IMG/VR virus record: IMGVR_UViG_3300031740_000001
Length of the DNA: 64,000 bases
DNA from: a virus
Taxonomy: Duplodnaviria > Heunggongvirae > Uroviricota > Caudoviricetes
Strand: one strand, 5' to 3'
Below the pieces are notes generated by a model. That model was not told the DNA's origin and made no database searches. It saw nothing but the letters and a program-made list of their open reading frames with translations. Of this stretch, positions 1 through 64,000 are shown piece by piece (within the stretch, counting starts at the first letter, position 1; each line of letters begins with the position of its first letter). Made by a program: the position numbers and the translations under genes.

Positions 1-194
1 AGCTGGTGGACACTGCACCAACCGGCACGCTGGTGGTCACAGGATTCGATGATCATGACCCAGATGCGTTTCATCGTGACATTGGTCAGATTGGGCTCAA
101 TGCGCCGGTCTTCCCGGAAGTATTAGATCGTCGGCACGCGTGGAGCGCGCCTGCTGTTATTGAAAACCTGAAAGATAGGGGATTTGGCAAATGA
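1..194 (+). CDS. 3' end of a gene that begins upstream of the window (partial); hypothetical protein
   Basis: The open frame continues to position 1 without a stop. It ends at 192-194 and overlaps the next ATG (ATGA). Confidence 0.3.
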   Translation, partial: LVDTAPTGTLVVTGFDDHDPDAFHRDIGQIGLNAPVFPEVLDRRHAWSAPAVIENLKDRGFGK

Positions 195-1033
195 AGATTG
201 CAGTCACAGGTGGCGGTGGCTTCCTAGGACAAGCCGTCATGATGGCTGGTTCGATGGCAGGACATACCATGCTCTCTTTCGATAAGGCAAATGGCTTTGA
301 CGTGCTCGGCCAGCTGGACCAGCTCCACGACTTCAAGCCGGACAGCATCATCCACATGGCTGGAGTGCTTGGCACCCATGAGCTTTTCGACACTCCAGCA
401 ATGGCCATCGACGTGAACATCCATGGCACGTTGAGGATTCTGGAGAGCTGCCGCGTTCTCGGCGCTGGCTACGTAGGCATGAGTTTGCCGCCTGTCTTCC
501 CCTCCATCTACACGGCCACCAAGCTCTGCACGGACCACCTGGCCACGGCGTATCACCACACTTACGGTGTCCCAACGGCAAAGGTGCGCGCCTTCAACGC
601 TTTTGGGCCTGGCCAGAAGTTCGGCGCTGGCCATCCGCAGAAGATCATCCCGACTTTCTCGGTCTACAGCTGGGCGCGTAAGCCTATCCCGATCTGGGGC
701 GATGGCGAGCAGTGCGTGGACTTGATCGACGCTGCGCAGGTCGCTCGCGTGCTCATCGAGGCGACTGGCGTCGAGGATGACACGATGATTGACGCTGGTT
801 CTGGTGTCAGCGCAACCGTCAACGAGGTCGCAAATTACGTCAACGCTGTCACCGGATCACTGGTTGGAGTGGAATACTTGCCGATGCGCCGTGGTGAAAT
901 CCCCACGGAAATCGTTGCACTGGGCCAGGGGTGGGATCGGCTGTCATTTCGTCCCTCGTTCAACGATGACTTCTTGAAACAGACGATTTGGTCCTACCAA
1001 AGCCATCCAGCAGTCACCAGCGGTGAGCTGTGA
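191..1033 (+). CDS. NAD-dependent epimerase/dehydratase (SDR family nucleotide-sugar enzyme)
   Basis: N-terminal Rossmann motif VTGGGGFLGQAV. Length is 280 aa. It sits in an operon with glycosyltransferases. Confidence 0.7.
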   Translation: MKIAVTGGGGFLGQAVMMAGSMAGHTMLSFDKANGFDVLGQLDQLHDFKPDSIIHMAGVLGTHELFDTPAMAIDVNIHGTLRILESCRVLGAGYVGMSLPPVFPSIYTATKLCTDHLATAYHHTYGVPTAKVRAFNAFGPGQKFGAGHPQKIIPTFSVYSWARKPIPIWGDGEQCVDLIDAAQVARVLIEATGVEDDTMIDAGSGVSATVNEVANYVNAVTGSLVGVEYLPMRRGEIPTEIVALGQGWDRLSFRPSFNDDFLKQTIWSYQSHPAVTSGEL

Positions 1034-1719
1034 AAGTAGCCATTGTTACCGCTATTTACGGCGAATACGAGCACCCGAAAGCGCTTCCTGAAGAGCTAGC
1101 CAGCGGGAACTATGACCTCCCCTGCTATCTCTATACGGATAGCGAACGTGTCCAGTATGAAGCCTTGGACTTGGGGTATACAGCCATCTTGGACGAGATG
1201 GAAGATATTGCTACGCCGATGCTCAAGGCCAAGTACTGGAAGACCCATCCGACCAGCGCGGCACCGTTCCGTGACGCGTCAATCTGGCTGGATGGGTCAA
1301 TGATTATCACGTTATCAGGATCGGATTTCATCGCCAAGTGCGAGGCTGCATTGGGCGAAGATGACATTTCGTTTACCCCGCACCCGTTGCGCACCTGTAT
1401 CATGCCCGAGGCCAGCGTGACTGCCGCGCTCGCGCGCTACAGCGACTGCAAGCCGATCGAGCAGGTCGAGTTTTATCGTAACGTCGTTGGCCACCCGATG
1501 AACTGGGGGCTCATGGCCAGCGGGGCGTTCACGGTTCGCCATGGCGACAACACAGAGCAGTGGGGCAAGCTCTGGTGGGACGAGTGCAATAACTGGACCT
1601 ACCAGGACCAGCTCTCTTTGCCGGTGATTACCCGGCTCATGACGATGGAGGGGAAACTGAAGTGGAATTTGGGGATGCCGTGGGCTCAATGGTGGGGGAT
1701 AGCGGAGCACGGTCGCTAG
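1030..1719 (+). CDS. hypothetical protein, possibly a nucleotide-sugar transferase-like glycosylation accessory protein
   Basis: Its start overlaps the stop of the upstream gene (ATGA). It is co-oriented inside the glycosylation cassette. No confident motif was found. Confidence 0.45.
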   Translation: MKVAIVTAIYGEYEHPKALPEELASGNYDLPCYLYTDSERVQYEALDLGYTAILDEMEDIATPMLKAKYWKTHPTSAAPFRDASIWLDGSMIITLSGSDFIAKCEAALGEDDISFTPHPLRTCIMPEASVTAALARYSDCKPIEQVEFYRNVVGHPMNWGLMASGAFTVRHGDNTEQWGKLWWDECNNWTYQDQLSLPVITRLMTMEGKLKWNLGMPWAQWWGIAEHGR

Positions 1720-1836
1720 GAGAAACTTGGTGCAGCCATCCAGGTGGCAATACCGTGCATTACTTCGGCAACGGTATGGAGCTACCGTGCGAATGTGGTG
1801 AGCGTCCGTATTTTCAGAGCCTGTACATCGATCTAG

Positions 1837-2430
1837 ATGACGAAGGACCCGAAGATGGAATTTGATCCGGGCATCACCGTAGTCATCCCGAGCATTCCGC
1901 CACGGCGCGAGCTGCTCAAGCGCGCCATAGCGTCAGCCGTAGATCAGATCTACCCAGCGGCAGCCATTTCCGTTGCCGTGGATACGGAGCGGAAAGGTGC
2001 CTGGCACACGCGTAATCGTGCTCTTTCAGCTGCTAGAACCGAATGGACAGCCTTCCTTGACGACGATGATGAGTTCCTACCAGAACACCTCAACGTCCTT
2101 CATAATCATGTTGTCAACTTCGGTGCGGACATGGCGTACTCGTGGTTCAACACCGTTCCTTTCGGTGGTGACCCGTTCCCGGCTTGGTTCGCCGATGCGC
2201 CCTGGAATCCGGAAGAGCCTCGTCACACAACGATCGTCATGCTTGTTAGGACTCGACTTGCGCAAGAGATCAGCTTTACATCACCTGTCGAGGGAGATCC
2301 TTTCGGCAACGAAGATTGGCGCTTCATTCTTGAGTTGAACCAGCGCGGTAAGATCGTGCATGCACCTCACCGTACGTGGTTGTGGCATCACGATTCTGCA
2401 AATACCTCTGGAAGGCCGGACAGGTGGTGA
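1837..2430 (+). CDS. glycosyltransferase family 2 (GT-A fold)
   Basis: Carries ITVVIPSIPPRRELLKRAIASAVDQ followed by an acidic DXD-type motif (FLDDDDEF). Confidence 0.65.
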   Translation: MTKDPKMEFDPGITVVIPSIPPRRELLKRAIASAVDQIYPAAAISVAVDTERKGAWHTRNRALSAARTEWTAFLDDDDEFLPEHLNVLHNHVVNFGADMAYSWFNTVPFGGDPFPAWFADAPWNPEEPRHTTIVMLVRTRLAQEISFTSPVEGDPFGNEDWRFILELNQRGKIVHAPHRTWLWHHDSANTSGRPDRW

Positions 2431-2915
2431 ACTGTCTTCATTGCCTAAAAGAAATCCAAATAGTGCGAAGTAGAGACAGAAAAAAACGTTTCTGCACTCG
2501 ATGGTGTTGGACGCAATACCGGGGTGATCAGATCGAGACTAAAACAACACGTTTTTCGGGTGATACGTATAACGTATACGCGTTATCCCTTGATGGAGCT
2601 ACTTACCGATATGTAGGCGCAACAAATTACATAAACATTGATCAAAGACGTGTTCAATGGTTCGCGCAAAGATTCAGGTTCACGACACCTGTTTCTCGAT
2701 GGGTAACAGAGTTCTGCGCTCAAAACTCTGATTTGAAGATTGAGTTTCTTGGTTCGGATAATGACAAAGATCGTTTGCTCGAACGCCGATGGATTGAACA
2801 ACTTCAAGCATTAGGATTTGATCTCTTAAACCGGCAAACAGGTGGCGATCGTGGTTTCACCCAACCATCTTGGAGCAAAGGTCTGAAGACTGGACCTCGA
2901 AAGGGAAATAGATGA
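2427..2915 (+). CDS. putative GIY-YIG-like homing endonuclease with an N-terminal Cys-rich zinc-finger segment
   Basis: It sits in a locally AT-rich stretch (2440-2900) inside a GC-rich operon. The GTGA start overlaps the upstream stop. The motif YNVYALSLDGATYRYVGATNYIN...R...W resembles the GIY-YIG core. The N-terminal segment CLHCLKE...CTRWCW is Cys-rich. Confidence 0.45.
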   Translation: MNCLHCLKEIQIVRSRDRKKRFCTRWCWTQYRGDQIETKTTRFSGDTYNVYALSLDGATYRYVGATNYINIDQRRVQWFAQRFRFTTPVSRWVTEFCAQNSDLKIEFLGSDNDKDRLLERRWIEQLQALGFDLLNRQTGGDRGFTQPSWSKGLKTGPRKGNR

Positions 2916-3994
2916 AGGTATATGTATTTCCTGCCGATATGACTGGTTGTGGGATGTATCGCTTAATATGGCCATCCGAAGAGCTGATCCGGCGCGGCCA
3001 TGATGTTGTCGTGGTGCCGCCTCAACAGCGTGACAACATGATGCAGGCGACCTTGCGCAACGGCGTCGTGACTAGCGTGAAGATCCCCACTGACGCGGAT
3101 GTCATCGTTCTTCAGCGCGTCACTCACCGGTACCTGGCGCAGGCCATCAAGGTGATTCGGCAGTCTGGCGTAGCCGTTGTCGTGGACATGGACGACGATC
3201 TGACTTGCATCCATCCGTCAAATCCAGCGTTCAACGCGCTGCACCCGGTCAACGGCAACGTTGATCACAACTGGCAGAACACCTTGGCAGCCTGCGATAA
3301 CGCGACTATGGTCACGGTCTCCACGCCTGCGCTGGTCGGTCGTTACGGCAAGAAGACTCCAGCGCACGTTTTGTACAACATGGTTCCCGAACGCATGTTG
3401 GACGTTCCGCACGAAGACTCAGACGTTGTCGGATGGGGTGGAGCGGTCTTCAGCCACCCGACGGACCTCCAAGAGCTAGGACCGTCCATTGCCGGGGTTC
3501 TACGGGACGGTGGGGCGTTTAAAATCGCTGGCCCTATAGATGGGGTGCATCGGGCGCTCGGACTACCTAGCGACGCTCCTGTGGCGACTACGGGCATAAT
3601 TGCGGATATCCGGGCGTGGCCATTAGCGATCAACTCGATTGGTATCGGCGTGGCACCACTGGCGGATTCTCGTTTCAATAATGCCAAGAGCTGGCTGAAG
3701 CTGGCCGAATACGCGGCTGTAGGCGTGCCTTGTGTCGGCTCACCGCGTGAAGAGTACCGGCGTCTGCATCGTCTAGGCGTTGGCCTTATGGCTAAGAATC
3801 CGACCGAATGGGCCAAGCAGTTGCGCAGGTTGCGCGGCTCGGAGAGCTTGCGCGAAGAGCTGTCGTACAAGGGCCGTGCCGTCATGGAAACGTTGACGAT
3901 CGAAGACAATGCTGAGCTGTGGGTCGAGGCCTGGACCGAAGCGCTGATCCGTGATCGCGCTGGCCGTAACCCGCTGGTCCGTAGCGGAATCTAG
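2912..3994 (+). CDS. glycosyltransferase (GT-B / GT1-GT4-like, putative)
   Basis: 360 aa with an ATGA overlap with the upstream gene. The N-terminal segment MKVYVFPADMTGCGMYRLIWPSEEL is typical of GT-B enzymes. It lies in the glycosylation cassette. Confidence 0.5.
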   Translation: MKVYVFPADMTGCGMYRLIWPSEELIRRGHDVVVVPPQQRDNMMQATLRNGVVTSVKIPTDADVIVLQRVTHRYLAQAIKVIRQSGVAVVVDMDDDLTCIHPSNPAFNALHPVNGNVDHNWQNTLAACDNATMVTVSTPALVGRYGKKTPAHVLYNMVPERMLDVPHEDSDVVGWGGAVFSHPTDLQELGPSIAGVLRDGGAFKIAGPIDGVHRALGLPSDAPVATTGIIADIRAWPLAINSIGIGVAPLADSRFNNAKSWLKLAEYAAVGVPCVGSPREEYRRLHRLGVGLMAKNPTEWAKQLRRLRGSESLREELSYKGRAVMETLTIEDNAELWVEAWTEALIRDRAGRNPLVRSGI

Positions 3995-4308
3995 CCCCAC
4001 GACATACCGCAGGACAAACAAATCTGCACGTCATTGCCCTGGAAAAGGCTTTGAGCACCACACGCAGGACATGAGGCGCGTTGTCCGCCACGGCGGGCAG
4101 CGCGTCTGTCTGCTTCGCTGGTACCGCCCCATACGCCTGCCTCTTCGTTCTTGATGGCCCATTCTCGGCACGTGTTGATCACTGGACACTGATAGCAGTA
4201 GGCCTTGGCGGTCTCCTCATTGCCCTCTTCGTAAAAGATATCGGGGTTGGCCTGCATGATGGAGCAGTAGCCTCGGAGCATCCATTTAAGTTGCTGTAGA
4301 TCAATCAT
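3991..4308 (-). CDS. WhiB-family transcription factor with an extra C-terminal Cys4 zinc-ribbon
   Basis: It carries the four-Cys pattern plus the hallmark GVWGG turn (CYQCPVINTCREWA...GVWGGTSE...RR). A C-terminal CPACG...CLSCG segment adds a second Cys4 set. Confidence 0.7.
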   Translation of the reverse strand: MIDLQQLKWMLRGYCSIMQANPDIFYEEGNEETAKAYCYQCPVINTCREWAIKNEEAGVWGGTSEADRRAARRGGQRASCPACGAQSLFQGNDVQICLSCGMSWG

Positions 4309-4382
4309 CTCATCCTCATTTTCTGCATTCTAAAGCAATTAGGGCACCTGACCAAAGTCAGATGCCCTAATTGAACAGCTGT

Positions 4383-5324
4383 TCAGCTAGCCCGTGCAAG
4401 CACTTGAGCGGCTACATCGTTGATCGCCTTGTGGGTGTTGCCCGCAAGTGCGCCGAGGAAGCGGGACTCTGGCGTACCACCTTGGCGGTACCAGTCGAAC
4501 TGCTCGCTCACCGCGTTGACCAGTCCCCATCCGGTACCGGCGTAGCCGACCGTGGGGGACGACGTCCAAAGGCTCATGATCTGGTCGAGGCGTTCAGCAT
4601 ACTGACGCTCGACGCGCTCTGTCTTGCCCTTGGGCTGCGGAATCACAATCTTCAAGATGTCGTGCGCCGTGTCCTTCTCGATCTTCGTCGCTGCCATCTT
4701 GTCGACCAGCTCCACGAACCGGTCGCTGTACTTGCTCATCCGGGCAACCGTGTTGGTGGCCTCGGCAAGCCGCTCCTTCATGCTCTTCAGGTGCTTGATG
4801 CTCCAGCGCTGCTCCACGCCCTTCATGAAGGACTTGAGCGTGAGCTGGTTCATGCATTTGCCTCGGAGCATCATCACTGACAGCTCCACGGCCCTGGTGC
4901 AATCGTGGCTGGTGCGAAGTACCGCGTACATCTGGTGCGGGTCCTCACCGCCGAGCACGTCTACCGTTTGGCCGGTCTCCACAACCATGAAGCCCTGCCT
5001 GCGGTTGTACAGGTTGCCAGCGGCAACGAAGTGCGGGTTGATGGAGTCCATGAACCCGAACGCCTCGCCGTAGTTCAGGATGTTGTATCGGTCGCCCGAT
5101 GCAAAACCCATGAACTGGAAGTTGTCATCCGCCACCACAGCGCGCCGGTTATCGATGACAACATCTTCACCGTTCGGCTTAGTGAACTTGGTCGGAAGAA
5201 GTGAAACCGTGAAGTTCATTCCCCCCAGCTCAGCAGCCTCAGCAGCAGTTTGTGGGCGGTCCACCAGCTCGCCAAGCTTCATCCACTGGGCGGTGCGGGT
5301 GGTGAACATCTGGTCCTGTGACAT
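4383..5324 (-). CDS. DUF932 / phage-plasmid-like protein (TIGR03299-like), replication-associated
   Basis: It is 313 aa. Its composition and position next to the replication genes are typical of actinophage DUF932 proteins. The family assignment comes from memory, not from a search. Confidence 0.45.
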   Translation of the reverse strand: MSQDQMFTTRTAQWMKLGELVDRPQTAAEAAELGGMNFTVSLLPTKFTKPNGEDVVIDNRRAVVADDNFQFMGFASGDRYNILNYGEAFGFMDSINPHFVAAGNLYNRRQGFMVVETGQTVDVLGGEDPHQMYAVLRTSHDCTRAVELSVMMLRGKCMNQLTLKSFMKGVEQRWSIKHLKSMKERLAEATNTVARMSKYSDRFVELVDKMAATKIEKDTAHDILKIVIPQPKGKTERVERQYAERLDQIMSLWTSSPTVGYAGTGWGLVNAVSEQFDWYRQGGTPESRFLGALAGNTHKAINDVAAQVLARAS

Positions 5325-5428
5325 CTCATTCTCCTTCTCGTTGTTTCCTTATGATGACAGCCTAGCACACGTCGTCACCATAATGCAAATCCGGCTTCCT
5401 GTCGGGGCAGGAAGCCGGAAGTCCCTGG

Positions 5429-5710
5429 TCAAAGCTTGCCCGCATTTGACGGTGGGAACAGCCTGCGCGCAATGTAGGCCGTAGCCGACTGTAGCACCGT
5501 CTTGACGAGTAGCAGGCCGAGCGCACGCCAGTAGTTGGCGGTCCATTCGATGCTGGTAAAGGCAGTGGTCAGGACCACGATCACGAAAGCGGAGACGTCC
5601 AAGAACAGTCCCCACATGAACGAACGAATTGCCCGGATACGTGCATCTTTACCGGTAATTCGCTCGTTTTGCAGCTTGAGAAATTCGTTAGTGGGGGTCA
5701 CCCATACCAC
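5429..5710 (-). CDS. small membrane protein (2 predicted TM helices)
   Basis: A GTG start lies 2 nt after the upstream stop and has a GGAG Shine-Dalgarno. Hydrophobic stretches are LFLDVSAFVIVVLTTAF and ALGLLLVKTVL. Confidence 0.4.
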   Translation of the reverse strand: MVWVTPTNEFLKLQNERITGKDARIRAIRSFMWGLFLDVSAFVIVVLTTAFTSIEWTANYWRALGLLLVKTVLQSATAYIARRLFPPSNAGKL

Positions 5711-5711
5711 G

Positions 5712-6428
5712 CTACTTAACTCCAGCGTCCGCGAAAATGCTCCGAACGACGGACTCGATCTTCGGGCCGAGCTTCTCGACGATACGATCAATGTCCGCGT
5801 CGCTGATCTCGACGACGTCTGGCTTCTCGACGCTGGTCAGAATTTTATGCAGATTTTCCTTTAGCTTGTTGGGCTCTGTGATCGGAACACCACCGTTGTA
5901 CTGGGGCGTGTAGATCGCAGCGTCCTTCATGCCTAGCGCAGCGTCTAGCCGATAGGTATCGGCTAGCGCAGTGTCTTTGTCGTTGGCGTCCAACTCCATC
6001 GCCTCCAAGTTCGGCAAAATCCACGGTGAGACGTTCTCGTCCGCGTCGGCTTCACCAGAAGCATGCACATGATCGGTGTGCGGATCATCGCTGTTGTCGA
6101 CTGGTAGCCAGTTGTTCTTTCGATGCCACTGCTGATACATGTAGTTGACGTAGATCAGGCGTTTTTGGTTAGCGATTTGACTGGTCAGATCTTTAACCAA
6201 GGCCCACCCATGATCGACGGTAAAATCTGGACCGATCATGAAATCGAGTGCGCGATGCTCCGGCGTGCTATCCGCGTCCTGATCTTCGGCTTTTACGCCT
6301 GCCGTGTCGTCTTCGTTGTGGCCGGACGTGGATTGCTGGTGGTCCTTGTCGCCGATGCCGTAAATGACGGTTTTCGAGCGCACTGCCAGGACGTTATCAG
6401 TAAGAACCTGCATGCCATGGGCGCGCAT
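5712..6428 (-). CDS. hypothetical protein
   Basis: It is a 238-aa ORF. Its start is coupled to the upstream small ORF by a TAATG overlap. Confidence 0.5.
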   Translation of the reverse strand: MRAHGMQVLTDNVLAVRSKTVIYGIGDKDHQQSTSGHNEDDTAGVKAEDQDADSTPEHRALDFMIGPDFTVDHGWALVKDLTSQIANQKRLIYVNYMYQQWHRKNNWLPVDNSDDPHTDHVHASGEADADENVSPWILPNLEAMELDANDKDTALADTYRLDAALGMKDAAIYTPQYNGGVPITEPNKLKENLHKILTSVEKPDVVEISDADIDRIVEKLGPKIESVVRSIFADAGVK

Positions 6429-6547
6429 TAGTCCTCCTCTGCCGTCTGCTCAGCGTCGTCCAGTTCACCCTCGTCAAAATCAGGCTCTTCGTAGTCGCCT
6501 GGCATGAAGATGATCTGCATTTCAGGATCGGTGTCAAATCCGCTCAT
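6428..6547 (-). CDS. small acidic protein (39 aa)
   Basis: It is not in the ORF track because it is under 60 aa. It translates as MSGFDTDPEMQIIFMPGDYEEPDFDEGELDDAEQTAEED. A strong GGAGGG Shine-Dalgarno sits 6 nt upstream. Its stop overlaps the next start (TAATG). Confidence 0.45.
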   Translation of the reverse strand: MSGFDTDPEMQIIFMPGDYEEPDFDEGELDDAEQTAEED

Positions 6548-6569
6548 GGTTCCCTCCTTCCACCAGTGT

Positions 6570-6899
6570 CTAGGGTTGGAGCACGTTAATCAACACGTTG
6601 ATGATAGCCGTGAACACGCCTAATGCAGCGACGCTTGCGCCGATGGCGGTCCAGACAGCCTTGGGCTCCACGTAACGACGTTGCTCAAGAAGCCGGATTC
6701 GGTCCTCATGATCTCGTTCGCGCTGAATCATTTCTTCGCGCAGGCGCTGCGTCTCCAGCCGCTGGGTTTCCTCGCGGATAGTGGCCACCTGAATGAAGCT
6801 GTCCATGCGTCCGCGCAGGTCAGCAAGGGTGAAATATAATTGATCGTAATTAGAAGAATAGCCGGGGGATCCCCGGCTATCTGCCGCGTGTGAGGTCAT
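6570..6899 (-). CDS. hypothetical protein with a coiled-coil and a C-terminal TM anchor
   Basis: 109 aa. It has Q/R/E-rich heptads and a C-terminal hydrophobic helix, AIGASVAALGVFTAIINVLINVL. Confidence 0.5.
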   Translation of the reverse strand: MTSHAADSRGSPGYSSNYDQLYFTLADLRGRMDSFIQVATIREETQRLETQRLREEMIQRERDHEDRIRLLEQRRYVEPKAVWTAIGASVAALGVFTAIINVLINVLQP

Positions 6900-6904
6900 G
6901 TCGG

Positions 6905-7213
6905 CTACTCAGGCGAGCTGAATACCGCTGCAGGAATGAGGGCTGGCTGCTCGTCAGCTGGTGCAGGCTTGTCCAGCAGGCGATCGGACCAGTAGTGCTG
7001 CTTGCTGACGATATAGACACGAGAGATCCGGTGAGCTAGCGACAACCGGCGCAGACTGGTGTAAACCTTGTGCGCCGGAACACCAGTGCCAGCGGCAATC
7101 TCGTATTTGGTGACGGCTCGATCTGATCCGGCGATCGCCTGGAAAATCTGCTCGTCCCGGTCGATGACCTCTTGTGTGCGCGGCCTACCGCGAGAGCGCT
7201 TGGTGGCATCCAT
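6905..7213 (-). CDS. HTH DNA-binding protein with an N-terminal AT-hook (putative transcriptional regulator)
   Basis: It has an RGRPR AT-hook followed by a winged-helix-like segment (TKYEIAAGTGVPAHKVYTSLRRL). Confidence 0.5.
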   Translation of the reverse strand: MDATKRSRGRPRTQEVIDRDEQIFQAIAGSDRAVTKYEIAAGTGVPAHKVYTSLRRLSLAHRISRVYIVSKQHYWSDRLLDKPAPADEQPALIPAAVFSSPE

Positions 7214-7335
7214 GATCTTTCCTTACCTCTTTGAATACACGAATAACGTGCCTGTTTAGCATATAGTACGGCCCGCCACGGGCTAGTCGTGACGGGCCGT
7301 TCGCCGTGCTCAGCGCCTTTGCGAGGCACCACTCC

Positions 7336-7995
7336 CTAAAAGGCGGGCACTGGCGGGGGTGCTGTCATCGGTTCCGCGCCAACGGACTCCGGGACAGCTT
7401 CAGAAGTACTTGCAGGAGCATCAAGAACCGGAGTCGGAACGATGCCGTTGGTCGGAGTAGTTGTCATGCCAGGGCCAATGGGGTTACTGGTATATGCGCT
7501 CGGAGAAGGGTTTCCAAGCGGGCTGCTGGTTACTGCACCGCCAATGCTGGTACCGAGGCCAGCCACGAAGCTGCCGCCACCATGACCGCCGAGCGCAGGT
7601 TTGTAGCTCTTGATCTCTTCGCGTTCTGCGCCCTGCCAGACACCCTTACCAACGATGGCGACAGCCTTGCGACCGTCCAGGGCCTGCGCGATAGCCGCTG
7701 GCGGCTGGCCCGCGATGCTGGCGAAGAATGCGGCATCCAGGCCGAACACGGCGAGCTGGGTGAAGAACATGCGCATTGCGCCGGGAGACTCCGGACTGAT
7801 CACGAAGTTCGAGAAGAGCGCGCGGCCCGCGTGGGTGCCGGACTCAATCTTGAACTTAGCCTTGATCATGTCCTTGCCGTTGGACGACTTCACCGCCTCG
7901 GACTTGACCACGACGATGGGAAACTCACCCTCAAGAACGATGGTGGCTTCCTTCTGCATATCCGCCCAGTTATAGGTGGAATCATCCCAGCTCAT
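7336..7995 (-). CDS. putative ssDNA-binding / DUF669-like partner of the Sak4-like ATPase, with a disordered Gly/Pro/Ser-rich C-terminal tail
   Basis: The N-terminal ~140 aa are globular. The C-terminal ~80 aa are G/P/S/T-rich and end in PVPAF, an SSB-tail-like tip. It lies immediately upstream of the AAA ATPase. Confidence 0.4.
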   Translation of the reverse strand: MSWDDSTYNWADMQKEATIVLEGEFPIVVVKSEAVKSSNGKDMIKAKFKIESGTHAGRALFSNFVISPESPGAMRMFFTQLAVFGLDAAFFASIAGQPPAAIAQALDGRKAVAIVGKGVWQGAEREEIKSYKPALGGHGGGSFVAGLGTSIGGAVTSSPLGNPSPSAYTSNPIGPGMTTTPTNGIVPTPVLDAPASTSEAVPESVGAEPMTAPPPVPAF

Positions 7996-7996
7996 G

Positions 7997-8818
7997 CTAG
8001 TTCTCCTGAGTGTTTTGTGAGATCGTGTTAGGGAAGATGTGGTTCATGATGTTCGCAAAGTGCGGGTTGTCGATGATGTCTGGTAGTCGGCCCTGCACGC
8101 GCTCGCCCACAATATGCGAAGGAGAAACGCCAGCGCCAATCAGAAGCTTTTTCGTTTTGATTGGTGTCTGGTCACCGTTGGGCTTCATCTCCGTAAAGAG
8201 GAAACCGCAGATGTCCACCCAGTAAGGCAAGGTGTCGCGGATGGCTCCCTGCATGTTCGGACGCCAGCGGCCGTCCTTCATCACGGTCTCCGCGTTGAAC
8301 AGGACGAAGCGCACGGAGTTCGGCAGCAGCGTGAGGTCACGGAATCCCCGAATCACGCCATCCATCCTTTCGAGCAGGTCGCCCCACTGCTGATACTCCA
8401 TTTTGGCTGTCGCGCCACGGATGTTGGCCTTGCAGCGACGTTGAATTTCCGTAATGGAGTCGAGAACGATGGAGGTGAAGTCATGCGGGCTTTCGCGAAG
8501 ATGGCGATAGCAGGACTCCATGGTCTCCCAGCGGTCGATGTGCACCCGGCACACCTCCCAGGTGCCGTCCCATCGTGGCGGTGGTCCCTGTAGCGGATCC
8601 CAGCGGGGAGTGGACCGGAGAGGCACGCCTGATCGGTAACCGGCCTGGTCAATGAACTTCCAGGACCCTTCCGCATCAATCACGAGGATGGGCGGCGGAG
8701 CCGTGCTGGAGAGTGTGCTTTTACCCTCCTTGGAGTCCGAATGCACCAGGGCGGACAGGACGCTGTCCGTTTCAATGATCATTTTGCCCCCATCTGCACG
8801 AATGCGGCAAACGCGCAT
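7997..8818 (-). CDS. RecA-fold AAA_24 / Sak4-like ATPase
   Basis: It has a Walker A-like SKEGKST and a Walker B ILVIDAEG. It is about 270 aa and sits in the replication module. Confidence 0.5.
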   Translation of the reverse strand: MRVCRIRADGGKMIIETDSVLSALVHSDSKEGKSTLSSTAPPPILVIDAEGSWKFIDQAGYRSGVPLRSTPRWDPLQGPPPRWDGTWEVCRVHIDRWETMESCYRHLRESPHDFTSIVLDSITEIQRRCKANIRGATAKMEYQQWGDLLERMDGVIRGFRDLTLLPNSVRFVLFNAETVMKDGRWRPNMQGAIRDTLPYWVDICGFLFTEMKPNGDQTPIKTKKLLIGAGVSPSHIVGERVQGRLPDIIDNPHFANIMNHIFPNTISQNTQEN

Positions 8819-8866
8819 ATCAAAAGCCCAATGCCAAGCAAGAGCATGAATATGAACCGGTCAACC

Positions 8867-9883
8867 CTATTGTGTTTGCTCATACTCACCTTCCTTTTCC
8901 CTTGCACCATAATAGCTCAGCGGGTCCTGGACCTGGTAGAGGTCATCCAGGGCAGCTTCCACGCGGCTACCGTCGTCGAACATGGTGCACACTTTCATGA
9001 ACGGGCACCAGGTGCAGTGTCGTCCGACGTTGGCGGGCATGATTTCCGTTGCCCTGCTTGGGATTTCGGCCAGTGCGTAGTGGGCGTGCAGAATCTCGCC
9101 AATCAGCGTGTCCAGCTGGCGCTGGTAGCTCAGAATTTGGTGCCGGTTATGGTCAATGGGCACGCGAGCGTAGTACGGCGGCTTGGATGCTCTGGTGCGC
9201 TTGACTTTCCGCAGCATGTTGTAGAGTGCACCATCGCTGCGCGGCTCGCCTTCGGGAGTGGTCAGTTCTTCCAGCAGGTGATAGTGCAGCATCTGCCGGT
9301 TCATGTTCAGGGTCGCGTCACGCACGCTTTGCACGGTCTTGTGGTCGATGAACTTGCGGCGTCCGGTGATACGGCTACGCACGCGGGAGTCGATCTTACC
9401 GATCAACTTCACCTTCTCGATGTTGCTGTACGCGTAGTCGATCTCTAAGTACTGCTCAACGCCTATGACCTCTAGATCCCGGTCAATGCCGGTGTCCTGG
9501 ATCCAATCCAGATAACCCTCCAGCATGATTCGCTCAAGATCGAAGTCACTGAGGAGTTTTGCCTCTCGCATAGAAAGATCTTCATCAAATTCGTATTGGG
9601 CTCGAAGATTATTCATGTCTTCGTGTTGTGCGTCACTGAGAACCTTTTGGGCATAGGCACCTGGAGCGATGAGACGTTCAAAGACAGCGATGTCATACAG
9701 CGCGCCAAGCGCTAGGTGTATACGGGTACCGGTGGACCGCGGCCCCTGCACCTCGTGCAGTCGTGGTGTCAAGCCCCGATACCAGGCCAGCCACCACTTA
9801 CGCGGGCACGTCTGAAAAGTTGTTATCTCCGAGTTGGAGAAAAGGTAAGTGTCTTCTACACGAGTCATCGTGCACACGGACAT
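8867..9883 (-). CDS. PD-(D/E)XK Cas4/RecB-family exonuclease with a 4-Cys Fe-S/Zn cluster
   Basis: An N-terminal Cys (TFQTCPRKWWL) plus a C-terminal CTWCPFMKVC arrangement is typical of Cas4-like phage exonucleases. Length is 338 aa. Confidence 0.6.
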   Translation of the reverse strand: MSVCTMTRVEDTYLFSNSEITTFQTCPRKWWLAWYRGLTPRLHEVQGPRSTGTRIHLALGALYDIAVFERLIAPGAYAQKVLSDAQHEDMNNLRAQYEFDEDLSMREAKLLSDFDLERIMLEGYLDWIQDTGIDRDLEVIGVEQYLEIDYAYSNIEKVKLIGKIDSRVRSRITGRRKFIDHKTVQSVRDATLNMNRQMLHYHLLEELTTPEGEPRSDGALYNMLRKVKRTRASKPPYYARVPIDHNRHQILSYQRQLDTLIGEILHAHYALAEIPSRATEIMPANVGRHCTWCPFMKVCTMFDDGSRVEAALDDLYQVQDPLSYYGAREKEGEYEQTQ

Positions 9884-10041
9884 TCTTCGTAGTGTTCAGC
9901 TGCATAATCGTATGGGCATCCGTCCAGAAATTCGCGAAGACCCCCGATAACCTGCATAGCCACTTGGAGTCGTTCTTCCAACGGCACAGCGCGGTTACAT
10001 GCCCATCCTTCAAGGGCGGCTAGCTCTTCTCTCTTGTCCAT
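9865..10041 (-). CDS. small Cys-containing protein (58 aa)
   Basis: It fills the 160-nt gap between the helicase stop and the exonuclease start. It begins with ATG 2 nt after the helicase TAG and overlaps the exonuclease start by about 19 nt. Translation: MDKREELAALEGWACNRAVPLEERLQVAMQVIGGLREFLDGCPYDYAAEHYEECPCAR. Confidence 0.35.
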   Translation of the reverse strand: MDKREELAALEGWACNRAVPLEERLQVAMQVIGGLREFLDGCPYDYAAEHYEECPCAR

Positions 10042-10043
10042 TC

Positions 10044-11903
10044 CTAATCCTTATCTGCTCGTAATGCCTGGCCAGCGCCAGCGAGATCACTGGCGAGGAT
10101 TTGAGACTGCAAAATGTCCAGGTGACTCGTGTCCAGGCCAGCGGCCCGCAATTTCGCGATGTCCCGGGCGATCTCTTCCAGCCGTGCGGACTTCTCCAGC
10201 AGCGTGATGAGCTGCGGCTCTTCCACCGTATCGCGCGTCACGATGTCAATGACGTGCACGGACTCGTGAACCTCTGAGCCGATGCGATGCACCCGGTCCT
10301 CGGTCTGCTTGTTGTCGATCATTGACCAGGAGCGTTGCATACGGACGATGGTGTTCGCGGCGGTCAGCGTGATGCCAGTACCGCCCGTAGCCATGGTGAA
10401 GGCGATAACCTGCAGCTTACCGGCCTGGAAGTCGCGGATAGCCAGCTCGCGTTCGAAGTCCTTCTGGTCTCCGGTCACCAGGCCGTAGGTGATCTTCTCC
10501 TTGTCCATGCGCGCGGCGAGCAGGTTGATCAGCTGCTTGTGGTACGCGGCGACAGCTAGCGGCCGTCCGCCCATTTCTTCAATGATGTCGAGGACTTCGT
10601 CAACCTTAGGGGATGGATCGTGCATTCGCCAGCCTTCGGACGTTTCTTCGAGCGCGGCGCTGGAGAGCTGCAGTAAACGGAGACGCGCTTCCAGATCGTT
10701 CGGGGCAACGAGCAGGCTGCCGTCCGGCTGGAATACCGCCATTTCCTCTTCGAAGACCTTATACGCCTTCATTTGCTTGGGTGCCAGCTCGACATAGCGC
10801 GTGCTCTGCTGCTTGGGCGGAAGCTGGGGCAGGACAAGAGCTTTCGGCATACGCCGGAATCGGGGATCGAAGAACTTATAGAACTCCGCCTTGGTATCTG
10901 GGTGCAGGCCCTTGATTTCCAGTCCGCCATAGGTGCCGTAAGCGGCCAAACAATACCGCCCGATGAACTTGGACTTTACCGGATATTCAATATGGTCGAC
11001 AAAATGCATGATGGCCCACAGATCGCTCGGGTTATTGGCGATCGGGGTACCGGTGAGCGCGTAGCGCCTGGCTACGGTGTTTTGCTGGCCTAGCGCCCAG
11101 ACAGCACGAGTCTGCTTAGCGTTAGGATCCTTGATGTGATGTGCTTCGTCGCAAACGACAGTGCGCCACGGGATCCGGTTCAGTTCCTTGGTGTGCGCTT
11201 CGCAGCTCGCGACCTTGATCTTTGGGTCTTTCCCGCCGCATGATGTGCATCGGCGAAGCGCCTGGCTTCCAAACCCAGCAAGGCGAGAGAGAATTCGAGT
11301 TGCCTCAAGGTTGACAATAACGAGGGCAAATGGATCTCCAGCAGCCTTTTCGAGAATTCTTCTACGCTCTGTTGCGCTTCCGTAGACGACGTAGGGCTGA
11401 GCTGTGGGACACCATTCGGCAGCTTCCCGTTCCCAGTTGAATTTAACGGAGTTGGGGCAGATGACGAGAGCGGGGAATCCTTGCTCACCAAGAGTCTCCA
11501 ATACGGTTAAGGTCTGAATTGTCTTGCCGCCGCCCATTTCATCAGCAAGTAGAGCGCTTTTTGAAATCATCATCCACTCCACGCCTACCCGCTGAAACGG
11601 GAAAAGACGTGAATCAAAATGTGCTCGGTGAAGTTCACGATGTTCAGTGAGATCACGAAGATTGAGTGATGGAGAAATTCTTTCAATGTGTTCTCGCTGG
11701 GACCAAGCAGCCAGCGACGCACCAACCGTCAACCGGTCGCCAAAGATGCCTCTGAGCTGGATACACGCGGTCCAGTTGACCGGGCAGCGCCACACTCGGC
11801 GCTCTTCGTGCCAGCGGATCCCCGGAACCTGGCCAATCAGCTCGGACTCATTCCAGTGGGTCTGGACCAGGATTTCCCCGTCTACCAGTTCAGCATGTGG
11901 CAT
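10044..11903 (-). CDS. SNF2-family DEAD/DEAH helicase
   Basis: It has the SNF2_N Walker A LADEMGGGKT and a DEAH-like VVCDEAHHIK. The C-terminal helicase domain carries ...GGTGITLTAANTIV. Confidence 0.8.
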   Translation of the reverse strand: MPHAELVDGEILVQTHWNESELIGQVPGIRWHEERRVWRCPVNWTACIQLRGIFGDRLTVGASLAAWSQREHIERISPSLNLRDLTEHRELHRAHFDSRLFPFQRVGVEWMMISKSALLADEMGGGKTIQTLTVLETLGEQGFPALVICPNSVKFNWEREAAEWCPTAQPYVVYGSATERRRILEKAAGDPFALVIVNLEATRILSRLAGFGSQALRRCTSCGGKDPKIKVASCEAHTKELNRIPWRTVVCDEAHHIKDPNAKQTRAVWALGQQNTVARRYALTGTPIANNPSDLWAIMHFVDHIEYPVKSKFIGRYCLAAYGTYGGLEIKGLHPDTKAEFYKFFDPRFRRMPKALVLPQLPPKQQSTRYVELAPKQMKAYKVFEEEMAVFQPDGSLLVAPNDLEARLRLLQLSSAALEETSEGWRMHDPSPKVDEVLDIIEEMGGRPLAVAAYHKQLINLLAARMDKEKITYGLVTGDQKDFERELAIRDFQAGKLQVIAFTMATGGTGITLTAANTIVRMQRSWSMIDNKQTEDRVHRIGSEVHESVHVIDIVTRDTVEEPQLITLLEKSARLEEIARDIAKLRAAGLDTSHLDILQSQILASDLAGAGQALRADKD

Positions 11904-12429
11904 TTTCGTGTTCCTCGTCCTTGATGATGTCCCTGAACAGATCCTTGTGAAACCTTGCTGCCGTAATGAGAATCTGCCTGCGTGCGTCTGTCTCGTGCCC
12001 GTTCTTCGTGTACTTGTACCAGCCGATCCTACGCATCCGGTCGTTGTTTGCCAACTTCTTAGCCGGGCTCGCGCCGTTGGTGGTGAGAGAACAGTTCATC
12101 TCGTCTGCGATCGTGCGCAACACACCGATCACGCGGAGTGCGTCTGGCTGATTGGTGAGCGGCTGACCACCTTTAGCCTGCGTAAAATTCTCGGTAGCGA
12201 TTAAACACGGATTAACAGGTGTCTGCTGGATGAGCGACACCCGCATGATCTGAGTCATCATCCAAGACTTGATTTCGTCACGCATTAGCTCAGCGGACGC
12301 GAAGACCGTGAGGTGAGTAATGGAGGGCACCCAAAGTGCTACGCCGCTTACCTTTCCGGGATCCACGCCGAAGATGGCGTGGTCTTCTAGACTGCCAAAA
12401 GGCTTGAAGTGGCTCATGCGTACACCCAC
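11890..12429 (-). CDS. RuvC-like Holliday junction resolvase
   Basis: It carries GVDPGKVSGVALW, the RuvC/YqgF catalytic D-containing motif. An alternative ATG at 12417 overlaps the polymerase stop (ATGA). Confidence 0.55.
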   Translation of the reverse strand: MGVRMSHFKPFGSLEDHAIFGVDPGKVSGVALWVPSITHLTVFASAELMRDEIKSWMMTQIMRVSLIQQTPVNPCLIATENFTQAKGGQPLTNQPDALRVIGVLRTIADEMNCSLTTNGASPAKKLANNDRMRRIGWYKYTKNGHETDARRQILITAARFHKDLFRDIIKDEEHENATC

Positions 12430-14177
12430 TCAGACTTCTCGCCCCAACGTGGGCCGAAGGACACACTGGCCGTGATCGGCACAGGGTACTCGTTGCTGTT
12501 CATGACCTGCTGGAGGGTGTGCGCCGCGTCCTTCATCAGCTCTTGGGGAATGTCCAGGATGATCTCATCGTGAACGGGAAGGATCATGTACGGGCCGAGG
12601 CCAGCGGCGTGAAGCTCAAGCTGCTTCTGCTTGAACATGCTCGCGGCCCATCCGGAGATCAGGTAGTTGATGAGCGCGTACTCCTTGCCGGGGTCGGCAA
12701 TGTGATGCCGTCCAGTGAGCGGGCACTGGATGAAACCTTGCTGCATACCTAGTCTGTAGACGTAATTGATGTATTGCTCGATCTTCGGGTATGCCGCGTT
12801 CAGCTGGTTGTTGATGAACAGCATTTGCTCGAACGAGACACCAGCGGTGACCGCTTGACGGGCGATACCCGCGCCATAAACCTTGGCGTACATGGCGCTC
12901 TTGGTGGGGGAGCGCCGTGGATCTGACTTCATCAGGTGTGGATCCTGGAAAATCTGACGCGCGATGGTAACGAAGAAATCGTCTGGTCCATGGAATGCGG
13001 ATCGCAGGCCTTCATCACCCGAGAGGATGGCTAGCCCGCGCATCTCGATCTGGTCGAAGTCGCAAAACATCATGATGTTGCCAGGACGTGCCGTGATGCT
13101 GTTGCGGACCACCTTCACACCAGGCGTGTCTGTGTTGGTGCGGGGGAGGTTCTGGAAGTTCGGCTCACTCATGCTGCAGCGACCATGCCGCGCGCCGAGC
13201 GTGTTCAAGCTGGGGCGGATGATCGAATTTGAATCTGCGTTATTGAGATAGAATTGTAGGTAGGTGCTGGCCATCTTCTGCAACTGGCGACGGGAGAGAA
13301 CGGCCTTGGCCAGCGGGTGGTCGATGCCTTCCAGAACGTCAGCGTCCAGGCTCAGCGCACCCTTCTCGGTTTGCTTGTCGAACTGGAAGCCAGCGCGTTG
13401 CAGCACCTCGATCACTTTCTGGTTGGAACCAGGCGTGATTCCGTACTCAGCCTTGACCCACTTCTCGACCGAAACGCAGTACTCGCGAAACTGCTTCAGA
13501 TAGGTCTCCACGTGCGGAATGTCCACGTGAACGCCGTTTTGCATCATGTCGCGCGCTACCCACTGGTAGGCAGTCTCCAGCTCCACGGCGAACTGCGCGC
13601 CGTGCTGGGCGACGATAGGCTCGTGGTGCTCACGAAGCTGGTAGGTCAAGACAGGGTCCAGCGCGCCATATCGCCAGTACCAGGGGTAATCCCACGGCAC
13701 AGTCGCCCACGTCCAGCCGTTCTGCTCCATCGCTTCGTCCAGGTACTTCTGACCTGCATAAGCGGTAGGGTCCACGTGCCGGGAAGCCTGCGCCTTGAGC
13801 GCGCGGGACATATGCGGCTCAATGACGTGGCTCATTACACCAACGTCTTTGATCCGGTGCTTTTCCAGCGTGACGCCCGCCTTTTCCAACATGGAGTAGT
13901 CGAAAATGGCGTTCATCAGGTCTATCGGGCCTTCGTGCTGGCGCACGATGTCGAGAAATAGTCCCCACCAGAGGTCTTTGGGCAGCAACCAGCCGTGCTC
14001 AGCGTTTCCTATCTGAACGGTGCGGACGTAATCGTCTCCCTGCCACTTCAGCCCGGTTGTTTCAGTATCTATAGCTATCGATCCATTAAGGCCTACATCC
14101 TGCCGAAACCAGTCACACATGTTTTTTGCGTCATCAAAATTTCGGACAAGATGTAATTGCACATTATCAAGACTCAT
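12414..14177 (-). CDS. family A DNA polymerase (Pol I-like) with a 3'-5' exonuclease domain
   Basis: Exo I motif is IAIDTETTGL. Pol motif B is RRSPTKSAMYAKVYGAG and motif C is LPVHDEIILD. Confidence 0.85.
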   Translation of the reverse strand: MSLDNVQLHLVRNFDDAKNMCDWFRQDVGLNGSIAIDTETTGLKWQGDDYVRTVQIGNAEHGWLLPKDLWWGLFLDIVRQHEGPIDLMNAIFDYSMLEKAGVTLEKHRIKDVGVMSHVIEPHMSRALKAQASRHVDPTAYAGQKYLDEAMEQNGWTWATVPWDYPWYWRYGALDPVLTYQLREHHEPIVAQHGAQFAVELETAYQWVARDMMQNGVHVDIPHVETYLKQFREYCVSVEKWVKAEYGITPGSNQKVIEVLQRAGFQFDKQTEKGALSLDADVLEGIDHPLAKAVLSRRQLQKMASTYLQFYLNNADSNSIIRPSLNTLGARHGRCSMSEPNFQNLPRTNTDTPGVKVVRNSITARPGNIMMFCDFDQIEMRGLAILSGDEGLRSAFHGPDDFFVTIARQIFQDPHLMKSDPRRSPTKSAMYAKVYGAGIARQAVTAGVSFEQMLFINNQLNAAYPKIEQYINYVYRLGMQQGFIQCPLTGRHHIADPGKEYALINYLISGWAASMFKQKQLELHAAGLGPYMILPVHDEIILDIPQELMKDAAHTLQQVMNSNEYPVPITASVSFGPRWGEKSEWVYA

Positions 14178-14599
14178 GATCTGCTCCGTGCTGCTTTAGA
14201 CATTTTTTCACGAGCTTCAGGAGAATGTTTCTTACCAAAAAATGGGTTCTTTTCACCATTCAAATCTGGACGAGTGCGTTTTCCCTCTGCGTAGCTTTTT
14301 CGTAGACTTGCACTTATTCTTTGTTTTATTTCTTCAGAATGAGGTTTATTTAATCGTGGCGGGTGAATACGTTGGTGACAACTGCGACAAAGCCAGATCA
14401 AATCGAGGATGTGTTCATCGCTGTAGCCATTATGGTGATGCCCATCTAGATCTCTATCCGGAGAACTTCCTCCACAATGATCGCAACAAGAACTTCTGAT
14501 CAGGGCACCGTCTCGGAGAGCTTTTTGCACAGCAGCATGAACTTTCCGGCGACGATAACGGCTAATCGGAGCAGGTGGGTTGACGTTTTCCAGTCCCAT
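14174..14599 (-). CDS. HNH endonuclease (free-standing, likely homing)
   Basis: It has CCDHCGGS...DGHHHNGY...LCRSCHQRIH. Base composition is locally AT-rich. It is inserted between the polymerase and the dCMP deaminase with ATGA/stop coupling. Confidence 0.75.
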   Translation of the reverse strand: MGLENVNPPAPISRYRRRKVHAAVQKALRDGALIRSSCCDHCGGSSPDRDLDGHHHNGYSDEHILDLIWLCRSCHQRIHPPRLNKPHSEEIKQRISASLRKSYAEGKRTRPDLNGEKNPFFGKKHSPEAREKMSKAARSRS

Positions 14600-14607
14600 T
14601 CGTACTC

Positions 14608-15186
14608 CTAGTCACAAGACGTGGTGCTGGGGTCACAACCGTGTGCACACGGAGCTATCCATCCCCTTGCTGCGGTAATGAGGGGCTCGCTGAAGTGGCG
14701 GTTGTCCTCGAACGATACCCAGAAACCTAGCTTGCGCACAGTCCAGTAATCGTCTTCTTGATAACGGTATTCGTGCTTACCATCCACGCCGATGTGTATC
14801 CGGCGCAGGCCGGAATTCGAAATAAGCTTCAGGCAACCAGTACACGGAAAGCTGGTCACGTAGATCGTGCCCTGTAACCGCTGAGTGCGGTCAGACATCA
14901 TCAGCGCGTTGGCCTCTGCGTGCAGGGATGGGCAGTCCGAATAGTCAATCATTTGACTATGTTTTCCGCCTGTCGTCGCCATCTTCACGCGTTTACACCA
15001 TTCGGTGCACGGTTCGTCGTTGTGCTGAAAGCCAGCGGGCGGCCCGTTGTAGCCCTCCCCGATGATCCGGTTTCGGGCATCGGTGATGACCGCGCCTACC
15101 TGGTCGCGAACGCACAAGCTGCGCTTGGCGATCTCGCGGGCCATGGATAGGCGCGTTTGGTCCCAGTTAGGCCGTTCTAGCTGCAC
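14608..15186 (-). CDS. dCMP deaminase (cytidine/deoxycytidylate deaminase fold)
   Basis: Zinc motifs are HAEANAL and PCTGCLKLI. Confidence 0.8.
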   Translation of the reverse strand: MQLERPNWDQTRLSMAREIAKRSLCVRDQVGAVITDARNRIIGEGYNGPPAGFQHNDEPCTEWCKRVKMATTGGKHSQMIDYSDCPSLHAEANALMMSDRTQRLQGTIYVTSFPCTGCLKLISNSGLRRIHIGVDGKHEYRYQEDDYWTVRKLGFWVSFEDNRHFSEPLITAARGWIAPCAHGCDPSTTSCD

Positions 15187-15749
15187 TCCCAGTGCCTTCC
15201 CGTGCTCGGGTGAAAGATGCTGTGCTCATCACGAATGACCTGGATCAGGCCAGCCATGTGGCTGACCCAATACTCAGGCAGAGGGAAGTAGCTTGATAAG
15301 ACACCCTCCTTGGTGCGGCTGGTCTGCTGAGCGCGCATACGCCGCTCACGCGTGATGACTACTGCTGAGGCCGTGGAGCGCTGGCGACCGTACCAGGCTG
15401 AGGCTGTGTGGTGCTTGCCCTTGTAACCGAAGAACCGGTTCCGGAAGCGGGTGATGAGCTTCGGGTTCGGGATCTCGCTGAAGAGCCACGCCGTGGCCTC
15501 CCTGACGGTCGCTACGGCCTTGGCAATGCTTACCTTGACTCGGCTTAGGGTACGGCGGAAAAGTCCGCGAGAACGGCGTACAGCGGGCTTAACAGGTGTC
15601 TTGGGCCATGCCTTGACGATGGCGTACTCACCAGTCGCGTCCTGCTTCTTGGCAAGCATCGTGACGAGCAGCTCCATCCCGCCCGTCTCATCCGGCAGAA
15701 GCGCGTGGCGCTGGATGACTTCGGTGTCGTCGATTTCCATGATGGTCAT
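15177..15749 (-). CDS. hypothetical protein
   Basis: 190-aa ORF with good GC3 codon usage, tightly coupled to its neighbours. Confidence 0.5.
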   Translation of the reverse strand: MTIMEIDDTEVIQRHALLPDETGGMELLVTMLAKKQDATGEYAIVKAWPKTPVKPAVRRSRGLFRRTLSRVKVSIAKAVATVREATAWLFSEIPNPKLITRFRNRFFGYKGKHHTASAWYGRQRSTASAVVITRERRMRAQQTSRTKEGVLSSYFPLPEYWVSHMAGLIQVIRDEHSIFHPSTGRHWECS

Positions 15750-15862
15750 GGGATCCTTCTCCTTTTCGATGATTATGGTTGATGGTTCAACAAAGAAGGC
15801 CAGCTGAGGATCTCCCTACGGGGTAGGAGTGGAGAGAGATCTCAGCTGGCCATAAGTGGATC

Positions 15863-16552
15863 CTAACGTGTTTTCCGGGTGTCCGGGCCGATGAGCCCTT
15901 GCAATGCGTCCCAACGGGCAGCCTTGTCCGCGAGAACAGGATCCACGACCGGACCAGCGTTGGAGAGGTCTTCAAGTGCTCCGACCGCGTTCTCGACGGT
16001 TTTCCTGATGTTGTCGAGGACAGTACCGATACGGTCCAGGCCTTCAGCTGCGCCTTCCAGTGAAGTCTGAACGTTGTCGATCTTCTGCTGCTGGTCCTTG
16101 ACTGTCACGACCGTCGCTCCATTTCCGTTCTCAGTACCGTTTGAGTTTGAATTTGCGGCTGCAGCAGCGGCATTTGCGCGCCGAACTGCTGCGGCCTTGA
16201 GAGCGCCAAGCTTGTGGTTTTGCTTGCGTTGCGCTTCCTTGAGCCGCAGTTCATCACGTTCCGCGATGATCGCGGCCGTTTCCTGCTCCTTCTTGGCGTT
16301 GGTGTGTAGACGCAGGTGAGAGCGCACGCTCACTCCTTCTAGATGCCAGTAGGTGCAGGTCGGCGGATCCGGATGCACGCACTGGTGGACCACGCGGCCA
16401 TCATCGAGAACGCACTTGTCCACGCCGTAGGTGGGTGAAAGCCCATCTGAGTACTTGGACAAGGGGGTGAAGATCTTCGCGGTTTCACGATGAACCACCC
16501 TGCATCCGTCAATCACGTCCTTGTCTGTGACGGGTGTTGCAGCTTCCGTCAT
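15863..16552 (-). CDS. hypothetical protein with an N-terminal Cys/His cluster and a C-terminal coiled-coil
   Basis: It has CRVVHRE...CVLDDGRVVHQCVHPDPPTC, then an Ala/Gln-rich coiled coil. Confidence 0.5.
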   Translation of the reverse strand: MTEAATPVTDKDVIDGCRVVHRETAKIFTPLSKYSDGLSPTYGVDKCVLDDGRVVHQCVHPDPPTCTYWHLEGVSVRSHLRLHTNAKKEQETAAIIAERDELRLKEAQRKQNHKLGALKAAAVRRANAAAAAANSNSNGTENGNGATVVTVKDQQQKIDNVQTSLEGAAEGLDRIGTVLDNIRKTVENAVGALEDLSNAGPVVDPVLADKAARWDALQGLIGPDTRKTR

Positions 16553-16965
16553 GTTCTTTCTCCTTTTGGTTCTTGGGTTGTTCCTTATTTGATAATCAGG
16601 AGGTTAGCATATTCTGGCACGCCTGCAAGTCAGCCACAACCACAGCAGGTGCATATTGCCATTACCAGGGCAAACACGGCGTACAAGAAACGATCAAGGT
16701 TGCCTTGCTGTCCTCTTCTCATTCCTTCTCCTTCCGGAATTGATGTTGGGCCGCAGGGTAAATCCGGAAACCCCTGCGGCCCGCACCAGCCTGTACGTCG
16801 GCTGTCCACCGTCCAGATCTTTCTGTCCTAGGAAACAGGGCAACTGGAGTCCCAGTCAGAATCCCATCTGACCAGCGGGGATGTTACTTTTGTTTTAACC
16901 ATCTCCCCCTGTTGAGAGTTTGATGGGCTGGAAGTCGTCATCGCACATCCAATATTTCGACCTCG

Positions 16966-17051
16966 GGCGAACGGGAGGACTCGAACCTCCAACCAACGGT
17001 GACTTCTCGCGCGATCCCTCACCGCTGCTCTGCCAATTGAGCTACCTTCAC
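16966..17051 (-). ncRNA. tRNA-like element (Leu-type acceptor and D-arm, canonical T-arm, aberrant 16-nt anticodon-region loop); possible pseudo-tRNA
   Basis: The minus-strand RNA has a 6/7-bp acceptor, then a D-arm GCTC-AATTGGCA-GAGC. A CGGTGA/TCACCG stem encloses 16 nt. The T-arm is GGAGG-TTCGAGT-CCTCC. No 7-nt anticodon loop can be formed. Confidence 0.35.
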
Positions 17052-17225
17052 CATTGAGTGAGTTTCTGTGTTTAGCGTCGTAAAACCCAGCTCCGGAAAA
17101 TCCGACGTTGCCCACCTGTTAAGGCGTCGTAACCCCGGTGGCCCGAGTTACGCCGTGCGACGCTCTGCCAAGCTGAGCTACAGGATAGTACCGGACTAGC
17201 TCTCATTCGAGCGTGGCGGGTATTT

Positions 17226-17253
17226 TATCCAGCCTGGATTTGAACCAGGGACC
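17226..17253 (-). ncRNA. orphan tRNA 3'-half-like module (T-arm CCTGG-TTCAAAT-CCAGG plus a 7-nt acceptor-like tail)
   Basis: It has a perfect canonical T-loop. No matching 5' acceptor lies within 100 nt. Confidence 0.3.
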
Positions 17254-17262
17254 TTCGCAACG

Positions 17263-17338
17263 TGGGAAGGACAGGATTCGAACCTGCATTACGCCATGCT
17301 TTTGCCCGGAGCTGTTGCCTGATCAGCTACTTCTTCCC
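17263..17338 (-). ncRNA. tRNA-like element (6/7-bp acceptor and canonical T-arm GCAGG-TTCGAAT-CCTGT; no anticodon stem-loop)
   Basis: The body is of tRNA length (76 nt). Only a GCTG-loop-CAGC hairpin is formed in place of the D and anticodon arms. Confidence 0.3.
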
Positions 17339-17659
17339 TTGAAGATGAGTTCTTGTTATTTTACGTCGTTGAAACCCATCCCCACAAACTTCGACGTTTG
17401 CCCAGAGTTATACAGATGTGGGCGTCTCTGCCTGGATTGATACTCGCCAAATGATGCCACATACCAGGTAAGGCGGCGTGAAGATGAGAGGGCTCGCACC
17501 TCCATTACCACCCTTGCGAGTGGCGTCCTGCATGTGGCTTTGGGATTGGTTACCTACCGGCACTTTTAAACGACATCTTCTCCGCCACGGGAGCCTATAC
17601 GGCTGAGCTGCCGAAGCCCTCTAGCACGATCGTGTTCCGTGACTTGCACTGCAGTACCG

Positions 17660-17733
17660 TAGCGGAGGCTGGATTTGAACCAGCGACCTACAGGTTATGA
17701 GCCTGGCGGGCTACCGAGCTGCCCTACTCCGCT
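17660..17733 (-). tRNA. tRNA-Met (anticodon CAU; elongator type, could be Ile2 if lysidinylated)
   Basis: It forms a canonical cloverleaf: AGCGGAG-TA-GGGC-AGCTCGGTA-GCCC-G-CCAGG-CTCATAA-CCTGT-AGGTC-GCTGG-TTCAAAT-CCAGC-CTCCGCT-A. It is 74 nt with no encoded CCA. Confidence 0.75.
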
Positions 17734-17746
17734 TTGGCGGGCTTGC

Positions 17747-17760
17747 GGTGGATACTCACC
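17747..17760. repeat. conserved hairpin GGTG-GATACT-CACC, one member of the GGYG-GATACT-CRCC family. Other copies lie at 17862-17875 and, degenerate, at 17424-17438.
   Basis: It has an identical 6-nt loop with compensatory stem changes (GGTG/CACC versus GGCG/CGCC). It occupies the T-arm position of a degenerate repeat unit. Confidence 0.4.
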
Positions 17761-17824
17761 CGTTGCCCAATTCGAACACCTTAACCCTAGTATCAGGGAG
17801 AGGTAGACCTCCAAGGTATTCGAC

Positions 17825-17847
17825 ACCAGGGTATCTCTCCCCGGTCG
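17825..17847. repeat. 23-nt direct repeat ACCAGGGTATCTCTCCCCGGTCG (copy 1; copy 2 at 18045-18067)
   Basis: The two copies are exact. On the minus strand it folds into a 6-bp stem with a G·U pair and a 7-nt loop. Each copy follows a CACCAAG linker downstream of a tRNA-like or hairpin module. Confidence 0.5.
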
Positions 17848-18066
17848 CTTTGGTGGATCGCGGCGGATACTCGCCTTGACCCTTGCACCACCGTTAACCA
17901 GTATCGGTTGGCCCTTTCGGGCGGGCAATGGTGCCTTCAGGTACCACGCACTAGGTGCCGTACCCTCTGGGTCGCCTGAGGCGGCTTCCCAGGTCCTGCT
18001 CACGCGGTGCTGTTGCCAGTCCGTAGCGAGCAGTACCAGGGTATCTCTCCCCGGTCGTTCTTGGTG

Positions 18067-18153
18067 TCTAGACGGTCCGACTCGAACGGACTGTACACCC
18101 CGGAGGACCCTTCTACGGGACTGCCCTTGGATCCGGTTTTGAGTAGCGTCTAG
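18067..18153 (-). ncRNA. tRNA-like element (perfect 7-bp acceptor CTAGACG/CGTCTAG within a palindromic GTCTAGAC pair, canonical T-arm GTCCG-TTCGAGT-CGGAC, 52-nt non-canonical body)
   Basis: It is 87 nt. No anticodon stem-loop with U33 can be formed. Confidence 0.3.
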
Positions 18154-18266
18154 ACAGGTCTTCATCATCCAAGCATCACAGGATTGTCGCCCCGCACTGC
18201 CCAGGTCGTACTGCTTTTTGTTGCTCCGTGGCCTTGCTAACCACTTGGTTCCACTAGATTAGCGAA

Positions 18267-18548
18267 TTAGAACTTCGCTGTCAACTTGCGGCGTTTGTCC
18301 TGGTCAGGCGCGAATGGGCTTTTCTTGATCTCTGCCGGTTTGTCGATCTTGTGGCTGGAAATGACCGTGTTGCTGGTTTCCAGCCCTTCGAGCATGCGCG
18401 CCACTTCGGCGCGTTGCCTGCGTGGCCCAGTGATCATGTCGTATCCGAGCCACACCAGGAAACCGACGAAGGCAAGGATAATAGCCCAAATCAGACCATT
18501 CGCAACGTTACCAAACCATTCAACGTCAGAGGTGTAGAAAACGTTCAT
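18267..18548 (-). CDS. small membrane protein
   Basis: It has a TM helix LIWAIILAFVGFLVWLGY. Its ATGA start overlaps the upstream stop. Confidence 0.5.
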   Translation of the reverse strand: MNVFYTSDVEWFGNVANGLIWAIILAFVGFLVWLGYDMITGPRRQRAEVARMLEGLETSNTVISSHKIDKPAEIKKSPFAPDQDKRRKLTAKF

Positions 18549-19078
18549 CAGGCAACCACCGTCCGGTAGACCTCGCGCAGTTTGTCGTCGTGGCTGGCTG
18601 CTTGGGCCAGCGCGCGAGCATGCTGCGGAGGAAGGAACGTGCTCTGCGTGCCGCGAGTCTTGCGCACGGTGAGTAGCTCTACCACTTCGTACTCAGACTC
18701 CGTAAAGGAGATCTTCTCGTAGTCGCGCTCACCCTCGCAGATGCTCGGGCCACGCGTCACCACGATGTACGTTTGTGGGTCTTCGTCTATACGCCGGTAG
18801 ATCTCCACCTCAAGCCACCTGCATGCAGAGCACTTGACGCCTTTCGGCGCGGTGTCCGTGTCCGGGTGATCACGGTGGGTATCGGCCTGGCTGCTGCCTT
18901 CTGCCAGCAAGACACCGGCAAACTCGTAGTCGATATTCTCGATTTTGAGCTGCATGATGTACGGCTGCGCGATGTCGGGCAGTTCCTTGTCCACGTTGAT
19001 GACTTCGAGATCGCTCACGTCGAGTTCACTCGCGTCAGAAGATGGGTGTTTCACCTTTTTCGTTATCGTCATCCTCAT
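18548..19078 (-). CDS. hypothetical protein
   Basis: 176-aa ORF. It is the first gene of the leftward transcription unit that starts in the 19.1-kb divergent region. Confidence 0.5.
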   Translation of the reverse strand: MRMTITKKVKHPSSDASELDVSDLEVINVDKELPDIAQPYIMQLKIENIDYEFAGVLLAEGSSQADTHRDHPDTDTAPKGVKCSACRWLEVEIYRRIDEDPQTYIVVTRGPSICEGERDYEKISFTESEYEVVELLTVRKTRGTQSTFLPPQHARALAQAASHDDKLREVYRTVVA

Positions 19079-19259
19079 TTTCCCTTTCTTCGGGGTTGTT
19101 TTTCTTGCGTGTGGCTAGTGTAGCGCATCTGCCGTAAGTGGCTAGACTGCTGTCACACCTTGTGTTCGGCTATCGCCTTTTGTGTTTTGATGATCAAAAT
19201 GGTGGCCGAACGTCTGAGGGATTCTCAACCTTTTTAGCTACACGCGAGGAGAATCGAAT
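19079..19259. promoter_or_regulatory. divergent intergenic control region with duplicated GTGGCTAG(T/A) boxes
   Basis: A 180-bp non-coding gap lies between the divergent genes. The boxes are GTGGCTAGTGTAG and GTGGCTAGACTG, 25 bp apart. An AGGAG Shine-Dalgarno precedes ATG 19260. Confidence 0.4.
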
Positions 19260-22109
19260 ATGACGGTATCACAATTTAACAACGAAGGTGGATCAAAAGG
19301 CTCTGACCAGGGGATTCCCTCGGTAGAAGATCACTTGGAACAAGGCCGGAAGATCCTTTCCACGGCGCTGGATCTGGCTGGTCGCGGATTTCGCGTGTTC
19401 CCGGTGCACGGTCTGCGGTGGGTCAAGTCGATCGTTCCGGTCGGCTCGGCCACTGCTGTGCCGGGTGGAGATTTGGGGGGTGGTCGTGGGGGAGGCAGCG
19501 GTGATCAGGGAGAAGGAGCGGGAGCAGGACGAGAGGAAGAGCTGGAGGTCGCGCAAAGGATAGAGCTGCGGTGCACGTGCGGGGTGGTTTCGTGCGCGAA
19601 CATCGGCAAGCACCCGGTAGGCGGGCTGGTGCCACACGGCTCCAAGGACGCGAGCAAAGACCAGCTGCAGGTGGGCAGCTGGTTCGCAGTGCCGAACCTG
19701 GAAGCGGCCCGAGAGCGTTCGTGGGTGCCGTGGAATCTGGCTGTCGCCACGGGCGAAGGCCTCGTTGTCATCGACGCGGAAGCGCGCCAGATTAACGCGG
19801 CAATGCCCACGGGCTTGGACGTGCTGGACGACTGGGAGAACTGGACGCGAGGCACCTCGTTGCCGCCAGCCGCTGGTGTCGTGAATTCCGTTATCGTAAT
19901 AGCGGAAGATGGCTCGATCGCTGTGCAGAGCAGCGGGGATCTGAAGCCTTCCGCCATAGAGGGAGAGGTGGAACGGGAGGCCTACTGGCCAGGCACGTTG
20001 CGGGTCAGAACAGGATCAGGCGGTTTGCATGTCTACGTGCGGGTGAGCCCGGAATTGCGGGTGAAGTCGCGAAATCGCGTACTGCCAGCGGTGGACATCA
20101 AGGCAGATGGCGGATATGTGCTGGCACCACCCAGTAGGCACGCCTCGGGCGGGGTGTACTCCATCGCAGAAGGTAAATGGAGTGGGATCGCTGCAGCTGC
20201 GGAAGACTTGGTGGGATGGCTTCTCACGGTAAAGGGCGGCCGGTATGCGACTAGGCGGCTGCAGGATACCGGCGCTGGTGCCAGCGAGCCTGTGGACTAT
20301 GACTTTCACAGAATCGTTGCTGGTAGCGGCTGTCCGGCAGGGTTCCGGGACTACTTCATCAATGACTTGTGCTTCCGGTTGCGTCGTGCCGGGACGCGGC
20401 TGGAAGACGCCAGTGCCGCACTCCGCAAGGAGTGGACGAAGATGGAGCAGCCCAAGGACGAGTTCTATGACTGGAACACGTGTCTCTACAAGCTGCGGCG
20501 GGTGTGGGAAGAGGTCACCCCGGAAGACGTGACGGAGTTGCCCGCGTGGCGTCCGCCTGGTGTAGGAGAAGTCCCTCATGTCGTTAACGTCCCGATGCCC
20601 GCTATTGCGGCGGCAAGTGGTGCAGGGGAAGTCATCGTCATGCGTGCTACGGGCGCGCCAGCTGGAGACCTGGTGGAGGTCGCAGAAGACGGTGGGGTGA
20701 GCATCGGTCCCGGCAGCACGTGGGAGCTGCTGGGCCGTCGTGACCTCACCATGCAGCTTTCAGACACTGGAAATGCGAAAAGATATGCACAGCGTATGCG
20801 CGAAACTGTGCGTTTCTGTGCAGATGAGGGCAAATGGTACGTGTGGGACGGCAGTAGGTGGGCCGTGGACACACTCAACCGAGCGCTCCAGCTAACAGAA
20901 GAGATCATCAAGGATCTGTACGCGGAAGCACAAAATCCAGCCATCACAGAAGACGAGCAAACAGCCGTCCTGCGGTGGGCTGCACAAAGTGAGGCTGCCG
21001 CCAAGCGCAAAAACATGCTTGAGCTGGCAGAAGTGGAAAAGGGCATTGCTATTGCCGCAGACAAGCTGGACGCAGACCCGTGGACGCTGGTCGTGGAGAA
21101 CGGGACACTGGACCTGAGATCAGGCATGATTCGCGAATCACGTGCAGAGGATCTGAACACCAAGAGCGCGGCTGTTGCCTACAACCCTGCCGCCACGTGC
21201 CCGAACTGGATAAGGCACATCGAGTTTGTGACGGGTGGAGACCAGGTCCTCGCGAGGTATTTGCAGCGGGCTGTGGGCTACTCGCTGACCGGTTCGATCG
21301 TAGAGCAAAAGGTGCTTTTTCTGCACGGAGATGGCGCAAACGGAAAAAACACCTTTATGGATGTCATTGCGGCCATGTTGGGTGATTACGCGATGGCTGC
21401 AGACGAGAATTTCCTCAGTGGGGACCACCACGAACACCCGACGCAACTCGCGGTTCTACGAGGCAAGCGTCTGGTATATGCGGACGAAACGGACGAAGGA
21501 AAGAAGATCAAAGAGAGCCGGATCAAGCACTTGACCGGCTCGAAGACCATTCGCGCGAGGTTTATGCGGCAGGACAGCTTCGAGTTCCCAGCCCAGTTCA
21601 AGATCTGGATCATGGGCAATCACAAACCGCAGATTGCGGGCAATGATCAGGGGATCTGGCGAAGGCTGAAGCTTGTGCCCTTTTCGCAAACGCTTACAGA
21701 TGATCAAAAGATCCTCGGCTATGACGAGATTCTCATGCAAGAGCTTTCGGGGATTTTGGTGTGGGCGCTGGAGGGGTTGAAGGCCTGGCACCAGCTCGGC
21801 GGGCTGGGTGAAGCGGAACAGGTCACCAAGGCCACCAAGGAGTATCGGGAAGAGGAAGACCTGCTGGGGCAGTGTTTCCAGGAGCTGACGGTGGCAGGGG
21901 AAGAGGAGTTCTTCGAGCCGCAGACGTTTTACGACGGCTATGCATCCTGGTGTCATCGTAATGGAATTAAGGACATCAAGACCAAGAACATGATTGGGCG
22001 TGAGCTGGCGAAGCCAGCGTTCGGCCTGCGCAAGGGGCAGAAGTGGCCCCACGGGCGCGTGTGGTTCGGAGCGCGGATGCGGTTGTCGCAGGAAGAAATG
22101 GTTTCTTGA
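19260..22109 (+). CDS. bifunctional DNA primase-polymerase (prim-pol) N-terminal domain fused to a D5/P4-alpha-type SF3 helicase
   Basis: The N-terminal motif is GFRVFPVHG.... The central region resembles a D5_N domain. The Walker A is FLHGDGANGKNTF. A low-complexity Gly-rich insert (GGDLGGGRGGGSGDQGEGAGAG) lies near residues 60-85. Confidence 0.75.
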   Translation: MTVSQFNNEGGSKGSDQGIPSVEDHLEQGRKILSTALDLAGRGFRVFPVHGLRWVKSIVPVGSATAVPGGDLGGGRGGGSGDQGEGAGAGREEELEVAQRIELRCTCGVVSCANIGKHPVGGLVPHGSKDASKDQLQVGSWFAVPNLEAARERSWVPWNLAVATGEGLVVIDAEARQINAAMPTGLDVLDDWENWTRGTSLPPAAGVVNSVIVIAEDGSIAVQSSGDLKPSAIEGEVEREAYWPGTLRVRTGSGGLHVYVRVSPELRVKSRNRVLPAVDIKADGGYVLAPPSRHASGGVYSIAEGKWSGIAAAAEDLVGWLLTVKGGRYATRRLQDTGAGASEPVDYDFHRIVAGSGCPAGFRDYFINDLCFRLRRAGTRLEDASAALRKEWTKMEQPKDEFYDWNTCLYKLRRVWEEVTPEDVTELPAWRPPGVGEVPHVVNVPMPAIAAASGAGEVIVMRATGAPAGDLVEVAEDGGVSIGPGSTWELLGRRDLTMQLSDTGNAKRYAQRMRETVRFCADEGKWYVWDGSRWAVDTLNRALQLTEEIIKDLYAEAQNPAITEDEQTAVLRWAAQSEAAAKRKNMLELAEVEKGIAIAADKLDADPWTLVVENGTLDLRSGMIRESRAEDLNTKSAAVAYNPAATCPNWIRHIEFVTGGDQVLARYLQRAVGYSLTGSIVEQKVLFLHGDGANGKNTFMDVIAAMLGDYAMAADENFLSGDHHEHPTQLAVLRGKRLVYADETDEGKKIKESRIKHLTGSKTIRARFMRQDSFEFPAQFKIWIMGNHKPQIAGNDQGIWRRLKLVPFSQTLTDDQKILGYDEILMQELSGILVWALEGLKAWHQLGGLGEAEQVTKATKEYREEEDLLGQCFQELTVAGEEEFFEPQTFYDGYASWCHRNGIKDIKTKNMIGRELAKPAFGLRKGQKWPHGRVWFGARMRLSQEEMVS

Positions 22110-22120
22110 TGTAGAAAAAT

Positions 22121-22156
22121 CCGCCCTGCTCTGGAAAGAGCGGGGCGGATTTTCGT
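22121..22156. terminator. bidirectional rho-independent terminator
   Basis: The sequence CCGCCCTGCTCT-GGAA-AGAGCGGGGCGG has a T-run on the + strand (ATTTTCGTTGTCGTTTTT) and an A-run upstream. It therefore works for the convergent genes on both strands. Confidence 0.6.
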
Positions 22157-22179
22157 TGTCGTTTTTGTGTTTCTAGAGG

Positions 22180-22500
22180 TTAGAGGTCATCTGCCAGCTG
22201 GACCATGGATCGATAGAGGGACCACGGCGTGTCGATGATCGTGGAATAGCGCACCACGTGGAGGACGCCAGGTGGAATGGTGTGTTGTGGAGCTACCTCA
22301 AAGGTCTCCACGATAAAGCTGGCGTCAGTATGGTCGATGCTGTTTCCGACCTTCTCGACAATTCGCCCAGAAAAGCGCTCTCCAGTTTCGTCGACGTAGG
22401 TGAACCACATGCCGACCAAGGGCGAGAGCGCCTTGCGGTCAGGTGAGATCTCGTAGAAACCCATCAGGTCGTCGCCAGAGGGTTCGAAGTTCGTCGTCAT
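22180..22500 (-). CDS. hypothetical protein
   Basis: 106-aa ORF that ends at the bidirectional terminator. Confidence 0.5.
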   Translation of the reverse strand: MTTNFEPSGDDLMGFYEISPDRKALSPLVGMWFTYVDETGERFSGRIVEKVGNSIDHTDASFIVETFEVAPQHTIPPGVLHVVRYSTIIDTPWSLYRSMVQLADDL

Positions 22501-23060
22501 GAGCTAAATGGTAGCGCGTGGGCGGGGTACGCGTGGGATAGAAGGATGAAGATGAGTAGGAATAGGAGGAGCTGGATACGGGGAGGTAGGGATTTTGCAA
22601 ACGAATCTCGCTGAGAATGTGTTAGAAACGCGTTAGGGCAGAGATTTGTTAGGTTCGATGCATATCGGATTTCTAACGGATTCCTAGCGGATTTCCTAAC
22701 GGAATTTTTGGTAGGTTGAGTAAGTTGACGAACCATAGTTTATTAGGAGTTATTCTTATGTAGTATTTATGTTTTTATATGTCCTAACAAATATATCAGA
22801 TATTTATACTCTGATACTCTAAGAGAAGAGAGGGAGAAAAGAGAGAGAGATAAAGGGGCAATTAAATAGAATAGGAGTTCTGCCCTAATATAGGTATGGT
22901 TTGTCCGTTTCTTCTCGACAAACGCAAGGGGGGTCCCTTATAGGGGAATGGGGGGTCAAAAATGCGATATTCCGTTAGGCCAGAGATGGGAGTCAACCTC
23001 TACCGTCTCGGTTTGGGCCTTCGGTACGCTTGTTTTTGAGGTAGGGATCAAGAGAAGGGG
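22501..23060. promoter_or_regulatory. AT-rich iteron/operator region, a candidate origin of replication and/or divergent immunity-control region
   Basis: Three 11-bp-phased repeats CTAACGGAtt / CTAGCGGAtt / CTAACGGAat lie at 22673-22706, with an inverted copy TCCGTTAGG at 22969. GTTAGGGCAGAG occurs at 22633, inverted at 22878, and as GTTAGGCCAGAG at 22970. GTTAG occurs three times at 22620-22660. A 38-nt polypurine tract (GA repeats) lies at 22821-22858. The region is far more AT-rich than its flanks. Confidence 0.5.
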
Positions 23061-23066
23061 ACCGAT

Positions 23067-23861
23067 GTGGAACCGGTGGAGCCTCCGTTTGACCAGTCAC
23101 TTTATGAGCTGCTTGGAGGGCAAGAGTACAGGAGGGTCCAGGAGCGGATCAAGCGGGCCTGGAGTCCTTGGGTGACGACGGGGATGGTTCCGCTGGTCAA
23201 GGTGGGGGAGGATCAGGCGGGTCCGTGGTGGGAAGTGGTGCTCAAGGGTGGGGATGCACTCACCTGCTTGGCACCGATAAGGCCTGGTCAGGTGGGGTGG
23301 GGAACGACCAAGACAGTGGGGGTGTGCGATAAGCGCGCGGGGTGGGGAACGGTGCACGAGGGTGCGGGGTACTGCCGCTGGCATGAGAAACTGGTAGATG
23401 GGAAAATGGCTGGTGGGGATGGTTATCGAGGAAGAACGGGAGCGTGGGTGATGGCACACGGTTTTGCTCGGGCGCTGGACGTGTCGCCGTGGGAGGCGCT
23501 GCTCACGGCGGTGAAGATTGCCGCTGGTCGAGTGGCGTTTATCGAGGCCAAGCTGGGTGAGGCGAACCGGGACGAGGACTTGATGCCCGAAGGTGAGCTG
23601 GCCTGGTGGGTCCGGCAGGCGGAGATGTGGCACGACCGGATGGCGAAGGTCGCGAAGATGGCGATCGACGCCGGGGTAGCTGAGCGCATGGTTCGGCAGG
23701 TGGAGCTTGAGGCGGAGATGATGCTCAAGGCCACGCAGTTGACGTTTGCCGAGCTGGGGCTCGATGATGTGACGCGCGAGCGTGCGTTGGGTATGATGGG
23801 TAAACACCTGCTGGAGCTGGAGTCCGCTGAAGCGGTGGACGCGCTTGAGGTGCTGAAATAA
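23067..23861 (+). CDS. hypothetical protein with an internal Cys/His cluster
   Basis: It has a GTG start with a GAAGGGGA Shine-Dalgarno. It is the first gene of the rightward arm. Cys/His motif: CDKRAGWGTVHEGAGYCRWHE. Confidence 0.5.
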   Translation: MEPVEPPFDQSLYELLGGQEYRRVQERIKRAWSPWVTTGMVPLVKVGEDQAGPWWEVVLKGGDALTCLAPIRPGQVGWGTTKTVGVCDKRAGWGTVHEGAGYCRWHEKLVDGKMAGGDGYRGRTGAWVMAHGFARALDVSPWEALLTAVKIAAGRVAFIEAKLGEANRDEDLMPEGELAWWVRQAEMWHDRMAKVAKMAIDAGVAERMVRQVELEAEMMLKATQLTFAELGLDDVTRERALGMMGKHLLELESAEAVDALEVLK

Positions 23862-23877
23862 CGACATCGAGAGGAAA

Positions 23878-24483
23878 ATGAACATGGTAGGAAAGAGCGA
23901 GCAGCTGCGCAGGCAGGCGGCTGAGGACATGGGCAAAGTGGCGTCGCTGGACGACAAGGCGTTTGCGCTGGCTGGCTTGGCGACGATCGTTGCTGTGCTG
24001 ATCGGCTACGCGGGTTTCGTAGCGTTTGCTGGCGAGTGGATCGATCTCGCGTGGACCGAGACCAGCAGGCCTGCGGCCGTGGAGATCACGTACAACGTGC
24101 TGGTCATCGTGGGTGGCTTCATCTGGGCCATGCTGGCTGCTTCCGCGTGGATGCTGTACAGGGTGACCAAACTTCGCAAGGGTGCTAAGGCGCTGTTGAT
24201 GCAGGCTGCCGAAGTCGAGACGCAGGAAAAGGCGCTCGCGGCCAAGAAGGCGGAAACGGCCAAGGCGGCAGAAGTCTCCGAAGTGCAGCGAATTACACAA
24301 AAGCGTCTTGAAGAGCAGCGCCAGCTCGAAGAGGCTGAGCTGGCGGATCACGCTTTCCGGAAGGCCGAGCAAGCACAGCGCGTGGCCAAGGCTGTGCAGG
24401 ACACCCGCGTAGAGCGCCAGGGGCGAGATTCTGGCGGCTCGAACAAGCCGGGGGGTACCTCAACCCAGGGCAAGGGGCGTTAG
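23878..24483 (+). CDS. membrane protein with a long coiled-coil
   Basis: Two TM helices near the N-terminus, then an A/E/K/Q-rich coiled coil. Confidence 0.5.
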   Translation: MNMVGKSEQLRRQAAEDMGKVASLDDKAFALAGLATIVAVLIGYAGFVAFAGEWIDLAWTETSRPAAVEITYNVLVIVGGFIWAMLAASAWMLYRVTKLRKGAKALLMQAAEVETQEKALAAKKAETAKAAEVSEVQRITQKRLEEQRQLEEAELADHAFRKAEQAQRVAKAVQDTRVERQGRDSGGSNKPGGTSTQGKGR

Positions 24484-24512
24484 ACGCTCTACGGACTGCT
24501 GACGGGCTCCGT

Positions 24513-24827
24513 TTGACGGCTCCAGTGCTTGTGCTAGGCTGGAGCCACGAAGACGAAGAGAAGGGGAGGCAAGTGAGCAGACGACGTTGGGTACTGCCGT
24601 TCTGGTCTGAGGTCGCGAGTTGGGTGGCGCAAAGGCTGCCCAACCGCGTCAAGGCGCATATCTGGCTTCAGGCGTACGAAGAGCTTGAGCTGCACTACCG
24701 TTCTGTTATGGAGAAGGAAGAAGACGGCTATACAATCCTGGACACTGTTTCGGCGGTACAGGTCGAGAATTTGCGCCGTTGGCTTTTCCGGGATCAGCTC
24801 AAGGGCGAATTAAAAGAGGTATCATGA
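24513..24827 (+). CDS. hypothetical protein
   Basis: 104-aa ORF. Confidence 0.4.
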   Translation: MTAPVLVLGWSHEDEEKGRQVSRRRWVLPFWSEVASWVAQRLPNRVKAHIWLQAYEELELHYRSVMEKEEDGYTILDTVSAVQVENLRRWLFRDQLKGELKEVS

Positions 24828-25018
24828 ACGTAAACGTTGAGGCACCTGCGCAAGCGGGTGCCCCTTCTATTGCAGTCATCATTACTAAGAATGGGGTGCA
24901 ATATGCTCTTGAACAGGACATTCCTGTTTGGATGATCGCAGAAAGTGATATTGCAGGAGTTGCTTATGAACTTGCAGTTTCACTCGCTGTGATGATTGAA
25001 AACGAAGAGGAGGGCTGA
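24824..25018 (+). CDS. hypothetical protein (64 aa)
   Basis: ATG with an AAAGAGG Shine-Dalgarno. The start overlaps the upstream stop. Confidence 0.45.
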   Translation: MNVNVEAPAQAGAPSIAVIITKNGVQYALEQDIPVWMIAESDIAGVAYELAVSLAVMIENEEEG

Positions 25019-25261
25019 TGAACCAATCACTGGAGGACTGGCTAGCTGATCGACCGCAGATCATCAAGGATCTCGCGAGGAGTCACCCGCCAGACGGTGA
25101 GTATCAGCCTGGCCAACGGCCTAGACGATGACCTCTATGCGGTCTACAGCTACCACGAGGACGGCACCTTGACGGTTTCTCGATACTCACGCCCGACGCT
25201 GCTTTTCATGTGGAACGTTTTCGGAATGAAGCCAGAGGATCTAGTGAGAATCGATGAATGA
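25018..25261 (+). CDS. small gene with a possible +1 frameshift or disruption. An ATG-initiated frame (25018-25131) and a higher-GC3 downstream frame (25097-25261) overlap.
   Basis: The ATG overlaps the upstream TGA. Frame A stops at 25129-25131. Frame A+1 encodes ...YAVYSYHEDGTLTVSRYSRPTLLFMWNVFGMKPEDLVRIDE and ends in an ATGAATGA overlap with the next gene. Confidence 0.3.
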
Positions 25262-25535
25262 AACGTTGCAAGAGCGCAAACTCCAGCATGGCTGCTCGCG
25301 CTGCTCAGAGCGCTGGAATGGGAAGAAAACTGCACATTGCGGATCATGTCATGAAACGTTCAGCGGACCGAGCGCTTTCGACCAGCACCGGGTAGGCGGC
25401 ATGTGCGTGCAGGCAGACGCGACGACGATGCTGCGGTATCTGCTCGCGCGCCAAGAACGTGCCGGGTACGTGGTGTGGGGGTATGCTGGCGCGGACGAAC
25501 GCTGGGACAACGAAGATGGGGATGAAGACGAATGA
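25254..25535 (+). CDS. zinc-finger-like small protein
   Basis: CSRCSERW...HCGSCHE motif. Confidence 0.5.
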   Translation: MNETLQERKLQHGCSRCSERWNGKKTAHCGSCHETFSGPSAFDQHRVGGMCVQADATTMLRYLLARQERAGYVVWGYAGADERWDNEDGDEDE

Positions 25536-25765
25536 CAAACGAAAAGGCATATGCAGTTGTATTTACCGAATTAGTTGACGGACAAATGGTCAACAGCCAG
25601 TGGCACTTCAGCGAAGATGATTTCCGTGAAATCATGAGACACGTGAAAGTGCACTACGGTTCACCCGATCGCGCCTGGATGGTATCCATGGATGACGTGC
25701 TCATGGTGCGGAACGAAATGGAGGGCAGAGTTTCCTCCATGGTGGTAGTGGACAAAGAGGACTAA
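25532..25765 (+). CDS. hypothetical protein
   Basis: 77 aa, ATGA coupling. Confidence 0.5.
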   Translation: MTNEKAYAVVFTELVDGQMVNSQWHFSEDDFREIMRHVKVHYGSPDRAWMVSMDDVLMVRNEMEGRVSSMVVVDKED

Positions 25766-25993
25766 ATGGCAACGGGCGTCGACCAGTGCATCCTATGTCT
25801 AGCAGGGCATATGCAGCACGTCGCTGCCCTTTGCCGTGAAACACATACGCCGTGGAAGAATTGCGGGGTAGACTGTTGCGTAGAGGAGGAAATGGAAAAT
25901 GATGACGATAATGTGGATTCTGCTCATTTTGCTCGCACGGCTGATCTTTGCGGTGATCATGCAACTGGTGGTTATCCGGATCGCGCTTCATGA
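25766..25993 (+). CDS. Cys-rich small protein (uncertain 3' end)
   Basis: It has CILCLAGH...C...C..CC. Its last ~95 nt overlap the next ORF and have poor GC3, so the true end or extent is uncertain. Confidence 0.35.
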   Translation: MATGVDQCILCLAGHMQHVAALCRETHTPWKNCGVDCCVEEEMENDDDNVDSAHFARTADLCGDHATGGYPDRAS

Positions 25994-26123
25994 TGCGAAA
26001 GAGCCGTACTGGAGTGAGATTCGTGATGCGCTGTGGGAAGTGCACGCGGCAGTGGGGCTGAAATGGCTAGCCAGGGGCACGATGTGGATTGGCGTACGGC
26101 TGTGGCCAGCGGTGAAGGAATGA
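25899..26123 (+). CDS. small membrane protein
   Basis: It has a hydrophobic N-terminus, MWILLILLARLIFAVIMQLVVI, and good GC3. The start may be downstream, at 25911 or 25959. Confidence 0.45.
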   Translation: MMTIMWILLILLARLIFAVIMQLVVIRIALHDAKEPYWSEIRDALWEVHAAVGLKWLARGTMWIGVRLWPAVKE

Positions 26124-26305
26124 AAATTCCTGTTTTATGCATGTGTCCGGAATTTGTATGCTGGTACTACGATTCCGAACAAGATCCGCTTTGGGATGTT
26201 TGCGAATGCGGGCATCCTCGCCATGAGCATCTTCTTCAACAGGGATCTTGCCTAGGAGGAAGTGAAATATCTTTTGAAAAAGGAGAAGGAAATGAGTCTT
26301 GCTGA
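26120..26305 (+). CDS. Cys/His-rich small protein (61 aa)
   Basis: ATGA overlap with the upstream gene. Motif: MKIPVLCMCPEFVCWYY...CECGHPRHEH. Confidence 0.45.
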   Translation: MKIPVLCMCPEFVCWYYDSEQDPLWDVCECGHPRHEHLLQQGSCLGGSEISFEKGEGNESC

Positions 26306-26768
26306 TTTGCAGGCTTGCCCGTGGTGCGCGTTCGTCGGCACGCCCCATATGTTCGATATCCATATGGATAAATACCACAACGAAGGTGAGCTGCGGCGCA
26401 ATCACGACCAGGACATCTTGGACGAGATCTTCGCGGAGCGTCTGCGTCAGGATGACAAATGGGGTGAACAGAATCATCCGAGCGGCACAGGTGATCAATG
26501 GACCAGGCATCTTGAGCCGTTCGAATGGCGTGAGGACAGAGCGGCACATATTGCTTATCTAGCCAAAGCGCACTGCGAGCGTAAAGCCCGTGGCGAGAAT
26601 TTGACCTTCTTGGACATTGCGCTGGAAGAGATCGCAGAAGCCTTCGCCGAGACGGACGAACATTTGCTCAGGGCGGAGCTTTTGCAGTCTGCTGCTGTGC
26701 TTGTGAATTGGATTGGCGCGATTGACCGGCGTGCTACAATGAACCGGAAGCAATCAACAGGAGAATGA
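26292..26768 (+). CDS. putative MazG-like nucleotide pyrophosphohydrolase (all-alpha NTP-PPase), low confidence
   Basis: ATG with a GGAGAAGGAAATG Shine-Dalgarno. It has the acidic helix motifs DEIFAERLRQDDKWGEQ and LEEIAEAFAETDE. Confidence 0.4.
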   Translation: MSLADLQACPWCAFVGTPHMFDIHMDKYHNEGELRRNHDQDILDEIFAERLRQDDKWGEQNHPSGTGDQWTRHLEPFEWREDRAAHIAYLAKAHCERKARGENLTFLDIALEEIAEAFAETDEHLLRAELLQSAAVLVNWIGAIDRRATMNRKQSTGE

Positions 26769-26771
26769 AAA

Positions 26772-27005
26772 ATGATAACGAAGATGTGGCGGTGGTTGAC
26801 CCTAGCTGATCTACCAGTACCGAAACCTGAAACGGTCGTCTCGATATACTGGGAAGACCGATCCCGAGAGCAGAAGCGTATTACCGCGCCGTATGCTCTC
26901 GGTTGGGAGGAAGGCTTCCAGGCAGCGTATCGGCTGTTTCTCGTAACAGGTCAAGTACCAAAACTCACTACAAGAAGGGAAAATGACAGTGAACCCAAAG
27001 GATGA
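26772..27005 (+). CDS. hypothetical protein
   Basis: 77-aa ORF. Confidence 0.45.
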   Translation: MITKMWRWLTLADLPVPKPETVVSIYWEDRSREQKRITAPYALGWEEGFQAAYRLFLVTGQVPKLTTRRENDSEPKG

Positions 27006-27165
27006 ACTGATCCTCGCAGTGCTCGCTTGGGCGGACTTCGAACAGGCTATGTTCGACGCGGAGACGGGACCTGAACTTATGCACGCGATGGCCGATTCCG
27101 TCCAGGCGGACGCGGATCTTCGCGCGGCGGTCGACAAGTATCGCACTGAGGTCATGGGCGTATGA
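26983..27165 (+). CDS. hypothetical protein
   Basis: 60-aa ORF with an AAGGGAAAATG Shine-Dalgarno. Confidence 0.4.
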   Translation: MTVNPKDELILAVLAWADFEQAMFDAETGPELMHAMADSVQADADLRAAVDKYRTEVMGV

Positions 27166-27440
27166 ACCCTACATGCTTCTACTGCGGAACGGAGGACGGT
27201 TTGAGGCCATACGGCCCGGATCGTTCTCCGGTCTGCCACCCATGCGTGAGCAGCGATCCTGAACGTAATCGTGCAGCTGAGAAGATGTTTCACGAGGAAG
27301 TTTTCGGCGTGCTGGAGAGCATGCCGGAAGGTGGAATCCTTCTTCTTAATTCCGTGACTGGCGAGATGATGGTAATGTCTGCGGAAGAGCTGGAAGAGAT
27401 CGGCGGAATGCCGACAACGGACAAGGAGAACGACGAATGA
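27162..27440 (+). CDS. Cys4 zinc-ribbon protein
   Basis: CFYCGTE...CHPC motif. Confidence 0.5.
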   Translation: MNPTCFYCGTEDGLRPYGPDRSPVCHPCVSSDPERNRAAEKMFHEEVFGVLESMPEGGILLLNSVTGEMMVMSAEELEEIGGMPTTDKENDE

Positions 27441-27868
27441 TCGAGTACAACAGCAAGTACGATGGCCTCACGTTTTTTCCGGAGCCACGACTTCTGATCA
27501 AGCCAGGTACCTTCAAAGGCTCTACGCAGGAGCTTCGTGAGCTGGTGCTTAAGCAGATCGAAGAGTACCCAGAGAGCTTCCACATGGATTCTTGGATCCA
27601 TAATGAAAAAGGCGATGAATCGTTGTTCGCAGAGCCTAGCGTTTCGTGGCTTGAAAACGTAGGCGAAGGCACTTCTCATTGCGGTACGACAATGTGTATC
27701 GCGGGCTACGTGCAGACGTTTGTCGAAGGCAAGATTGACAACGATGTGGAGAAGGTAGCCAAGGATGCTCTCGGCCTGGAAAGTACGGCTCTGTTCTACA
27801 TGAGCAATGAGGACGCACGGCGTGAGCTGGAGCGTCTGGTTAATGAAGGTACAGACGCCAACGCGTAA
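27437..27868 (+). CDS. hypothetical protein
   Basis: 143-aa ORF, followed by a terminator. Confidence 0.55.
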   Translation: MIEYNSKYDGLTFFPEPRLLIKPGTFKGSTQELRELVLKQIEEYPESFHMDSWIHNEKGDESLFAEPSVSWLENVGEGTSHCGTTMCIAGYVQTFVEGKIDNDVEKVAKDALGLESTALFYMSNEDARRELERLVNEGTDANA

Positions 27869-27879
27869 ATAAGATCGGT

Positions 27880-27915
27880 CCATGCCTTTCGGAAGGAGGC
27901 ATGGGCCGTTTTTCG
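27880..27915 (+). terminator. rho-independent terminator
   Basis: CCATGCC-loop-GGCATGG, followed by GCCGTTTTTCG. Confidence 0.55.
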
Positions 27916-27936
27916 TTATGGGTAGGAAAAACTGAA

Positions 27937-28101
27937 ATGACTGAGCACGAGGTGCTTCCAGAGCACGAGCATGATTTCGACGACTGCAAGTGTTGCGGCC
28001 AGAACAGCTACTGTCTGATCTGCGGAAGGACAGAATACGAGCTTGAGCTGATCGACGCGCTCGCTGAGATGACCTGGCGAATTGCTGGGCTCGAAAAGTA
28101 G
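27937..28101 (+). CDS. zinc-ribbon small protein (54 aa)
   Basis: MTEHEV... CKCCGQNSYCLICG. Confidence 0.45.
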   Translation: MTEHEVLPEHEHDFDDCKCCGQNSYCLICGRTEYELELIDALAEMTWRIAGLEK

Positions 28102-28111
28102 GAGGTGTTCG

Positions 28112-28213
28112 ATGGACCCGAAAGACGAAAACGGCCTGATTCTTATTTCCCTGGTGATTCTTGCTGGACTCATTGCTGGAATCATTCAATTCTTCAAGCC
28201 GAAAGGCAAATGA
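28112..28213 (+). CDS. membrane peptide (33 aa)
   Basis: AGGAGG Shine-Dalgarno 6 nt upstream. Translation: MDPKDENGLILISLVILAGLIAGIIQFFKPKGK. Confidence 0.45.
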   Translation: MDPKDENGLILISLVILAGLIAGIIQFFKPKGK

Positions 28214-28299
28214 CCAGGGCGTTTGCAACTAGGTTGTTGATCTGGTAAAGTAGACATCAGCAACGAGGAAGACGGAAAGGGAACAGAAGGGAAGAAAGT

Positions 28300-28497
28300 A
28301 TGAGTAATGGGGTAGCAGTCCTGCTCACTATGGGGCTCACCGCCGTTTTCATATTCATGTTCAGGCCGATCACGCTGCCCAAGGTCGCGGGGTTCGTCCT
28401 GTTCATCGCCGCAATCTGGCTTATTCGCCAGGTGATCGACTTCGGGTACAACCCTCTTGAGGGAAAAGTCCCGGACGTTCAGATCAACAAGAGATAG
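28300..28497 (+). CDS. small membrane protein (65 aa, 2 TM)
   Basis: GGGAAGAAAGT Shine-Dalgarno. Two hydrophobic helices. Confidence 0.5.
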   Translation: MSNGVAVLLTMGLTAVFIFMFRPITLPKVAGFVLFIAAIWLIRQVIDFGYNPLEGKVPDVQINKR

Positions 28498-28500
28498 CTC

Positions 28501-28620
28501 GATGGGAGACAACGGCGTCCAGTCTTGGGACTGCATCGGGTTGGCAATACTCGTTTTATGTTGCATCGGGTTGATGTATCTCAACCGGAAGTGGCGCGAT
28601 TTTATCAACAAGAAGAAATA
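28501..28620 (+). CDS. membrane peptide (39 aa)
   Basis: MGDNGVQSWDCIGLAILVLCCIGLMYLNRKWRDFINKKK. Confidence 0.35.
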
Positions 28621-28630
28621 GGAGAAGAAA

Positions 28631-28723
28631 ATGAAGGCTCTCAAGGAGATCTTCTACGCTGTCTGCGGCATCGCTCTTGCGGCCGGGCTCATCTACGTGG
28701 GCGTGCAGCTCGGATGGTGGTAA
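28631..28723 (+). CDS. membrane peptide (30 aa)
   Basis: AATAGGAGAAGAAAATG Shine-Dalgarno. Translation: MKALKEIFYAVCGIALAAGLIYVGVQLGWW. Confidence 0.4.
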   Translation: MKALKEIFYAVCGIALAAGLIYVGVQLGWW

Positions 28724-28857
28724 CCGGCGTAGCGGAACACTGGATGGACGGTCCAGACCGGCTTATTGGTCTGAACGGCTTCCAGTACATAGCTTTGCTG
28801 GTCGGCCTGGCCTGTTTGGGTTGGGCGATTAGCGGCTGGTTCCGGAGGAAGAAATGA
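28714..28857 (+). CDS. membrane peptide (47 aa)
   Basis: Its ATG overlaps the end of the previous peptide gene. Translation: MVVTGVAEHWMDGPDRLIGLNGFQYIALLVGLACLGWAISGWFRRKK. Confidence 0.4.
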   Translation: MVVTGVAEHWMDGPDRLIGLNGFQYIALLVGLACLGWAISGWFRRKK

Positions 28858-29044
28858 GACCGGTGATTTGGGTGCTCGTGGGGTTGGTGTGTTTTATTCT
28901 TACCACCCTCTATACCAGATCTTTTCCGTGAGCTTAGGCAAGGTGGTAGCGGTCATCGTTGCGGTGGCCGCTATCACCATTTGTGTGGGAAAGTGGATTG
29001 CCATGATTGTGTCAGGAAGTTGACACTTTGCCGTCTTGCGGAAT

Positions 29045-29100
29045 CTCTGTAATCGTGTTAGGATTTAGGTACAAGCAAGAACGAAGACAGGGAGAACGAG
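29045..29100 (+). promoter_or_regulatory. conserved promoter/leader cassette, copy 1 (extended -10 TGtTAGGAT, then TTTAGGTAC, then purine-rich leader, then ATG)
   Basis: ATCGTGTTAGGATTTAGGTACAAGCAAGAACGAAGACAGGGAGAACGAG-ATG. It is one of at least 10 related copies. Confidence 0.55.
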
Positions 29101-29310
29101 ATGAACATCGAGGCTAGCAAGATTCGTCCCGGAATGATCCTCAGCATCTACGGAAACAAAGAGCGGTTCGATGTCGAGGCGGTTCAGGCGAACGAGTTCG
29201 GCGCAGTGATCATCACGAACTGGTCCAACAAGAGCCGCGGACTGAGCAAGGACGAGACGGTCGAGGTCCTCGGATACTTCAACCCCTCCGGAGTTGGGGT
29301 CTACGCTTAA
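29101..29310 (+). CDS. hypothetical protein
   Basis: 69 aa, directly after cassette copy 1. Confidence 0.5.
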   Translation: MNIEASKIRPGMILSIYGNKERFDVEAVQANEFGAVIITNWSNKSRGLSKDETVEVLGYFNPSGVGVYA

Positions 29311-29354
29311 GGGATTCGTCAAATGCCCAGGTAACTGGGCATTTGCCAAATCTG

Positions 29355-29400
29355 CTTAATCGTGATACGATTTAGCTAGACAACGAGAAGGAGAACGAAA
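29355..29400 (+). promoter_or_regulatory. conserved promoter/leader cassette, copy 2
   Basis: ATCGTGATACGATTTAGCTAGACAACGAGAAGGAGAACGAAA-ATG. Confidence 0.55.
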
Positions 29401-29601
29401 ATGACAAAGGACCAGGTAGCCACTGCCGGATCGTTCCTCGTGCTAGTGCGCAACTTTCCCGGAACCGCGCTTCTGCTGGGCAAGGAGCTGTTCGATCTGA
29501 TTGCGATCGCGCAGAAAGTTTACAGCGGCAAGGCTGCGAGCAACACGGATATGATCAAGGTCGCGAAAGCGACCACCCAAATGTGTGACATGCTCGGCTG
29601 A
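29401..29601 (+). CDS. hypothetical protein
   Basis: 66 aa, after cassette copy 2. Confidence 0.5.
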   Translation: MTKDQVATAGSFLVLVRNFPGTALLLGKELFDLIAIAQKVYSGKAASNTDMIKVAKATTQMCDMLG

Positions 29602-29617
29602 GCGCCACCCGTGCTCT

Positions 29618-29637
29618 ACCCGCGAAAGCGGGTAGGG
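29618..29637 (+). terminator. GAAA-tetraloop hairpin (CTACCCGC-GAAA-GCGGGTAG) without a U-tract. It may be an I-shaped terminator or an RNA processing site.
   Basis: It has a perfect 8-bp GC-rich stem. It lies 16 nt after a stop codon and is followed by the conserved GAGGTTCAG. Confidence 0.4.
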
Positions 29638-29673
29638 TGCGGCAGAGGTTCAGACGATGAAGAGGAGAAGGAA

Positions 29674-29886
29674 ATGCATTTGAACATGAGTACCCTGATT
29701 GCCTGGCTTTGTGAGACCTACGATGCGAAGAATATCGTAGGTGGGCGGATCGGCGCGAAGGAGTGGCGTAACGCAGCCTTCGACACGCTGGTGCAGGCCG
29801 CAATGCAGAGCGAGGGATGCACCAAGGAATACGCCGAAACGTGGCTGGCCGAAGAGGTCACGGAGTACTACGCAAGCAAGGGTTAG
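29674..29886 (+). CDS. hypothetical protein (70 aa)
   Basis: GAGGAGAAGGAAATG leader. Confidence 0.5.
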   Translation: MHLNMSTLIAWLCETYDAKNIVGGRIGAKEWRNAAFDTLVQAAMQSEGCTKEYAETWLAEEVTEYYASKG

Positions 29887-29920
29887 CTCGGGTGCAACAC
29901 GATAACGAGGATTTGACAGA

Positions 29921-29975
29921 ATCTCCGTTATCGTGTTAGACTTTAGCTACAAGCAACGAGGACAAGGAGAAGGAA
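29921..29975 (+). promoter_or_regulatory. conserved promoter/leader cassette, copy 3 (with -35 TTGACA at 29913-29918)
   Basis: TTGACA-18-TAGACT, inside CCGTTATCGTGTTAGACTTTAGCTACAAGCAACGAGGACAAGGAGAAGGAA-ATG. A 12-bp inverted repeat, AACACGATAACG...CGTTATCGTGTT, flanks the -35 element. Confidence 0.55.
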
Positions 29976-30125
29976 ATGGAACTGAGCATCAAGGACCTGT
30001 GGAAGATCAAGGAAGCGTTGGGAGTCTTGGATTCTGAATACACGGACGAAGCGGCAGTTGAGCTGATGGGCCGCGTGACCGAAGCGATTACCCGGCGCGT
30101 CGAGGAAGCACGGAACATGTTCTGA
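29976..30125 (+). CDS. small protein (49 aa)
   Basis: Not in the ORF track. Translation: MELSIKDLWKIKEALGVLDSEYTDEAAVELMGRVTEAITRRVEEARNMF. It lies right after cassette copy 3. Confidence 0.5.
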   Translation: MELSIKDLWKIKEALGVLDSEYTDEAAVELMGRVTEAITRRVEEARNMF

Positions 30126-30140
30126 ACGGCTCCCCTAGAT

Positions 30141-30158
30141 GTCCCCCGAAAGGGGGAC
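30141..30158 (+). terminator. GAAA-tetraloop hairpin (GTCCCCC-GAAA-GGGGGAC), followed by GAAGAGGTTCAG
   Basis: Same architecture as the hairpin at 29618. Confidence 0.4.
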
Positions 30159-30184
30159 AAACTGGGAAGAGGTTCAGCACGAAC

Positions 30185-30270
30185 GAACTTCGATTAGGGT
30201 TTCCGCCGAATCAGGATAGGGCTAATCGCCGAAACACGAATAGGGAATCCCGCCGAAACTAGGGAGGCCA
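30185..30270. repeat. three tandem ~23-bp iteron-like repeats (tAGGGnnTCCGCCGAAnC)
   Basis: The copies are ATTAGGGTTTCCGCCGAATC, AGGATAGGGCTAATCGCCGAAAC and ACGAATAGGGAATCCCGCCGAAAC, followed by TAGGGAGGCC. They sit inside a 300-bp non-coding gap. Confidence 0.5.
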
Positions 30271-30345
30271 GCGCGCGGCGAGTATTGCGCGACCGAGAGT
30301 GCCACTGGGGAAAAAGGCAGCGTGTGCAGGGCGTGAATCCTGTGG

Positions 30346-30397
30346 GGAGTGGAGCTGAGTAACGGCAGCCTGTCAGGTTCGAGTCCTGGCCACTCAC
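30346..30397 (+). ncRNA. tRNA-like minihelix (acceptor stem, a short hairpin, canonical T-arm TCAGG-TTCGAGT-CCTGG), no anticodon arm
   Basis: GGAGTGG-AG-GCTG AGTAACGG CAGC-CTG-TCAGGTTCGAGTCCTGG-CCACTCA. The acceptor has 6/7 bp. It is 52 nt long and lies in a non-coding region, 35 nt upstream of gene 30431. Confidence 0.35.
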
Positions 30398-30430
30398 GTA
30401 AGATAAAGACAACGAGGAAGGAAGACGGAA

Positions 30431-30844
30431 ATGGGTTATTCCAGCTCAGTGACAGGCGAGATCTATGTCAGCCCTGTTCCAGCGCCGAATCTGCTCGACC
30501 TGGTGGCGCTGCGGAAAGACCGCAACGTTAGCCGAGCGCTGGAGTGTCTGAAGGTTGAGTTCGAGTTCGATACCACGACGGAGATCGAGACGGACGGAAC
30601 TGAGGTGACACGACGCAAGGTGACTGCCGCAAAGCTGATGACTCGCTGTGAGGGCGTGGAGCATTCTCACTATTACCTGCAAGAAGGTCTGCAAGCACTG
30701 GTAAACAGCCTTGGCAAGAACCGGAAGTACAGCGGCTGGTTCGACTTCCGAGGCGAGGCTGGAGATCTTATGCGATACGCCATCGTCGATGGTGTCGCGC
30801 GCGAGTTCGAGCCGACGATCACGTGGCCAGCGGAGGTGAACTGA
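30431..30844 (+). CDS. hypothetical protein
   Basis: 137-aa ORF with a GAGGAAGGAAGACGGAAATG leader. Confidence 0.55.
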   Translation: MGYSSSVTGEIYVSPVPAPNLLDLVALRKDRNVSRALECLKVEFEFDTTTEIETDGTEVTRRKVTAAKLMTRCEGVEHSHYYLQEGLQALVNSLGKNRKYSGWFDFRGEAGDLMRYAIVDGVAREFEPTITWPAEVN

Positions 30845-30846
30845 CA

Positions 30847-30951
30847 TGCACCTTCCAGGCTGGTTCACCTCGTACATCCTAGGATGGGTGTGCGGCTGGA
30901 TAGCCGCGTCGGTGTTCGTGCTCTATCTGGCGCGAAAGCGTAAGCGCTGAA
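30847..30951 (+). CDS. membrane peptide (34 aa)
   Basis: MHLPGWFTSYILGWVCGWIAASVFVLYLARKRKR. Confidence 0.4.
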
Positions 30952-30964
30952 CAGTTCCCTTGAG

Positions 30965-30984
30965 CCACCTGCGAAAGCAGGTGG
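30965..30984 (+). terminator. GAAA-tetraloop hairpin (CCACCTGC-GAAA-GCAGGTGG), followed by GGAAAAGGTTCAG
   Basis: Third member of the hairpin + GGTTCAG family. It is followed by the promoter TTGACT-16-TGtTATGAT (31009-31036). Confidence 0.4.
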
Positions 30985-31065
30985 TGATAGGAAAAGGTTC
31001 AGATCAATTTGACTGAATCGAAATCTCTGTTATGATGGAGATACGGAAATGACAAGGGAGGGAAA

Positions 31066-31446
31066 GTGGCAACAGGAACTAAATCAAGTGCAGGCAGCAA
31101 ACTTGCTGGTTTCGTCGCGCTAATCGTGCTTCTCGGGTTCGGATACGGACTGGTCAAGCGCATTCCGAGCGATGAGCGATCGGGAGCGTTGTTTTCGGTT
31201 GTTTTCGAATCGAAAACGCGTGTTATTGCAGTGAATATCGTCATTCTTGTGGATGGCGTTCTTGTTCACTCGGCTAAGCCCAGAAAGTCTCCGTGGGAGC
31301 AACTCGTATTGCTCAATAGGGGGCAGACGGCAGTGCTCACCGCAGAGCAAAAGATACCAGCTAGGCTGTCTTGTGCCGTCAACGGTGAGGTTCAGGAGAT
31401 TCGGGAGTTTCCGGGGATCGTGACCTGTGCGTATAGGCGGGCGTGA
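31066..31446 (+). CDS. hypothetical membrane-associated protein
   Basis: GTG start after a GGGAGGGAAA Shine-Dalgarno. Hydrophobic N-terminus: AGFVALIVLLGFGYGLV. Confidence 0.45.
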   Translation: MATGTKSSAGSKLAGFVALIVLLGFGYGLVKRIPSDERSGALFSVVFESKTRVIAVNIVILVDGVLVHSAKPRKSPWEQLVLLNRGQTAVLTAEQKIPARLSCAVNGEVQEIREFPGIVTCAYRRA

Positions 31447-31543
31447 TCTGCTGAACAGAACCCTTGCGCCATCGCGCTAAGCTCGGTGGCGTCTAGGAAG
31501 CGGTTCAGCCGAATCGTGAAATGAAGACAACGAAAGGGAAGAA

Positions 31544-32485
31544 ATGGGAATTCTGATCGGGCTCATCATCTTGACGTTGATCGGGCTTGTTGCGGCAGTG
31601 TTCGTAGCTGCACCTACTCCGGCGAAACCGGAACGCAGGGACGGCTATGGCCGAACGTCTGCAGCAGTTCCCGCTAGCCGGGTGTACTGGGAGCGTGGCG
31701 TTGCTGTTCTGCTGGCAATCGCTGCTTTGTGGTTCGTGTGCTCGATTTCGATCGTGGACGCTCGGGCGCAGAAGGTGCAAACCAGCTTTGGCAAGGTGAC
31801 GGGCGTCAACGGTTCAGGGTTCAACCTGGTCGCTCCGTGGTCCAGCGGTACTCAGTTCTCGACCAGCAAGCAGTGGATCGAGTTCGAGGCCGATGGCAAG
31901 GACGACAAAGAGCCACAGATCAAGGTACGGCTTGCAGGCCAGGCGACGGCTGTTGTCTGGGGCACTGTGTACTACGAGCAGCCTGCAAGTGAGATCGATG
32001 ATCTGTACCTGGACTGGAAGGAAGAGGCTCGTATCCGCGAGAAGTTCGTTTTCCCGCTGGTCCAGCAGGCGCTGAATGAGGCCTTCGGAGTTTATGACCC
32101 GCTGGCTGCCGCAAAGCAGGACGCTGAGGTGCTTTCCACCTATAGCAAGACGGCAACCGAGGCTCTGAGGTCGAAGATCGGCGGCAAGCTTGCTGACGTA
32201 CAGATTCAGCTTCGTGACATCGACTATGACGATGATACGGAGAGGCGTCTGCGGGACATTCAGACCGCTATCGCAGACTTCCGTGTAGCCACACAGAAGG
32301 CCGCGACAGCAGAGCAGATCGCCTTGGCAAATACCCGGATCGCCGCGTCATTGAGCAACGATCCGGTGACTGCGTTCTACCAGTGTTCGCAGATGTGGGC
32401 GGACGTCATCAAGGAGACCAAGCCCGGCACGCTGAACCTAGCGAGCATCTGCAGTCAGTACATCCCGCTAACTGCAACACGGTAA
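31544..32485 (+). CDS. SPFH/band-7 (prohibitin/stomatin-like) domain membrane protein
   Basis: An N-terminal TM helix is followed by QKVQTSFGKVTG...VWGTVYY... and a coiled-coil, AEQIALANTRIAAS, typical of the SPFH family. Confidence 0.6.
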   Translation: MGILIGLIILTLIGLVAAVFVAAPTPAKPERRDGYGRTSAAVPASRVYWERGVAVLLAIAALWFVCSISIVDARAQKVQTSFGKVTGVNGSGFNLVAPWSSGTQFSTSKQWIEFEADGKDDKEPQIKVRLAGQATAVVWGTVYYEQPASEIDDLYLDWKEEARIREKFVFPLVQQALNEAFGVYDPLAAAKQDAEVLSTYSKTATEALRSKIGGKLADVQIQLRDIDYDDDTERRLRDIQTAIADFRVATQKAATAEQIALANTRIAASLSNDPVTAFYQCSQMWADVIKETKPGTLNLASICSQYIPLTATR

Positions 32486-32528
32486 CAAGGAGCGCGCAGG
32501 GCACCTCAGAGACGGCCCTGCGTGCACT

Positions 32529-32575
32529 CAGAAATTGTGTTATGATTTAGGCAACGACAACGGAAGGAGCAAGAA
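32529..32575 (+). promoter_or_regulatory. conserved promoter/leader cassette, copy 4
   Basis: ATTGTGTTATGATTTAGGCAACGACAACGGAAGGAGCAAGAA-ATG (extended -10 TGtTATGAT). Confidence 0.55.
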
Positions 32576-32941
32576 ATGAGCACTGCACCGACGCGTGAGG
32601 AAGGCCGCTGGAACGAGGTCTACATTGACCTCTACGCACTTACTCCGGACCAGCGCGAAGAGTTGCTTCGTAGCCGCGTTGCGGCAGGGATTGCTCTGCT
32701 CAACGAGCGGGAGTGGTCTGCGCCGTGGTACTTCCAGGTGAACGTGAACACGTTGGACATTGAGGATCCGTATTACTGCGTTCTTGGCCAGCTGTTCACT
32801 GAGGACGGCTATATGGAGGGTTTGCGGGCGCTCAATTTGATGATGGGCATCCTGTACGGGTTCTCAGGTGCCTACCCGCAGGCGCTCACGAGCATCTGGT
32901 GTGAAGAAATCCTCAAGCTTCGCGAAAATCACGTACAATAA
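32576..32941 (+). CDS. hypothetical protein
   Basis: 121 aa. Confidence 0.5.
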   Translation: MSTAPTREEGRWNEVYIDLYALTPDQREELLRSRVAAGIALLNEREWSAPWYFQVNVNTLDIEDPYYCVLGQLFTEDGYMEGLRALNLMMGILYGFSGAYPQALTSIWCEEILKLRENHVQ

Positions 32942-33020
32942 GCACAGCTTCAACGGCCTGCTCTCGTTTAGGGACGACAGCGGACCGTTGGAGAAGTTCT
33001 TATCGTAAAGGAGAACGAGA

Positions 33021-33248
33021 ATGGGCATGACGTGGGGTGAATTCGCTGCGCTGATAGGGTTTCCGCCCCAAGAGATCGAGGGGGACTGGGACTACTACGG
33101 CAGGGAGTGGGTAGAATTTCGCCAGTGGGCAGGGTTCCGCTGGGATGATGACCATGTCGCACCGGACAAGCCGATAGGCACCGACAAGGCGTTTCAGCTG
33201 CTTTTGCTTCGTATGGGGCAGCTCGGAATGTTCAAGGAAAAGGAGTAG
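33021..33248 (+). CDS. hypothetical protein
   Basis: 75 aa with a TATCGTAAAGGAGAACGAGA-ATG leader. Confidence 0.5.
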   Translation: MGMTWGEFAALIGFPPQEIEGDWDYYGREWVEFRQWAGFRWDDDHVAPDKPIGTDKAFQLLLLRMGQLGMFKEKE

Positions 33249-33252
33249 GAGA

Positions 33253-33465
33253 TTGGGAAATCTTCCGCCAGCTGGTTCCTGGGAAGGTAATTGGGGCGCG
33301 AATCAGCCTTATCAGTCCAAGGGTCCGGAGGGTAATTGGTCAACCAACAACAAACCGCCGAAAAAAGGCGGGCGCGGTGGTTGCCGAAACCTTATCTTTT
33401 GGGTGATCGCGATCCTCGCGGTCATCATCTGCTTGGCGAATCTCGCTAGTCACAGCCACTTCTAG
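33253..33465 (+). CDS. small membrane protein (non-ATG start)
   Basis: C-terminal TM helix LIFWVIAILAVIICLANL. A TTG start follows AAGGAG. Confidence 0.4.
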   Translation: MGNLPPAGSWEGNWGANQPYQSKGPEGNWSTNNKPPKKGGRGGCRNLIFWVIAILAVIICLANLASHSHF

Positions 33466-33473
33466 GAGGAAAA

Positions 33474-33560
33474 ATGAGTTGGATTGAGGGATTAGTGCAG
33501 GTAGTTGCCATTATTGTAGGCGGCGTTATTGCATTAGCATTGATTTACAAGCTTCTCTAG
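33474..33560 (+). CDS. membrane peptide (28 aa)
   Basis: TAGGAGGAAAAATG Shine-Dalgarno. Translation: MSWIEGLVQVVAIIVGGVIALALIYKLL. Confidence 0.4.
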   Translation: MSWIEGLVQVVAIIVGGVIALALIYKLL

Positions 33561-33566
33561 CAAGGC

Positions 33567-33639
33567 GCGGGCGTAGCTCAGCTGGCAGAGCTTCCGACTT
33601 TTACTCGGAATGTCGCAGGTTCGATCCCTGCCGCCCGTA
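33567..33639 (+). tRNA. tRNA-Lys (anticodon UUU)
   Basis: GCGGGCG-TA-GCTC-AGCTGGCA-GAGC-T-TCCGA-CTTTTAC-TCGGA-ATGTC-GCAGG-TTCGATC-CCTGC-CGCCCGT-A. It is 73 nt with no encoded CCA. Confidence 0.8.
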
Positions 33640-33675
33640 CGTAAGGACATCATCGAAACAGAAAAGGAGAGCACC

Positions 33676-34215
33676 ATGGGTCTTGACCACGGTTTGCGGT
33701 ACGGACAGCCTGCACCCAACGAGGACGGTGTTGACTGGAGCGATGACGCAGCGTCTCGGGCGTATTTCGAGGCGTACCGGACCTGGCGCGAGGCTGTCGA
33801 GATCATCGACTGGCGCAAGGAAAATCACATCCATGCCTGGTTTGTACACAATGTGCAGGCTGACGTGGATCAGTGCGAGGACGCGATCGTCTCGAAGGAG
33901 AAACTTGCGGAGTTCGTTCGCCTCTGTGAAGAGATGATTGCGGGCTGCGAGCTAGTCCCTGGTGACGTCTACAACGGAGAGACCTTTACACCTGCTACGG
34001 GGTGGGTCACGAACTATGAATCGGGCAACGTGCTCAGTGCAGACTCACAGGCGCTTTGCGAGCGTCTCATGCCCACGCAGAGCGGTTTTTTCTTCGGGAG
34101 TACTCAGTACAACGAGTGGTACCTGAAATCGCTCCAGAATGCCGTACAGGCCGTTAAACCGGTACTGGAGAAGATGGCAGACGACGACACCGTCATCTAC
34201 TGGTCCAGCTGGTGA
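33676..34215 (+). CDS. hypothetical protein
   Basis: 179 aa from ATG after a GAAAAGGAGAGCACC Shine-Dalgarno. Confidence 0.5.
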   Translation: MGLDHGLRYGQPAPNEDGVDWSDDAASRAYFEAYRTWREAVEIIDWRKENHIHAWFVHNVQADVDQCEDAIVSKEKLAEFVRLCEEMIAGCELVPGDVYNGETFTPATGWVTNYESGNVLSADSQALCERLMPTQSGFFFGSTQYNEWYLKSLQNAVQAVKPVLEKMADDDTVIYWSSW

Positions 34216-34295
34216 TTTTTGGCCGCGTGAACCGCGATGCTCACCGCCTCTATGGGAACTGGCCCGAGGCAACGAGCAGGGATGTGGGAGGCCAT

Positions 34296-34333
34296 AAGAA
34301 AGGGAGCCCGTTAACGGCGGGCTCCCTTTCTTA
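34296..34333. terminator. rho-independent (bidirectional) terminator
   Basis: AAGAAAGGGAGCCCG-TTAACGG-CGGGCTCCCTTTCTT. Confidence 0.6.
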
Positions 34334-34371
34334 TGCTATACTGGTGTTACGATAACGAAAAGGAGGAAGAA

Positions 34372-34737
34372 ATGGACATCGAAAGTACTCAGTGTCCTGA
34401 ATGCGGTCGACTCAATACACTTCGTATTGAAAATGTGTTAGACGCTAAGCCGATTGGCGATTTTTCGCTTGCAGGTGCAGCGATGAAGTTTTCAGCACGT
34501 AGCAGACCTAAACTAGTATGCGCGGAATGTCCATATCAGAACCTCGGCGAGTATGACGGCAGATACGCGGTTTTCCAGCCAGAGGTGAAGGAAGTTAGCT
34601 TTCCAGCGCCACTGCCGATCAAGGAATCACAGCACTGCACGTCCAAGGAGTGCCCTTATACGATCAGCCACACGGCAACTTGGTGCGGTTACGAACAGCC
34701 GCGTAGGTGCGGCTGTCCGTACTGCTACCCGAAGTAG
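34372..34737 (+). CDS. Cys-rich protein with multiple zinc-ribbon motifs
   Basis: CPECG...CAECPY...CTSKECPY...CGCPYCYPK. It is preceded by a GTGTTACGATAACGAAAAGGAGGAAGAA leader (cassette-like). Confidence 0.5.
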   Translation: MDIESTQCPECGRLNTLRIENVLDAKPIGDFSLAGAAMKFSARSRPKLVCAECPYQNLGEYDGRYAVFQPEVKEVSFPAPLPIKESQHCTSKECPYTISHTATWCGYEQPRRCGCPYCYPK

Positions 34738-34750
34738 GAGAAGGAGAAAC

Positions 34751-35051
34751 GATGTTAGTTGATCTACCAGAGAATTGGTCGAGTTGGGAGCCGGAAACTG
34801 AGGACTACTTCCGATCTCTTCGGCTGCTCACTTTGGGCGGAAGGATTGAGAACCCTGTCCGGCTCTCAAAAGGCGTCTATATGTCTCATTTCAACTTTGA
34901 TCATGAGATCGAGCATCTGACCTGGGACAAGGATCACTACGAGCTTGACTACGCTAGCGCGGTATGTCGGCTGTGGGTTCACGAGATATATGGAGGTGTT
35001 GAGGACGAGTATGAGGGGTGGATTTACCCTCAAATCGTTCAAAACGCCTAA
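34751..35051 (+). CDS. hypothetical protein
   Basis: 100 aa with a GAAGGAGAAACG-ATG leader. Confidence 0.5.
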
Positions 35052-35117
35052 GAGAACTACGGCGTCTGCGATCACTGGTCGCAGATCCTGGTCAAGTTTC
35101 CGCACATTCAGACCAGC

Positions 35118-35321
35118 ATGATCCCGTACCTGATTCGGGTTGCTCCGGTCCGTAAGGCTGAGCAGCCTGCGTATGGCGGCTGGCGCTGGCACAAGTGGGG
35201 TCCGTACATCGGAGCCTTCAAGGATCACGCCAAGCGTAGCGAATACCTTTATGACACGTTAGAAGTCGAAGAGGTCTTCGTTTACGAGGTGCACGAGATG
35301 CGGTACCCGTGGCCTAAGTGA
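35118..35321 (+). CDS. hypothetical protein
   Basis: 67 aa. Confidence 0.5.
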   Translation: MIPYLIRVAPVRKAEQPAYGGWRWHKWGPYIGAFKDHAKRSEYLYDTLEVEEVFVYEVHEMRYPWPK

Positions 35322-35399
35322 TCAAAGGGGGAGTTCGGATTTCCGGGCTCCCCTTCGTCGTGCTAGGATTAACGCAGGATCAAGAAAGGAGCAAGATAT

Positions 35400-36215
35400 A
35401 TGGGGCGCAGTATCGTGATAGTCCCCAATCAAGCGCATATCGAGGAAGAAATTTACGCGGGAGTGCAGCGTTTTCGCTGGAGTTGCCGCTGTAAGCTGGA
35501 TAAACCTTGGTCAATACGTGAAGGTACGCGTGATGCCTCGGCAGCTCTAGAAGCTTTTCGGCAGCACTGGGCCTCTGTGCACATTGGCTTCCGACCAGTG
35601 ATCGACTGGTACGGGGTTCATAAGAAAATTCCGTGGCTGATTACCGGTGATGAAGAGCATTCTGAGCTTGAGACTCTGCATAGGATTTATGGTGAGCATG
35701 CGACTGTTCGCGTCACCAATTTGAAAACAGGGGCATCGTCCACGGTTTCAGGTGCAGCAATGTCAATCAACATGGAAGAGGAGAAGGTAGGTATGTCCCG
35801 ATTCGAGGACATCCAGGCGCGCTTGCGCGAGCTGGAGAAGGAAGCGGCCAAGTACGCGCGCTTTGAGCGCGTGGACCCGTGGCCGAGCGGTACGGTCGTT
35901 GTCTATGACCAGGAATCGACCACCGGTGAGAAGTACACCTACGGCGTGCTCAAGTGCGCTAATGATAAGTGGTACTGGACCGGGCACGGCGTCTTCACGA
36001 AGTCTGGCGCGAGCTATGACCACCTGGTAGAGCACCTGGCGCATGATCGGACCAGCAACATCCGGGTTGCTGTGCCGGACGACTTCAAGCCGCTCTTCCC
36101 GGAGACGCTGGTTGAGGCTGTCGGCCCGGAGATCGCGGCCAAGGCTGAGCAGGGTCTGAAAGACATCGAAGACGGCAAGGGCGTTTACGCGGTCCGTCCG
36201 GGGAAGTCTGGCTAG
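35400..36215 (+). CDS. hypothetical protein
   Basis: 271 aa with an AAAGGAGCAAGATAT-ATG leader. Confidence 0.55.
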   Translation: MGRSIVIVPNQAHIEEEIYAGVQRFRWSCRCKLDKPWSIREGTRDASAALEAFRQHWASVHIGFRPVIDWYGVHKKIPWLITGDEEHSELETLHRIYGEHATVRVTNLKTGASSTVSGAAMSINMEEEKVGMSRFEDIQARLRELEKEAAKYARFERVDPWPSGTVVVYDQESTTGEKYTYGVLKCANDKWYWTGHGVFTKSGASYDHLVEHLAHDRTSNIRVAVPDDFKPLFPETLVEAVGPEIAAKAEQGLKDIEDGKGVYAVRPGKSG

Positions 36216-36228
36216 GTCCGGTGCTTCC

Positions 36229-36514
36229 GTGGAGATCAACTTCATAGAGGAAGCGGCCAAGGCGCTTGACGCACTTAGCGTTGAGCGCCTTGTTCGTTCA
36301 TCAGCACCCGGTGCTGTGCGCTGTAGGCCGTGCGACAAAAGGCTGTACACCTACACGCAGGCGCGTTTTGTGGTTATCCGTATGAGAATGAACGAAGAAA
36401 CGTATACGGAAGAGTATCCATGCGCTGAGCAGGAAGGAGAGCTTTTCCACATCACCAATATCGATAAACATCTTGAAAAAGCTAGGGTTAAGTACCCATG
36501 GGAGGTGAAAAGAC
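36229..36514 (+). CDS. hypothetical protein (extent uncertain). The frame stays open to 36981 but is probably not coding beyond about 36510.
   Basis: GTG start. It lies in a locally lower-GC region. GC3 is only moderate, so this should be treated with caution. Confidence 0.3.
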
Positions 36515-36781
36515 TTGAAAGGTCTAAAAAATACTTGGACGGACTTACAAGCCGTTCGTTTGTGGCTGGAGCATCACGAAATCTCGTGGTTGTGGATGGC
36601 CGTACTGGGGATAACACTTACCCCAAAGCTCTACGTCTTAAAATCAGGCGGGCACTGGTGGTTCCTGTGCAAGGCCTGCGCAAACCAAGACCGCACCTTG
36701 TGCGTCGCGGCCTCCGGCCATTCCGAAGCACTCCACGCCGCGATACTGCACGCTTTGATCTTCCACGGGGTGAGACTATGA
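36515..36781 (+). CDS. hypothetical protein (88 aa, TTG start)
   Basis: It is embedded in the +1 frame of the long 36229 ORF, but it has the higher GC3. A GGGAGGTGA Shine-Dalgarno precedes the TTG. Confidence 0.4.
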   Translation: MKGLKNTWTDLQAVRLWLEHHEISWLWMAVLGITLTPKLYVLKSGGHWWFLCKACANQDRTLCVAASGHSEALHAAILHALIFHGVRL

Positions 36782-36981
36782 CGAAGATGCTGAGCTGGGC
36801 GAACGGAAAGCACGTTGGCTTCAATCGGCGGTTGATTGGCTATCTGCAGCTTCAAGAGCTGAAGCGCGGGCGCTCCCACGCGATGCGCAGACGCAACCGG
36901 GCTCGGGAAGCCGAGGCGGTGCGTCAGGAGATTAGAGCGGAGGTGATCTACATGGGAGATGGAGGTGATTCTCGTGGGTGA
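36778..36981 (+). CDS. hypothetical basic protein (67 aa)
   Basis: ATGA overlap with the stop of the 36515 ORF. Translation: MTKMLSWANGKHVGFNRRLIGYLQLQELKRGRSH... Confidence 0.4.
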   Translation: MTKMLSWANGKHVGFNRRLIGYLQLQELKRGRSHAMRRRNRAREAEAVRQEIRAEVIYMGDGGDSRG

Positions 36982-37092
36982 GGACGGCGGCTAACTCAAC
37001 GCGCTGGCTGGGGAAACCTGGCCAGCGCGATTTTCGTAGTGTCGTGTATAATGGGGTTATTCGAATATACGAAAAAGGAAAGGATAAAGAAA

Positions 37093-37308
37093 ATGACCAA
37101 GATAGGGCGTGCACCAGGCTCTCCAATCCAGCTCAAGGATTCACGCGAGACACTATCGTCTCAAGAAATTCCCATGACGGTAAAGAAATCTGCTCAGCTG
37201 GTCGTGTGCGAATACGTCCAGGCCTGGCACGCAGGAGACTCCGAAGAGGATCGGATTGCAGTCGCTAACGAACTTCTTGAAATTCTCGGGCTGCTGGAGC
37301 GGCGGTGA
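37093..37308 (+). CDS. hypothetical protein (71 aa)
   Basis: GAAAGGATAAAGAAA-ATG leader. Confidence 0.45.
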   Translation: MTKIGRAPGSPIQLKDSRETLSSQEIPMTVKKSAQLVVCEYVQAWHAGDSEEDRIAVANELLEILGLLERR

Positions 37309-37577
37309 GCCGTCGCGGTCCTGGACCTCATACCGTGTGGGCTGGTGTCGTCATTAAATTGGATGACGGCACCACTCATGCAGTGGAATTTCGGGCCGGT
37401 CTGGATAATGTGGTGTTTGCTGATATCGTCCTGGCGCGGCGGATTGATACTCCCACGATCGTGAAAATCGAAGGGAAAGGCCGTTACTGGACCGAAGGTG
37501 CGAATATGGGGCCGGATGTGTTCAAACAAAAAGAATTGCCCGAAGGGCAAAAATCTATTGAAGGGAAAGTTTTATGA
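37305..37577 (+). CDS. hypothetical protein
   Basis: 90 aa with GTGA start coupling. Confidence 0.45.
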   Translation: MSRRGPGPHTVWAGVVIKLDDGTTHAVEFRAGLDNVVFADIVLARRIDTPTIVKIEGKGRYWTEGANMGPDVFKQKELPEGQKSIEGKVL

Positions 37578-37813
37578 AGCAGGCCGGTGGCTGTGAATCG
37601 CTGAACTGCATTCAGGTTGACGTGTACACGGGGGAATATCTGGCTGAGCCTGTGGTGCGTGTTCGCTCCACAGAAACTCATACGGTCATGCAGGCCAGGA
37701 TCTCGGAGTGGCGCATGTTCGTCGAACAGGTCAGAGCAGGCGACTGGAACCACGTGAGTACGGATTTCGAGTTCTTGCTTTCAGGAATTGCGGCGGTTTC
37801 CGGTGATAAGTAG
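37574..37813 (+). CDS. hypothetical protein
   Basis: 79 aa with ATGA coupling. Confidence 0.5.
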   Translation: MKQAGGCESLNCIQVDVYTGEYLAEPVVRVRSTETHTVMQARISEWRMFVEQVRAGDWNHVSTDFEFLLSGIAAVSGDK

Positions 37814-38108
37814 TAAAACCTATACGGAGTACGGCGTTTTCGAGGACGCGGACTTCTGGGAGCCTATCTTCGCTAGCGGCGAGCTTCCTGAGTCTATGCG
37901 CAACATCGTTGATGAGCCCAAGGATGGTAGTACCGGGCTCTCGCTATGGCGCAGTTACAAGTGGGCTGAGCTGCAGAACGGAGAGCGGGCCAAGGACGTT
38001 CTCAAGGTCGACAAATACGGCCTGATGATCGTTCAAAAGCGAGTAATCACCGAGAATCCGTGGACTCGTGTCACCATTGAAGAAATTGAGGCGGCAAGAC
38101 GATCATGA
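37788..38108 (+). CDS. hypothetical protein (a small terminase subunit candidate by position only)
   Basis: 106 aa, two genes upstream of the large terminase. No motif supports the call. Confidence 0.4.
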   Translation: MRRFPVISSKTYTEYGVFEDADFWEPIFASGELPESMRNIVDEPKDGSTGLSLWRSYKWAELQNGERAKDVLKVDKYGLMIVQKRVITENPWTRVTIEEIEAARRS

Positions 38109-38299
38109 AAAAGTTCTCGATCAAGCTAGATTCGTTCGTCGCGAGCGATGTTGCCGCGACAGGTGATTTGGCATCTTACGAACGTCGTGCGCATGACGGA
38201 CCCGTGGATTACGTGGTAAAGCGCGATGGAAAAGAAGTCCTTCGTGTCACGGCGAGCCACATTCTCTATGTGGAAATCGCTGAAGTGTCAACTATCTGA
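38105..38299 (+). CDS. hypothetical protein
   Basis: 64 aa with ATGA coupling. Confidence 0.45.
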   Translation: MKKFSIKLDSFVASDVAATGDLASYERRAHDGPVDYVVKRDGKEVLRVTASHILYVEIAEVSTI

Positions 38300-38367
38300 T
38301 CATGCCAACTTGACATCTGTGCTATCCTATTTATCAAATTTCGATTTGATAGATGGGAGTGAGTACT

Positions 38368-38562
38368 ATGTCAAGGAAAATGCAGCTCAAGGTGATGAGC
38401 GCGGGCGTGCTCGCTTTCATCGTCATCGGAGTGACTACGGTGGCCGTGGCGCTCGATCGTTGGGACATCTACACCCAGTACGACCAGACGATTTACTACG
38501 GCGCGGCCTTCGTGATCTTCGTGGTTGGCCAGCTGATGAGACGCCTTGTATCGCGGAAATGA
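38368..38562 (+). CDS. small membrane protein
   Basis: MSRKMQLKVMSAGVLAFIVIGVTTVAVAL... and a second hydrophobic helix. Confidence 0.45.
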   Translation: MSRKMQLKVMSAGVLAFIVIGVTTVAVALDRWDIYTQYDQTIYYGAAFVIFVVGQLMRRLVSRK

Positions 38563-38625
38563 TTCATTACCGTAAAGTGAGGGTTAGACCTGGTCTAGCC
38601 CTCATTTTCTATTACGGAGATAGCG

Positions 38626-40212
38626 TTGGCACGATCCCAGCTTGAAGCGTCGTCCATGGCCGGAAAGACCAGGGCGCAGATTTTCGCTGAGCGGGCCACC
38701 CCACCGGAGATGCGCTGGCGCAGGGATCCTGTCGCGTGGGCCGAGGAAAGGGCAGGGCTGGAGCTGTGGAGCAAGCAGAAAGAGATTCTTCGCTCATTGG
38801 TGGACAATCGGAACACAGCGGTCAAGAGCTGCCACAGTGCGGGGAAGAGCTTCATATCTTCCGTGGCTACGTGCTGGTGGCTGGACGTTCATTTGCCTGG
38901 TACAGCACGTGTGGTTACGACTGCGCCCACGTCGGCCCAGGTAGATGCCGTTTTGTGGTACGAGATCAACAAAATGCACCGAAAGCTGGGGCTGCAGGGT
39001 CAATGCAATCTTCGTGAGTGGTACATCGGATCTCAGCTGGTCGCGCTCGGCCGAAAGCCTCCGGACCACCAGCAAGCCGCTTTCCAGGGGCTGCACGCTG
39101 AGTTTCTGCTGGTCGTTTATGATGAGGCGTACGGAATCCCGCGTAATCTCTGGACAGAGGGCAGCTCACTGGCGTCAAACGCCAAGGCACGTCAGCTTGC
39201 AATCGGCAACCCGGACGGGCCAGGGGCATTTCAGGAGAACTGCGGCGATGGCGGATGGAATGTCATCCACATCAGCTACCGGAACACGCCCAACTTCACT
39301 GGTGAGACAATTTCGCTGGAGTTGTCCGACATGCTCATTCACCCGGATTGGGTTGATGAGCGGAGGAAAAAATGGGGCGAATCGAGCGCTCTCTTCGTCA
39401 GCAAGTGCGAAGGGGACTTCCCTGCTGTAGGTGGTGACCCCTGGCAAGTCATTCCGCGTGCGTGGCTGGACCAGTGCCTGTTTCTCGACTACCCAGCAGG
39501 TCAGCAGCCAATTGAGGCCGGAATTGACGTCGGCAAGACGCATGACCGGACCGTGGTTACGGTGCGCGAAGGCAAGAAAATCACTCATATCGAAACCTTC
39601 GTCAATCCCGACCCGATGCAGACGGTTGCCCAGCTCGCGAACGTTTTGCGTGATCATAACGTTCAAACCGCCAAGGTGGATAGCATCGGCATCGGGTGGG
39701 GCATCTACGGGCGCTTGCGCGAGCTGTCCAGCGTGGACAATACGACGTCAGCCTTCACCACGCACAGCGCGAATGTGGTGCCGATCAACGTCTCGCTTAG
39801 CCCGACCTACGGCAATGAGCACCTCTACTACAACCGGCGATCGGAAATGTGGTGGCTTGGCCGCGAACTGTCCCGCGTCAAGGCGTGGGACTTGTCCGCC
39901 TTGCCGATGGACCAGCAGACCGACTTGCTGCATGAGCTGACCATGGCGCGGTTTGAGATCGTGGACAGCCAGGGCAAGGTGAAGGTCGAGAGCAATGAGC
40001 TGATCATCAAGCGCCTCGGCAACTCACCCGACATCGCGACAGCCGCATTGCTGGCGTTCGTGCCTGCAAGCTGGGCTGGCGACACGTCTACGTCTACAAT
40101 GCTGGAGACGCCTTCCTTGATCGGGTCGTTCAGCGCGTTCGATGCGATGGTTCCGGCCAGTGGAGCGATGGGCGGGCTCGGCATCGGGGGGAGCAAGGCG
40201 TGGTACGAGTGA
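38626..40212 (+). CDS. terminase large subunit
   Basis: 528 aa. An N-terminal ATPase-like segment (VKSCHSAGKSF..., Walker-A-like, and LLVVYDEAYGIP, Walker-B-like) plus an acidic C-terminal nuclease-like region. It is located upstream of the portal and capsid module. The TTG start has a GGAGA Shine-Dalgarno. Confidence 0.65.
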   Translation: MARSQLEASSMAGKTRAQIFAERATPPEMRWRRDPVAWAEERAGLELWSKQKEILRSLVDNRNTAVKSCHSAGKSFISSVATCWWLDVHLPGTARVVTTAPTSAQVDAVLWYEINKMHRKLGLQGQCNLREWYIGSQLVALGRKPPDHQQAAFQGLHAEFLLVVYDEAYGIPRNLWTEGSSLASNAKARQLAIGNPDGPGAFQENCGDGGWNVIHISYRNTPNFTGETISLELSDMLIHPDWVDERRKKWGESSALFVSKCEGDFPAVGGDPWQVIPRAWLDQCLFLDYPAGQQPIEAGIDVGKTHDRTVVTVREGKKITHIETFVNPDPMQTVAQLANVLRDHNVQTAKVDSIGIGWGIYGRLRELSSVDNTTSAFTTHSANVVPINVSLSPTYGNEHLYYNRRSEMWWLGRELSRVKAWDLSALPMDQQTDLLHELTMARFEIVDSQGKVKVESNELIIKRLGNSPDIATAALLAFVPASWAGDTSTSTMLETPSLIGSFSAFDAMVPASGAMGGLGIGGSKAWYE

Positions 40213-40279
40213 TTCAGGAAACTCTGAACAACCGCAGGTGAGTTCAGGTTTGTGCCAAGTTTCCTGAATTCCTTGCAAT

Positions 40280-40327
40280 CTTCGTTATGGTGATGTAGAG
40301 TAGAGATTAGACGAAGGGAGAACGGCA
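40280..40327 (+). promoter_or_regulatory. conserved promoter/leader cassette, copy 5
   Basis: GTTATGGTGATGTAGAGTAGAGATTAGACGAAGGGAGAACGGCA-ATG. Confidence 0.5.
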
Positions 40328-40507
40328 ATGAGGCTTCAAACGCTAAGGGTGAACTGCGACGACTACTGCAGCGATTGCGGAAGGTGTCACGACTTCGCAT
40401 CTCGCGCGATCAACTGGGGCGAGATCGCTCCGAAGTGCCAGATTGGTAGTCTTGACGACAACGATCTCATGGTCGAGTGCCAAGGCGGACACAGCGACTA
40501 TGATTAG
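40328..40507 (+). CDS. Cys-rich small protein (59 aa)
   Basis: MRLQTLRVNCDDYCSDCGRCHDF...CQIGSLDDNDLMVECQGGH. Confidence 0.45.
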   Translation: MRLQTLRVNCDDYCSDCGRCHDFASRAINWGEIAPKCQIGSLDDNDLMVECQGGHSDYD

Positions 40508-40547
40508 CAGCGAGTTTCTTTCATGGTGATGGGGGTTTGACATTCCC

Positions 40548-40594
40548 ATCACGGTGATGTAGACTTTAGGCAGACGAGGAAGAGGGGGAAGAAA
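40548..40594 (+). promoter_or_regulatory. conserved promoter/leader cassette, copy 6
   Basis: CACGGTGATGTAGACTTTAGGCAGACGAGGAAGAGGGGGAAGAAA-ATG. Confidence 0.5.
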
Positions 40595-40735
40595 ATGACA
40601 ACTCGATGGGATGTCGTCATCTGGATGTGGGAGCACCCCTGGTCAATCGCACTTAACGCGCTGATCTGGTTCGGAGCTACCATATGGCTCTACTTTTCAG
40701 GGAAAAAGCGGTTCAATCGCAGGAACGGACGCTGA
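40595..40735 (+). CDS. membrane peptide (46 aa)
   Basis: MTTRWDVVIWMWEHPWSIALNALIWFGATIWLYFSGKKRFNRRNGR. Confidence 0.4.
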   Translation: MTTRWDVVIWMWEHPWSIALNALIWFGATIWLYFSGKKRFNRRNGR

Positions 40736-40806
40736 GCAGCTTCAGGACGAGCCCAGAAATGGGCTCGGCTGTGGAAGTTCAGATGACAAGGAAAAGGAGC
40801 AAGAAA

Positions 40807-41223
40807 ATGCCGTACACAGGATACTCCAGCTATCTGACCAGCGCTTTCGAGACTACTGAGGAAATGGTCTCCAAGGCAAAAAATGTTCTTGATGGTGTCG
40901 ATTTCGATACCATGGTTGGTACTGGACTTTCTGGCGGGCTCGTGGTTCCGTTGCTCGCACGGATGCTCGATAAGAAATTTGCATTGATCCGTAAGTCTGG
41001 CGACAGCAGCCACCGAGAGCGTGAGGTGGAAGGTAGCGTGGGGGAGCGATGGATCTTTGTGGACGACTTCGTTTCCACTGGTGCGACGCTCGAAAGAGTG
41101 CAACTGACAATGAAGGACGTTCAGAAGGGTCAGCCTTACGGTTGGGAAGCGTTCACCACGGAGTACGCAGGCACCTATCAGTACGCGCGATCCAATTTTG
41201 TCCGTCCTGGTTGTCAGTTCTAG
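40807..41223 (+). CDS. phosphoribosyltransferase (PRT type I)-like protein
   Basis: It has the PRPP-binding signature IFVDDFVSTGATLERV (hydrophobic-DD-x-x-TG-x-T). An AAGGAGCAAGAAA-ATG leader precedes it. Confidence 0.5.
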   Translation: MPYTGYSSYLTSAFETTEEMVSKAKNVLDGVDFDTMVGTGLSGGLVVPLLARMLDKKFALIRKSGDSSHREREVEGSVGERWIFVDDFVSTGATLERVQLTMKDVQKGQPYGWEAFTTEYAGTYQYARSNFVRPGCQF

Positions 41224-41259
41224 TCTTCATTATCGAGACGAGGTTGATTTGACAATCTC

Positions 41260-41306
41260 GTCTCGGTAATGTAAACTTGAATCAAGCGAAGAGAAGGAGC
41301 AAGAAA
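41260..41306 (+). promoter_or_regulatory. conserved promoter/leader cassette, copy 7
   Basis: CTCGGTAATGTAAACTTGAATCAAGCGAAGAGAAGGAGCAAGAAA-ATG. Confidence 0.5.
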
Positions 41307-41507
41307 ATGGACATCAAGTACCCGAACGTCACGGTTAAGCTGGTCGGTACAGACGGCAATGCGTTCGCTCTTATGACGCTGGTGCGCAAAGCTATTGCGA
41401 GTGAGGTCAGCTACGAAGCAGCTAACGATTACGCCGAGGAAGCGATCAACGCGGAATCGTATGATGCTTTCCTCGCGCTGAACATGCGCACCGTGAACGT
41501 GATCTGA
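41307..41507 (+). CDS. hypothetical protein
   Basis: 66 aa. Confidence 0.5.
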   Translation: MDIKYPNVTVKLVGTDGNAFALMTLVRKAIASEVSYEAANDYAEEAINAESYDAFLALNMRTVNVI

Positions 41508-41519
41508 AAGGAAAAAGAA

Positions 41520-41747
41520 ATGGTTGAACTAGTCAGGTTCGGAGCGTACGAAGTCGAGGTCAAGGAGCTTCTGGGAGGCGTTCAGGCGATTTTCCAGTTT
41601 GAAAATGGCTACGGCGCTTCAGTCGTTCAGAGCAGACTGTCCTACGGCGGTGATAGCGGTCTCTGGGAGCTAGCAGTGTTGAAGTGGGACGGCGGAAAAT
41701 CGTCGCTCTGCTACAGCACGGAGATCGCGAATGACGTGATCGGCTAG
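41520..41747 (+). CDS. hypothetical protein
   Basis: 75 aa with a GAAAGGAAAAAGAA-ATG leader. Confidence 0.5.
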   Translation: MVELVRFGAYEVEVKELLGGVQAIFQFENGYGASVVQSRLSYGGDSGLWELAVLKWDGGKSSLCYSTEIANDVIG

Positions 41748-41975
41748 CAGACTCCACAGCAAATCGATGCGCTTCTGCAGCGTATCCAGGCACTATAAGG
41801 CCGAAACCGATCGCCGGGAGGCAGAGCGGTCTACGGGTAAAGCCCGTGCTGACGATGGCCAAACATCGAAAGGAATTACTATCGAAGGATGTGCTAAAAT
41901 GGAAAACGGTTTTGATACCGACCCCGAGTTCGTGATCATCTCAATGCCCCCTGTCAAGAAAAACGAAGACAAGGA

Positions 41976-42149
41976 GAAGGTAGCGGATGGGGAAAAGCAA
42001 AAAGCCACCGAACATCGGGAAAGTGATCAAGGCCGATGACGGCTACGGCATCATCGGCAAGATAGGCCGGAAGTTGTTCGGCCGAAAGACCGGCTGGGAC
42101 GACCCAGGCCAATACAACGGCCCGCGTACGGACCGGCGAGGCAAGGGAC
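41976..42149 (+). CDS. small basic protein (57 aa)
   Basis: CAAGGAGAAGGTAGCGG-ATG Shine-Dalgarno. Translation: MGKSKKPPNIGKVIKADDGYGIIGKIGRKLFGRKTGWDDPGQYNGPRTDRRGKGQNN. It overlaps an alternative ORF at 41767-42039. Confidence 0.35.
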
Positions 42150-42440
42150 AAAACAACTGAACAAAAGCCCGGGTGCGAGCGTTCAACGATCTCCCCCGGG
42201 CCTTATACAACTCGATAAGATGGATTCCCGAGCTTTAAGGATCCTGATGGGACGCTGAAAGCCGCGTAGTCTTGGCCCGAGCTGCGCGTGAGAAGACACA
42301 AGGGACGCTGAGCGCGAGTTCCAACCTTGTGCGAGGACGCGGAACACGGCATGTTGGATGCCGATCGGGCCTTCAAACTTGCTTCACACGGGAAACCGTG
42401 TTACGATAAAGGAAGAAGAAAACGACACGAGGAGGAAGCC

Positions 42441-42605
42441 ATGAACGAGGTTTCTCGCACCGCAAACCAAGGCGAACTGGAGCGTTGTGCAGATGGCTGT
42501 GGCCAGGTTGTGGCTGCTACCCTGATGATGCCCGTGATGGTGGACGGCAAGGAGATCGTGACCTGCCTGTTCTGCCACGTTGAGGCCAAGCGGATCTTCA
42601 TGTGA
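42441..42605 (+). CDS. zinc-ribbon small protein (54 aa)
   Basis: CADGCGQ...CLFCH motif. A GTGTTACGATAAAGGAAGAAGAAAACGACACGAGGAGGAAGCC-ATG cassette-like leader precedes it. Confidence 0.45.
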   Translation: MNEVSRTANQGELERCADGCGQVVAATLMMPVMVDGKEIVTCLFCHVEAKRIFM

Positions 42606-43084
42606 TCGAGGAATGGGAGAACGAAGCAATGGAAAATCTCTCAATCGCGGATTACGCCACGGGGACTCTGTTCCCCGTGCGTAACGTCTGTGGAGATTCA
42701 CGCTGCATGGTTGACCACGGAAGGTCGATTCTGCAGCTGCGCTGGTACTACAGCGAGCCGACTACGGTGTTTGCGCTGGCTGGCGAGGATGCGGAGACAA
42801 GCACGCCGCAGGATTTCATCGTAGGCAGAGAACTACTGCTCACAGCCCTTCGATCAGGTACTGGAACTGGATTTCCGGTCGTGGGCGAAGGCAACGTGAT
42901 GTGTCAGGTGATCAAGAACAATCGGAGCGCAATTGCGATCGGGTTCAACGAGGGTTTCATCATCCTTGCCGACCGAAACGCTCTCACGGAGTGGTTGATG
43001 GGCACTTATGTCCACGTTCCGCCTGACAAAGAAGAGGCCATCCTCGACCTGGACCGCGTGATCGCTGAACTGCTCTACAGGTAA
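42602..43084 (+). CDS. hypothetical protein
   Basis: 160 aa with ATGA coupling. Confidence 0.5.
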   Translation: MIEEWENEAMENLSIADYATGTLFPVRNVCGDSRCMVDHGRSILQLRWYYSEPTTVFALAGEDAETSTPQDFIVGRELLLTALRSGTGTGFPVVGEGNVMCQVIKNNRSAIAIGFNEGFIILADRNALTEWLMGTYVHVPPDKEEAILDLDRVIAELLYR

Positions 43085-43103
43085 ACATCACGATAAAAGA
43101 GAA

Positions 43104-43137
43104 CCGCTCATCCCGAAAACGGGGTGGGCGGTTTTTC
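43104..43137 (+). terminator. rho-independent terminator
   Basis: CCGCTCATCCC-GAAAAC-GGGGTGGGCGG, followed by TTTTTCTG. Confidence 0.55.
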
Positions 43138-43162
43138 TGTCTTCATATCGTATGATCCTCGC

Positions 43163-43567
43163 ATGTCGTACGAGAGCTTCAGTCTGGGCCAGCTGATTCT
43201 CATTACCGTGTTTTATTTCGGTGCCGTGCACCGGGTGACACGGCTATGGACGCGGGACGGCCTACCGCTTATTAAGGTCCCGCGTGAAGCGTTTATCCAG
43301 CGTTGGGGCGTTTACGATGACGACGAAGATAAGTCGACATCGATAAACGGAAAAAACACTAACATCGTCATGTCGAGTCTGGCCTACCTCTGGGAATGTG
43401 ATTGGTGCAGCTCGGTTTGGGTCGCCGCTGGGCTGGGATGGCTTACGTGGACGTGGCCTCACGTCATGTTCTGGCTGCTCGCGGGACTTTTCGCATCGTC
43501 CCTCACCGGTACGTGGGCGATCGCAGAAAAACTCATCACCGTAATGACGAAAAAGCACGAGGAGTAA
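43163..43567 (+). CDS. membrane protein (3-4 TM)
   Basis: MSYESFSLGQLILITVFYFGAV... and WVAAGLGWLTWTWPHVMFWLLAGLFASSL. Confidence 0.5.
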   Translation: MSYESFSLGQLILITVFYFGAVHRVTRLWTRDGLPLIKVPREAFIQRWGVYDDDEDKSTSINGKNTNIVMSSLAYLWECDWCSSVWVAAGLGWLTWTWPHVMFWLLAGLFASSLTGTWAIAEKLITVMTKKHEE

Positions 43568-43570
43568 GCC

Positions 43571-45184
43571 GTGGATCGTGCAGTAGCGCGTCGTCGCCCT
43601 AAGACTTTGCTTCAGGGCGAAATCATGCTGCCCGATCACGTGAAGGAAGACTTGCTTACCGCATCCGCGCAGATGCTGGGCGGCTCAGCGCGCGAGCAGT
43701 ATGCGGTCCAGTACAGGACCTGGCAGGACGAGCTTTGGGCTTATTCGCGCGCCGTAGGCGAGTATAGCAACGTCATGAACTGGTACGCCTCGGGAATCAG
43801 CCGGATGCACCTGGTTGCGGCGCTGGTGCGCCCTGGCCAACGTGAGCCTGAGATCATCGAAGACGAAGAGGATCCGGCCGTTCAGCTGGTCCACCGACTG
43901 GTAACGCACGCGAAGAACGGTGAAACGCAGTACCTCTACAAATGGGGTCGCCAGCTCGGGATTCCGGGCGTTGGTTTCTTTCTTGGTTATGAAGATGAGC
44001 GTAGCGGCGCAGAGATTTTCGACGTCAAAAGCGCAAAACAGATCCGCCGCTCTACTATTCCGTTCAAAGACGCCGGTGGCGTGATGCGCGACCAGTACGG
44101 CGAGGTGCTGACCGGATACGACCTGCGCACAGGCCCGCTGGAGTGGATGAAACTTCCCTTCAACCAGCTGGTAAGCCGGATTTTCCAACCAGACGACGAA
44201 TTGGATTATGAAGTTACGAGTTGGTCTCGCGGTGCGCTCACCACGCTACGTGAAATCGACTTGATGAACCGGCACATCGTGGCGACGTTGCTATCTCGTC
44301 TCGTATTTAACGGCATACTCTTCATCCCTCAAGAGGTCACGTTTCCGGTTAATCCCCAGTTCAAGGACGCGCCGGACCCATTCATCGCCGAGCTGATTGC
44401 CATCGCTTCGCGCGGCATCAAGGACCCCGGCAGTCCTGCTAGCGCTGTCCCGGTCCCCCTGCGTGTCCCCGCTGAATTCATTGACAAGTTCGTTCACTTG
44501 ATCCTCGCTAACGGTGTGGACCCCAAGCTGGTTGAAGCCCGCCAAGCAGCCATCACCAACCTATCGCAGATGCTCCCGAGCCCGCCAGAAGCGCTCAAGG
44601 GCAAGAGCGACATGAACCACTGGAACGCGTGGAAGGACTCCGAAGACAACGTCAAGATGTACTTCGGGCCGACCATGGAGATCCTGTGCGGCGGCCACAA
44701 CGACGCGTATCTGTGGCCGATGCTCAAGGCCGCTGGCGAGAAGATCGACGTTGATGGTGCACGCCGGGTGGTGTGGTACGACCCGAGTGACCTCGTTGTT
44801 CAGCCAGATAACTCCGCGAATGCCGAATTGCTGCACGCTGCCGGTGGAATCGATGATGACACTTGGCGCGAAGCGATGGGCTTTAGCATGGAAAACAAGC
44901 CTACTAAAAAGGAGAAGCGGGAGATCATTCTCACCCGCTTGGCGGTTCAGGGTCTGCCCACTCCTGATTCCTTCTACCTGCTGTATCCCGAAGACAAGCC
45001 AGATCCGATGGACACGGCTGTCGAAGGCGCAGAAGCGCAGGCAGAAGCGAACAAGATCCTCATAAACTCGATGCCGGAAGGTGCTGTCGCTGGCCCGTCC
45101 GCAACTTCCGGCATCGCTAAATCTGGTATGCCAGCTCAACCCGCGCGCGGGCCAGAGCGTAAGCCTATTGCCGCGGGGGGTTAA
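43571..45184 (+). CDS. portal protein (putative)
   Basis: 537 aa. It lies downstream of the large terminase and upstream of the MuF-like gene. The acidic composition and size fit a portal. No motif-level proof. Confidence 0.55.
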   Translation: MDRAVARRRPKTLLQGEIMLPDHVKEDLLTASAQMLGGSAREQYAVQYRTWQDELWAYSRAVGEYSNVMNWYASGISRMHLVAALVRPGQREPEIIEDEEDPAVQLVHRLVTHAKNGETQYLYKWGRQLGIPGVGFFLGYEDERSGAEIFDVKSAKQIRRSTIPFKDAGGVMRDQYGEVLTGYDLRTGPLEWMKLPFNQLVSRIFQPDDELDYEVTSWSRGALTTLREIDLMNRHIVATLLSRLVFNGILFIPQEVTFPVNPQFKDAPDPFIAELIAIASRGIKDPGSPASAVPVPLRVPAEFIDKFVHLILANGVDPKLVEARQAAITNLSQMLPSPPEALKGKSDMNHWNAWKDSEDNVKMYFGPTMEILCGGHNDAYLWPMLKAAGEKIDVDGARRVVWYDPSDLVVQPDNSANAELLHAAGGIDDDTWREAMGFSMENKPTKKEKREIILTRLAVQGLPTPDSFYLLYPEDKPDPMDTAVEGAEAQAEANKILINSMPEGAVAGPSATSGIAKSGMPAQPARGPERKPIAAGG

Positions 45185-45186
45185 CG

Positions 45187-46992
45187 ATGCGCACTGCCCG
45201 AACGCTGCGTCCGTGGAGTCTGGAAGCTTTGATTCAGCGGGAGAAGACCTTTGACGGTCTGATCGAAAAAGCCGTCAAGATGACGTTGCGTCCGCTGGCG
45301 ATGAACGTTGACGGGCTGCTGACTGCTGCTGTGGAAGCGGAGATGAGCCTGTCCTCTTCGCTAGCCGCAACGATGATTGGCCCTACGGTCAGCATGGATA
45401 GCGCTGGTGCATTGTCTGTGACCTGGGATCGATTCGTCGATGGTGAACTGCTGCCATTTCTCGCGGATACGTTTATGCATGGTGTGGTACAGGCTCATGT
45501 GGGTCTTCCAGCTGACACACCGATTGTCGCTGACTTCATTGCCCAGGATTACCTACTGACTGCGGCTAATAACCTGAAGAACATTGGTGATCTCGTCTGG
45601 ATGGCGATTCAGGCCGAACTTCAGGAAGGCGTCAATGCCGGAGAGGACATGCGGCAGCTCGCTGGAAGGGTCCGTGCGGCCTCTCAGGTGACCGCTGGGC
45701 GTGCAATGACGATTGCCCGTACCGAAGTGCACCGTGCGGCAGAAGCGGGCTCTCTGACGCAAATGAGGCTGTCCGGCTTTACCAACTTCGAATGCCAGAA
45801 GCGCTGGCTTGCGACCGAAGACGAGCGCACCAGACTTTGGCACATCCAGGCTGATGGCCAGACGGTGGGCCTGAACGAGGTCTTCGACGTAGGCGGGGAA
45901 GGGTTGCAGTTTCCTGGCGATCCGCACGGACGTGCGGATAACGTCATCAACTGCCGATGCACTATGGAGTATCTTTTCCCGGATGATGACGAGGACGACG
46001 CTCTGACCAGCTCTGGAGCGCCTAGCCAGATTACCTATGCGTTTTGGACCGAAGAGGACGAGCAGGCGCACCCGCGCGATCGTGCGGGTCGCTTCCGGCG
46101 CAAGGACGAGCACGTTGGCAAGGTGCTCAAGGACATCGAAGAGAAGGTGTCTGTTGCGTCCGAGCCTGAGATTTCGCTTCGGGACATCTTGCCGCTGGTC
46201 AACAAGGACACGATCAAACCCCCAAAGATTCCCGATGACATTGTCGATCAGCTGCATAGTGTATTCACCGGTACTTTTGGTGGATTTCGGGCAGAGGTGT
46301 CGAACGTCGAATGGGGCAAGGGCAATCATCGGATGATGGTGTCTGGCAACATTCTCAATGCTAAGGGCCAATCAGTCGGTAGTTTCGAGCGAGTTTTTAA
46401 GATCAACTATCAAGGTGTTTTCATGGTTGATCACACTGGTTTGTACATGGATCGAGACGTACAGGGCCAGGGGTTTGCTAAGGCGTTCAACAAGAATGCT
46501 TTCAAGAACTACAAGAAGATGGGCATCGAACGGGTACAGCTGCAGGCTGACATCGACGTAGGCGGCTACGCGTGGGCTCGCGAAGGGTATGACTGGGCAC
46601 CCGACGATGCTCCATCGCTTGCAGAAACTCTTTCTAGAATTGATGATGCCCGCGCGCCACAAATGACGGAACCTCCGCCAAGGACCCAAAAACAAATTGA
46701 TGATGTTTACTTCCCGATGTCACATCATCTTTATCGGATACCGGAAGAGCGTCGAGAAGAACAGGCCGCACTAGTTCGTAAGCTCTGGCTTGATGTTGGT
46801 GGCACAGTCGACATGGATACACCAGACGACGAAGTTCCTGACATCGTGGAAATGTGGCCGACCCCGTATGAGCTGAGTCAGCTCGGCCGCTGGGAAGGCG
46901 CTGGCAAAGATGACTGGTGGATCGGCAAGGCCATCATGATGGGCTCGAACTGGATCGGGGTGAGGTATCTTGACGATCTCGTTGACGCGTAG
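45187..46992 (+). CDS. MuF-like (SPP1 gp7 family) minor capsid protein with a ~340-aa C-terminal extension of unknown function
   Basis: Phage_Mu_F signatures are present: ...AMTIARTEVHRAAEAG... and the hallmark VINCRCTMEY (N-C-R-C). They end near residue 260. About 340 residues follow. Confidence 0.6.
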   Translation: MRTARTLRPWSLEALIQREKTFDGLIEKAVKMTLRPLAMNVDGLLTAAVEAEMSLSSSLAATMIGPTVSMDSAGALSVTWDRFVDGELLPFLADTFMHGVVQAHVGLPADTPIVADFIAQDYLLTAANNLKNIGDLVWMAIQAELQEGVNAGEDMRQLAGRVRAASQVTAGRAMTIARTEVHRAAEAGSLTQMRLSGFTNFECQKRWLATEDERTRLWHIQADGQTVGLNEVFDVGGEGLQFPGDPHGRADNVINCRCTMEYLFPDDDEDDALTSSGAPSQITYAFWTEEDEQAHPRDRAGRFRRKDEHVGKVLKDIEEKVSVASEPEISLRDILPLVNKDTIKPPKIPDDIVDQLHSVFTGTFGGFRAEVSNVEWGKGNHRMMVSGNILNAKGQSVGSFERVFKINYQGVFMVDHTGLYMDRDVQGQGFAKAFNKNAFKNYKKMGIERVQLQADIDVGGYAWAREGYDWAPDDAPSLAETLSRIDDARAPQMTEPPPRTQKQIDDVYFPMSHHLYRIPEERREEQAALVRKLWLDVGGTVDMDTPDDEVPDIVEMWPTPYELSQLGRWEGAGKDDWWIGKAIMMGSNWIGVRYLDDLVDA

Positions 46993-49900
46993 GCAGCGTT
47001 TGGCGGCTGTCGCCAAGGCTCACGACGCATGGGTTGAGCAGAATTTGTCTGCTGTAGCAGGTGAATTCGATCCTGCCGCGCACCCGAAGGACGGTTCGGA
47101 CTACAACCAGCACAATTTGGACGTTGACGCGACGGGTGGGATGGAAGACGAACTTGCGCAGCTGCTGGCGGGCGTATTTGACGACCCACTGACTGCCGCT
47201 GGGGATCCCGATTGGGATCCGTCCGAGCATCCGCGCGGCCCAGACGGCAAGTTCATTGAGAGCGTCGGCGCTGCTGACGCGGCAATAAAAGAGCTGGAGC
47301 AAGCTCAAGCAGTTGCTTCGCTGGCCAAGAGTGTTGCTTATCTTAAGGGTGAAAACTACAAGGCTCTTGAAATCCAAGCAGACTTGTTGAACATCCAGAA
47401 GGATATTGATACTTACGAGAAGGGGAAAAAGGCCCTCCTCAAAAAGGGGAAGACTGGCCCTAGCCCAGCTGGGGCTACTACCAAGGTCACGCCGAAAAAC
47501 CTTCAGGTGGGTCAGTACGTCAATAGTCAGAGCAGAGATTATCTCAAGGAGTCGCCCAAACAGATCAAATCGATTAGCAAAAAGGGCGATCATCACTATC
47601 TTCTTGATTTTGAAGATGGCTCCAACCTTTATGTGACGAATAACGAAAAGGTTGTTCTGCACTCGCAGCCTGCTGCGAAGGAACCTCTTACAGCGGTTAA
47701 AGCAGACGATCCGGATGTCAAAAATAAGGTCCTTATCGGTCTCCCAGATGGCCGTGGCGCGTATGTCGAGCGCGATGATCCTGCTGCGCCGAAGGTGCGC
47801 GACATCGAGACGGACGAAATTCTTTTCACCGGAAAGAATGACGCTGATCTTTATCAGCAAATGGCAGATCACTTTGGTGTTGAGCTGAAGTATACCGAAG
47901 ATCTCACCAGTAAGATGAAGATCTTTACGCCCAAGAAAAAGGGTGCAGCTAAGCCGATTACCGCTTGGACCAAGACGATCTTCAGTGGAAAATACGGAGA
48001 TGGTGAGGTAGTTGCTGTCAAGGATGATGGCAGCGCGCGGCTGACCTGGGACGAAGGCAGCAAAAAATTCCAGTGGGAAAAGAAGACTCCTGGCGGCTGG
48101 AAGCTCGCCGGGCTGCTCACCAAAAAGGACGCTTACGCGAAGTTCAAAGACGAGAAGACCAGCTGGCAGTATCCTGTGCCTGGCGCGGCAGTCACGGAGG
48201 ATGCACCACCTTCACCTTTGGAAAACTTGCAGTCGCATAGCCTTATCGATAGTGCAATAGCTAAAGGAGATTTCTCCCAGCTTAAGCAGATAGGTGGAAA
48301 CGCTGGCACGACACCAGGCGGCTTCTTTGAGGCACCAGACGGCTCACGCTGGTACGTGAAAGGACAGAAGACACAAGAACATGCTAATAATGAGGCTCTC
48401 GCTTCAGCTCTATACCGCGCAGCTGGCATCGATGTACCCGAAGTAATTCGGGGTAGTGGTACGCCAGGACTTCCAGGCACGGCGCATACGGCTACACGAA
48501 TAGTCGAAGGTGCGAATCAAAATCTGCCAGAAGCATTAAATGATCAAGATTATGTCGATAAGATACGAGAAGGATTCGCTCTTGATGCATGGCTTGCCAA
48601 CTGGGATGTCGTTGGTGAAGGCGATGAAAATCCTTGGGGCAATATTATTGAAGGATCAGACGGAAAGCCGCATCGAATTGATGTTGGCGGAGCATTACTT
48701 TTCCGTGGGCTAGGAACGTATAAAGGCTCAGCTTTCGGTAAAGAAGTTACTGAATTCGAGCGTATGCGTGATACCAGCAAGCCTTCACGCCATGTCAAAA
48801 TTTTCTCGGGCATGAGTCAAGAGCAGATTGACGCATCTGTTGCACGAGTTAAAGCGATTTCTCCTGATCAAATCCGGGAGCTTACATCAAAATATGGTAT
48901 GGATCCGGAACTCGCAGATCTTCTTATTGATCGTCGCGAAAACCTTATTATGAAGGTACCTGCTCCTGATCCCGTCAAAATTCCTGCGCCTACACCAGTT
49001 ATTTCTCCTACCTCTAGCGCAAAGAAGACTGTCTGGACCAAGGGTAAGTTCAACACGACACTTGCGTACAAGAGCAATTACCAACATCGTGAAATTGTTG
49101 GTATGACGGAATCTGCTGGAGAGACGAAACTTATCCTGTGGGAAAGCGGAAAGTTTCGTTCATACCGCCATGTCTTCGGCAGCGGATGGCAGTACGAAGG
49201 CACTTGGACGAGCAAGAAAGCTGCTCTTGAGGCGCTTAAAGATGCGCCACTTTATCGGCCCCCAGCGGGCACGATGGCGGACACGAACAAGGACTTCATT
49301 CATGCGGATCTCTTGAATCATGGCGGTCCGACCATTACGGCGACGGATAGCACTGATCTTTTTCAAGAGCTATACGACGCTGTTCCGCCCATAAGCACTG
49401 AAACTACCATAGTAGACGGTATCGGCATTATTAAGTCACTTGATGGTGACAAGGCAATTGCCTACAACAACGGCGGCGACAACCTAGGTGGCATTCACCA
49501 GAACTCAAAGGGTGAGTGGGTTGTTACCCCAAAGAATTACCTACATCCGTTTATGTCAACTAGCAAAACTTACGCATCGAAAGAAGCAGCGCTCAAGGCA
49601 CTTGTACAGGCAGATAACGCCTACATGGGCTCTATCGGAGCGCGTTCTGACGTTCCTGCCGCGCCTGCCGCGCCTGACATTGAAGAAATCCCGCTGACCA
49701 AGAAAATGCCGAAACTGACTGCTGCTCAAATCGAGAAGCAGAACGGCGCTATTCCGAAGAGCCTAAAACAGGCCCAGCGGACGGATTTCTTGAAAAACTT
49801 CAAGGAAAACAGTTCGGTCGGCTTTGTGCACTCTGGTGAAGACGATGCGCAAAAGGTCTTCACAGCAGTGGTGTACGCGGTAAAGAAGCACAACGCTACC

Positions 49901-50704
49901 GAGTCGCCAAAGCTGAACTACCTACAGGGCCTTAATCTTCTGGACAGCGTCTATGGGACAGGGCAAAAAGCTAGGGTCGTCAGCTGGCTTCAAACGAGTG
50001 AAGGTAAAGCACTCGCGCCTGTGCTCACTAGTGGGCTTGACAGCGGGCATGGGTTGGTCATTCCTGCCGACGCACACGTTGGTGTGCCTTCTCCATACTC
50101 CATCGGCAAGCCTAAAAAGGTAGCTCAAAATGCTTTCCAGAAAATGTCACTTGCAGACATGCTGGAAATGCACGAGAAGATGTACGCGAAAAAGCCCATG
50201 ACCTCCGGCCAACGGTCAAGAATTAGCCAGTACAAGGACGGTTCGAACGAATTTAACCAACCACTTCGCGGACACGCGTACTCACCTCTGGATGAGTACA
50301 GTCTTCCTAAAATTCAAGAGCTTCAGGAAGCTATGCGACCCGTGACACGTTCATTCGTCGTATTTCGGGGAACGGATGGTTTAGGTTCTGCCATTAATAA
50401 AGATACGATCAAAACTTTGGATGATTTGAAAAAATTCGAAGGATCAGTAATTGGTGATCCTGCGTTTCTTTCAACATCATTCGATCCAAATTCAGCCTTT
50501 ACAGGCAAAAAGTTCAAGTTGTTCATTAGTATTCCAGAGGGAACACCAGGAACTTTTGCATATGCAGCTGACAGCAGTTTCCACAACGAGAAAGAGTTCA
50601 CGTTAGCGGCTGGACTGCATTACCGCATCGATCGAGTAGAAGAAACACCTTATTCTGGGTTCAATGTCTACATGACAGTAGTACCGGAGGTGAAGAAGAA
50701 ATGA
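46970..50704 (+). CDS. 1244-aa virion-module protein with a C-terminal ADP-ribosyltransferase toxin-like domain (R / S-T-S / E-x-E)
   Basis: The last ~200 aa carry VVFRGTD (catalytic Arg), AFLSTSFD (STS motif) and FHNEKEFTLAAG (ExE in the ARTT loop), with spacing typical of C3/iota/Alt-type ARTs. A central domain has a kinase-like DAWLANWDVVG...IDVGGAL segment. The start overlaps the MuF gene by 23 nt. Confidence 0.6.
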   Translation: MTISLTRRQRLAAVAKAHDAWVEQNLSAVAGEFDPAAHPKDGSDYNQHNLDVDATGGMEDELAQLLAGVFDDPLTAAGDPDWDPSEHPRGPDGKFIESVGAADAAIKELEQAQAVASLAKSVAYLKGENYKALEIQADLLNIQKDIDTYEKGKKALLKKGKTGPSPAGATTKVTPKNLQVGQYVNSQSRDYLKESPKQIKSISKKGDHHYLLDFEDGSNLYVTNNEKVVLHSQPAAKEPLTAVKADDPDVKNKVLIGLPDGRGAYVERDDPAAPKVRDIETDEILFTGKNDADLYQQMADHFGVELKYTEDLTSKMKIFTPKKKGAAKPITAWTKTIFSGKYGDGEVVAVKDDGSARLTWDEGSKKFQWEKKTPGGWKLAGLLTKKDAYAKFKDEKTSWQYPVPGAAVTEDAPPSPLENLQSHSLIDSAIAKGDFSQLKQIGGNAGTTPGGFFEAPDGSRWYVKGQKTQEHANNEALASALYRAAGIDVPEVIRGSGTPGLPGTAHTATRIVEGANQNLPEALNDQDYVDKIREGFALDAWLANWDVVGEGDENPWGNIIEGSDGKPHRIDVGGALLFRGLGTYKGSAFGKEVTEFERMRDTSKPSRHVKIFSGMSQEQIDASVARVKAISPDQIRELTSKYGMDPELADLLIDRRENLIMKVPAPDPVKIPAPTPVISPTSSAKKTVWTKGKFNTTLAYKSNYQHREIVGMTESAGETKLILWESGKFRSYRHVFGSGWQYEGTWTSKKAALEALKDAPLYRPPAGTMADTNKDFIHADLLNHGGPTITATDSTDLFQELYDAVPPISTETTIVDGIGIIKSLDGDKAIAYNNGGDNLGGIHQNSKGEWVVTPKNYLHPFMSTSKTYASKEAALKALVQADNAYMGSIGARSDVPAAPAAPDIEEIPLTKKMPKLTAAQIEKQNGAIPKSLKQAQRTDFLKNFKENSSVGFVHSGEDDAQKVFTAVVYAVKKHNATESPKLNYLQGLNLLDSVYGTGQKARVVSWLQTSEGKALAPVLTSGLDSGHGLVIPADAHVGVPSPYSIGKPKKVAQNAFQKMSLADMLEMHEKMYAKKPMTSGQRSRISQYKDGSNEFNQPLRGHAYSPLDEYSLPKIQELQEAMRPVTRSFVVFRGTDGLGSAINKDTIKTLDDLKKFEGSVIGDPAFLSTSFDPNSAFTGKKFKLFISIPEGTPGTFAYAADSSFHNEKEFTLAAGLHYRIDRVEETPYSGFNVYMTVVPEVKKK

Positions 50705-52950
50705 GTGGATTCAGTAGTGATCCTAGCTTCTACGTCGTCTCCGGCCATGGCGCTGACCAGGGGTTTACCGAAGATGAAGCGTACGCGCTGCTCGCTGGTC
50801 TTGATGACACCAGCTCCACAGCCGTCATGCCGATGGTTGCTGCCGTGGATTCGGACGGGGAAGAGCACACGGGTGCGATGGTCGCGCTGGTGCCTACGGA
50901 TGCGGATATCGAGCGGCTGCTAGTCGAGGATGGGGAACCAGCTGATCAATTGCACCTCACGCTTATGTTTCTCGGTGAAGCGGCGGACATTTCCGAGAAC
51001 AGCCGTGCACAGATCATCGCTGCTGTGGAGCGTTATGCCGATGCTCAGCTGAGCGCGAATGGCTTCAGCGTCAACGTTTTCAACCCGATGGCGAGCAACT
51101 CGTGCATCGTGATGGGCGTTGGCAACGACGACGGAAGCCTGCAAGAGCTGCAGATGAACGTCGCGTCATCGCTGCGCGGGCTCGCTGGTCTGATGATCCC
51201 AGACCAGCACACTCCTTGGGTTCCGCATGTCACGTTGGCGTACACGGATGAGTTTGGCAAGGTAGAAGAGCTGGGTACGCGTACTGGACCCATCACTTTC
51301 GACAAGATTCGCGTTGCCTTCGGCGGCGAAGTACACGACATCCCGCTAGGAGGGACGATGACGGCATCTATTGAGGAGTTCGCAGAACGCGACGTTAACG
51401 CCCCCGGCGGAGGGCATGATCTACGTAATTACTGGACTAAAGGCGAGGGCGCAGCCAAGATCGGATGGGGTACGGACGGATCTTTCGCGCGCTGCGTGGC
51501 GCAGCTCGGGAAACACGTTCGTGACCCGCAAGGCCTGTGCGCGGAATATCATCATGCTGCGACAGGCGAATGGCCTGCGGAAAAAGGCGTGAAGAGCGGC
51601 GGCACCATGACGGAGTTCACGACTGAGGGTGTCATCCTCACAGCAGCTCAAGCAGCGAAGCAGGCGGAAGATGAGCCGTGGGAGGGTGTGCTCACCGTCG
51701 AGGGCGAAGAGTCCGGAGACGGGCGTCTCTTCGGCCATGGCTCCTTGGACTGGGCCGAACTGCCAATGCCCCTTATGTACCAGCCTGCGAGTGTGGGCGG
51801 CCATGACGCAAGCGTTCTCGCGGGTGCGATAACTTTTGCCGCGCGCAAGGGCAGCCAGATCTTTGGCCGTGGTCACGTCTTCGGCAACATGCTGGACAGC
51901 GAGCACGGTGACGGAATTCGCAACATGATGTCAACAGGCGGCGTTTCCGTTGATGTGGACAAGGTCAAGGATGTGGACGTGGAGATGGTCTTCGCCGATG
52001 GTGAAGCTGGGCTCATGTCCAAGCCTGAACTGACCGTGTTCCACCGTGGCCGGATCCGTGGCGCGACGCTGGTTGCCTTCCCGGCATTCGTGGAAGCCAA
52101 ACTTGCCTTCACCAATGAGGCGATGCTGACTGCTGCAGCTGGCGAAAGTTGTGACTGTTCAATGGGCGGGGATTCGTACGTTCTGAACGCCGCTAGCCAC
52201 ACGATCACCATTCCGGATGTTCCCCCGGCGGAGTGGTTTCAAGAGCCGACCGACGTGCAGGCAAAGGGCGCGCTGACCATCACGGACGAAGGCCGCGTGT
52301 TCGGCTGGCTGGCACCAGCGGGCGTCACCCATCGTTCGGTCCGTAAGACCGTACCTATGGGCGCGAACGTGGATTACAGCCGCTTCATGAAGAGCGAAAC
52401 CATTGTCGCTGGCGGTGGGCGCGTGGTGTCTGGAGTCATCACGGGCAATTGCGGTCACGCGGACACGGAGAACTACGGCACGCTAGCGAATCGGAAAAAG
52501 CATTATGATGATTCGTGTTCGGTCTTCGCGAATATTGCAGTTGGCCAGCGCCCTGGAAAAGGCGTCTGGGTCGCTGGTGCGCTCCGCCATGGCGTCACAG
52601 CAGAGCAGGTTGCGACGGCAATGGGATGCACGCTCTCAGGTGACTGGCAGCCACACCCGGACCGTCCTGGGGTGCAGGAGTTCATCGCGGCGTTGCTTGT
52701 ACCTGTGCCGGGATTTGCCATGGCTCGTACGCAGGCCTCGGTAACTACAGCATCGGCATCTGTCCTTTATCAAGATGGAGTTCTGACCGCTGCGGCGATT
52801 CCGGTCCAGTTCGGAGAGGCAATTCCGCGTAGCGAAATCGAAATTGCACAAGACATCATCACGGAGTACAAGGATCTGCTGCTGGCAAGCCTTGACCTCG
52901 ATCCTCAGAGCCGCAAAGATGCGGTTATGGCAGAACTAGAAATGGAGTAG
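50701..52950 (+). CDS. fusion protein: N-terminal 2H phosphoesterase (LigT/2',5'-RNA-ligase-like) domain plus a putative prohead protease/scaffold-like C-terminal region
   Basis: Two H-x-T-x motifs are present, LHLTLMFLGE and VPHVTLAYTD, about 100 aa apart as in LigT/CPDase. The downstream region has HD...VSVD segments that weakly resemble the S78 prohead protease. It lies between the ART gene and the major capsid gene with an ATGA overlap. Confidence 0.5.
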   Translation: MSGFSSDPSFYVVSGHGADQGFTEDEAYALLAGLDDTSSTAVMPMVAAVDSDGEEHTGAMVALVPTDADIERLLVEDGEPADQLHLTLMFLGEAADISENSRAQIIAAVERYADAQLSANGFSVNVFNPMASNSCIVMGVGNDDGSLQELQMNVASSLRGLAGLMIPDQHTPWVPHVTLAYTDEFGKVEELGTRTGPITFDKIRVAFGGEVHDIPLGGTMTASIEEFAERDVNAPGGGHDLRNYWTKGEGAAKIGWGTDGSFARCVAQLGKHVRDPQGLCAEYHHAATGEWPAEKGVKSGGTMTEFTTEGVILTAAQAAKQAEDEPWEGVLTVEGEESGDGRLFGHGSLDWAELPMPLMYQPASVGGHDASVLAGAITFAARKGSQIFGRGHVFGNMLDSEHGDGIRNMMSTGGVSVDVDKVKDVDVEMVFADGEAGLMSKPELTVFHRGRIRGATLVAFPAFVEAKLAFTNEAMLTAAAGESCDCSMGGDSYVLNAASHTITIPDVPPAEWFQEPTDVQAKGALTITDEGRVFGWLAPAGVTHRSVRKTVPMGANVDYSRFMKSETIVAGGGRVVSGVITGNCGHADTENYGTLANRKKHYDDSCSVFANIAVGQRPGKGVWVAGALRHGVTAEQVATAMGCTLSGDWQPHPDRPGVQEFIAALLVPVPGFAMARTQASVTTASASVLYQDGVLTAAAIPVQFGEAIPRSEIEIAQDIITEYKDLLLASLDLDPQSRKDAVMAELEME

Positions 52951-52953
52951 GGC

Positions 52954-53121
52954 ATGTGTGGATGTGGGCGGAGTCGTAATCGCGAAGTGGTCACCACGGC
53001 GCAGGCGCAGGGCGACGCGGAAGCGCGGGCACTCATGAATCAGCTAGAGCAGCAGACTGTTTCTGCAGCTGAGGCCATGCTGAAGTCGGCAACGAACGCA
53101 GTAGGCAACGCGCGTTCATAG
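52954..53121 (+). CDS. small protein (55 aa)
   Basis: GAAATGGAGTAGGGC-ATG Shine-Dalgarno. Translation: MCGCGRSRNREVVTTAQAQGDAEARALMNQLEQQTVSAAEAMLKSATNAVGNARS. It is followed by a terminator. Confidence 0.4.
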   Translation: MCGCGRSRNREVVTTAQAQGDAEARALMNQLEQQTVSAAEAMLKSATNAVGNARS

Positions 53122-53140
53122 TCCGAATTAACGCGAAATC

Positions 53141-53170
53141 AGGAGGCATTTGCTTATGCCTCCTTTTTTC
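53141..53170 (+). terminator. rho-independent terminator
   Basis: GGAGGCAT-TTGCTT-ATGCCTCC, followed by TTTTTTC. Confidence 0.6.
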
Positions 53171-53231
53171 TCTATCATCACGCTTAGACGGGCCGGTCTA
53201 GCAAAACACATACCCATGAAGGGGTTGACCG

Positions 53232-54923
53232 GTGTCTAAGGACGAAAAACTGAGTCTCCCAGAGGACATCACAACCCTCAGTGGAGCAGACCTTGATGCT
53301 TTCGTAGCGCAGGCTAGCGAGCGTGTGAAGCAGCTGCACAGCAGCGGCAGCACCGAATTCGCGCAGCAGACCGCCGAGGCAGACGAGATGGCCAGCTTGG
53401 CTGGCGACGTGCGCAAGGTGCGGCTTGAGAAGGCTCGCCGTAACGACCAATTCGCGAAGAACGACAGCGCGAAGGCCGATGCACAGGCGCTTCTGGATGA
53501 GCTGGCGGCTGAAGAGGCTGCAGCGGCCGAGGCCGTACAGGCTGAAGCACCGGCTGTGGAGACCGTTACCGCGTCAGCTCGGCCGCACGGTGGCGCGATC
53601 ACCAATCCCGTGCAGCGGGGCACTTTCAAGAACCCGAGTCTTGCCGATGCGCAGCAGACGGTAAAGCAGCAGCCTGCAGAGCGTCGTGAGAGCGTGCTTA
53701 CCGCTAGTGCTGACATTCCGGGCTTCGGCGCTGGCGTCAAGATGGACGGCATGGAGGACCTCACCCGCGCGTTGACCGCTCGGGCGAAAAGCCTCCCGAT
53801 CACGCACCGTGGCGACGACGCTCCGCGTTATCCGATTGCTTCGCTCAATCGCGAGTTCAAGTACTCGCTAGACATGCAGTCCACCCCGGAGCAGATCAAC
53901 GAGGTTCTCACGGCGGCGATGAACCCGGAGATCCTGATCGCGGCCGGTGGCTGGTGTTCGCCGAGTGAGATCTCTTACGACTTTTTCAACCTCGTCTGTG
54001 ATGACGGTGCGCTCGATCTCCCCACGGTTGGTATCAACCGGGGTGGTATCCGCTGGCCGATTTCGCCGAGCTTCGCAGATGTCACCAGCTCGACTGCACT
54101 ATGGTCCTGGACCGAGACTCAGGACATCGCGGCCGTCACCGGTACCGCTCAGTCAGGCACCAAGACCTGCGGCCGTGTGCCGTGTGTGACCTTCGACGAA
54201 GAGCGTCTGCACTGCGATGGTATCTGCCTCACGGTCGGTAACCTGACCGAGGACAGCTACCCGGAGTTGATCTCCAACTTCACGAAGCTGCTCTTCGCAG
54301 CCCACTTCCACAAGATGAACCGTGCACGGATCAACGAGCTGCGTACCTTGTCGGCTTCGTTCACCGTGACCAACGGCGACGCTGGTTCTGGTGTTGTGGC
54401 ACCGGTTCTCGGCGCGCTGGAGCTTCAGGCGATCGACTACCGCTCGCGTTATGCGATGTGCGAAAACGCTCTCCTTGAGGTTATTGCGCCCCGCTGGCTG
54501 CGTGGCGCAATGCGCTCTGACCTGCGCAAGCGTATGGGTTCCGGCACTGACATGCTCAGCGCCTCGGACGCCTACCTCATGCAGCTCTTCGATGCGATCA
54601 ACATCCGCATTCAGTGGGTTTCGGACTACCAGGAGCGGACTACCGGCTTCCCGGGTATGCCGAGCACGCTGATGACCGCGTGGCCGACCACGGTTGAGTT
54701 CATGATGATGGCTCCCGGCACTGCGGTGCTTGGCCAGGGTCTTCGCCTGGACTTGGGTATCATCCGCGACTCTGTCCTCAACGCCACGAACGACCACACG
54801 GCGGAGTGGATGGAAGAGTGCTGGTTGATCTTCAACCCGGGCCACGAGATCCGGCGTCTGACTGTCAACATCTGCCCGGACGGCACGACCGGCGCGGCCG
54901 ACCTGACCGCGTGCGGCGTCTAA
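53232..54923 (+). CDS. major capsid protein (HK97-fold) with an N-terminal scaffolding-like delta domain
   Basis: 563 aa. The N-terminal ~150 aa form an A/E/Q-rich coiled coil. The remainder has a capsid-like composition. It sits after the protease-like gene. Confidence 0.65.
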   Translation: MSKDEKLSLPEDITTLSGADLDAFVAQASERVKQLHSSGSTEFAQQTAEADEMASLAGDVRKVRLEKARRNDQFAKNDSAKADAQALLDELAAEEAAAAEAVQAEAPAVETVTASARPHGGAITNPVQRGTFKNPSLADAQQTVKQQPAERRESVLTASADIPGFGAGVKMDGMEDLTRALTARAKSLPITHRGDDAPRYPIASLNREFKYSLDMQSTPEQINEVLTAAMNPEILIAAGGWCSPSEISYDFFNLVCDDGALDLPTVGINRGGIRWPISPSFADVTSSTALWSWTETQDIAAVTGTAQSGTKTCGRVPCVTFDEERLHCDGICLTVGNLTEDSYPELISNFTKLLFAAHFHKMNRARINELRTLSASFTVTNGDAGSGVVAPVLGALELQAIDYRSRYAMCENALLEVIAPRWLRGAMRSDLRKRMGSGTDMLSASDAYLMQLFDAINIRIQWVSDYQERTTGFPGMPSTLMTAWPTTVEFMMMAPGTAVLGQGLRLDLGIIRDSVLNATNDHTAEWMEECWLIFNPGHEIRRLTVNICPDGTTGAADLTACGV

Positions 54924-54965
54924 TCCTTACCCGATAACAGATTTCGGATACACGAAAGGGTGTGA

Positions 54966-55874
54966 GTGTCAATGGTTAGTCCACGTGACTGGGCGTCACC
55001 ACCGACGTTCACCCCTTTCCCGTACCGTCTCAAGACTGTCGCGACGGAAGTTGAGCAGTTCACGGGACATCAGAAGCTCGGAATCATGTACCAGTCCGAT
55101 GCTTGTGTGCGTCCGCTGGAGACGAGCACGCAATGCCTGACAGGTGTTGGTGCAGTGAAGACTCCGCTGTCCGGTGCGAACTGGCGCGGCGCGAATCCGT
55201 TCGTCGTCTACACCTGGCTTGACTGCGATCTGGTCGGCGTTGGTGAGGAGGAGCTTCGTTCTCGTACGCTTCGCGCACATCAGAACAACGTGCAGTGGCA
55301 GGTGGAGAACATCTTCTGGACGGGTGGGCTCTACAACACCTATCCACACCTTGCCTACACCGGCGCTGATGTGGTGGAGATTTCAGGTGGTTCTGAGGTT
55401 CTGCTTCAGACCTCTGCAATCACTCCTGTCACCGGCGCGTACGACATCGTTGAAGGCCTTGGGCTGCTGGAGTACTACATGGGCAACTGCTACGGCGGGC
55501 GTCCAGTAATCCACATGGCGCAGATGGGCCTAGCTCATCTGGCGGCAAACCATCTTCTCGTGGAAAAGAACGGCAAGCTCTACACACCAGGCGGCAGCTT
55601 GGTAGTAGCTGCGCCGGGCTATGGGCGCACCGGTCCTAATGGGATTGCTCCCGCAAGCGGTGGGTTCTGGATGTATGGAACTGGCGCTATCAAAATGTGG
55701 CAGAGCGATGTCCAGCTTATGGCGCGGGACACCAAAGAAATGCTTTTGCGTACGAACAATGACACCGTCCTTATCGCGGAGCAATGGTTCGCGGTGGGTT
55801 GGGATTGTTGCCACTACGCAGTTCAAATCTCATCTGGTGGCGTGATCACCGGTACCCCGATTTCTGCGACGTAG
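54966..55874 (+). CDS. virion structural protein (head-tail connector or adaptor candidate)
   Basis: 302 aa, immediately downstream of the capsid gene. Confidence 0.4.
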   Translation: MSMVSPRDWASPPTFTPFPYRLKTVATEVEQFTGHQKLGIMYQSDACVRPLETSTQCLTGVGAVKTPLSGANWRGANPFVVYTWLDCDLVGVGEEELRSRTLRAHQNNVQWQVENIFWTGGLYNTYPHLAYTGADVVEISGGSEVLLQTSAITPVTGAYDIVEGLGLLEYYMGNCYGGRPVIHMAQMGLAHLAANHLLVEKNGKLYTPGGSLVVAAPGYGRTGPNGIAPASGGFWMYGTGAIKMWQSDVQLMARDTKEMLLRTNNDTVLIAEQWFAVGWDCCHYAVQISSGGVITGTPISAT

Positions 55875-55885
55875 GAGGAGTTCAG

Positions 55886-56569
55886 ATGGTTGCCTACTGC
55901 GGTCCCGCAGCTCAGGGAACAGTTATCCGAGTGGTCAAGCTCAACGTCTGTGGTGCTCCGGTCACCGGCGCATCCAGTGCGGTTGTGGTGACCGATGGCT
56001 ACACGCAGGTGAGCCCGGAACCTCAATATGAAGATGGCGATACCTTCCGCACCAAGAACGCGGCTGGTGAGCTGTGTGGCAACAAGGTGGGGCCGAACAT
56101 CTACGTCAACTCCAACATCACAGTAAACATGTGTGTGGCGGATCCTGACGTGAGTGCACTCATCACCGGTAGCCGACTGCTGCTTACTAACAGCGTGACT
56201 GGTACGGGCGCGGCCTACGGGTACAACAACCCAGAGGCTCACTTCTCCCTAGAGACGTGGCAGCCTATCACCGGCCGTGGTCGCTGCGATCCGGTCACCG
56301 GGCTCCAGCGGTATCTGTACTGGGCCTGGATGCACGTGTGGAACGCGAAGGTCTCCAGCTTCAATATCGGCAATGAGGCTCTGATCCTCGGCTTCGAGGC
56401 GATGACGGAATACCCGTCAGCGTTGTGGGGTCGCGGTCCTGGTTCTGCGCCGTACTGGATTGACAGTGCGATCGACACCACGAACTACATCGACGACTTC
56501 CTGTGGAACATCACCACGACCCCGCCTCCCACCGTGCCGACCAACTGCGGCGCATTCCTGCTGACGTAA
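55886..56569 (+). CDS. virion structural protein (major tail or decoration candidate)
   Basis: AGGAGGAG Shine-Dalgarno 6 nt upstream of the ATG. 227 aa, Gly/Thr/Asn-rich. Confidence 0.45.
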   Translation: MVAYCGPAAQGTVIRVVKLNVCGAPVTGASSAVVVTDGYTQVSPEPQYEDGDTFRTKNAAGELCGNKVGPNIYVNSNITVNMCVADPDVSALITGSRLLLTNSVTGTGAAYGYNNPEAHFSLETWQPITGRGRCDPVTGLQRYLYWAWMHVWNAKVSSFNIGNEALILGFEAMTEYPSALWGRGPGSAPYWIDSAIDTTNYIDDFLWNITTTPPPTVPTNCGAFLLT

Positions 56570-56579
56570 GATCAAAGCC

Positions 56580-56858
56580 ATGCTGATGTCGTGTCCAGAG
56601 TGCCCAAAAAAGCTGATGGTCCCTAATGGGAAATCAGTGCTTCACAACTGCTCTGGACACGGCGGCCTGCTGGTCCCGATGGTCCCAGACGGCACGCGGG
56701 CAAAGGTCACGATCGTCGAGCGTGAAGACTACGTGGGCGATCAGCTGGTAAGACTGCACGAAGGTCGTCCAGTCATGGCGGTTGTAGTAACACGAGAAGA
56801 GGGCGAAGACCGAGTGGTCTTCGCGCCCACGGCAGTAGGCGGAGGAGGTACGTCATGA
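56580..56858 (+). CDS. hypothetical structural-module protein
   Basis: 92 aa. Confidence 0.45.
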   Translation: MLMSCPECPKKLMVPNGKSVLHNCSGHGGLLVPMVPDGTRAKVTIVEREDYVGDQLVRLHEGRPVMAVVVTREEGEDRVVFAPTAVGGGGTS

Positions 56859-57328
56859 GCTGGTCAGCTGGCAAGATTTTCCGGCCGTTCCTCGCTGATG
56901 TCCTGGGTAACGTTGCGGCATTCGACTTGGACGCGGACTCCATCAAGGTTGCGCTGTACAACAACAGCATCACACCTGACTCCAACGTGAGCAGCGCAAA
57001 CAGCGCCTACAATGCAGGGCAATGGGCGCTGGCGAACGAGGTTTCGCAGGCGGTGCAGTGGCCTGCTGGTGGAGTGGCGCTGGCTGGACAGGTCGTCAAT
57101 TCTGCGACTTCTGACGTGGTCTTCTTTGATGCTAACGACACAGCATCTGGTGCTGCAGCAACGCTTTCCAACGTTTTCGGGTGCCTGGTCTATGACGACA
57201 CCCTTGCCGCACCAGTGGCGGATCAGGGTATCTGCTTCAACTACTTTGGTGGGACCAACTCGGTCGTCAACGGCACTCTCACGGTCGTCTGGAACGTACT
57301 AGGTATCTTCCGGTACACCCATACGTAG
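56855..57328 (+). CDS. virion structural protein (putative)
   Basis: 157 aa, Ala/Ser/Asn-rich, ATGA coupling. Confidence 0.45.
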   Translation: MSWSAGKIFRPFLADVLGNVAAFDLDADSIKVALYNNSITPDSNVSSANSAYNAGQWALANEVSQAVQWPAGGVALAGQVVNSATSDVVFFDANDTASGAAATLSNVFGCLVYDDTLAAPVADQGICFNYFGGTNSVVNGTLTVVWNVLGIFRYTHT

Positions 57329-57339
57329 GAGGGTGAGCC

Positions 57340-59037
57340 GTGGCGGGTACGTTCCTCTTCAACAACGGTAACGCTGGTCATCTTTGCGATATGGGTGTCG
57401 CTCCAGCTGTGGGCGAAACCACTGTTTTGTGCATCAACTCTGATACCGTCGTTACAGCGGTAACTTCGTCAGCTGGTGCTGCTTGGGTGTTGGCTGAGTC
57501 TTCAGTGGCTGCTCAAGGCTCATATATCTATTATCGTAAAGCAACTGGTGGCGAGCCCAGTACCTTTACCGTGACGACAACCGGTAATTTCAACACTCAC
57601 GTCGGCTGGAGTGGCTGGCCCAGTCTCAATGCACTGGACACGTCTACCAACACACAAGCATCCAGCGCAAATGTCATTACCCCCATACACTCCACTGGTG
57701 TGATGGCCGAAAACACTGAGCTAGTCATTGCCTTCGGTGCGCTGCATGCAATTGGTATTGCAGATCAAAACACTCCTATCTGGTCCACCGGTTTTACTGA
57801 GCTGACCTCTTCGGCTGCTCAGGGTACCGGTGGCTCTGGCGTGCGCGGGTATGTCGGTTACAAGCAGAACGCTGGCACAGCAGCAGAAGCACCACGGGTT
57901 CAGTGGTCCGGCGACAACGTCACCGACCGATACATGCTCACCGTGTCATTCACGACGATCGGTGCCAACGTCAACGTTCCGGCGAGCAACGCCGCTGGAA
58001 CCGGAACCGCAAGCAACCCGAAAATGGCCGTCAGCCCCTCTGTGGGCGTAGATCTCGGTACAGGGGTAGCCAACCCTGCATCTATACTCATTAGCCCGTC
58101 TGTGGGCGTCTCAGCGGGCTCTGGGGCTGCCCTAGACGCTAGTACTACCATTGCCACGTCAGGCGTTGGAACCGCCGCTGGAATCGGGGCAGCGCCTAAC
58201 CCCTCGATTTCTATCGAAATGGGGGGAGATGTGCATCTCTACAAGTTTGGGCCGTGCGAGCCCTGGGATCCGATCTGGACATGCAATATCTCACTGATTA
58301 CCGGTGCGGCCGAGGTCACCGGGGTAGCGGTACAAGCAGCGTCCGAGATACTTTATCAGCTTAGTGCACAACGTTTCGGACTGTGCTCTGTCCAGCTGCG
58401 GCCCTGCCGGAAGTCCTGCCAGAGCAGCTTCCCGTGGTACAGCTGGTGGCAGTACGGCACCTATCCGCAGCCTTACTGGTGGAACGGCACCTGGTACAAC
58501 CTAGCCTGCAATAGCTGCCCGGAGAACAGCTGCTCTTGTATCGGCCTGGCCGAGACTGAGCTTCCCGGACCAGTGCACAGCATCGTGGAAGTCAAGCTGA
58601 ACGGTGAAGTCCTGGTTGAAGGCGTGGACTACCGCGTGGACGACTACCGGAAGCTGGTGCGTCTCGGCGGGGACCAATGGCCTTATTGCCAGGACATGCG
58701 GCTGGCGGACACCGAAGATAACACCTGGTCAGTAACGGCTGAGTACGGCGAAGTGGTGCCGACCATCGGCCGGATGGCTGTGGGTGAGCTGGCGCTGGAA
58801 TTCGTCAAGTACCTGTTGTGCGATGACAACTGCCAATTCCCTTACGGAGTTGTCGACATCTCGCGGCAGGGCGTTTCCATGTCCATCCAGAGCATCGCTG
58901 ACCTGATCAAGACCGGTATGCTCAATTTGCGGATGTGCGACATGTTCATTATGGCGACCAATCCGCAGCACATGACCGCGCGTGCAGCCGTATATGACCT
59001 GGATGCGCCTACGTATCGGGCGGTGGGTACGACATGA
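57340..59037 (+). CDS. large structural protein with a Cys-rich C-terminal domain
   Basis: 565 aa. An internal imperfect repeat reads SPSVGVDLGTGVANPASILISPSVGVSAGSGAAL. The C-terminus has at least 14 Cys. Confidence 0.45.
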   Translation: MAGTFLFNNGNAGHLCDMGVAPAVGETTVLCINSDTVVTAVTSSAGAAWVLAESSVAAQGSYIYYRKATGGEPSTFTVTTTGNFNTHVGWSGWPSLNALDTSTNTQASSANVITPIHSTGVMAENTELVIAFGALHAIGIADQNTPIWSTGFTELTSSAAQGTGGSGVRGYVGYKQNAGTAAEAPRVQWSGDNVTDRYMLTVSFTTIGANVNVPASNAAGTGTASNPKMAVSPSVGVDLGTGVANPASILISPSVGVSAGSGAALDASTTIATSGVGTAAGIGAAPNPSISIEMGGDVHLYKFGPCEPWDPIWTCNISLITGAAEVTGVAVQAASEILYQLSAQRFGLCSVQLRPCRKSCQSSFPWYSWWQYGTYPQPYWWNGTWYNLACNSCPENSCSCIGLAETELPGPVHSIVEVKLNGEVLVEGVDYRVDDYRKLVRLGGDQWPYCQDMRLADTEDNTWSVTAEYGEVVPTIGRMAVGELALEFVKYLLCDDNCQFPYGVVDISRQGVSMSIQSIADLIKTGMLNLRMCDMFIMATNPQHMTARAAVYDLDAPTYRAVGTT

Positions 59038-59558
59038 TCGAAGCGTGGACCGCTGCAGCGATCGTTACCGGCGTGGGTATGTGCGTGGTGGAGCAGCTCG
59101 GGAACACGCCGGAAACCGGCGCGCTTCCGCAACGCATCATCCTCATGACACCAGGTGAGATCGCTTGGGACGGCTGTGATTGCGGCCAATTCGCTCAGAG
59201 CTTGCAGGCTGATTATCCGTCCAGCATCTTCCCGCAGGACACCAGCCAGCAGCCAGACCGTGGCGCAGGTTGCAATGATCCGCCACTGGCGTATCAGGTG
59301 CTAGCGTCCATCGCGCGTTGTGTGCCGGGAATGACTGGTGGTCAAGTACCGCAACCGCCTCTTCCAGAAAAGCTATTAGCAGCTGCCTTGCGTATGGAAG
59401 GTGACGCGTTCGCCCTACGTACGGGTGTGGAATGTTGCCTATCAGACTATAAGCGAGATCGCCGGATTACCGACTTCCGCGTGGGCCGTGCAGACAAGGC
59501 GGGACCAGAGGGCAATTGTGCGGCCGTGGTGATGCAGTACTGGTTTTCGCTGGTCTAA
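59034..59558 (+). CDS. structural-module protein
   Basis: 174 aa with ATGA coupling. Confidence 0.45.
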   Translation: MIEAWTAAAIVTGVGMCVVEQLGNTPETGALPQRIILMTPGEIAWDGCDCGQFAQSLQADYPSSIFPQDTSQQPDRGAGCNDPPLAYQVLASIARCVPGMTGGQVPQPPLPEKLLAAALRMEGDAFALRTGVECCLSDYKRDRRITDFRVGRADKAGPEGNCAAVVMQYWFSLV

Positions 59559-59623
59559 GGTCTAAAAATGTGGTCCTTAAGTCGCTTAAGGCCCAAGAAA
59601 GTGGACGTTAAGAGAGGAGAGCC

Positions 59624-60082
59624 GTGGCATCGTCGATACACCATAAGCTAGATCTCTCTGTCCTTCAGTACATGTTCCATAGCCCGAACGGCGCAGTAGC
59701 TAAAGACTTGATGAAGCGCGGTGCGCGTGTCGAGTCCCGTGCGAAGAGGAACGTTTCTGGCATTGGTGGGAGTGGTCCCAAGCGTGTGGACACGGGACAC
59801 CTACGCTCTAGCATCAATCACAAGTTGGTCATTCGGCCAGAAGGCTTCAGCGTTCGCGTCGGCACGAACGTTTACTACGCCCGTTGGGTACACGACGGTA
59901 CCGGACTTTATGGTCCAAAACATATGGTGATCAAGCCGAAGCGGGCGAAGGCCATGGTATGGCGGTCAAAGCTTCACGGCCATAAGACCGGAAAGTTCGC
60001 GGGCTTTGTCGTGTCCAAGAGCACCAAGGGCATGCGACCAAACCCGTTTCTAGCTGCGGCGTTGCCTGCGTTCCGGAACTGA
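59624..60082 (+). CDS. HK97 gp10-family head-tail joining protein
   Basis: ...KRVDTGHLRSSINHKL... matches the DTG-x-LR-x-SI signature of the HK97 gp10 family. Confidence 0.5.
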   Translation: MASSIHHKLDLSVLQYMFHSPNGAVAKDLMKRGARVESRAKRNVSGIGGSGPKRVDTGHLRSSINHKLVIRPEGFSVRVGTNVYYARWVHDGTGLYGPKHMVIKPKRAKAMVWRSKLHGHKTGKFAGFVVSKSTKGMRPNPFLAAALPAFRN

Positions 60083-60128
60083 AAACTGTTCGTGCAGGTC
60101 GGCCGTAGCTCTGTCGTAAAGTTAGCTC

Positions 60129-60566
60129 ATGTCCGAAACCGCGATTTTTAGGGATTTCACCAAGAAGCGCCGTGAAATCTTCTTTACCATTGATGAAGAG
60201 CGCTTTGATTGCCGTAAGGCGCTTGGTGCTGCCGATCTTCAACAGGCAATGCTCAAGTTCAAGAGTGCACGTTCTGATGACGAAGACGTTACTGCGGAAA
60301 ATGTGTTGGCAAAGATTTCAGCTGCTCTTGAGCTGCTGCTTTTGCCCGATGCGCACGCTCGTTTCATGGCCGCTGTGCTCGATCGCGACCGTCTAGAGCC
60401 TATCGATCTACCTCAACTGACTGAGATCTTTCAGTGGCTGATTGAGCAGTACACGGTCCGCCCTACACAAGCGTTGTCCGAATCCTCGACTTTATCGAGC
60501 ATAGACAACGCTGGCATCGGTTTTCTGGATGGTGCGCTGCCGCTGGATTCGACCCCCTTACCTTAG
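60129..60566 (+). CDS. tail assembly chaperone (G-like), with a candidate -1 frameshift extension to about 60811
   Basis: 145 aa, acidic, immediately upstream of the tape measure gene. The -1 frame stays open from about 60450 to 60811. A GGTTTTC slippery-like site lies at about 60527. Confidence 0.4.
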   Translation: MSETAIFRDFTKKRREIFFTIDEERFDCRKALGAADLQQAMLKFKSARSDDEDVTAENVLAKISAALELLLLPDAHARFMAAVLDRDRLEPIDLPQLTEIFQWLIEQYTVRPTQALSESSTLSSIDNAGIGFLDGALPLDSTPLP

Positions 60567-60807
60567 CTCTTCCTCGTTTCTTTGACCTGGTCAACTTCTG
60601 GATCGTTGAAGTCTTCATCATCGCCAGTAGTGAAGATCACCAAAGGGAGCGAACTAAACTGAATACGGAGCTTATCGGGCATATGGGCACATGGGTGCAG
60701 GAGCGTTCACCACGTGGAGTCCCTAGGCCGGATTGGTTCCAAGATGTCACCTTTGACGACATTGAACAGATGGCGCGGGTGATGCCTACACGAAGGAGGG
60801 CACAATC

Positions 60808-63066
60808 ATGACGCATCCGATTGACACTGCGTATGTGGACATTGTGCTCGTCGATAAATCGCTGGAAAAGCTGCAGCGTGACATCGACAAGGCAATGAAA
60901 CAGATGGAAAAAGATGCTGAAAAGGATCTTAAAAAGCTTGACAAAGATTTCGATGACGCGTTTGCTGAAATCGATAAGCATTTTGCAGACATGGAGAAAA
61001 CTGCCGAAAAAACTTGGCGCGAACAAGAACATATTGCTCGAAGCGCTTTTGACAATATCAAGCATAAATTTGAGGAAACTTCGCATTTCTTCCGTAACAT
61101 CTTCACGGGTTTTGGTGACGATTCAGACAGATCATTTAGGCGGATCCGTCAGCGATTTCTTGAGCCTCTAGTAGACGGCCTACAAAAAGCAGGATTGACG
61201 TTAGCGGATCTCGGCCGATCTATGGTGCAGCTGGTATCTGGTGTGGGTGGGGCGATTGGTTCCAACCCTCTGGCTGCTCTTATCATCATTCTGATCCCGC
61301 CGATCATTGCGCTTGCTGGTGCACTGAGTCAGCTCATCGGCCTGGTCGCCTTGTTACCAGCGGGCCTTAGCGTTCTGCTCGCGGCGATTTTGCCAGTAGT
61401 TGTCGCCTTCCAAGGGTTTGGAGAAGCAGTAAGCGCACTAGCGAGCGGCGATATCGATAAGATTAATGAAGCGCTCAAAAAGCTCTCACCTTCTGCCGCG
61501 TCTGTCGCGCGAGAAGTGGCGGCTCTGCTGCCTATGCTGAAATCATTTCAGCGAGTAGTGCAAGAAGCCTTCTTTTCCCAGGTCAAGGGTGACTTTACTA
61601 ATGTGGTCCGGACCCTTTTCCCTCTTATGGAGAAGGGTTTTGTTACGGTCGCTTCAGCAGTAGGCAAACTGGTTTCCAGTTTTGCCGACCTGCTGACCAA
61701 AGCAAGCTCTTTGCAGACTTTTCGAGAAATATTCGCGACGACTGGCCGAATCATTGAAAAGCTGACTCCATCCTTCGTAAAGTTTGCAGACATGCTGCTG
61801 GGTACAGTCCACGCTGCGCTGCCGTTTATCGAACGCATTGCAGTGGCCTTCGGCAAGGCACTTGACACGTTTAGCGCATTCGTCAATAAATCGATGGAAA
61901 CCGGGGATTTCAACCAATTCATTGAAGATGCAATTACTACTGTCAAGGAACTGATTGACCTAGGCAAGGCACTCGGGAAAGTGCTTGGCACTCTTTTCGC
62001 TGGCACTGAGGAATCCGGCCATGGACTGATAAAGACGCTTACGGACGTTTTGCTCAAACTTGATGCATTCTTGAAGACTGCTGAAGGACAAGATGCCATC
62101 AAATTACTAGTTATATCCGTCGAGGCGTTCGGTATTGCACTTTTCGCGACTCTCCAGACTCTCATCTTCTTCTGGCGCGTCTTCGAAAATACGCTGACTT
62201 TTCTGGAAAAAGTCGGTCGCGGATTCATCAGCTTTGTCACCACGATCGGCGAATGGCTAGGCAAAATCCCTGGCTTCATTACGGAGTTCATTAGCGGAAT
62301 TCCTGAAATGGTGGCAGGATTTTTCCAGTCAATGATTGATCGCGCACTTCAAGTCATCGGTATCGGTATCGGTCTCATTCTCTTTGCCGTATTCGAGTTG
62401 CCGAAGCAAATTATTAGCGCGATTGAGAATCTACCAGAGCAAATTTACAACGCGCTGGTAACTATTGGTCCTCTTGTTGTTGGAATCTTCAGCGATGCCT
62501 TGACGGCAGCCAAAAACTTTGTGGTTAACGGGTTCAATGAAATCATGGATTTCATTACCTCTGTGCCCGATCGGATCAAGAGCCTTATCCCGAGCTTCGG
62601 AAATGCTGGCCATAACCTGATCGAGTCGTTCATGAACGGATTCCGGTCTGTAGGCAGCTTTATCGGCGATATTGCGGGCGATATCGTCAACTCCGTGAAG
62701 GGATTCTTGAACAAGGCGATCGACAAGATCAACTCAGGCATAGCGATGGTTGACAACATCTTGCCTGGTGATCTAGGCCGTATTCCACGGCTAGCAGAAG
62801 GCGCGCTGATCCGTGCGCGTCCAGGCGGCATCCTCGCTAACGTTGGTGAAGGTAATGAAGATGAAGTTGTCGCGCCGTTGTCCAAGCTCGAAGGCTTGTT
62901 AGGCGGTGGGCCGACAATCACGTTTGGCCCTGGTTCGGTGAGCGTGAACTTCTCCGGGGTGGTGCCAACGATGGAGGAAGCGCGGCAAGTGGGTACCGCC
63001 GTGGGCGAAGGCATCGTAAACTTGATCAGCAGGCGGAACACTCGCGCGCAGGTGAGGGCGATCTGA
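60808..63066 (+). CDS. tape measure protein
   Basis: 752 aa. It has an N-terminal K/D/E-rich coiled coil, multiple central hydrophobic TM-like segments and a Gly-rich C-terminus. It is in the canonical position after the chaperone. Confidence 0.65.
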   Translation: MTHPIDTAYVDIVLVDKSLEKLQRDIDKAMKQMEKDAEKDLKKLDKDFDDAFAEIDKHFADMEKTAEKTWREQEHIARSAFDNIKHKFEETSHFFRNIFTGFGDDSDRSFRRIRQRFLEPLVDGLQKAGLTLADLGRSMVQLVSGVGGAIGSNPLAALIIILIPPIIALAGALSQLIGLVALLPAGLSVLLAAILPVVVAFQGFGEAVSALASGDIDKINEALKKLSPSAASVAREVAALLPMLKSFQRVVQEAFFSQVKGDFTNVVRTLFPLMEKGFVTVASAVGKLVSSFADLLTKASSLQTFREIFATTGRIIEKLTPSFVKFADMLLGTVHAALPFIERIAVAFGKALDTFSAFVNKSMETGDFNQFIEDAITTVKELIDLGKALGKVLGTLFAGTEESGHGLIKTLTDVLLKLDAFLKTAEGQDAIKLLVISVEAFGIALFATLQTLIFFWRVFENTLTFLEKVGRGFISFVTTIGEWLGKIPGFITEFISGIPEMVAGFFQSMIDRALQVIGIGIGLILFAVFELPKQIISAIENLPEQIYNALVTIGPLVVGIFSDALTAAKNFVVNGFNEIMDFITSVPDRIKSLIPSFGNAGHNLIESFMNGFRSVGSFIGDIAGDIVNSVKGFLNKAIDKINSGIAMVDNILPGDLGRIPRLAEGALIRARPGGILANVGEGNEDEVVAPLSKLEGLLGGGPTITFGPGSVSVNFSGVVPTMEEARQVGTAVGEGIVNLISRRNTRAQVRAI

Positions 63067-63506
63067 TGCCGAAAAAAGGACAAATTACAGTTGTCGACGG
63101 AGACACTAAAATTTGTCGTACCTGCGGAAAAGAAAAGACAATTAACAAGTTCCGTTTACGTGCTGACAAAAGGGCTACACGTCCACATTGCAATACTTGT
63201 TTAAATGCACGAGCGAATAGAAGCACTCCCGGCTACGAAGCGCGCACTAAGTATCAAATTCGTAAAAAATATGATATGAGCATGGAAGATTTCAATAATT
63301 TAGTTGAGCAACAACAAGGTACTTGCGCTATTTGTTTAAAATCCTCGAAAATTGAGGATCGACGTTTGTATGTGGATCATTGCCATAAAACTGGAAGAAT
63401 TCGCGGGCTACTTTGTAATACCTGTAATGCAAGATTGGGGCAATTTTCAGATAGTCTAATTTTGCTGGAAGCAGCAGCGGCCTATCTCCGGAAGAATGGC
63501 GGTTAG
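63066..63506 (+). CDS. HNH homing endonuclease
   Basis: CRTCGKEK...HCNTCLN...CAICL...LYVDHCHKTGRIRGLLCNTCN. The gene is strongly AT-rich relative to its neighbours. ATGA coupling to the tape measure gene. Confidence 0.75.
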   Translation: MPKKGQITVVDGDTKICRTCGKEKTINKFRLRADKRATRPHCNTCLNARANRSTPGYEARTKYQIRKKYDMSMEDFNNLVEQQQGTCAICLKSSKIEDRRLYVDHCHKTGRIRGLLCNTCNARLGQFSDSLILLEAAAAYLRKNGG

Positions 63507-64000
63507 GACGTTGGGAAATTACAACCCGCACGCGCCCTACATCATCGGTGAAGAGTGGGTACCGATCCGAGACGCGAGCTACACGCCAGAAGAGTTCGTT
63601 GAACGTGGGTATACGTTCCGAATTGATCATTCAGCTACGCCAGTCACTGGCGCGTACTACGTGGTTGAGGTGCCGCAAAATCGCGTCAACCAAGCATGCG
63701 ACTTGATCTCTGTCTACCCGATCGACCAAGAGCAGCTCAGTGGACCGATCAAAAAGATCAACATTCCCGTGTCGGCAATCTCAGTGAGCGGAACTTCGTT
63801 CAACTCATCGTCTGGTTATCAGGCTCTCTTGAATCCTTCTGATGACACGTCGATCCGCTTCAACGCACCTTCTGACTCCAACTCCTACCTAGCAATCAGT
63901 TTTGACTTTGCTTCATATTCCCAGCAGCTTATGGGAAAACGAATTCTTGATGTTTCGATTCGGTATTCGCTCGCTACAGGTAGTACAACAAGCGGAGGAA
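63496..64000 (+). CDS. tail protein (distal tail protein candidate), 5' portion only; it runs off the window
   Basis: The ORF is open to the window end. It lies in the position after the tape measure protein and the HNH insertion. Confidence 0.4.
   Translation, partial: MAVRTLGNYNPHAPYIIGEEWVPIRDASYTPEEFVERGYTFRIDHSATPVTGAYYVVEVPQNRVNQACDLISVYPIDQEQLSGPIKKINIPVSAISVSGTSFNSSSGYQALLNPSDDTSIRFNAPSDSNSYLAISFDFASYSQQLMGKRILDVSIRYSLATGSTTSGG

Follow-up and report, generated by a model that had tools for sequence, protein, structure and literature searches.

The window analysed here, the whole 64,000-nucleotide stretch of IMG/VR record IMGVR_UViG_3300031740_000001, carries an open reading frame in which a 2H phosphoesterase is joined to the protease of a phage head, and raises the question of what such an enzyme does in a head protein. 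The genes of this region are ordered portal, MuF, ADP-ribosyltransferase, 2H-protease, a 55-aa ORF and capsid protein (Table 1), and the ATG of the 2H-protease ORF overlaps the stop codon of the upstream ADP-ribosyltransferase gene. Its product consists of a leader, a 2H phosphoesterase, a small helical domain, a serine protease of the HK97/assemblin fold, a beta-rich domain and a helical tail. The answer that we favour is that the 2H domain is probably loaded into the capsid on the head protease and cut free there. Comparison of the window phage with 50,697 phage records revealed no nucleotide-level similarity. The same fused ORF is found on at least 12 independent metagenomic contigs (72-93% identity), which rules out an assembly artefact.

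Table 1. Coordinates of the head-module genes in the window and of the segments of the 2H-protease product.
Feature	Position	Strand	Details
Portal protein	43571..45184	+	phrog_776 E=2e-79; motif copy DLLTAS at aa 28
MuF-like minor head protein, 601 aa, C-terminal extension	45187..46992	+	PF04233 E=1e-15
Large protein, C-terminal ADP-ribosyltransferase	47000..50704	+	PF03496 E=7e-17, aa 1072-1225; start as in the public gene call
2H-protease ORF	50701..52950	+	749 aa
N-terminal leader, aa 1-47	50701..50841	+	conserved helix TEDEAYALLAG; relaxed motif copy PMVAAV at end
2H phosphoesterase domain, aa ~48-221 (folded core 55-218)	50842..51363	+	H85-x-T87, H176-x-T178
Linker and small conserved helical domain, aa 222-315 (fold 240-292)	51364..51645	+	phrog_6439 E=3e-24
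Prohead serine protease, aa ~316-478	51646..52134	+	HK97/assemblin fold; invariant H368, S416
Spacer, aa 479-498, and beta-rich C-domain, aa ~499-697	52135..52791	+	phrog_29860 'virion structural protein' E=9e-17
C-terminal helical tail, aa 698-749	52792..52950	+	helices 712-748, pLDDT ~80
Major capsid protein, 563 aa, N-terminal helical scaffold-like (delta-like) domain	53232..54923	+	phrog_777 E=9e-122

The 2H fold is built of two similar alpha/beta lobes, each of which gives one H-x-T motif to a central cleft. Membership in the superfamily was judged by the presence of two H-x-T/S-x motifs approximately 80-100 residues apart, and in this protein the motifs H85-L-T87-L (HLTLMFLGE) and H176-V-T178-L (PHVTLAYTD) are separated by 91 residues. 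The AlphaFold2 model of aa 58-218 has a pLDDT of approximately 95, adopts the 2H fold and matches LigT structures in Foldseek (E~3e-7). Profile searches matched the domain to 2H families, namely Pfam PF13563 2_5_RNA_ligase2 (E=3.6e-7, 30.8 bits, above the gathering cut-off of 27), TIGR02258 (E=1e-10) and phrog_2659 'RNA ligase' (E=3e-27). The preliminary description had recognized a 2H domain from these motifs, and sequence profiles and predicted structure together confirm that it is bona fide, at a significance that chance does not explain. H85, T87, H176 and T178 are invariant in 58/58 2H-bearing homologues (45-88% identity) and the motifs are nearly so in stand-alone 2H proteins, the signature of a working active site.

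The closest matches by both sequence and structure are LigT/ThpR proteins (E. coli ThpR 5ldm, D. radiodurans 5h7f and Pyrococcus PH0099 1vdx), which have the two H-x-T motifs and overall fold in common with the query at just 18-23% identity. Unlike them, the query has an acidic surface, lies in a head module without RNA-repair partners, and at 41.8 bits falls short of the TIGR02258 equivalog cut-off of 65.7. A Pfam search gave no match to the Acb1 family PF23474, and the domain is nearer to the RNA-end-processing LigT/ThpR group than to anti-CBASS Acb1. Acb1 (7t26/7t27) and PDE-9 of Burkholderia phage BCSR5 (9q2y), in which lid elements shape activity, also differ from the query in being small stand-alone proteins. 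In a preprint, Doherty et al. (2025) found some phage 2H groups to be inactive on a set of 18 nucleotides with immune or regulatory roles. The fragment predicted to be released has a mass of 18.5 kDa and a pI of 4.2, a strongly acidic character that is perhaps awkward beside packed DNA.

The protease region was matched only by PHROG families annotated as head maturation protease; no Pfam protease family, including curated prohead protease profiles such as Peptidase_S78, was found at E<=0.1. It has an assemblin-like fold with conserved His and Ser residues, and its gene comes after the portal/MuF genes and before that of the major capsid protein. These domain and structure matches support the original suggestion that the 2H domain is fused in-frame to a prohead protease; the scaffold function proposed for the same protein was not found in the ORF product. 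The small helical domain (helices 241-288, pLDDT 83-91 in the AlphaFold2 model) has a 'GGTMT' repeat on either side (aa 217 and aa 300), and residues including Y244, W245, W256, C265 and C280 are near-invariant in the homologue alignment. The beta-rich domain (pLDDT 75-92), with invariant C584, H586, H601 and C606, showed no convincing match to PDB folds. The helical tail is a candidate capsid-docking segment of the protease, a role presumably analogous to that in the HK97 protease.

Comparison with relatives indicates that the 2H domain behaves as an independent unit in a fixed slot of the head module, as judged from gene arrangement. In two of them (L005 and L007), MuF and the ADP-ribosyltransferase are fused to each other, and a separate 2H gene of 216-218 aa lies directly between this gene and the protease gene. 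The stand-alone 2H proteins keep the leader of approximately 45 aa, and their C-terminus falls exactly at the start of the linker in the query, so the 2H protein need not be joined covalently to the protease. Approximately half of the close homologues of the protease have no fused 2H domain, from which it follows that the protease can function alone; close relatives in which the fusion is missing encode a stand-alone copy next door. An exhaustive profile search gave 658 cluster representatives of the 2H clade at E<=1e-30, and of the top 143 just 17 have fewer than 300 aa. The clade has been fused repeatedly and independently to prohead proteases of three or more unrelated types (HK97-like, Mu-like protease I and ClpP-type) as well as to MuF and portal proteins, and by these sequence comparisons is habitually joined to head proteins. 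Effector domains found fused to it include ADP-ribosyltransferase, zeta toxin, Nudix and topoisomerase IB.

The architecture is real but common in actinobacterial phages, and is not new. Approximately 400 cultured actinophage genomes encode the 2H domain, and many copies lie in the head module under the label "RNA ligase" or "capsid maturation protease". Counterparts such as Gordonia Kwekel gp17, Streptomyces Abt2graduatex2 gp11, Arthrobacter Tank gp18 and Gordonia GMA2 orf10-12 share the order portal, (MuF), 2H, protease, capsid protein. Their 2H domains are homologous to that of the query (25-45% identity), as are the protease and C-domain. Some such genes are labelled 'capsid maturation protease and MuF-like fusion protein'. 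The window phage differs from these cultured counterparts in that MuF, ADP-ribosyltransferase and 2H-protease are three separate genes, and its G+C content of approximately 55% is lower than theirs, which we take to be higher. The view of the head module as a payload cassette holds to the extent that MuF, ADP-ribosyltransferase and 2H genes occur in one conserved module among relatives; the payload role itself belongs to the proposal set out below.

A short motif, PhiPhiTA(A/S), is present in every inter-domain linker of the polyprotein: TMTAS (219) and ILTAA (312) around the small helical domain, MLTAA (475) and VLNAAS (495) at the spacer, and VTTAS (681) and VLTAA (694) before the helical tail, a position occupied in 59/70 homologues. 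It also occurs close to the N-termini of the portal, MuF (aa 44 and 123) and ADP-ribosyltransferase proteins. In the capsid protein it lies at the junction of the helical, scaffold-like N-domain and the body; the AlphaFold2 model shows helices 18-102, a disordered stretch 104-153 and a strand 155-158, with TVTAS (111) and VLTAS (155) within and at the end of the junction, and ESVLxASADIPGF is near-invariant in 48 capsid protein homologues. The motif is often followed by (W/F)x3-6(H/Q)PRx3-4G(K/R)(F/W), as in the composite PLTAAG...HPRGPDGKF near the N-terminus of the ADP-ribosyltransferase protein; HPRDRAGRF is found at aa 295 of MuF. The strict motif has 9 copies in five head proteins against 0.25 expected from shuffles (0/1000 shuffles reach 9) and 2 copies in 10,239 aa of other window proteins, and the relaxed motif has 14 against 1.8 expected (Fisher p=6e-4); as the motif was defined after the data had been inspected, these statistics are post hoc. 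Across 70 homologues it clusters at six linkers predicted by AlphaFold2 to be disordered, and equivalent sites exist in relatives and in the capsid proteins of cultured phages. Inside the 2H fold there is no copy.

From its sequence distribution, PhiPhiTA(A/S) is a candidate cleavage site of the protease, at which cutting would release an 18.5-kDa 2H protein. The leader, of low pLDDT in the AlphaFold2 model, is common to the fused proteins and to stand-alone 2H proteins P0121-P0138 (alignment A2), and a motif copy marks its end in 41 homologues. It is a candidate capsid-targeting or docking peptide; the conserved leader and flanking motif copies are consistent with, but not proof of, a targeting leader that is removed. 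Under our proposal, the polyprotein would be built into the procapsid along with the capsid protein, and the protease would then cut the PhiPhiTA(A/S) sites in every disordered linker, freeing inside the head an intact, catalytically competent LigT/ThpR-like 2H enzyme of approximately 18.5 kDa. This enzyme would be kept in the virion and enter the next host with the DNA, where it may hydrolyse a 2',3'-cyclic or 2'-5' phosphodiester from the first moments of infection; a nucleotide messenger of immunity would be the most likely substrate, and the end of a cleaved RNA a less likely one. As expected of injected effectors, the 2H domain comes from a head-module gene and is joined in one polypeptide to head proteins. 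We consider the chances of this explanation as a whole, a modular head-maturation polyprotein releasing a packaged and injected 2H enzyme, to be about even.

Virion data come from Gordonia phage GMA2, whose orf10 has a C-terminal 2H domain homologous to that of the query (E=3e-15). The peptide SEVGDYDAYTPHITAVTGQQAR, which lies inside this domain, was detected in purified virions by mass spectrometry (PMC4524720 Table S5), and is the only GMA2 peptide from the 2H domain. Peptides from the N-terminal helical part of the capsid protein were present in the same sample, which may therefore hold unprocessed particles. Together with the repeated fusions of the clade to unrelated head proteins, this peptide lends indirect support to the earlier idea that the enzyme is capsid-associated.

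Two other explanations are each improbable, and to a similar degree. The first is that the 2H enzyme is a late cytoplasmic protein, co-expressed with the head genes and working in the producing cell, and absent from mature virions; a fused copy would be cleaved off and then lost or degraded in maturation. Stand-alone genes in close relatives, the acidic fragment and the possibly immature particles of GMA2 all accord with this, and HK97 protease fragments are known to leave the capsid. The independent fusions to at least three kinds of protease, MuF and portal make co-expression alone hard to accept, however, and the conserved leader, the motif copies that flank the fold but spare its interior, and the 2H peptide in GMA2 particles likewise weigh against this reading. 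A folded domain of 18.5 kDa would probably be too large to exit through capsid pores, and late expression would be poorly timed against the defences of the same cell.

The second is RNA-end healing, a form of RNA repair in which host anticodon nucleases or toxin RNases would generate 2',3'-cyclic phosphate ends and the 2H enzyme would open them, either in the cytoplasm or once it has been packaged, much as do LigT/ThpR and the cyclic phosphodiesterase module of tRNA ligases. The tRNA-Lys(UUU), tRNA-Met and tRNA-Pro encoded by the phage itself hint at pressure from tRNA-targeting defences. On the other hand, the approximately 40 ORFs of the window, which covers all but approximately 15 kb of the 79.6-kb contig, include no recognized RNA ligase, polynucleotide kinase, RtcB or Tpt1, and the pI is unusual for a protein that binds RNA polymers. 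The sub-threshold TIGR02258 score also weighs against this role, as does the statement of Iyer et al. (2017, PMC5512222) that head-linked 2H domains are never associated with RNA ligases.

Less probable again is an offensive RNase that trims or cleaves host RNA after injection in the manner of Usb1, forming a toxin-like payload with the neighbouring ADP-ribosyltransferase. This option was raised by Iyer et al. 2017 (PMC5512222), and the clade does often share a polypeptide with ADP-ribosyltransferase or zeta-toxin domains, but the surface is acidic and RNA-binding features were not found, Pfam gave no sequence-level match to Usb1 families, and no experimental precedent is known in phages. That the 2H fold serves as a non-catalytic spacer, chaperone or protease prodomain is very improbable: the protease does work alone in about half of its close homologues, but the H-x-T motifs are conserved throughout and a stand-alone enzyme is encoded where the fused one is absent.

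The proposed packaging and injection of the 2H enzyme has a precedent in phage T4, in which Alt and internal proteins IPI-III are loaded by a capsid-targeting sequence that is removed by the prohead protease gp21. The T4 system shares with our proposal head-packaged, injected effectors, an N-terminal leader, a protease of the assemblin fold and an ADP-ribosyltransferase in the payload. Its cleavage motif is L/I-x-E, unlike PhiPhiTA(A/S), and protease and cargo are separate proteins; T4 offers proof of loading and ejection, which for the present phage we infer. The C-terminal 2H domain of rotavirus VP3 (4rpt, 6o3v) comes from a dsRNA virus of eukaryotes and is attached to a capping enzyme, without proteolytic release. 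Reading the 2H domain as injected anti-immune cargo is not new: Iyer et al. (2017, PMC5512222; 2022, PMC9503650) predicted that head-fused 2H enzymes are taken up into the head and then injected, to degrade immune nucleotides or serve as RNases, and the first of these papers also summarises T4 Alt. Their head-linked 2H proteins share with the query a late head gene context, fusion to virion proteins and no RNA ligase partner. The partners named in the passages considered are MuF and portal, and a capsid-processing serine peptidase is mentioned for Nudix fusions only, whereas here the partner is the prohead protease itself. Described here in addition are a candidate cleavage grammar and a conserved leader. 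New in this work are the stand-alone 2H gene that immediately precedes the protease gene in close relatives, the leader that it shares with the fused form, the PhiPhiTA(A/S) linker motif and the recognition that a published GMA2 virion peptide lies in a homologous 2H domain.

More tentatively, PhiPhiTA(A/S) and short N-terminal leaders could form a general loading-and-release grammar of actinophage head polyproteins, by which an enzyme lying between two connectors would travel into the procapsid, be released there by the prohead protease and reach the next host; this is possible but rather unlikely. The enzymes to which it would apply may include 2H, ADP-ribosyltransferase, zeta-toxin kinase, Nudix and topoisomerase IB, and the 2H enzyme would be a pre-made, capsid-borne counter to nucleotide-signalling immunity of actinobacteria such as type III CRISPR and CBASS. 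A practical consequence concerns annotation, as the hundreds of actinophage head-module genes labelled 'RNA ligase' most likely encode 2H modules of head polyproteins rather than ligases. Should the 2H enzyme enter with the DNA, it would already be in place when expression of the phage genes begins. Such timing would fit the blunting of defences that use cyclic-oligonucleotide or 2'-5' signals, and would extend the Acb1 idea to actinobacterial phages, including phage groups used against mycobacteria.

The gene at 50701-52950 (+) encodes a 749-aa protein, with a start ATG that overlaps the preceding gene's stop codon. The preliminary description had read the N-terminal part of the product, from two H-x-T motifs, as a 2H phosphoesterase domain fused in frame to a putative prohead protease/scaffold protein, and both the domain and the fusion were borne out. 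The motifs were located at H85-L-T87-L and H176-V-T178-L, and profile searches, in which they align to 2H families, assigned aa 80-183 to the 2H superfamily. PF13563 (Pfam) matched with E=3.6e-7 and 30.8 bits, exceeding its curated cut-off of 27, TIGR02258 (RNA 2',3'-cyclic phosphodiesterase, NCBIfam) with E=1e-10, under its equivalog cut-off, and phrog_2659 ('RNA ligase', PHROGs) with E=3e-27; the domain assignment is correct. Since the same fused ORF (72-93% identity) is found on at least 12 independent metagenomic contigs, the fusion is real and not an assembly error. Searching the PDB by sequence, using both the protein and a 70-sequence profile as queries, gave weak 2H matches only, and none for the protease or the C-terminal domain; folds had to be compared instead.

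Domain boundaries were set by a structure model and the family alignment (see table), with disordered linkers between the domains at aa 37-52, 219-238, 295-320, 474-503 and 673-704. From this anatomy the protein is a capsid maturation protease that carries additional modules; the scaffold role first suggested for it was not upheld, the scaffold-like element lying instead at the N-terminal end of the capsid protein (563 aa). The small helical domain is strongly conserved, with Y244, W245, W256, C265 and C280 near-invariant, and invariably precedes the protease; in relatives the stretch after it is a variable insert, which in many cases opens with EFHGxHNQxDH and in some includes DUF6582. The beta-rich domain, for which no convincing PDB match was found, matches a PHROGs family annotated as 'virion structural protein', and its invariant cysteines and histidines may form a metal site. 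A Pfam scan of this domain, the small domain, the extension of the MuF-like minor head protein (MuF), the 55-aa ORF and the rest of the ADP-ribosyltransferase protein gave no family and a lone weak HipA_C hint; no family was assigned to the roughly 1000 residues that precede the ADP-ribosyltransferase domain.

Features of the 2H-protease and of other genes in the window
Feature	Residues	Window position (strand)	Remarks
2H-protease, leader	1-47		single conserved helix
2H-protease, 2H domain	55-218
2H-protease, small helical domain	240-292	51418-51576	phrog_6439
2H-protease, protease domain	325-470
2H-protease, beta-rich domain	510-670	52231-52710	phrog_29860; invariant C584, H586, H601, C606
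2H-protease, terminal helices	712-748		two helices
2H-protease, candidate motif copies (start aa)	44, 219, 312, 475, 495, 681, 694		PMVAAV, TMTAS, ILTAA, MLTAA, VLNAAS, VTTAS, VLTAA
MuF and ADP-ribosyltransferase genes		45187-50704	two genes
MuF, HPRxxxG(K/R)F	295-303	46069-46095
ADP-ribosyltransferase protein, HPRxxxG(K/R)F	87-95	47228-47254	residues numbered from 46970
ADP-ribosyltransferase protein, middle		48335-48445	HipA_C-like (kinase-like) hint, very weak, E=0.084
55-aa ORF		52954-53121	between protease and capsid genes
Capsid protein, N-terminal part	1-155	53232-53700
Gene after capsid gene		54972-55874	phrog_779
tRNA-Pro(AGG)		16965-17051 (-)
tRNA-Met(CAU)		17659-17733 (-)
tRNA-Lys(UUU)		33567-33640 (+)
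SPFH/Band 7 protein		31544-32485
SsgA-like protein		42602-43084	E=4e-5, just under cut-off
Epimerase and three glycosyltransferase-like genes		191-3994	clustered, left end of window

The window is a phage genome without a close relative in 50,697 deposited phages, no near-identical DNA being matched among these records, and is known from metagenomic contigs (Logan SRR8558721). It encodes a family A DNA polymerase, a primase-polymerase/D5 helicase, an SNF2 helicase, a PD-(D/E)XK nuclease, a dCMP deaminase, glycosyltransferases and three tRNAs. The SsgA-like protein is a host clue, as the SsgA family is actinomycete-specific. The head module runs in the order portal protein, MuF with a C-terminal extension, a 1234-aa protein with an ADP-ribosyltransferase domain at its end, 2H-protease, 55-aa ORF, capsid protein, 300-aa protein and major tail protein. 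Three cultured phages share the order portal, (MuF), 2H, protease and capsid protein: Gordonia phage Kwekel (gp17, 948 aa), Streptomyces phage Abt2graduatex2 (gp11, 1250 aa; MuF-2H-protease) and Arthrobacter phage Tank (gp18, 833 aa). The position of the 55-aa ORF is kept in L005 and L007, two contigs of close relatives (51-55 aa), and in cultured phages (Tank gp19, Abt2graduatex2 gp12).

Among the 120 nearest homologues of the protease, roughly half have no 2H domain and begin at the small domain. On both 2H-lacking contigs examined, L005 and L007, a stand-alone 2H gene (216-218 aa) lies directly upstream of the protease gene, and its product keeps the leader of about 45 aa and ends exactly at the start of the linker in the fused protein. 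Judged from these sequences, the 2H domain forms a self-contained unit with a set place in the gene order. MuF and ADP-ribosyltransferase form a single fused gene in L005 (4097-9004, 1635 aa) and L007 (4853-9001, 1382 aa), and the sequence IVTAAGDPDW at the L007 junction matches the N-terminal PLTAAGDPDW of the window ADP-ribosyltransferase protein. The possibility that the N-terminal position holds swappable cargo, with other enzymes replacing 2H in close protease homologues, was rejected for this clade: where no 2H is fused, the protein begins with the small domain and a stand-alone 2H gene lies upstream, and the insert between small domain and protease is DUF6582 or low-complexity sequence, with no enzymes.

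An exhaustive profile search gave 658 cluster representatives with 2H at E<=1e-30, and only 17 of the top 143 were shorter than 300 aa. Head-type fusion partners in this clade are HK97-like proteases, Mu-like protease I, ClpP-type proteases, MuF and portal; the others are ADP-ribosyltransferase (the commonest of all partners), zeta toxin, Nudix and topoisomerase IB. That the partners include several unrelated head-assembly proteins argues for selection on a position within the procapsid. When the 2H domain alone was used in tblastn, 413 phage records were matched, all except one with actinobacterial hosts; many matches lie at about 10-14 kb, within the head module, and carry the annotations 'RNA ligase', 'capsid maturation protease' or 'capsid maturation protease and MuF-like fusion protein'.

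Every linker of the 2H-protease holds a copy of a candidate processing motif, PhiPhiTA(A/S), and there is none inside the 2H fold. With the motif defined after inspection of the data, so that both statistics rest on that definition, the portal, MuF, 2H-protease and capsid proteins together have nine copies of the strict form [VILM][VILMT]TA[AS] (0.25 expected; 0 of 1000 shuffles reached nine), the 34 other window proteins (10,239 aa) have two, and the relaxed form is seen 14 times against 1.8 expected (Fisher p=6e-4). Across 70 homologues the motif is concentrated at the same six linker positions, and equivalent sites are present in L005, L007 and the capsid proteins of Kwekel and Abt2graduatex2. 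Copies also lie near the N-termini of the portal (aa 28), MuF (aa 44) and ADP-ribosyltransferase (PLTAAG) proteins. Its role as the prohead protease recognition site is an inference, the motif having been defined after inspection; if it holds, cleavage would free residues ~48-221 as an 18.5-kDa protein with a pI of 4.2. Many 2H family members have (W/F)x3-6(H/Q)PRx3-4G(K/R)(F/W) after the motif. Many distant members also show, behind the 2H domain, the composite PhiPhi(T/V)A(A/G)...(W/F)x3-6(H/Q)PRx3-4G(K/R/Q)(F/W), and in the window MuF and ADP-ribosyltransferase proteins a PhiPhiTA(A/G)-like site precedes HPRxxxG(K/R)F; this composite may act in head polyproteins as a connector or docking element.

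In the model of the capsid protein, long helices (aa 18-102, pLDDT ~88) are followed by a disordered stretch of about 50 residues, and this predicted N-terminal region resembles a built-in scaffold (delta domain). A near-invariant ESVLxASADIPGF in the homologues lies where the modelled disordered stretch joins the folded body, the expected removal point of a delta-like domain. In related cultured phages the capsid protein is annotated 'major capsid hexamer protein', and going by 'hexamer' the next gene may encode a separate pentamer protein.

For virion proteomics of the fused proteins or the cleavage motif, the only useful source in the literature was the table for Gordonia phage GMA2. The C-terminal end of GMA2 orf10 (883 aa, 'putative structural protein') is a homologous 2H domain (aa 718-874; 30% identity, E=3e-15), with HLTL at 756 and PHITA at 835, and is preceded by GVTAAAL. 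Eighteen orf10 peptides were reported from purified virions (Dyson et al. 2015, Table S5, PMC4524720), one of which, SEVGDYDAYTPHITAVTGQQAR (aa 825-846), lies within the 2H domain and spans motif II. No peptides were detected ahead of the motif copies in orf9 (portal) and orf10. The capsid protein (orf16) likewise gave peptides in its helical N-terminal region (aa 15-69), so this region may not be removed, or the preparation may include immature or unprocessed particles. The data show that the orf10 2H domain is associated with particles, not strictly with mature virions; as their support for removal of the capsid N-terminal domain is not clean, they were set aside as evidence for the cleavage motif.

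In the best-supported reading, to which we give about an even chance, the procapsid would take in the polyprotein, the protease would cleave it at the linker motifs, and an active LigT-like 2H enzyme would stay in the head and be carried along with the DNA into the next cell, where it would probably remove a nucleotide signal or some other phosphodiester of the 2',3'-cyclic or 2'-5' type. That the 2H domain heals RNA ends is unlikely: its nearness to ThpR and the phage-encoded tRNA-Lys(UUU), the classic anticodon nuclease target, favour this, yet no RNA ligase, PNK (polynucleotide kinase), RtcB or Tpt1 was found among the ~40 window ORFs with Pfam and PHROGs, and the acidic surface of the domain also speaks against it. 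A late role in the cytoplasm, the domain being lost in maturation, is improbable to the same degree, and an offensive Usb1-like RNase is somewhat less probable again. H85, T87, H176 and T178 are invariant in 58 of 58 2H-bearing homologues (45-88% identity) and nearly so among more distant members, and by this measure the catalytic residues are under strict selection; a non-catalytic role is very improbable.

In the passages that treat these proteins, Iyer et al. 2017 (PMC5512222) describe fusions of 2H with MuF or portal domains, with head-fused versions never alongside RNA ligases, and propose that after injection they act as RNases or as degraders of 2'-5'/cyclic nucleotide signals; corresponding passages of Iyer et al. 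2022 (PMC9503650) restate the proposal. Among the 75 phage 2H phosphodiesterases of Doherty et al. 2025, 13 have extra domains 'including proteases', and substrate range was shown to track structural group, two groups being inactive on 18 messengers. Given these precedents, the reading in the preliminary description, of a possible delivered anti-signalling enzyme, is essentially an already published hypothesis, and the 2H-protease belongs to a known, abundant kind whose proposed role is in the literature. What is added here is the evidence of fusion and fission, the conserved leader, the candidate cleavage motif and the link to existing virion proteomics, which together make the hypothesis of a packaged 2H enzyme directly testable in cultured phages.
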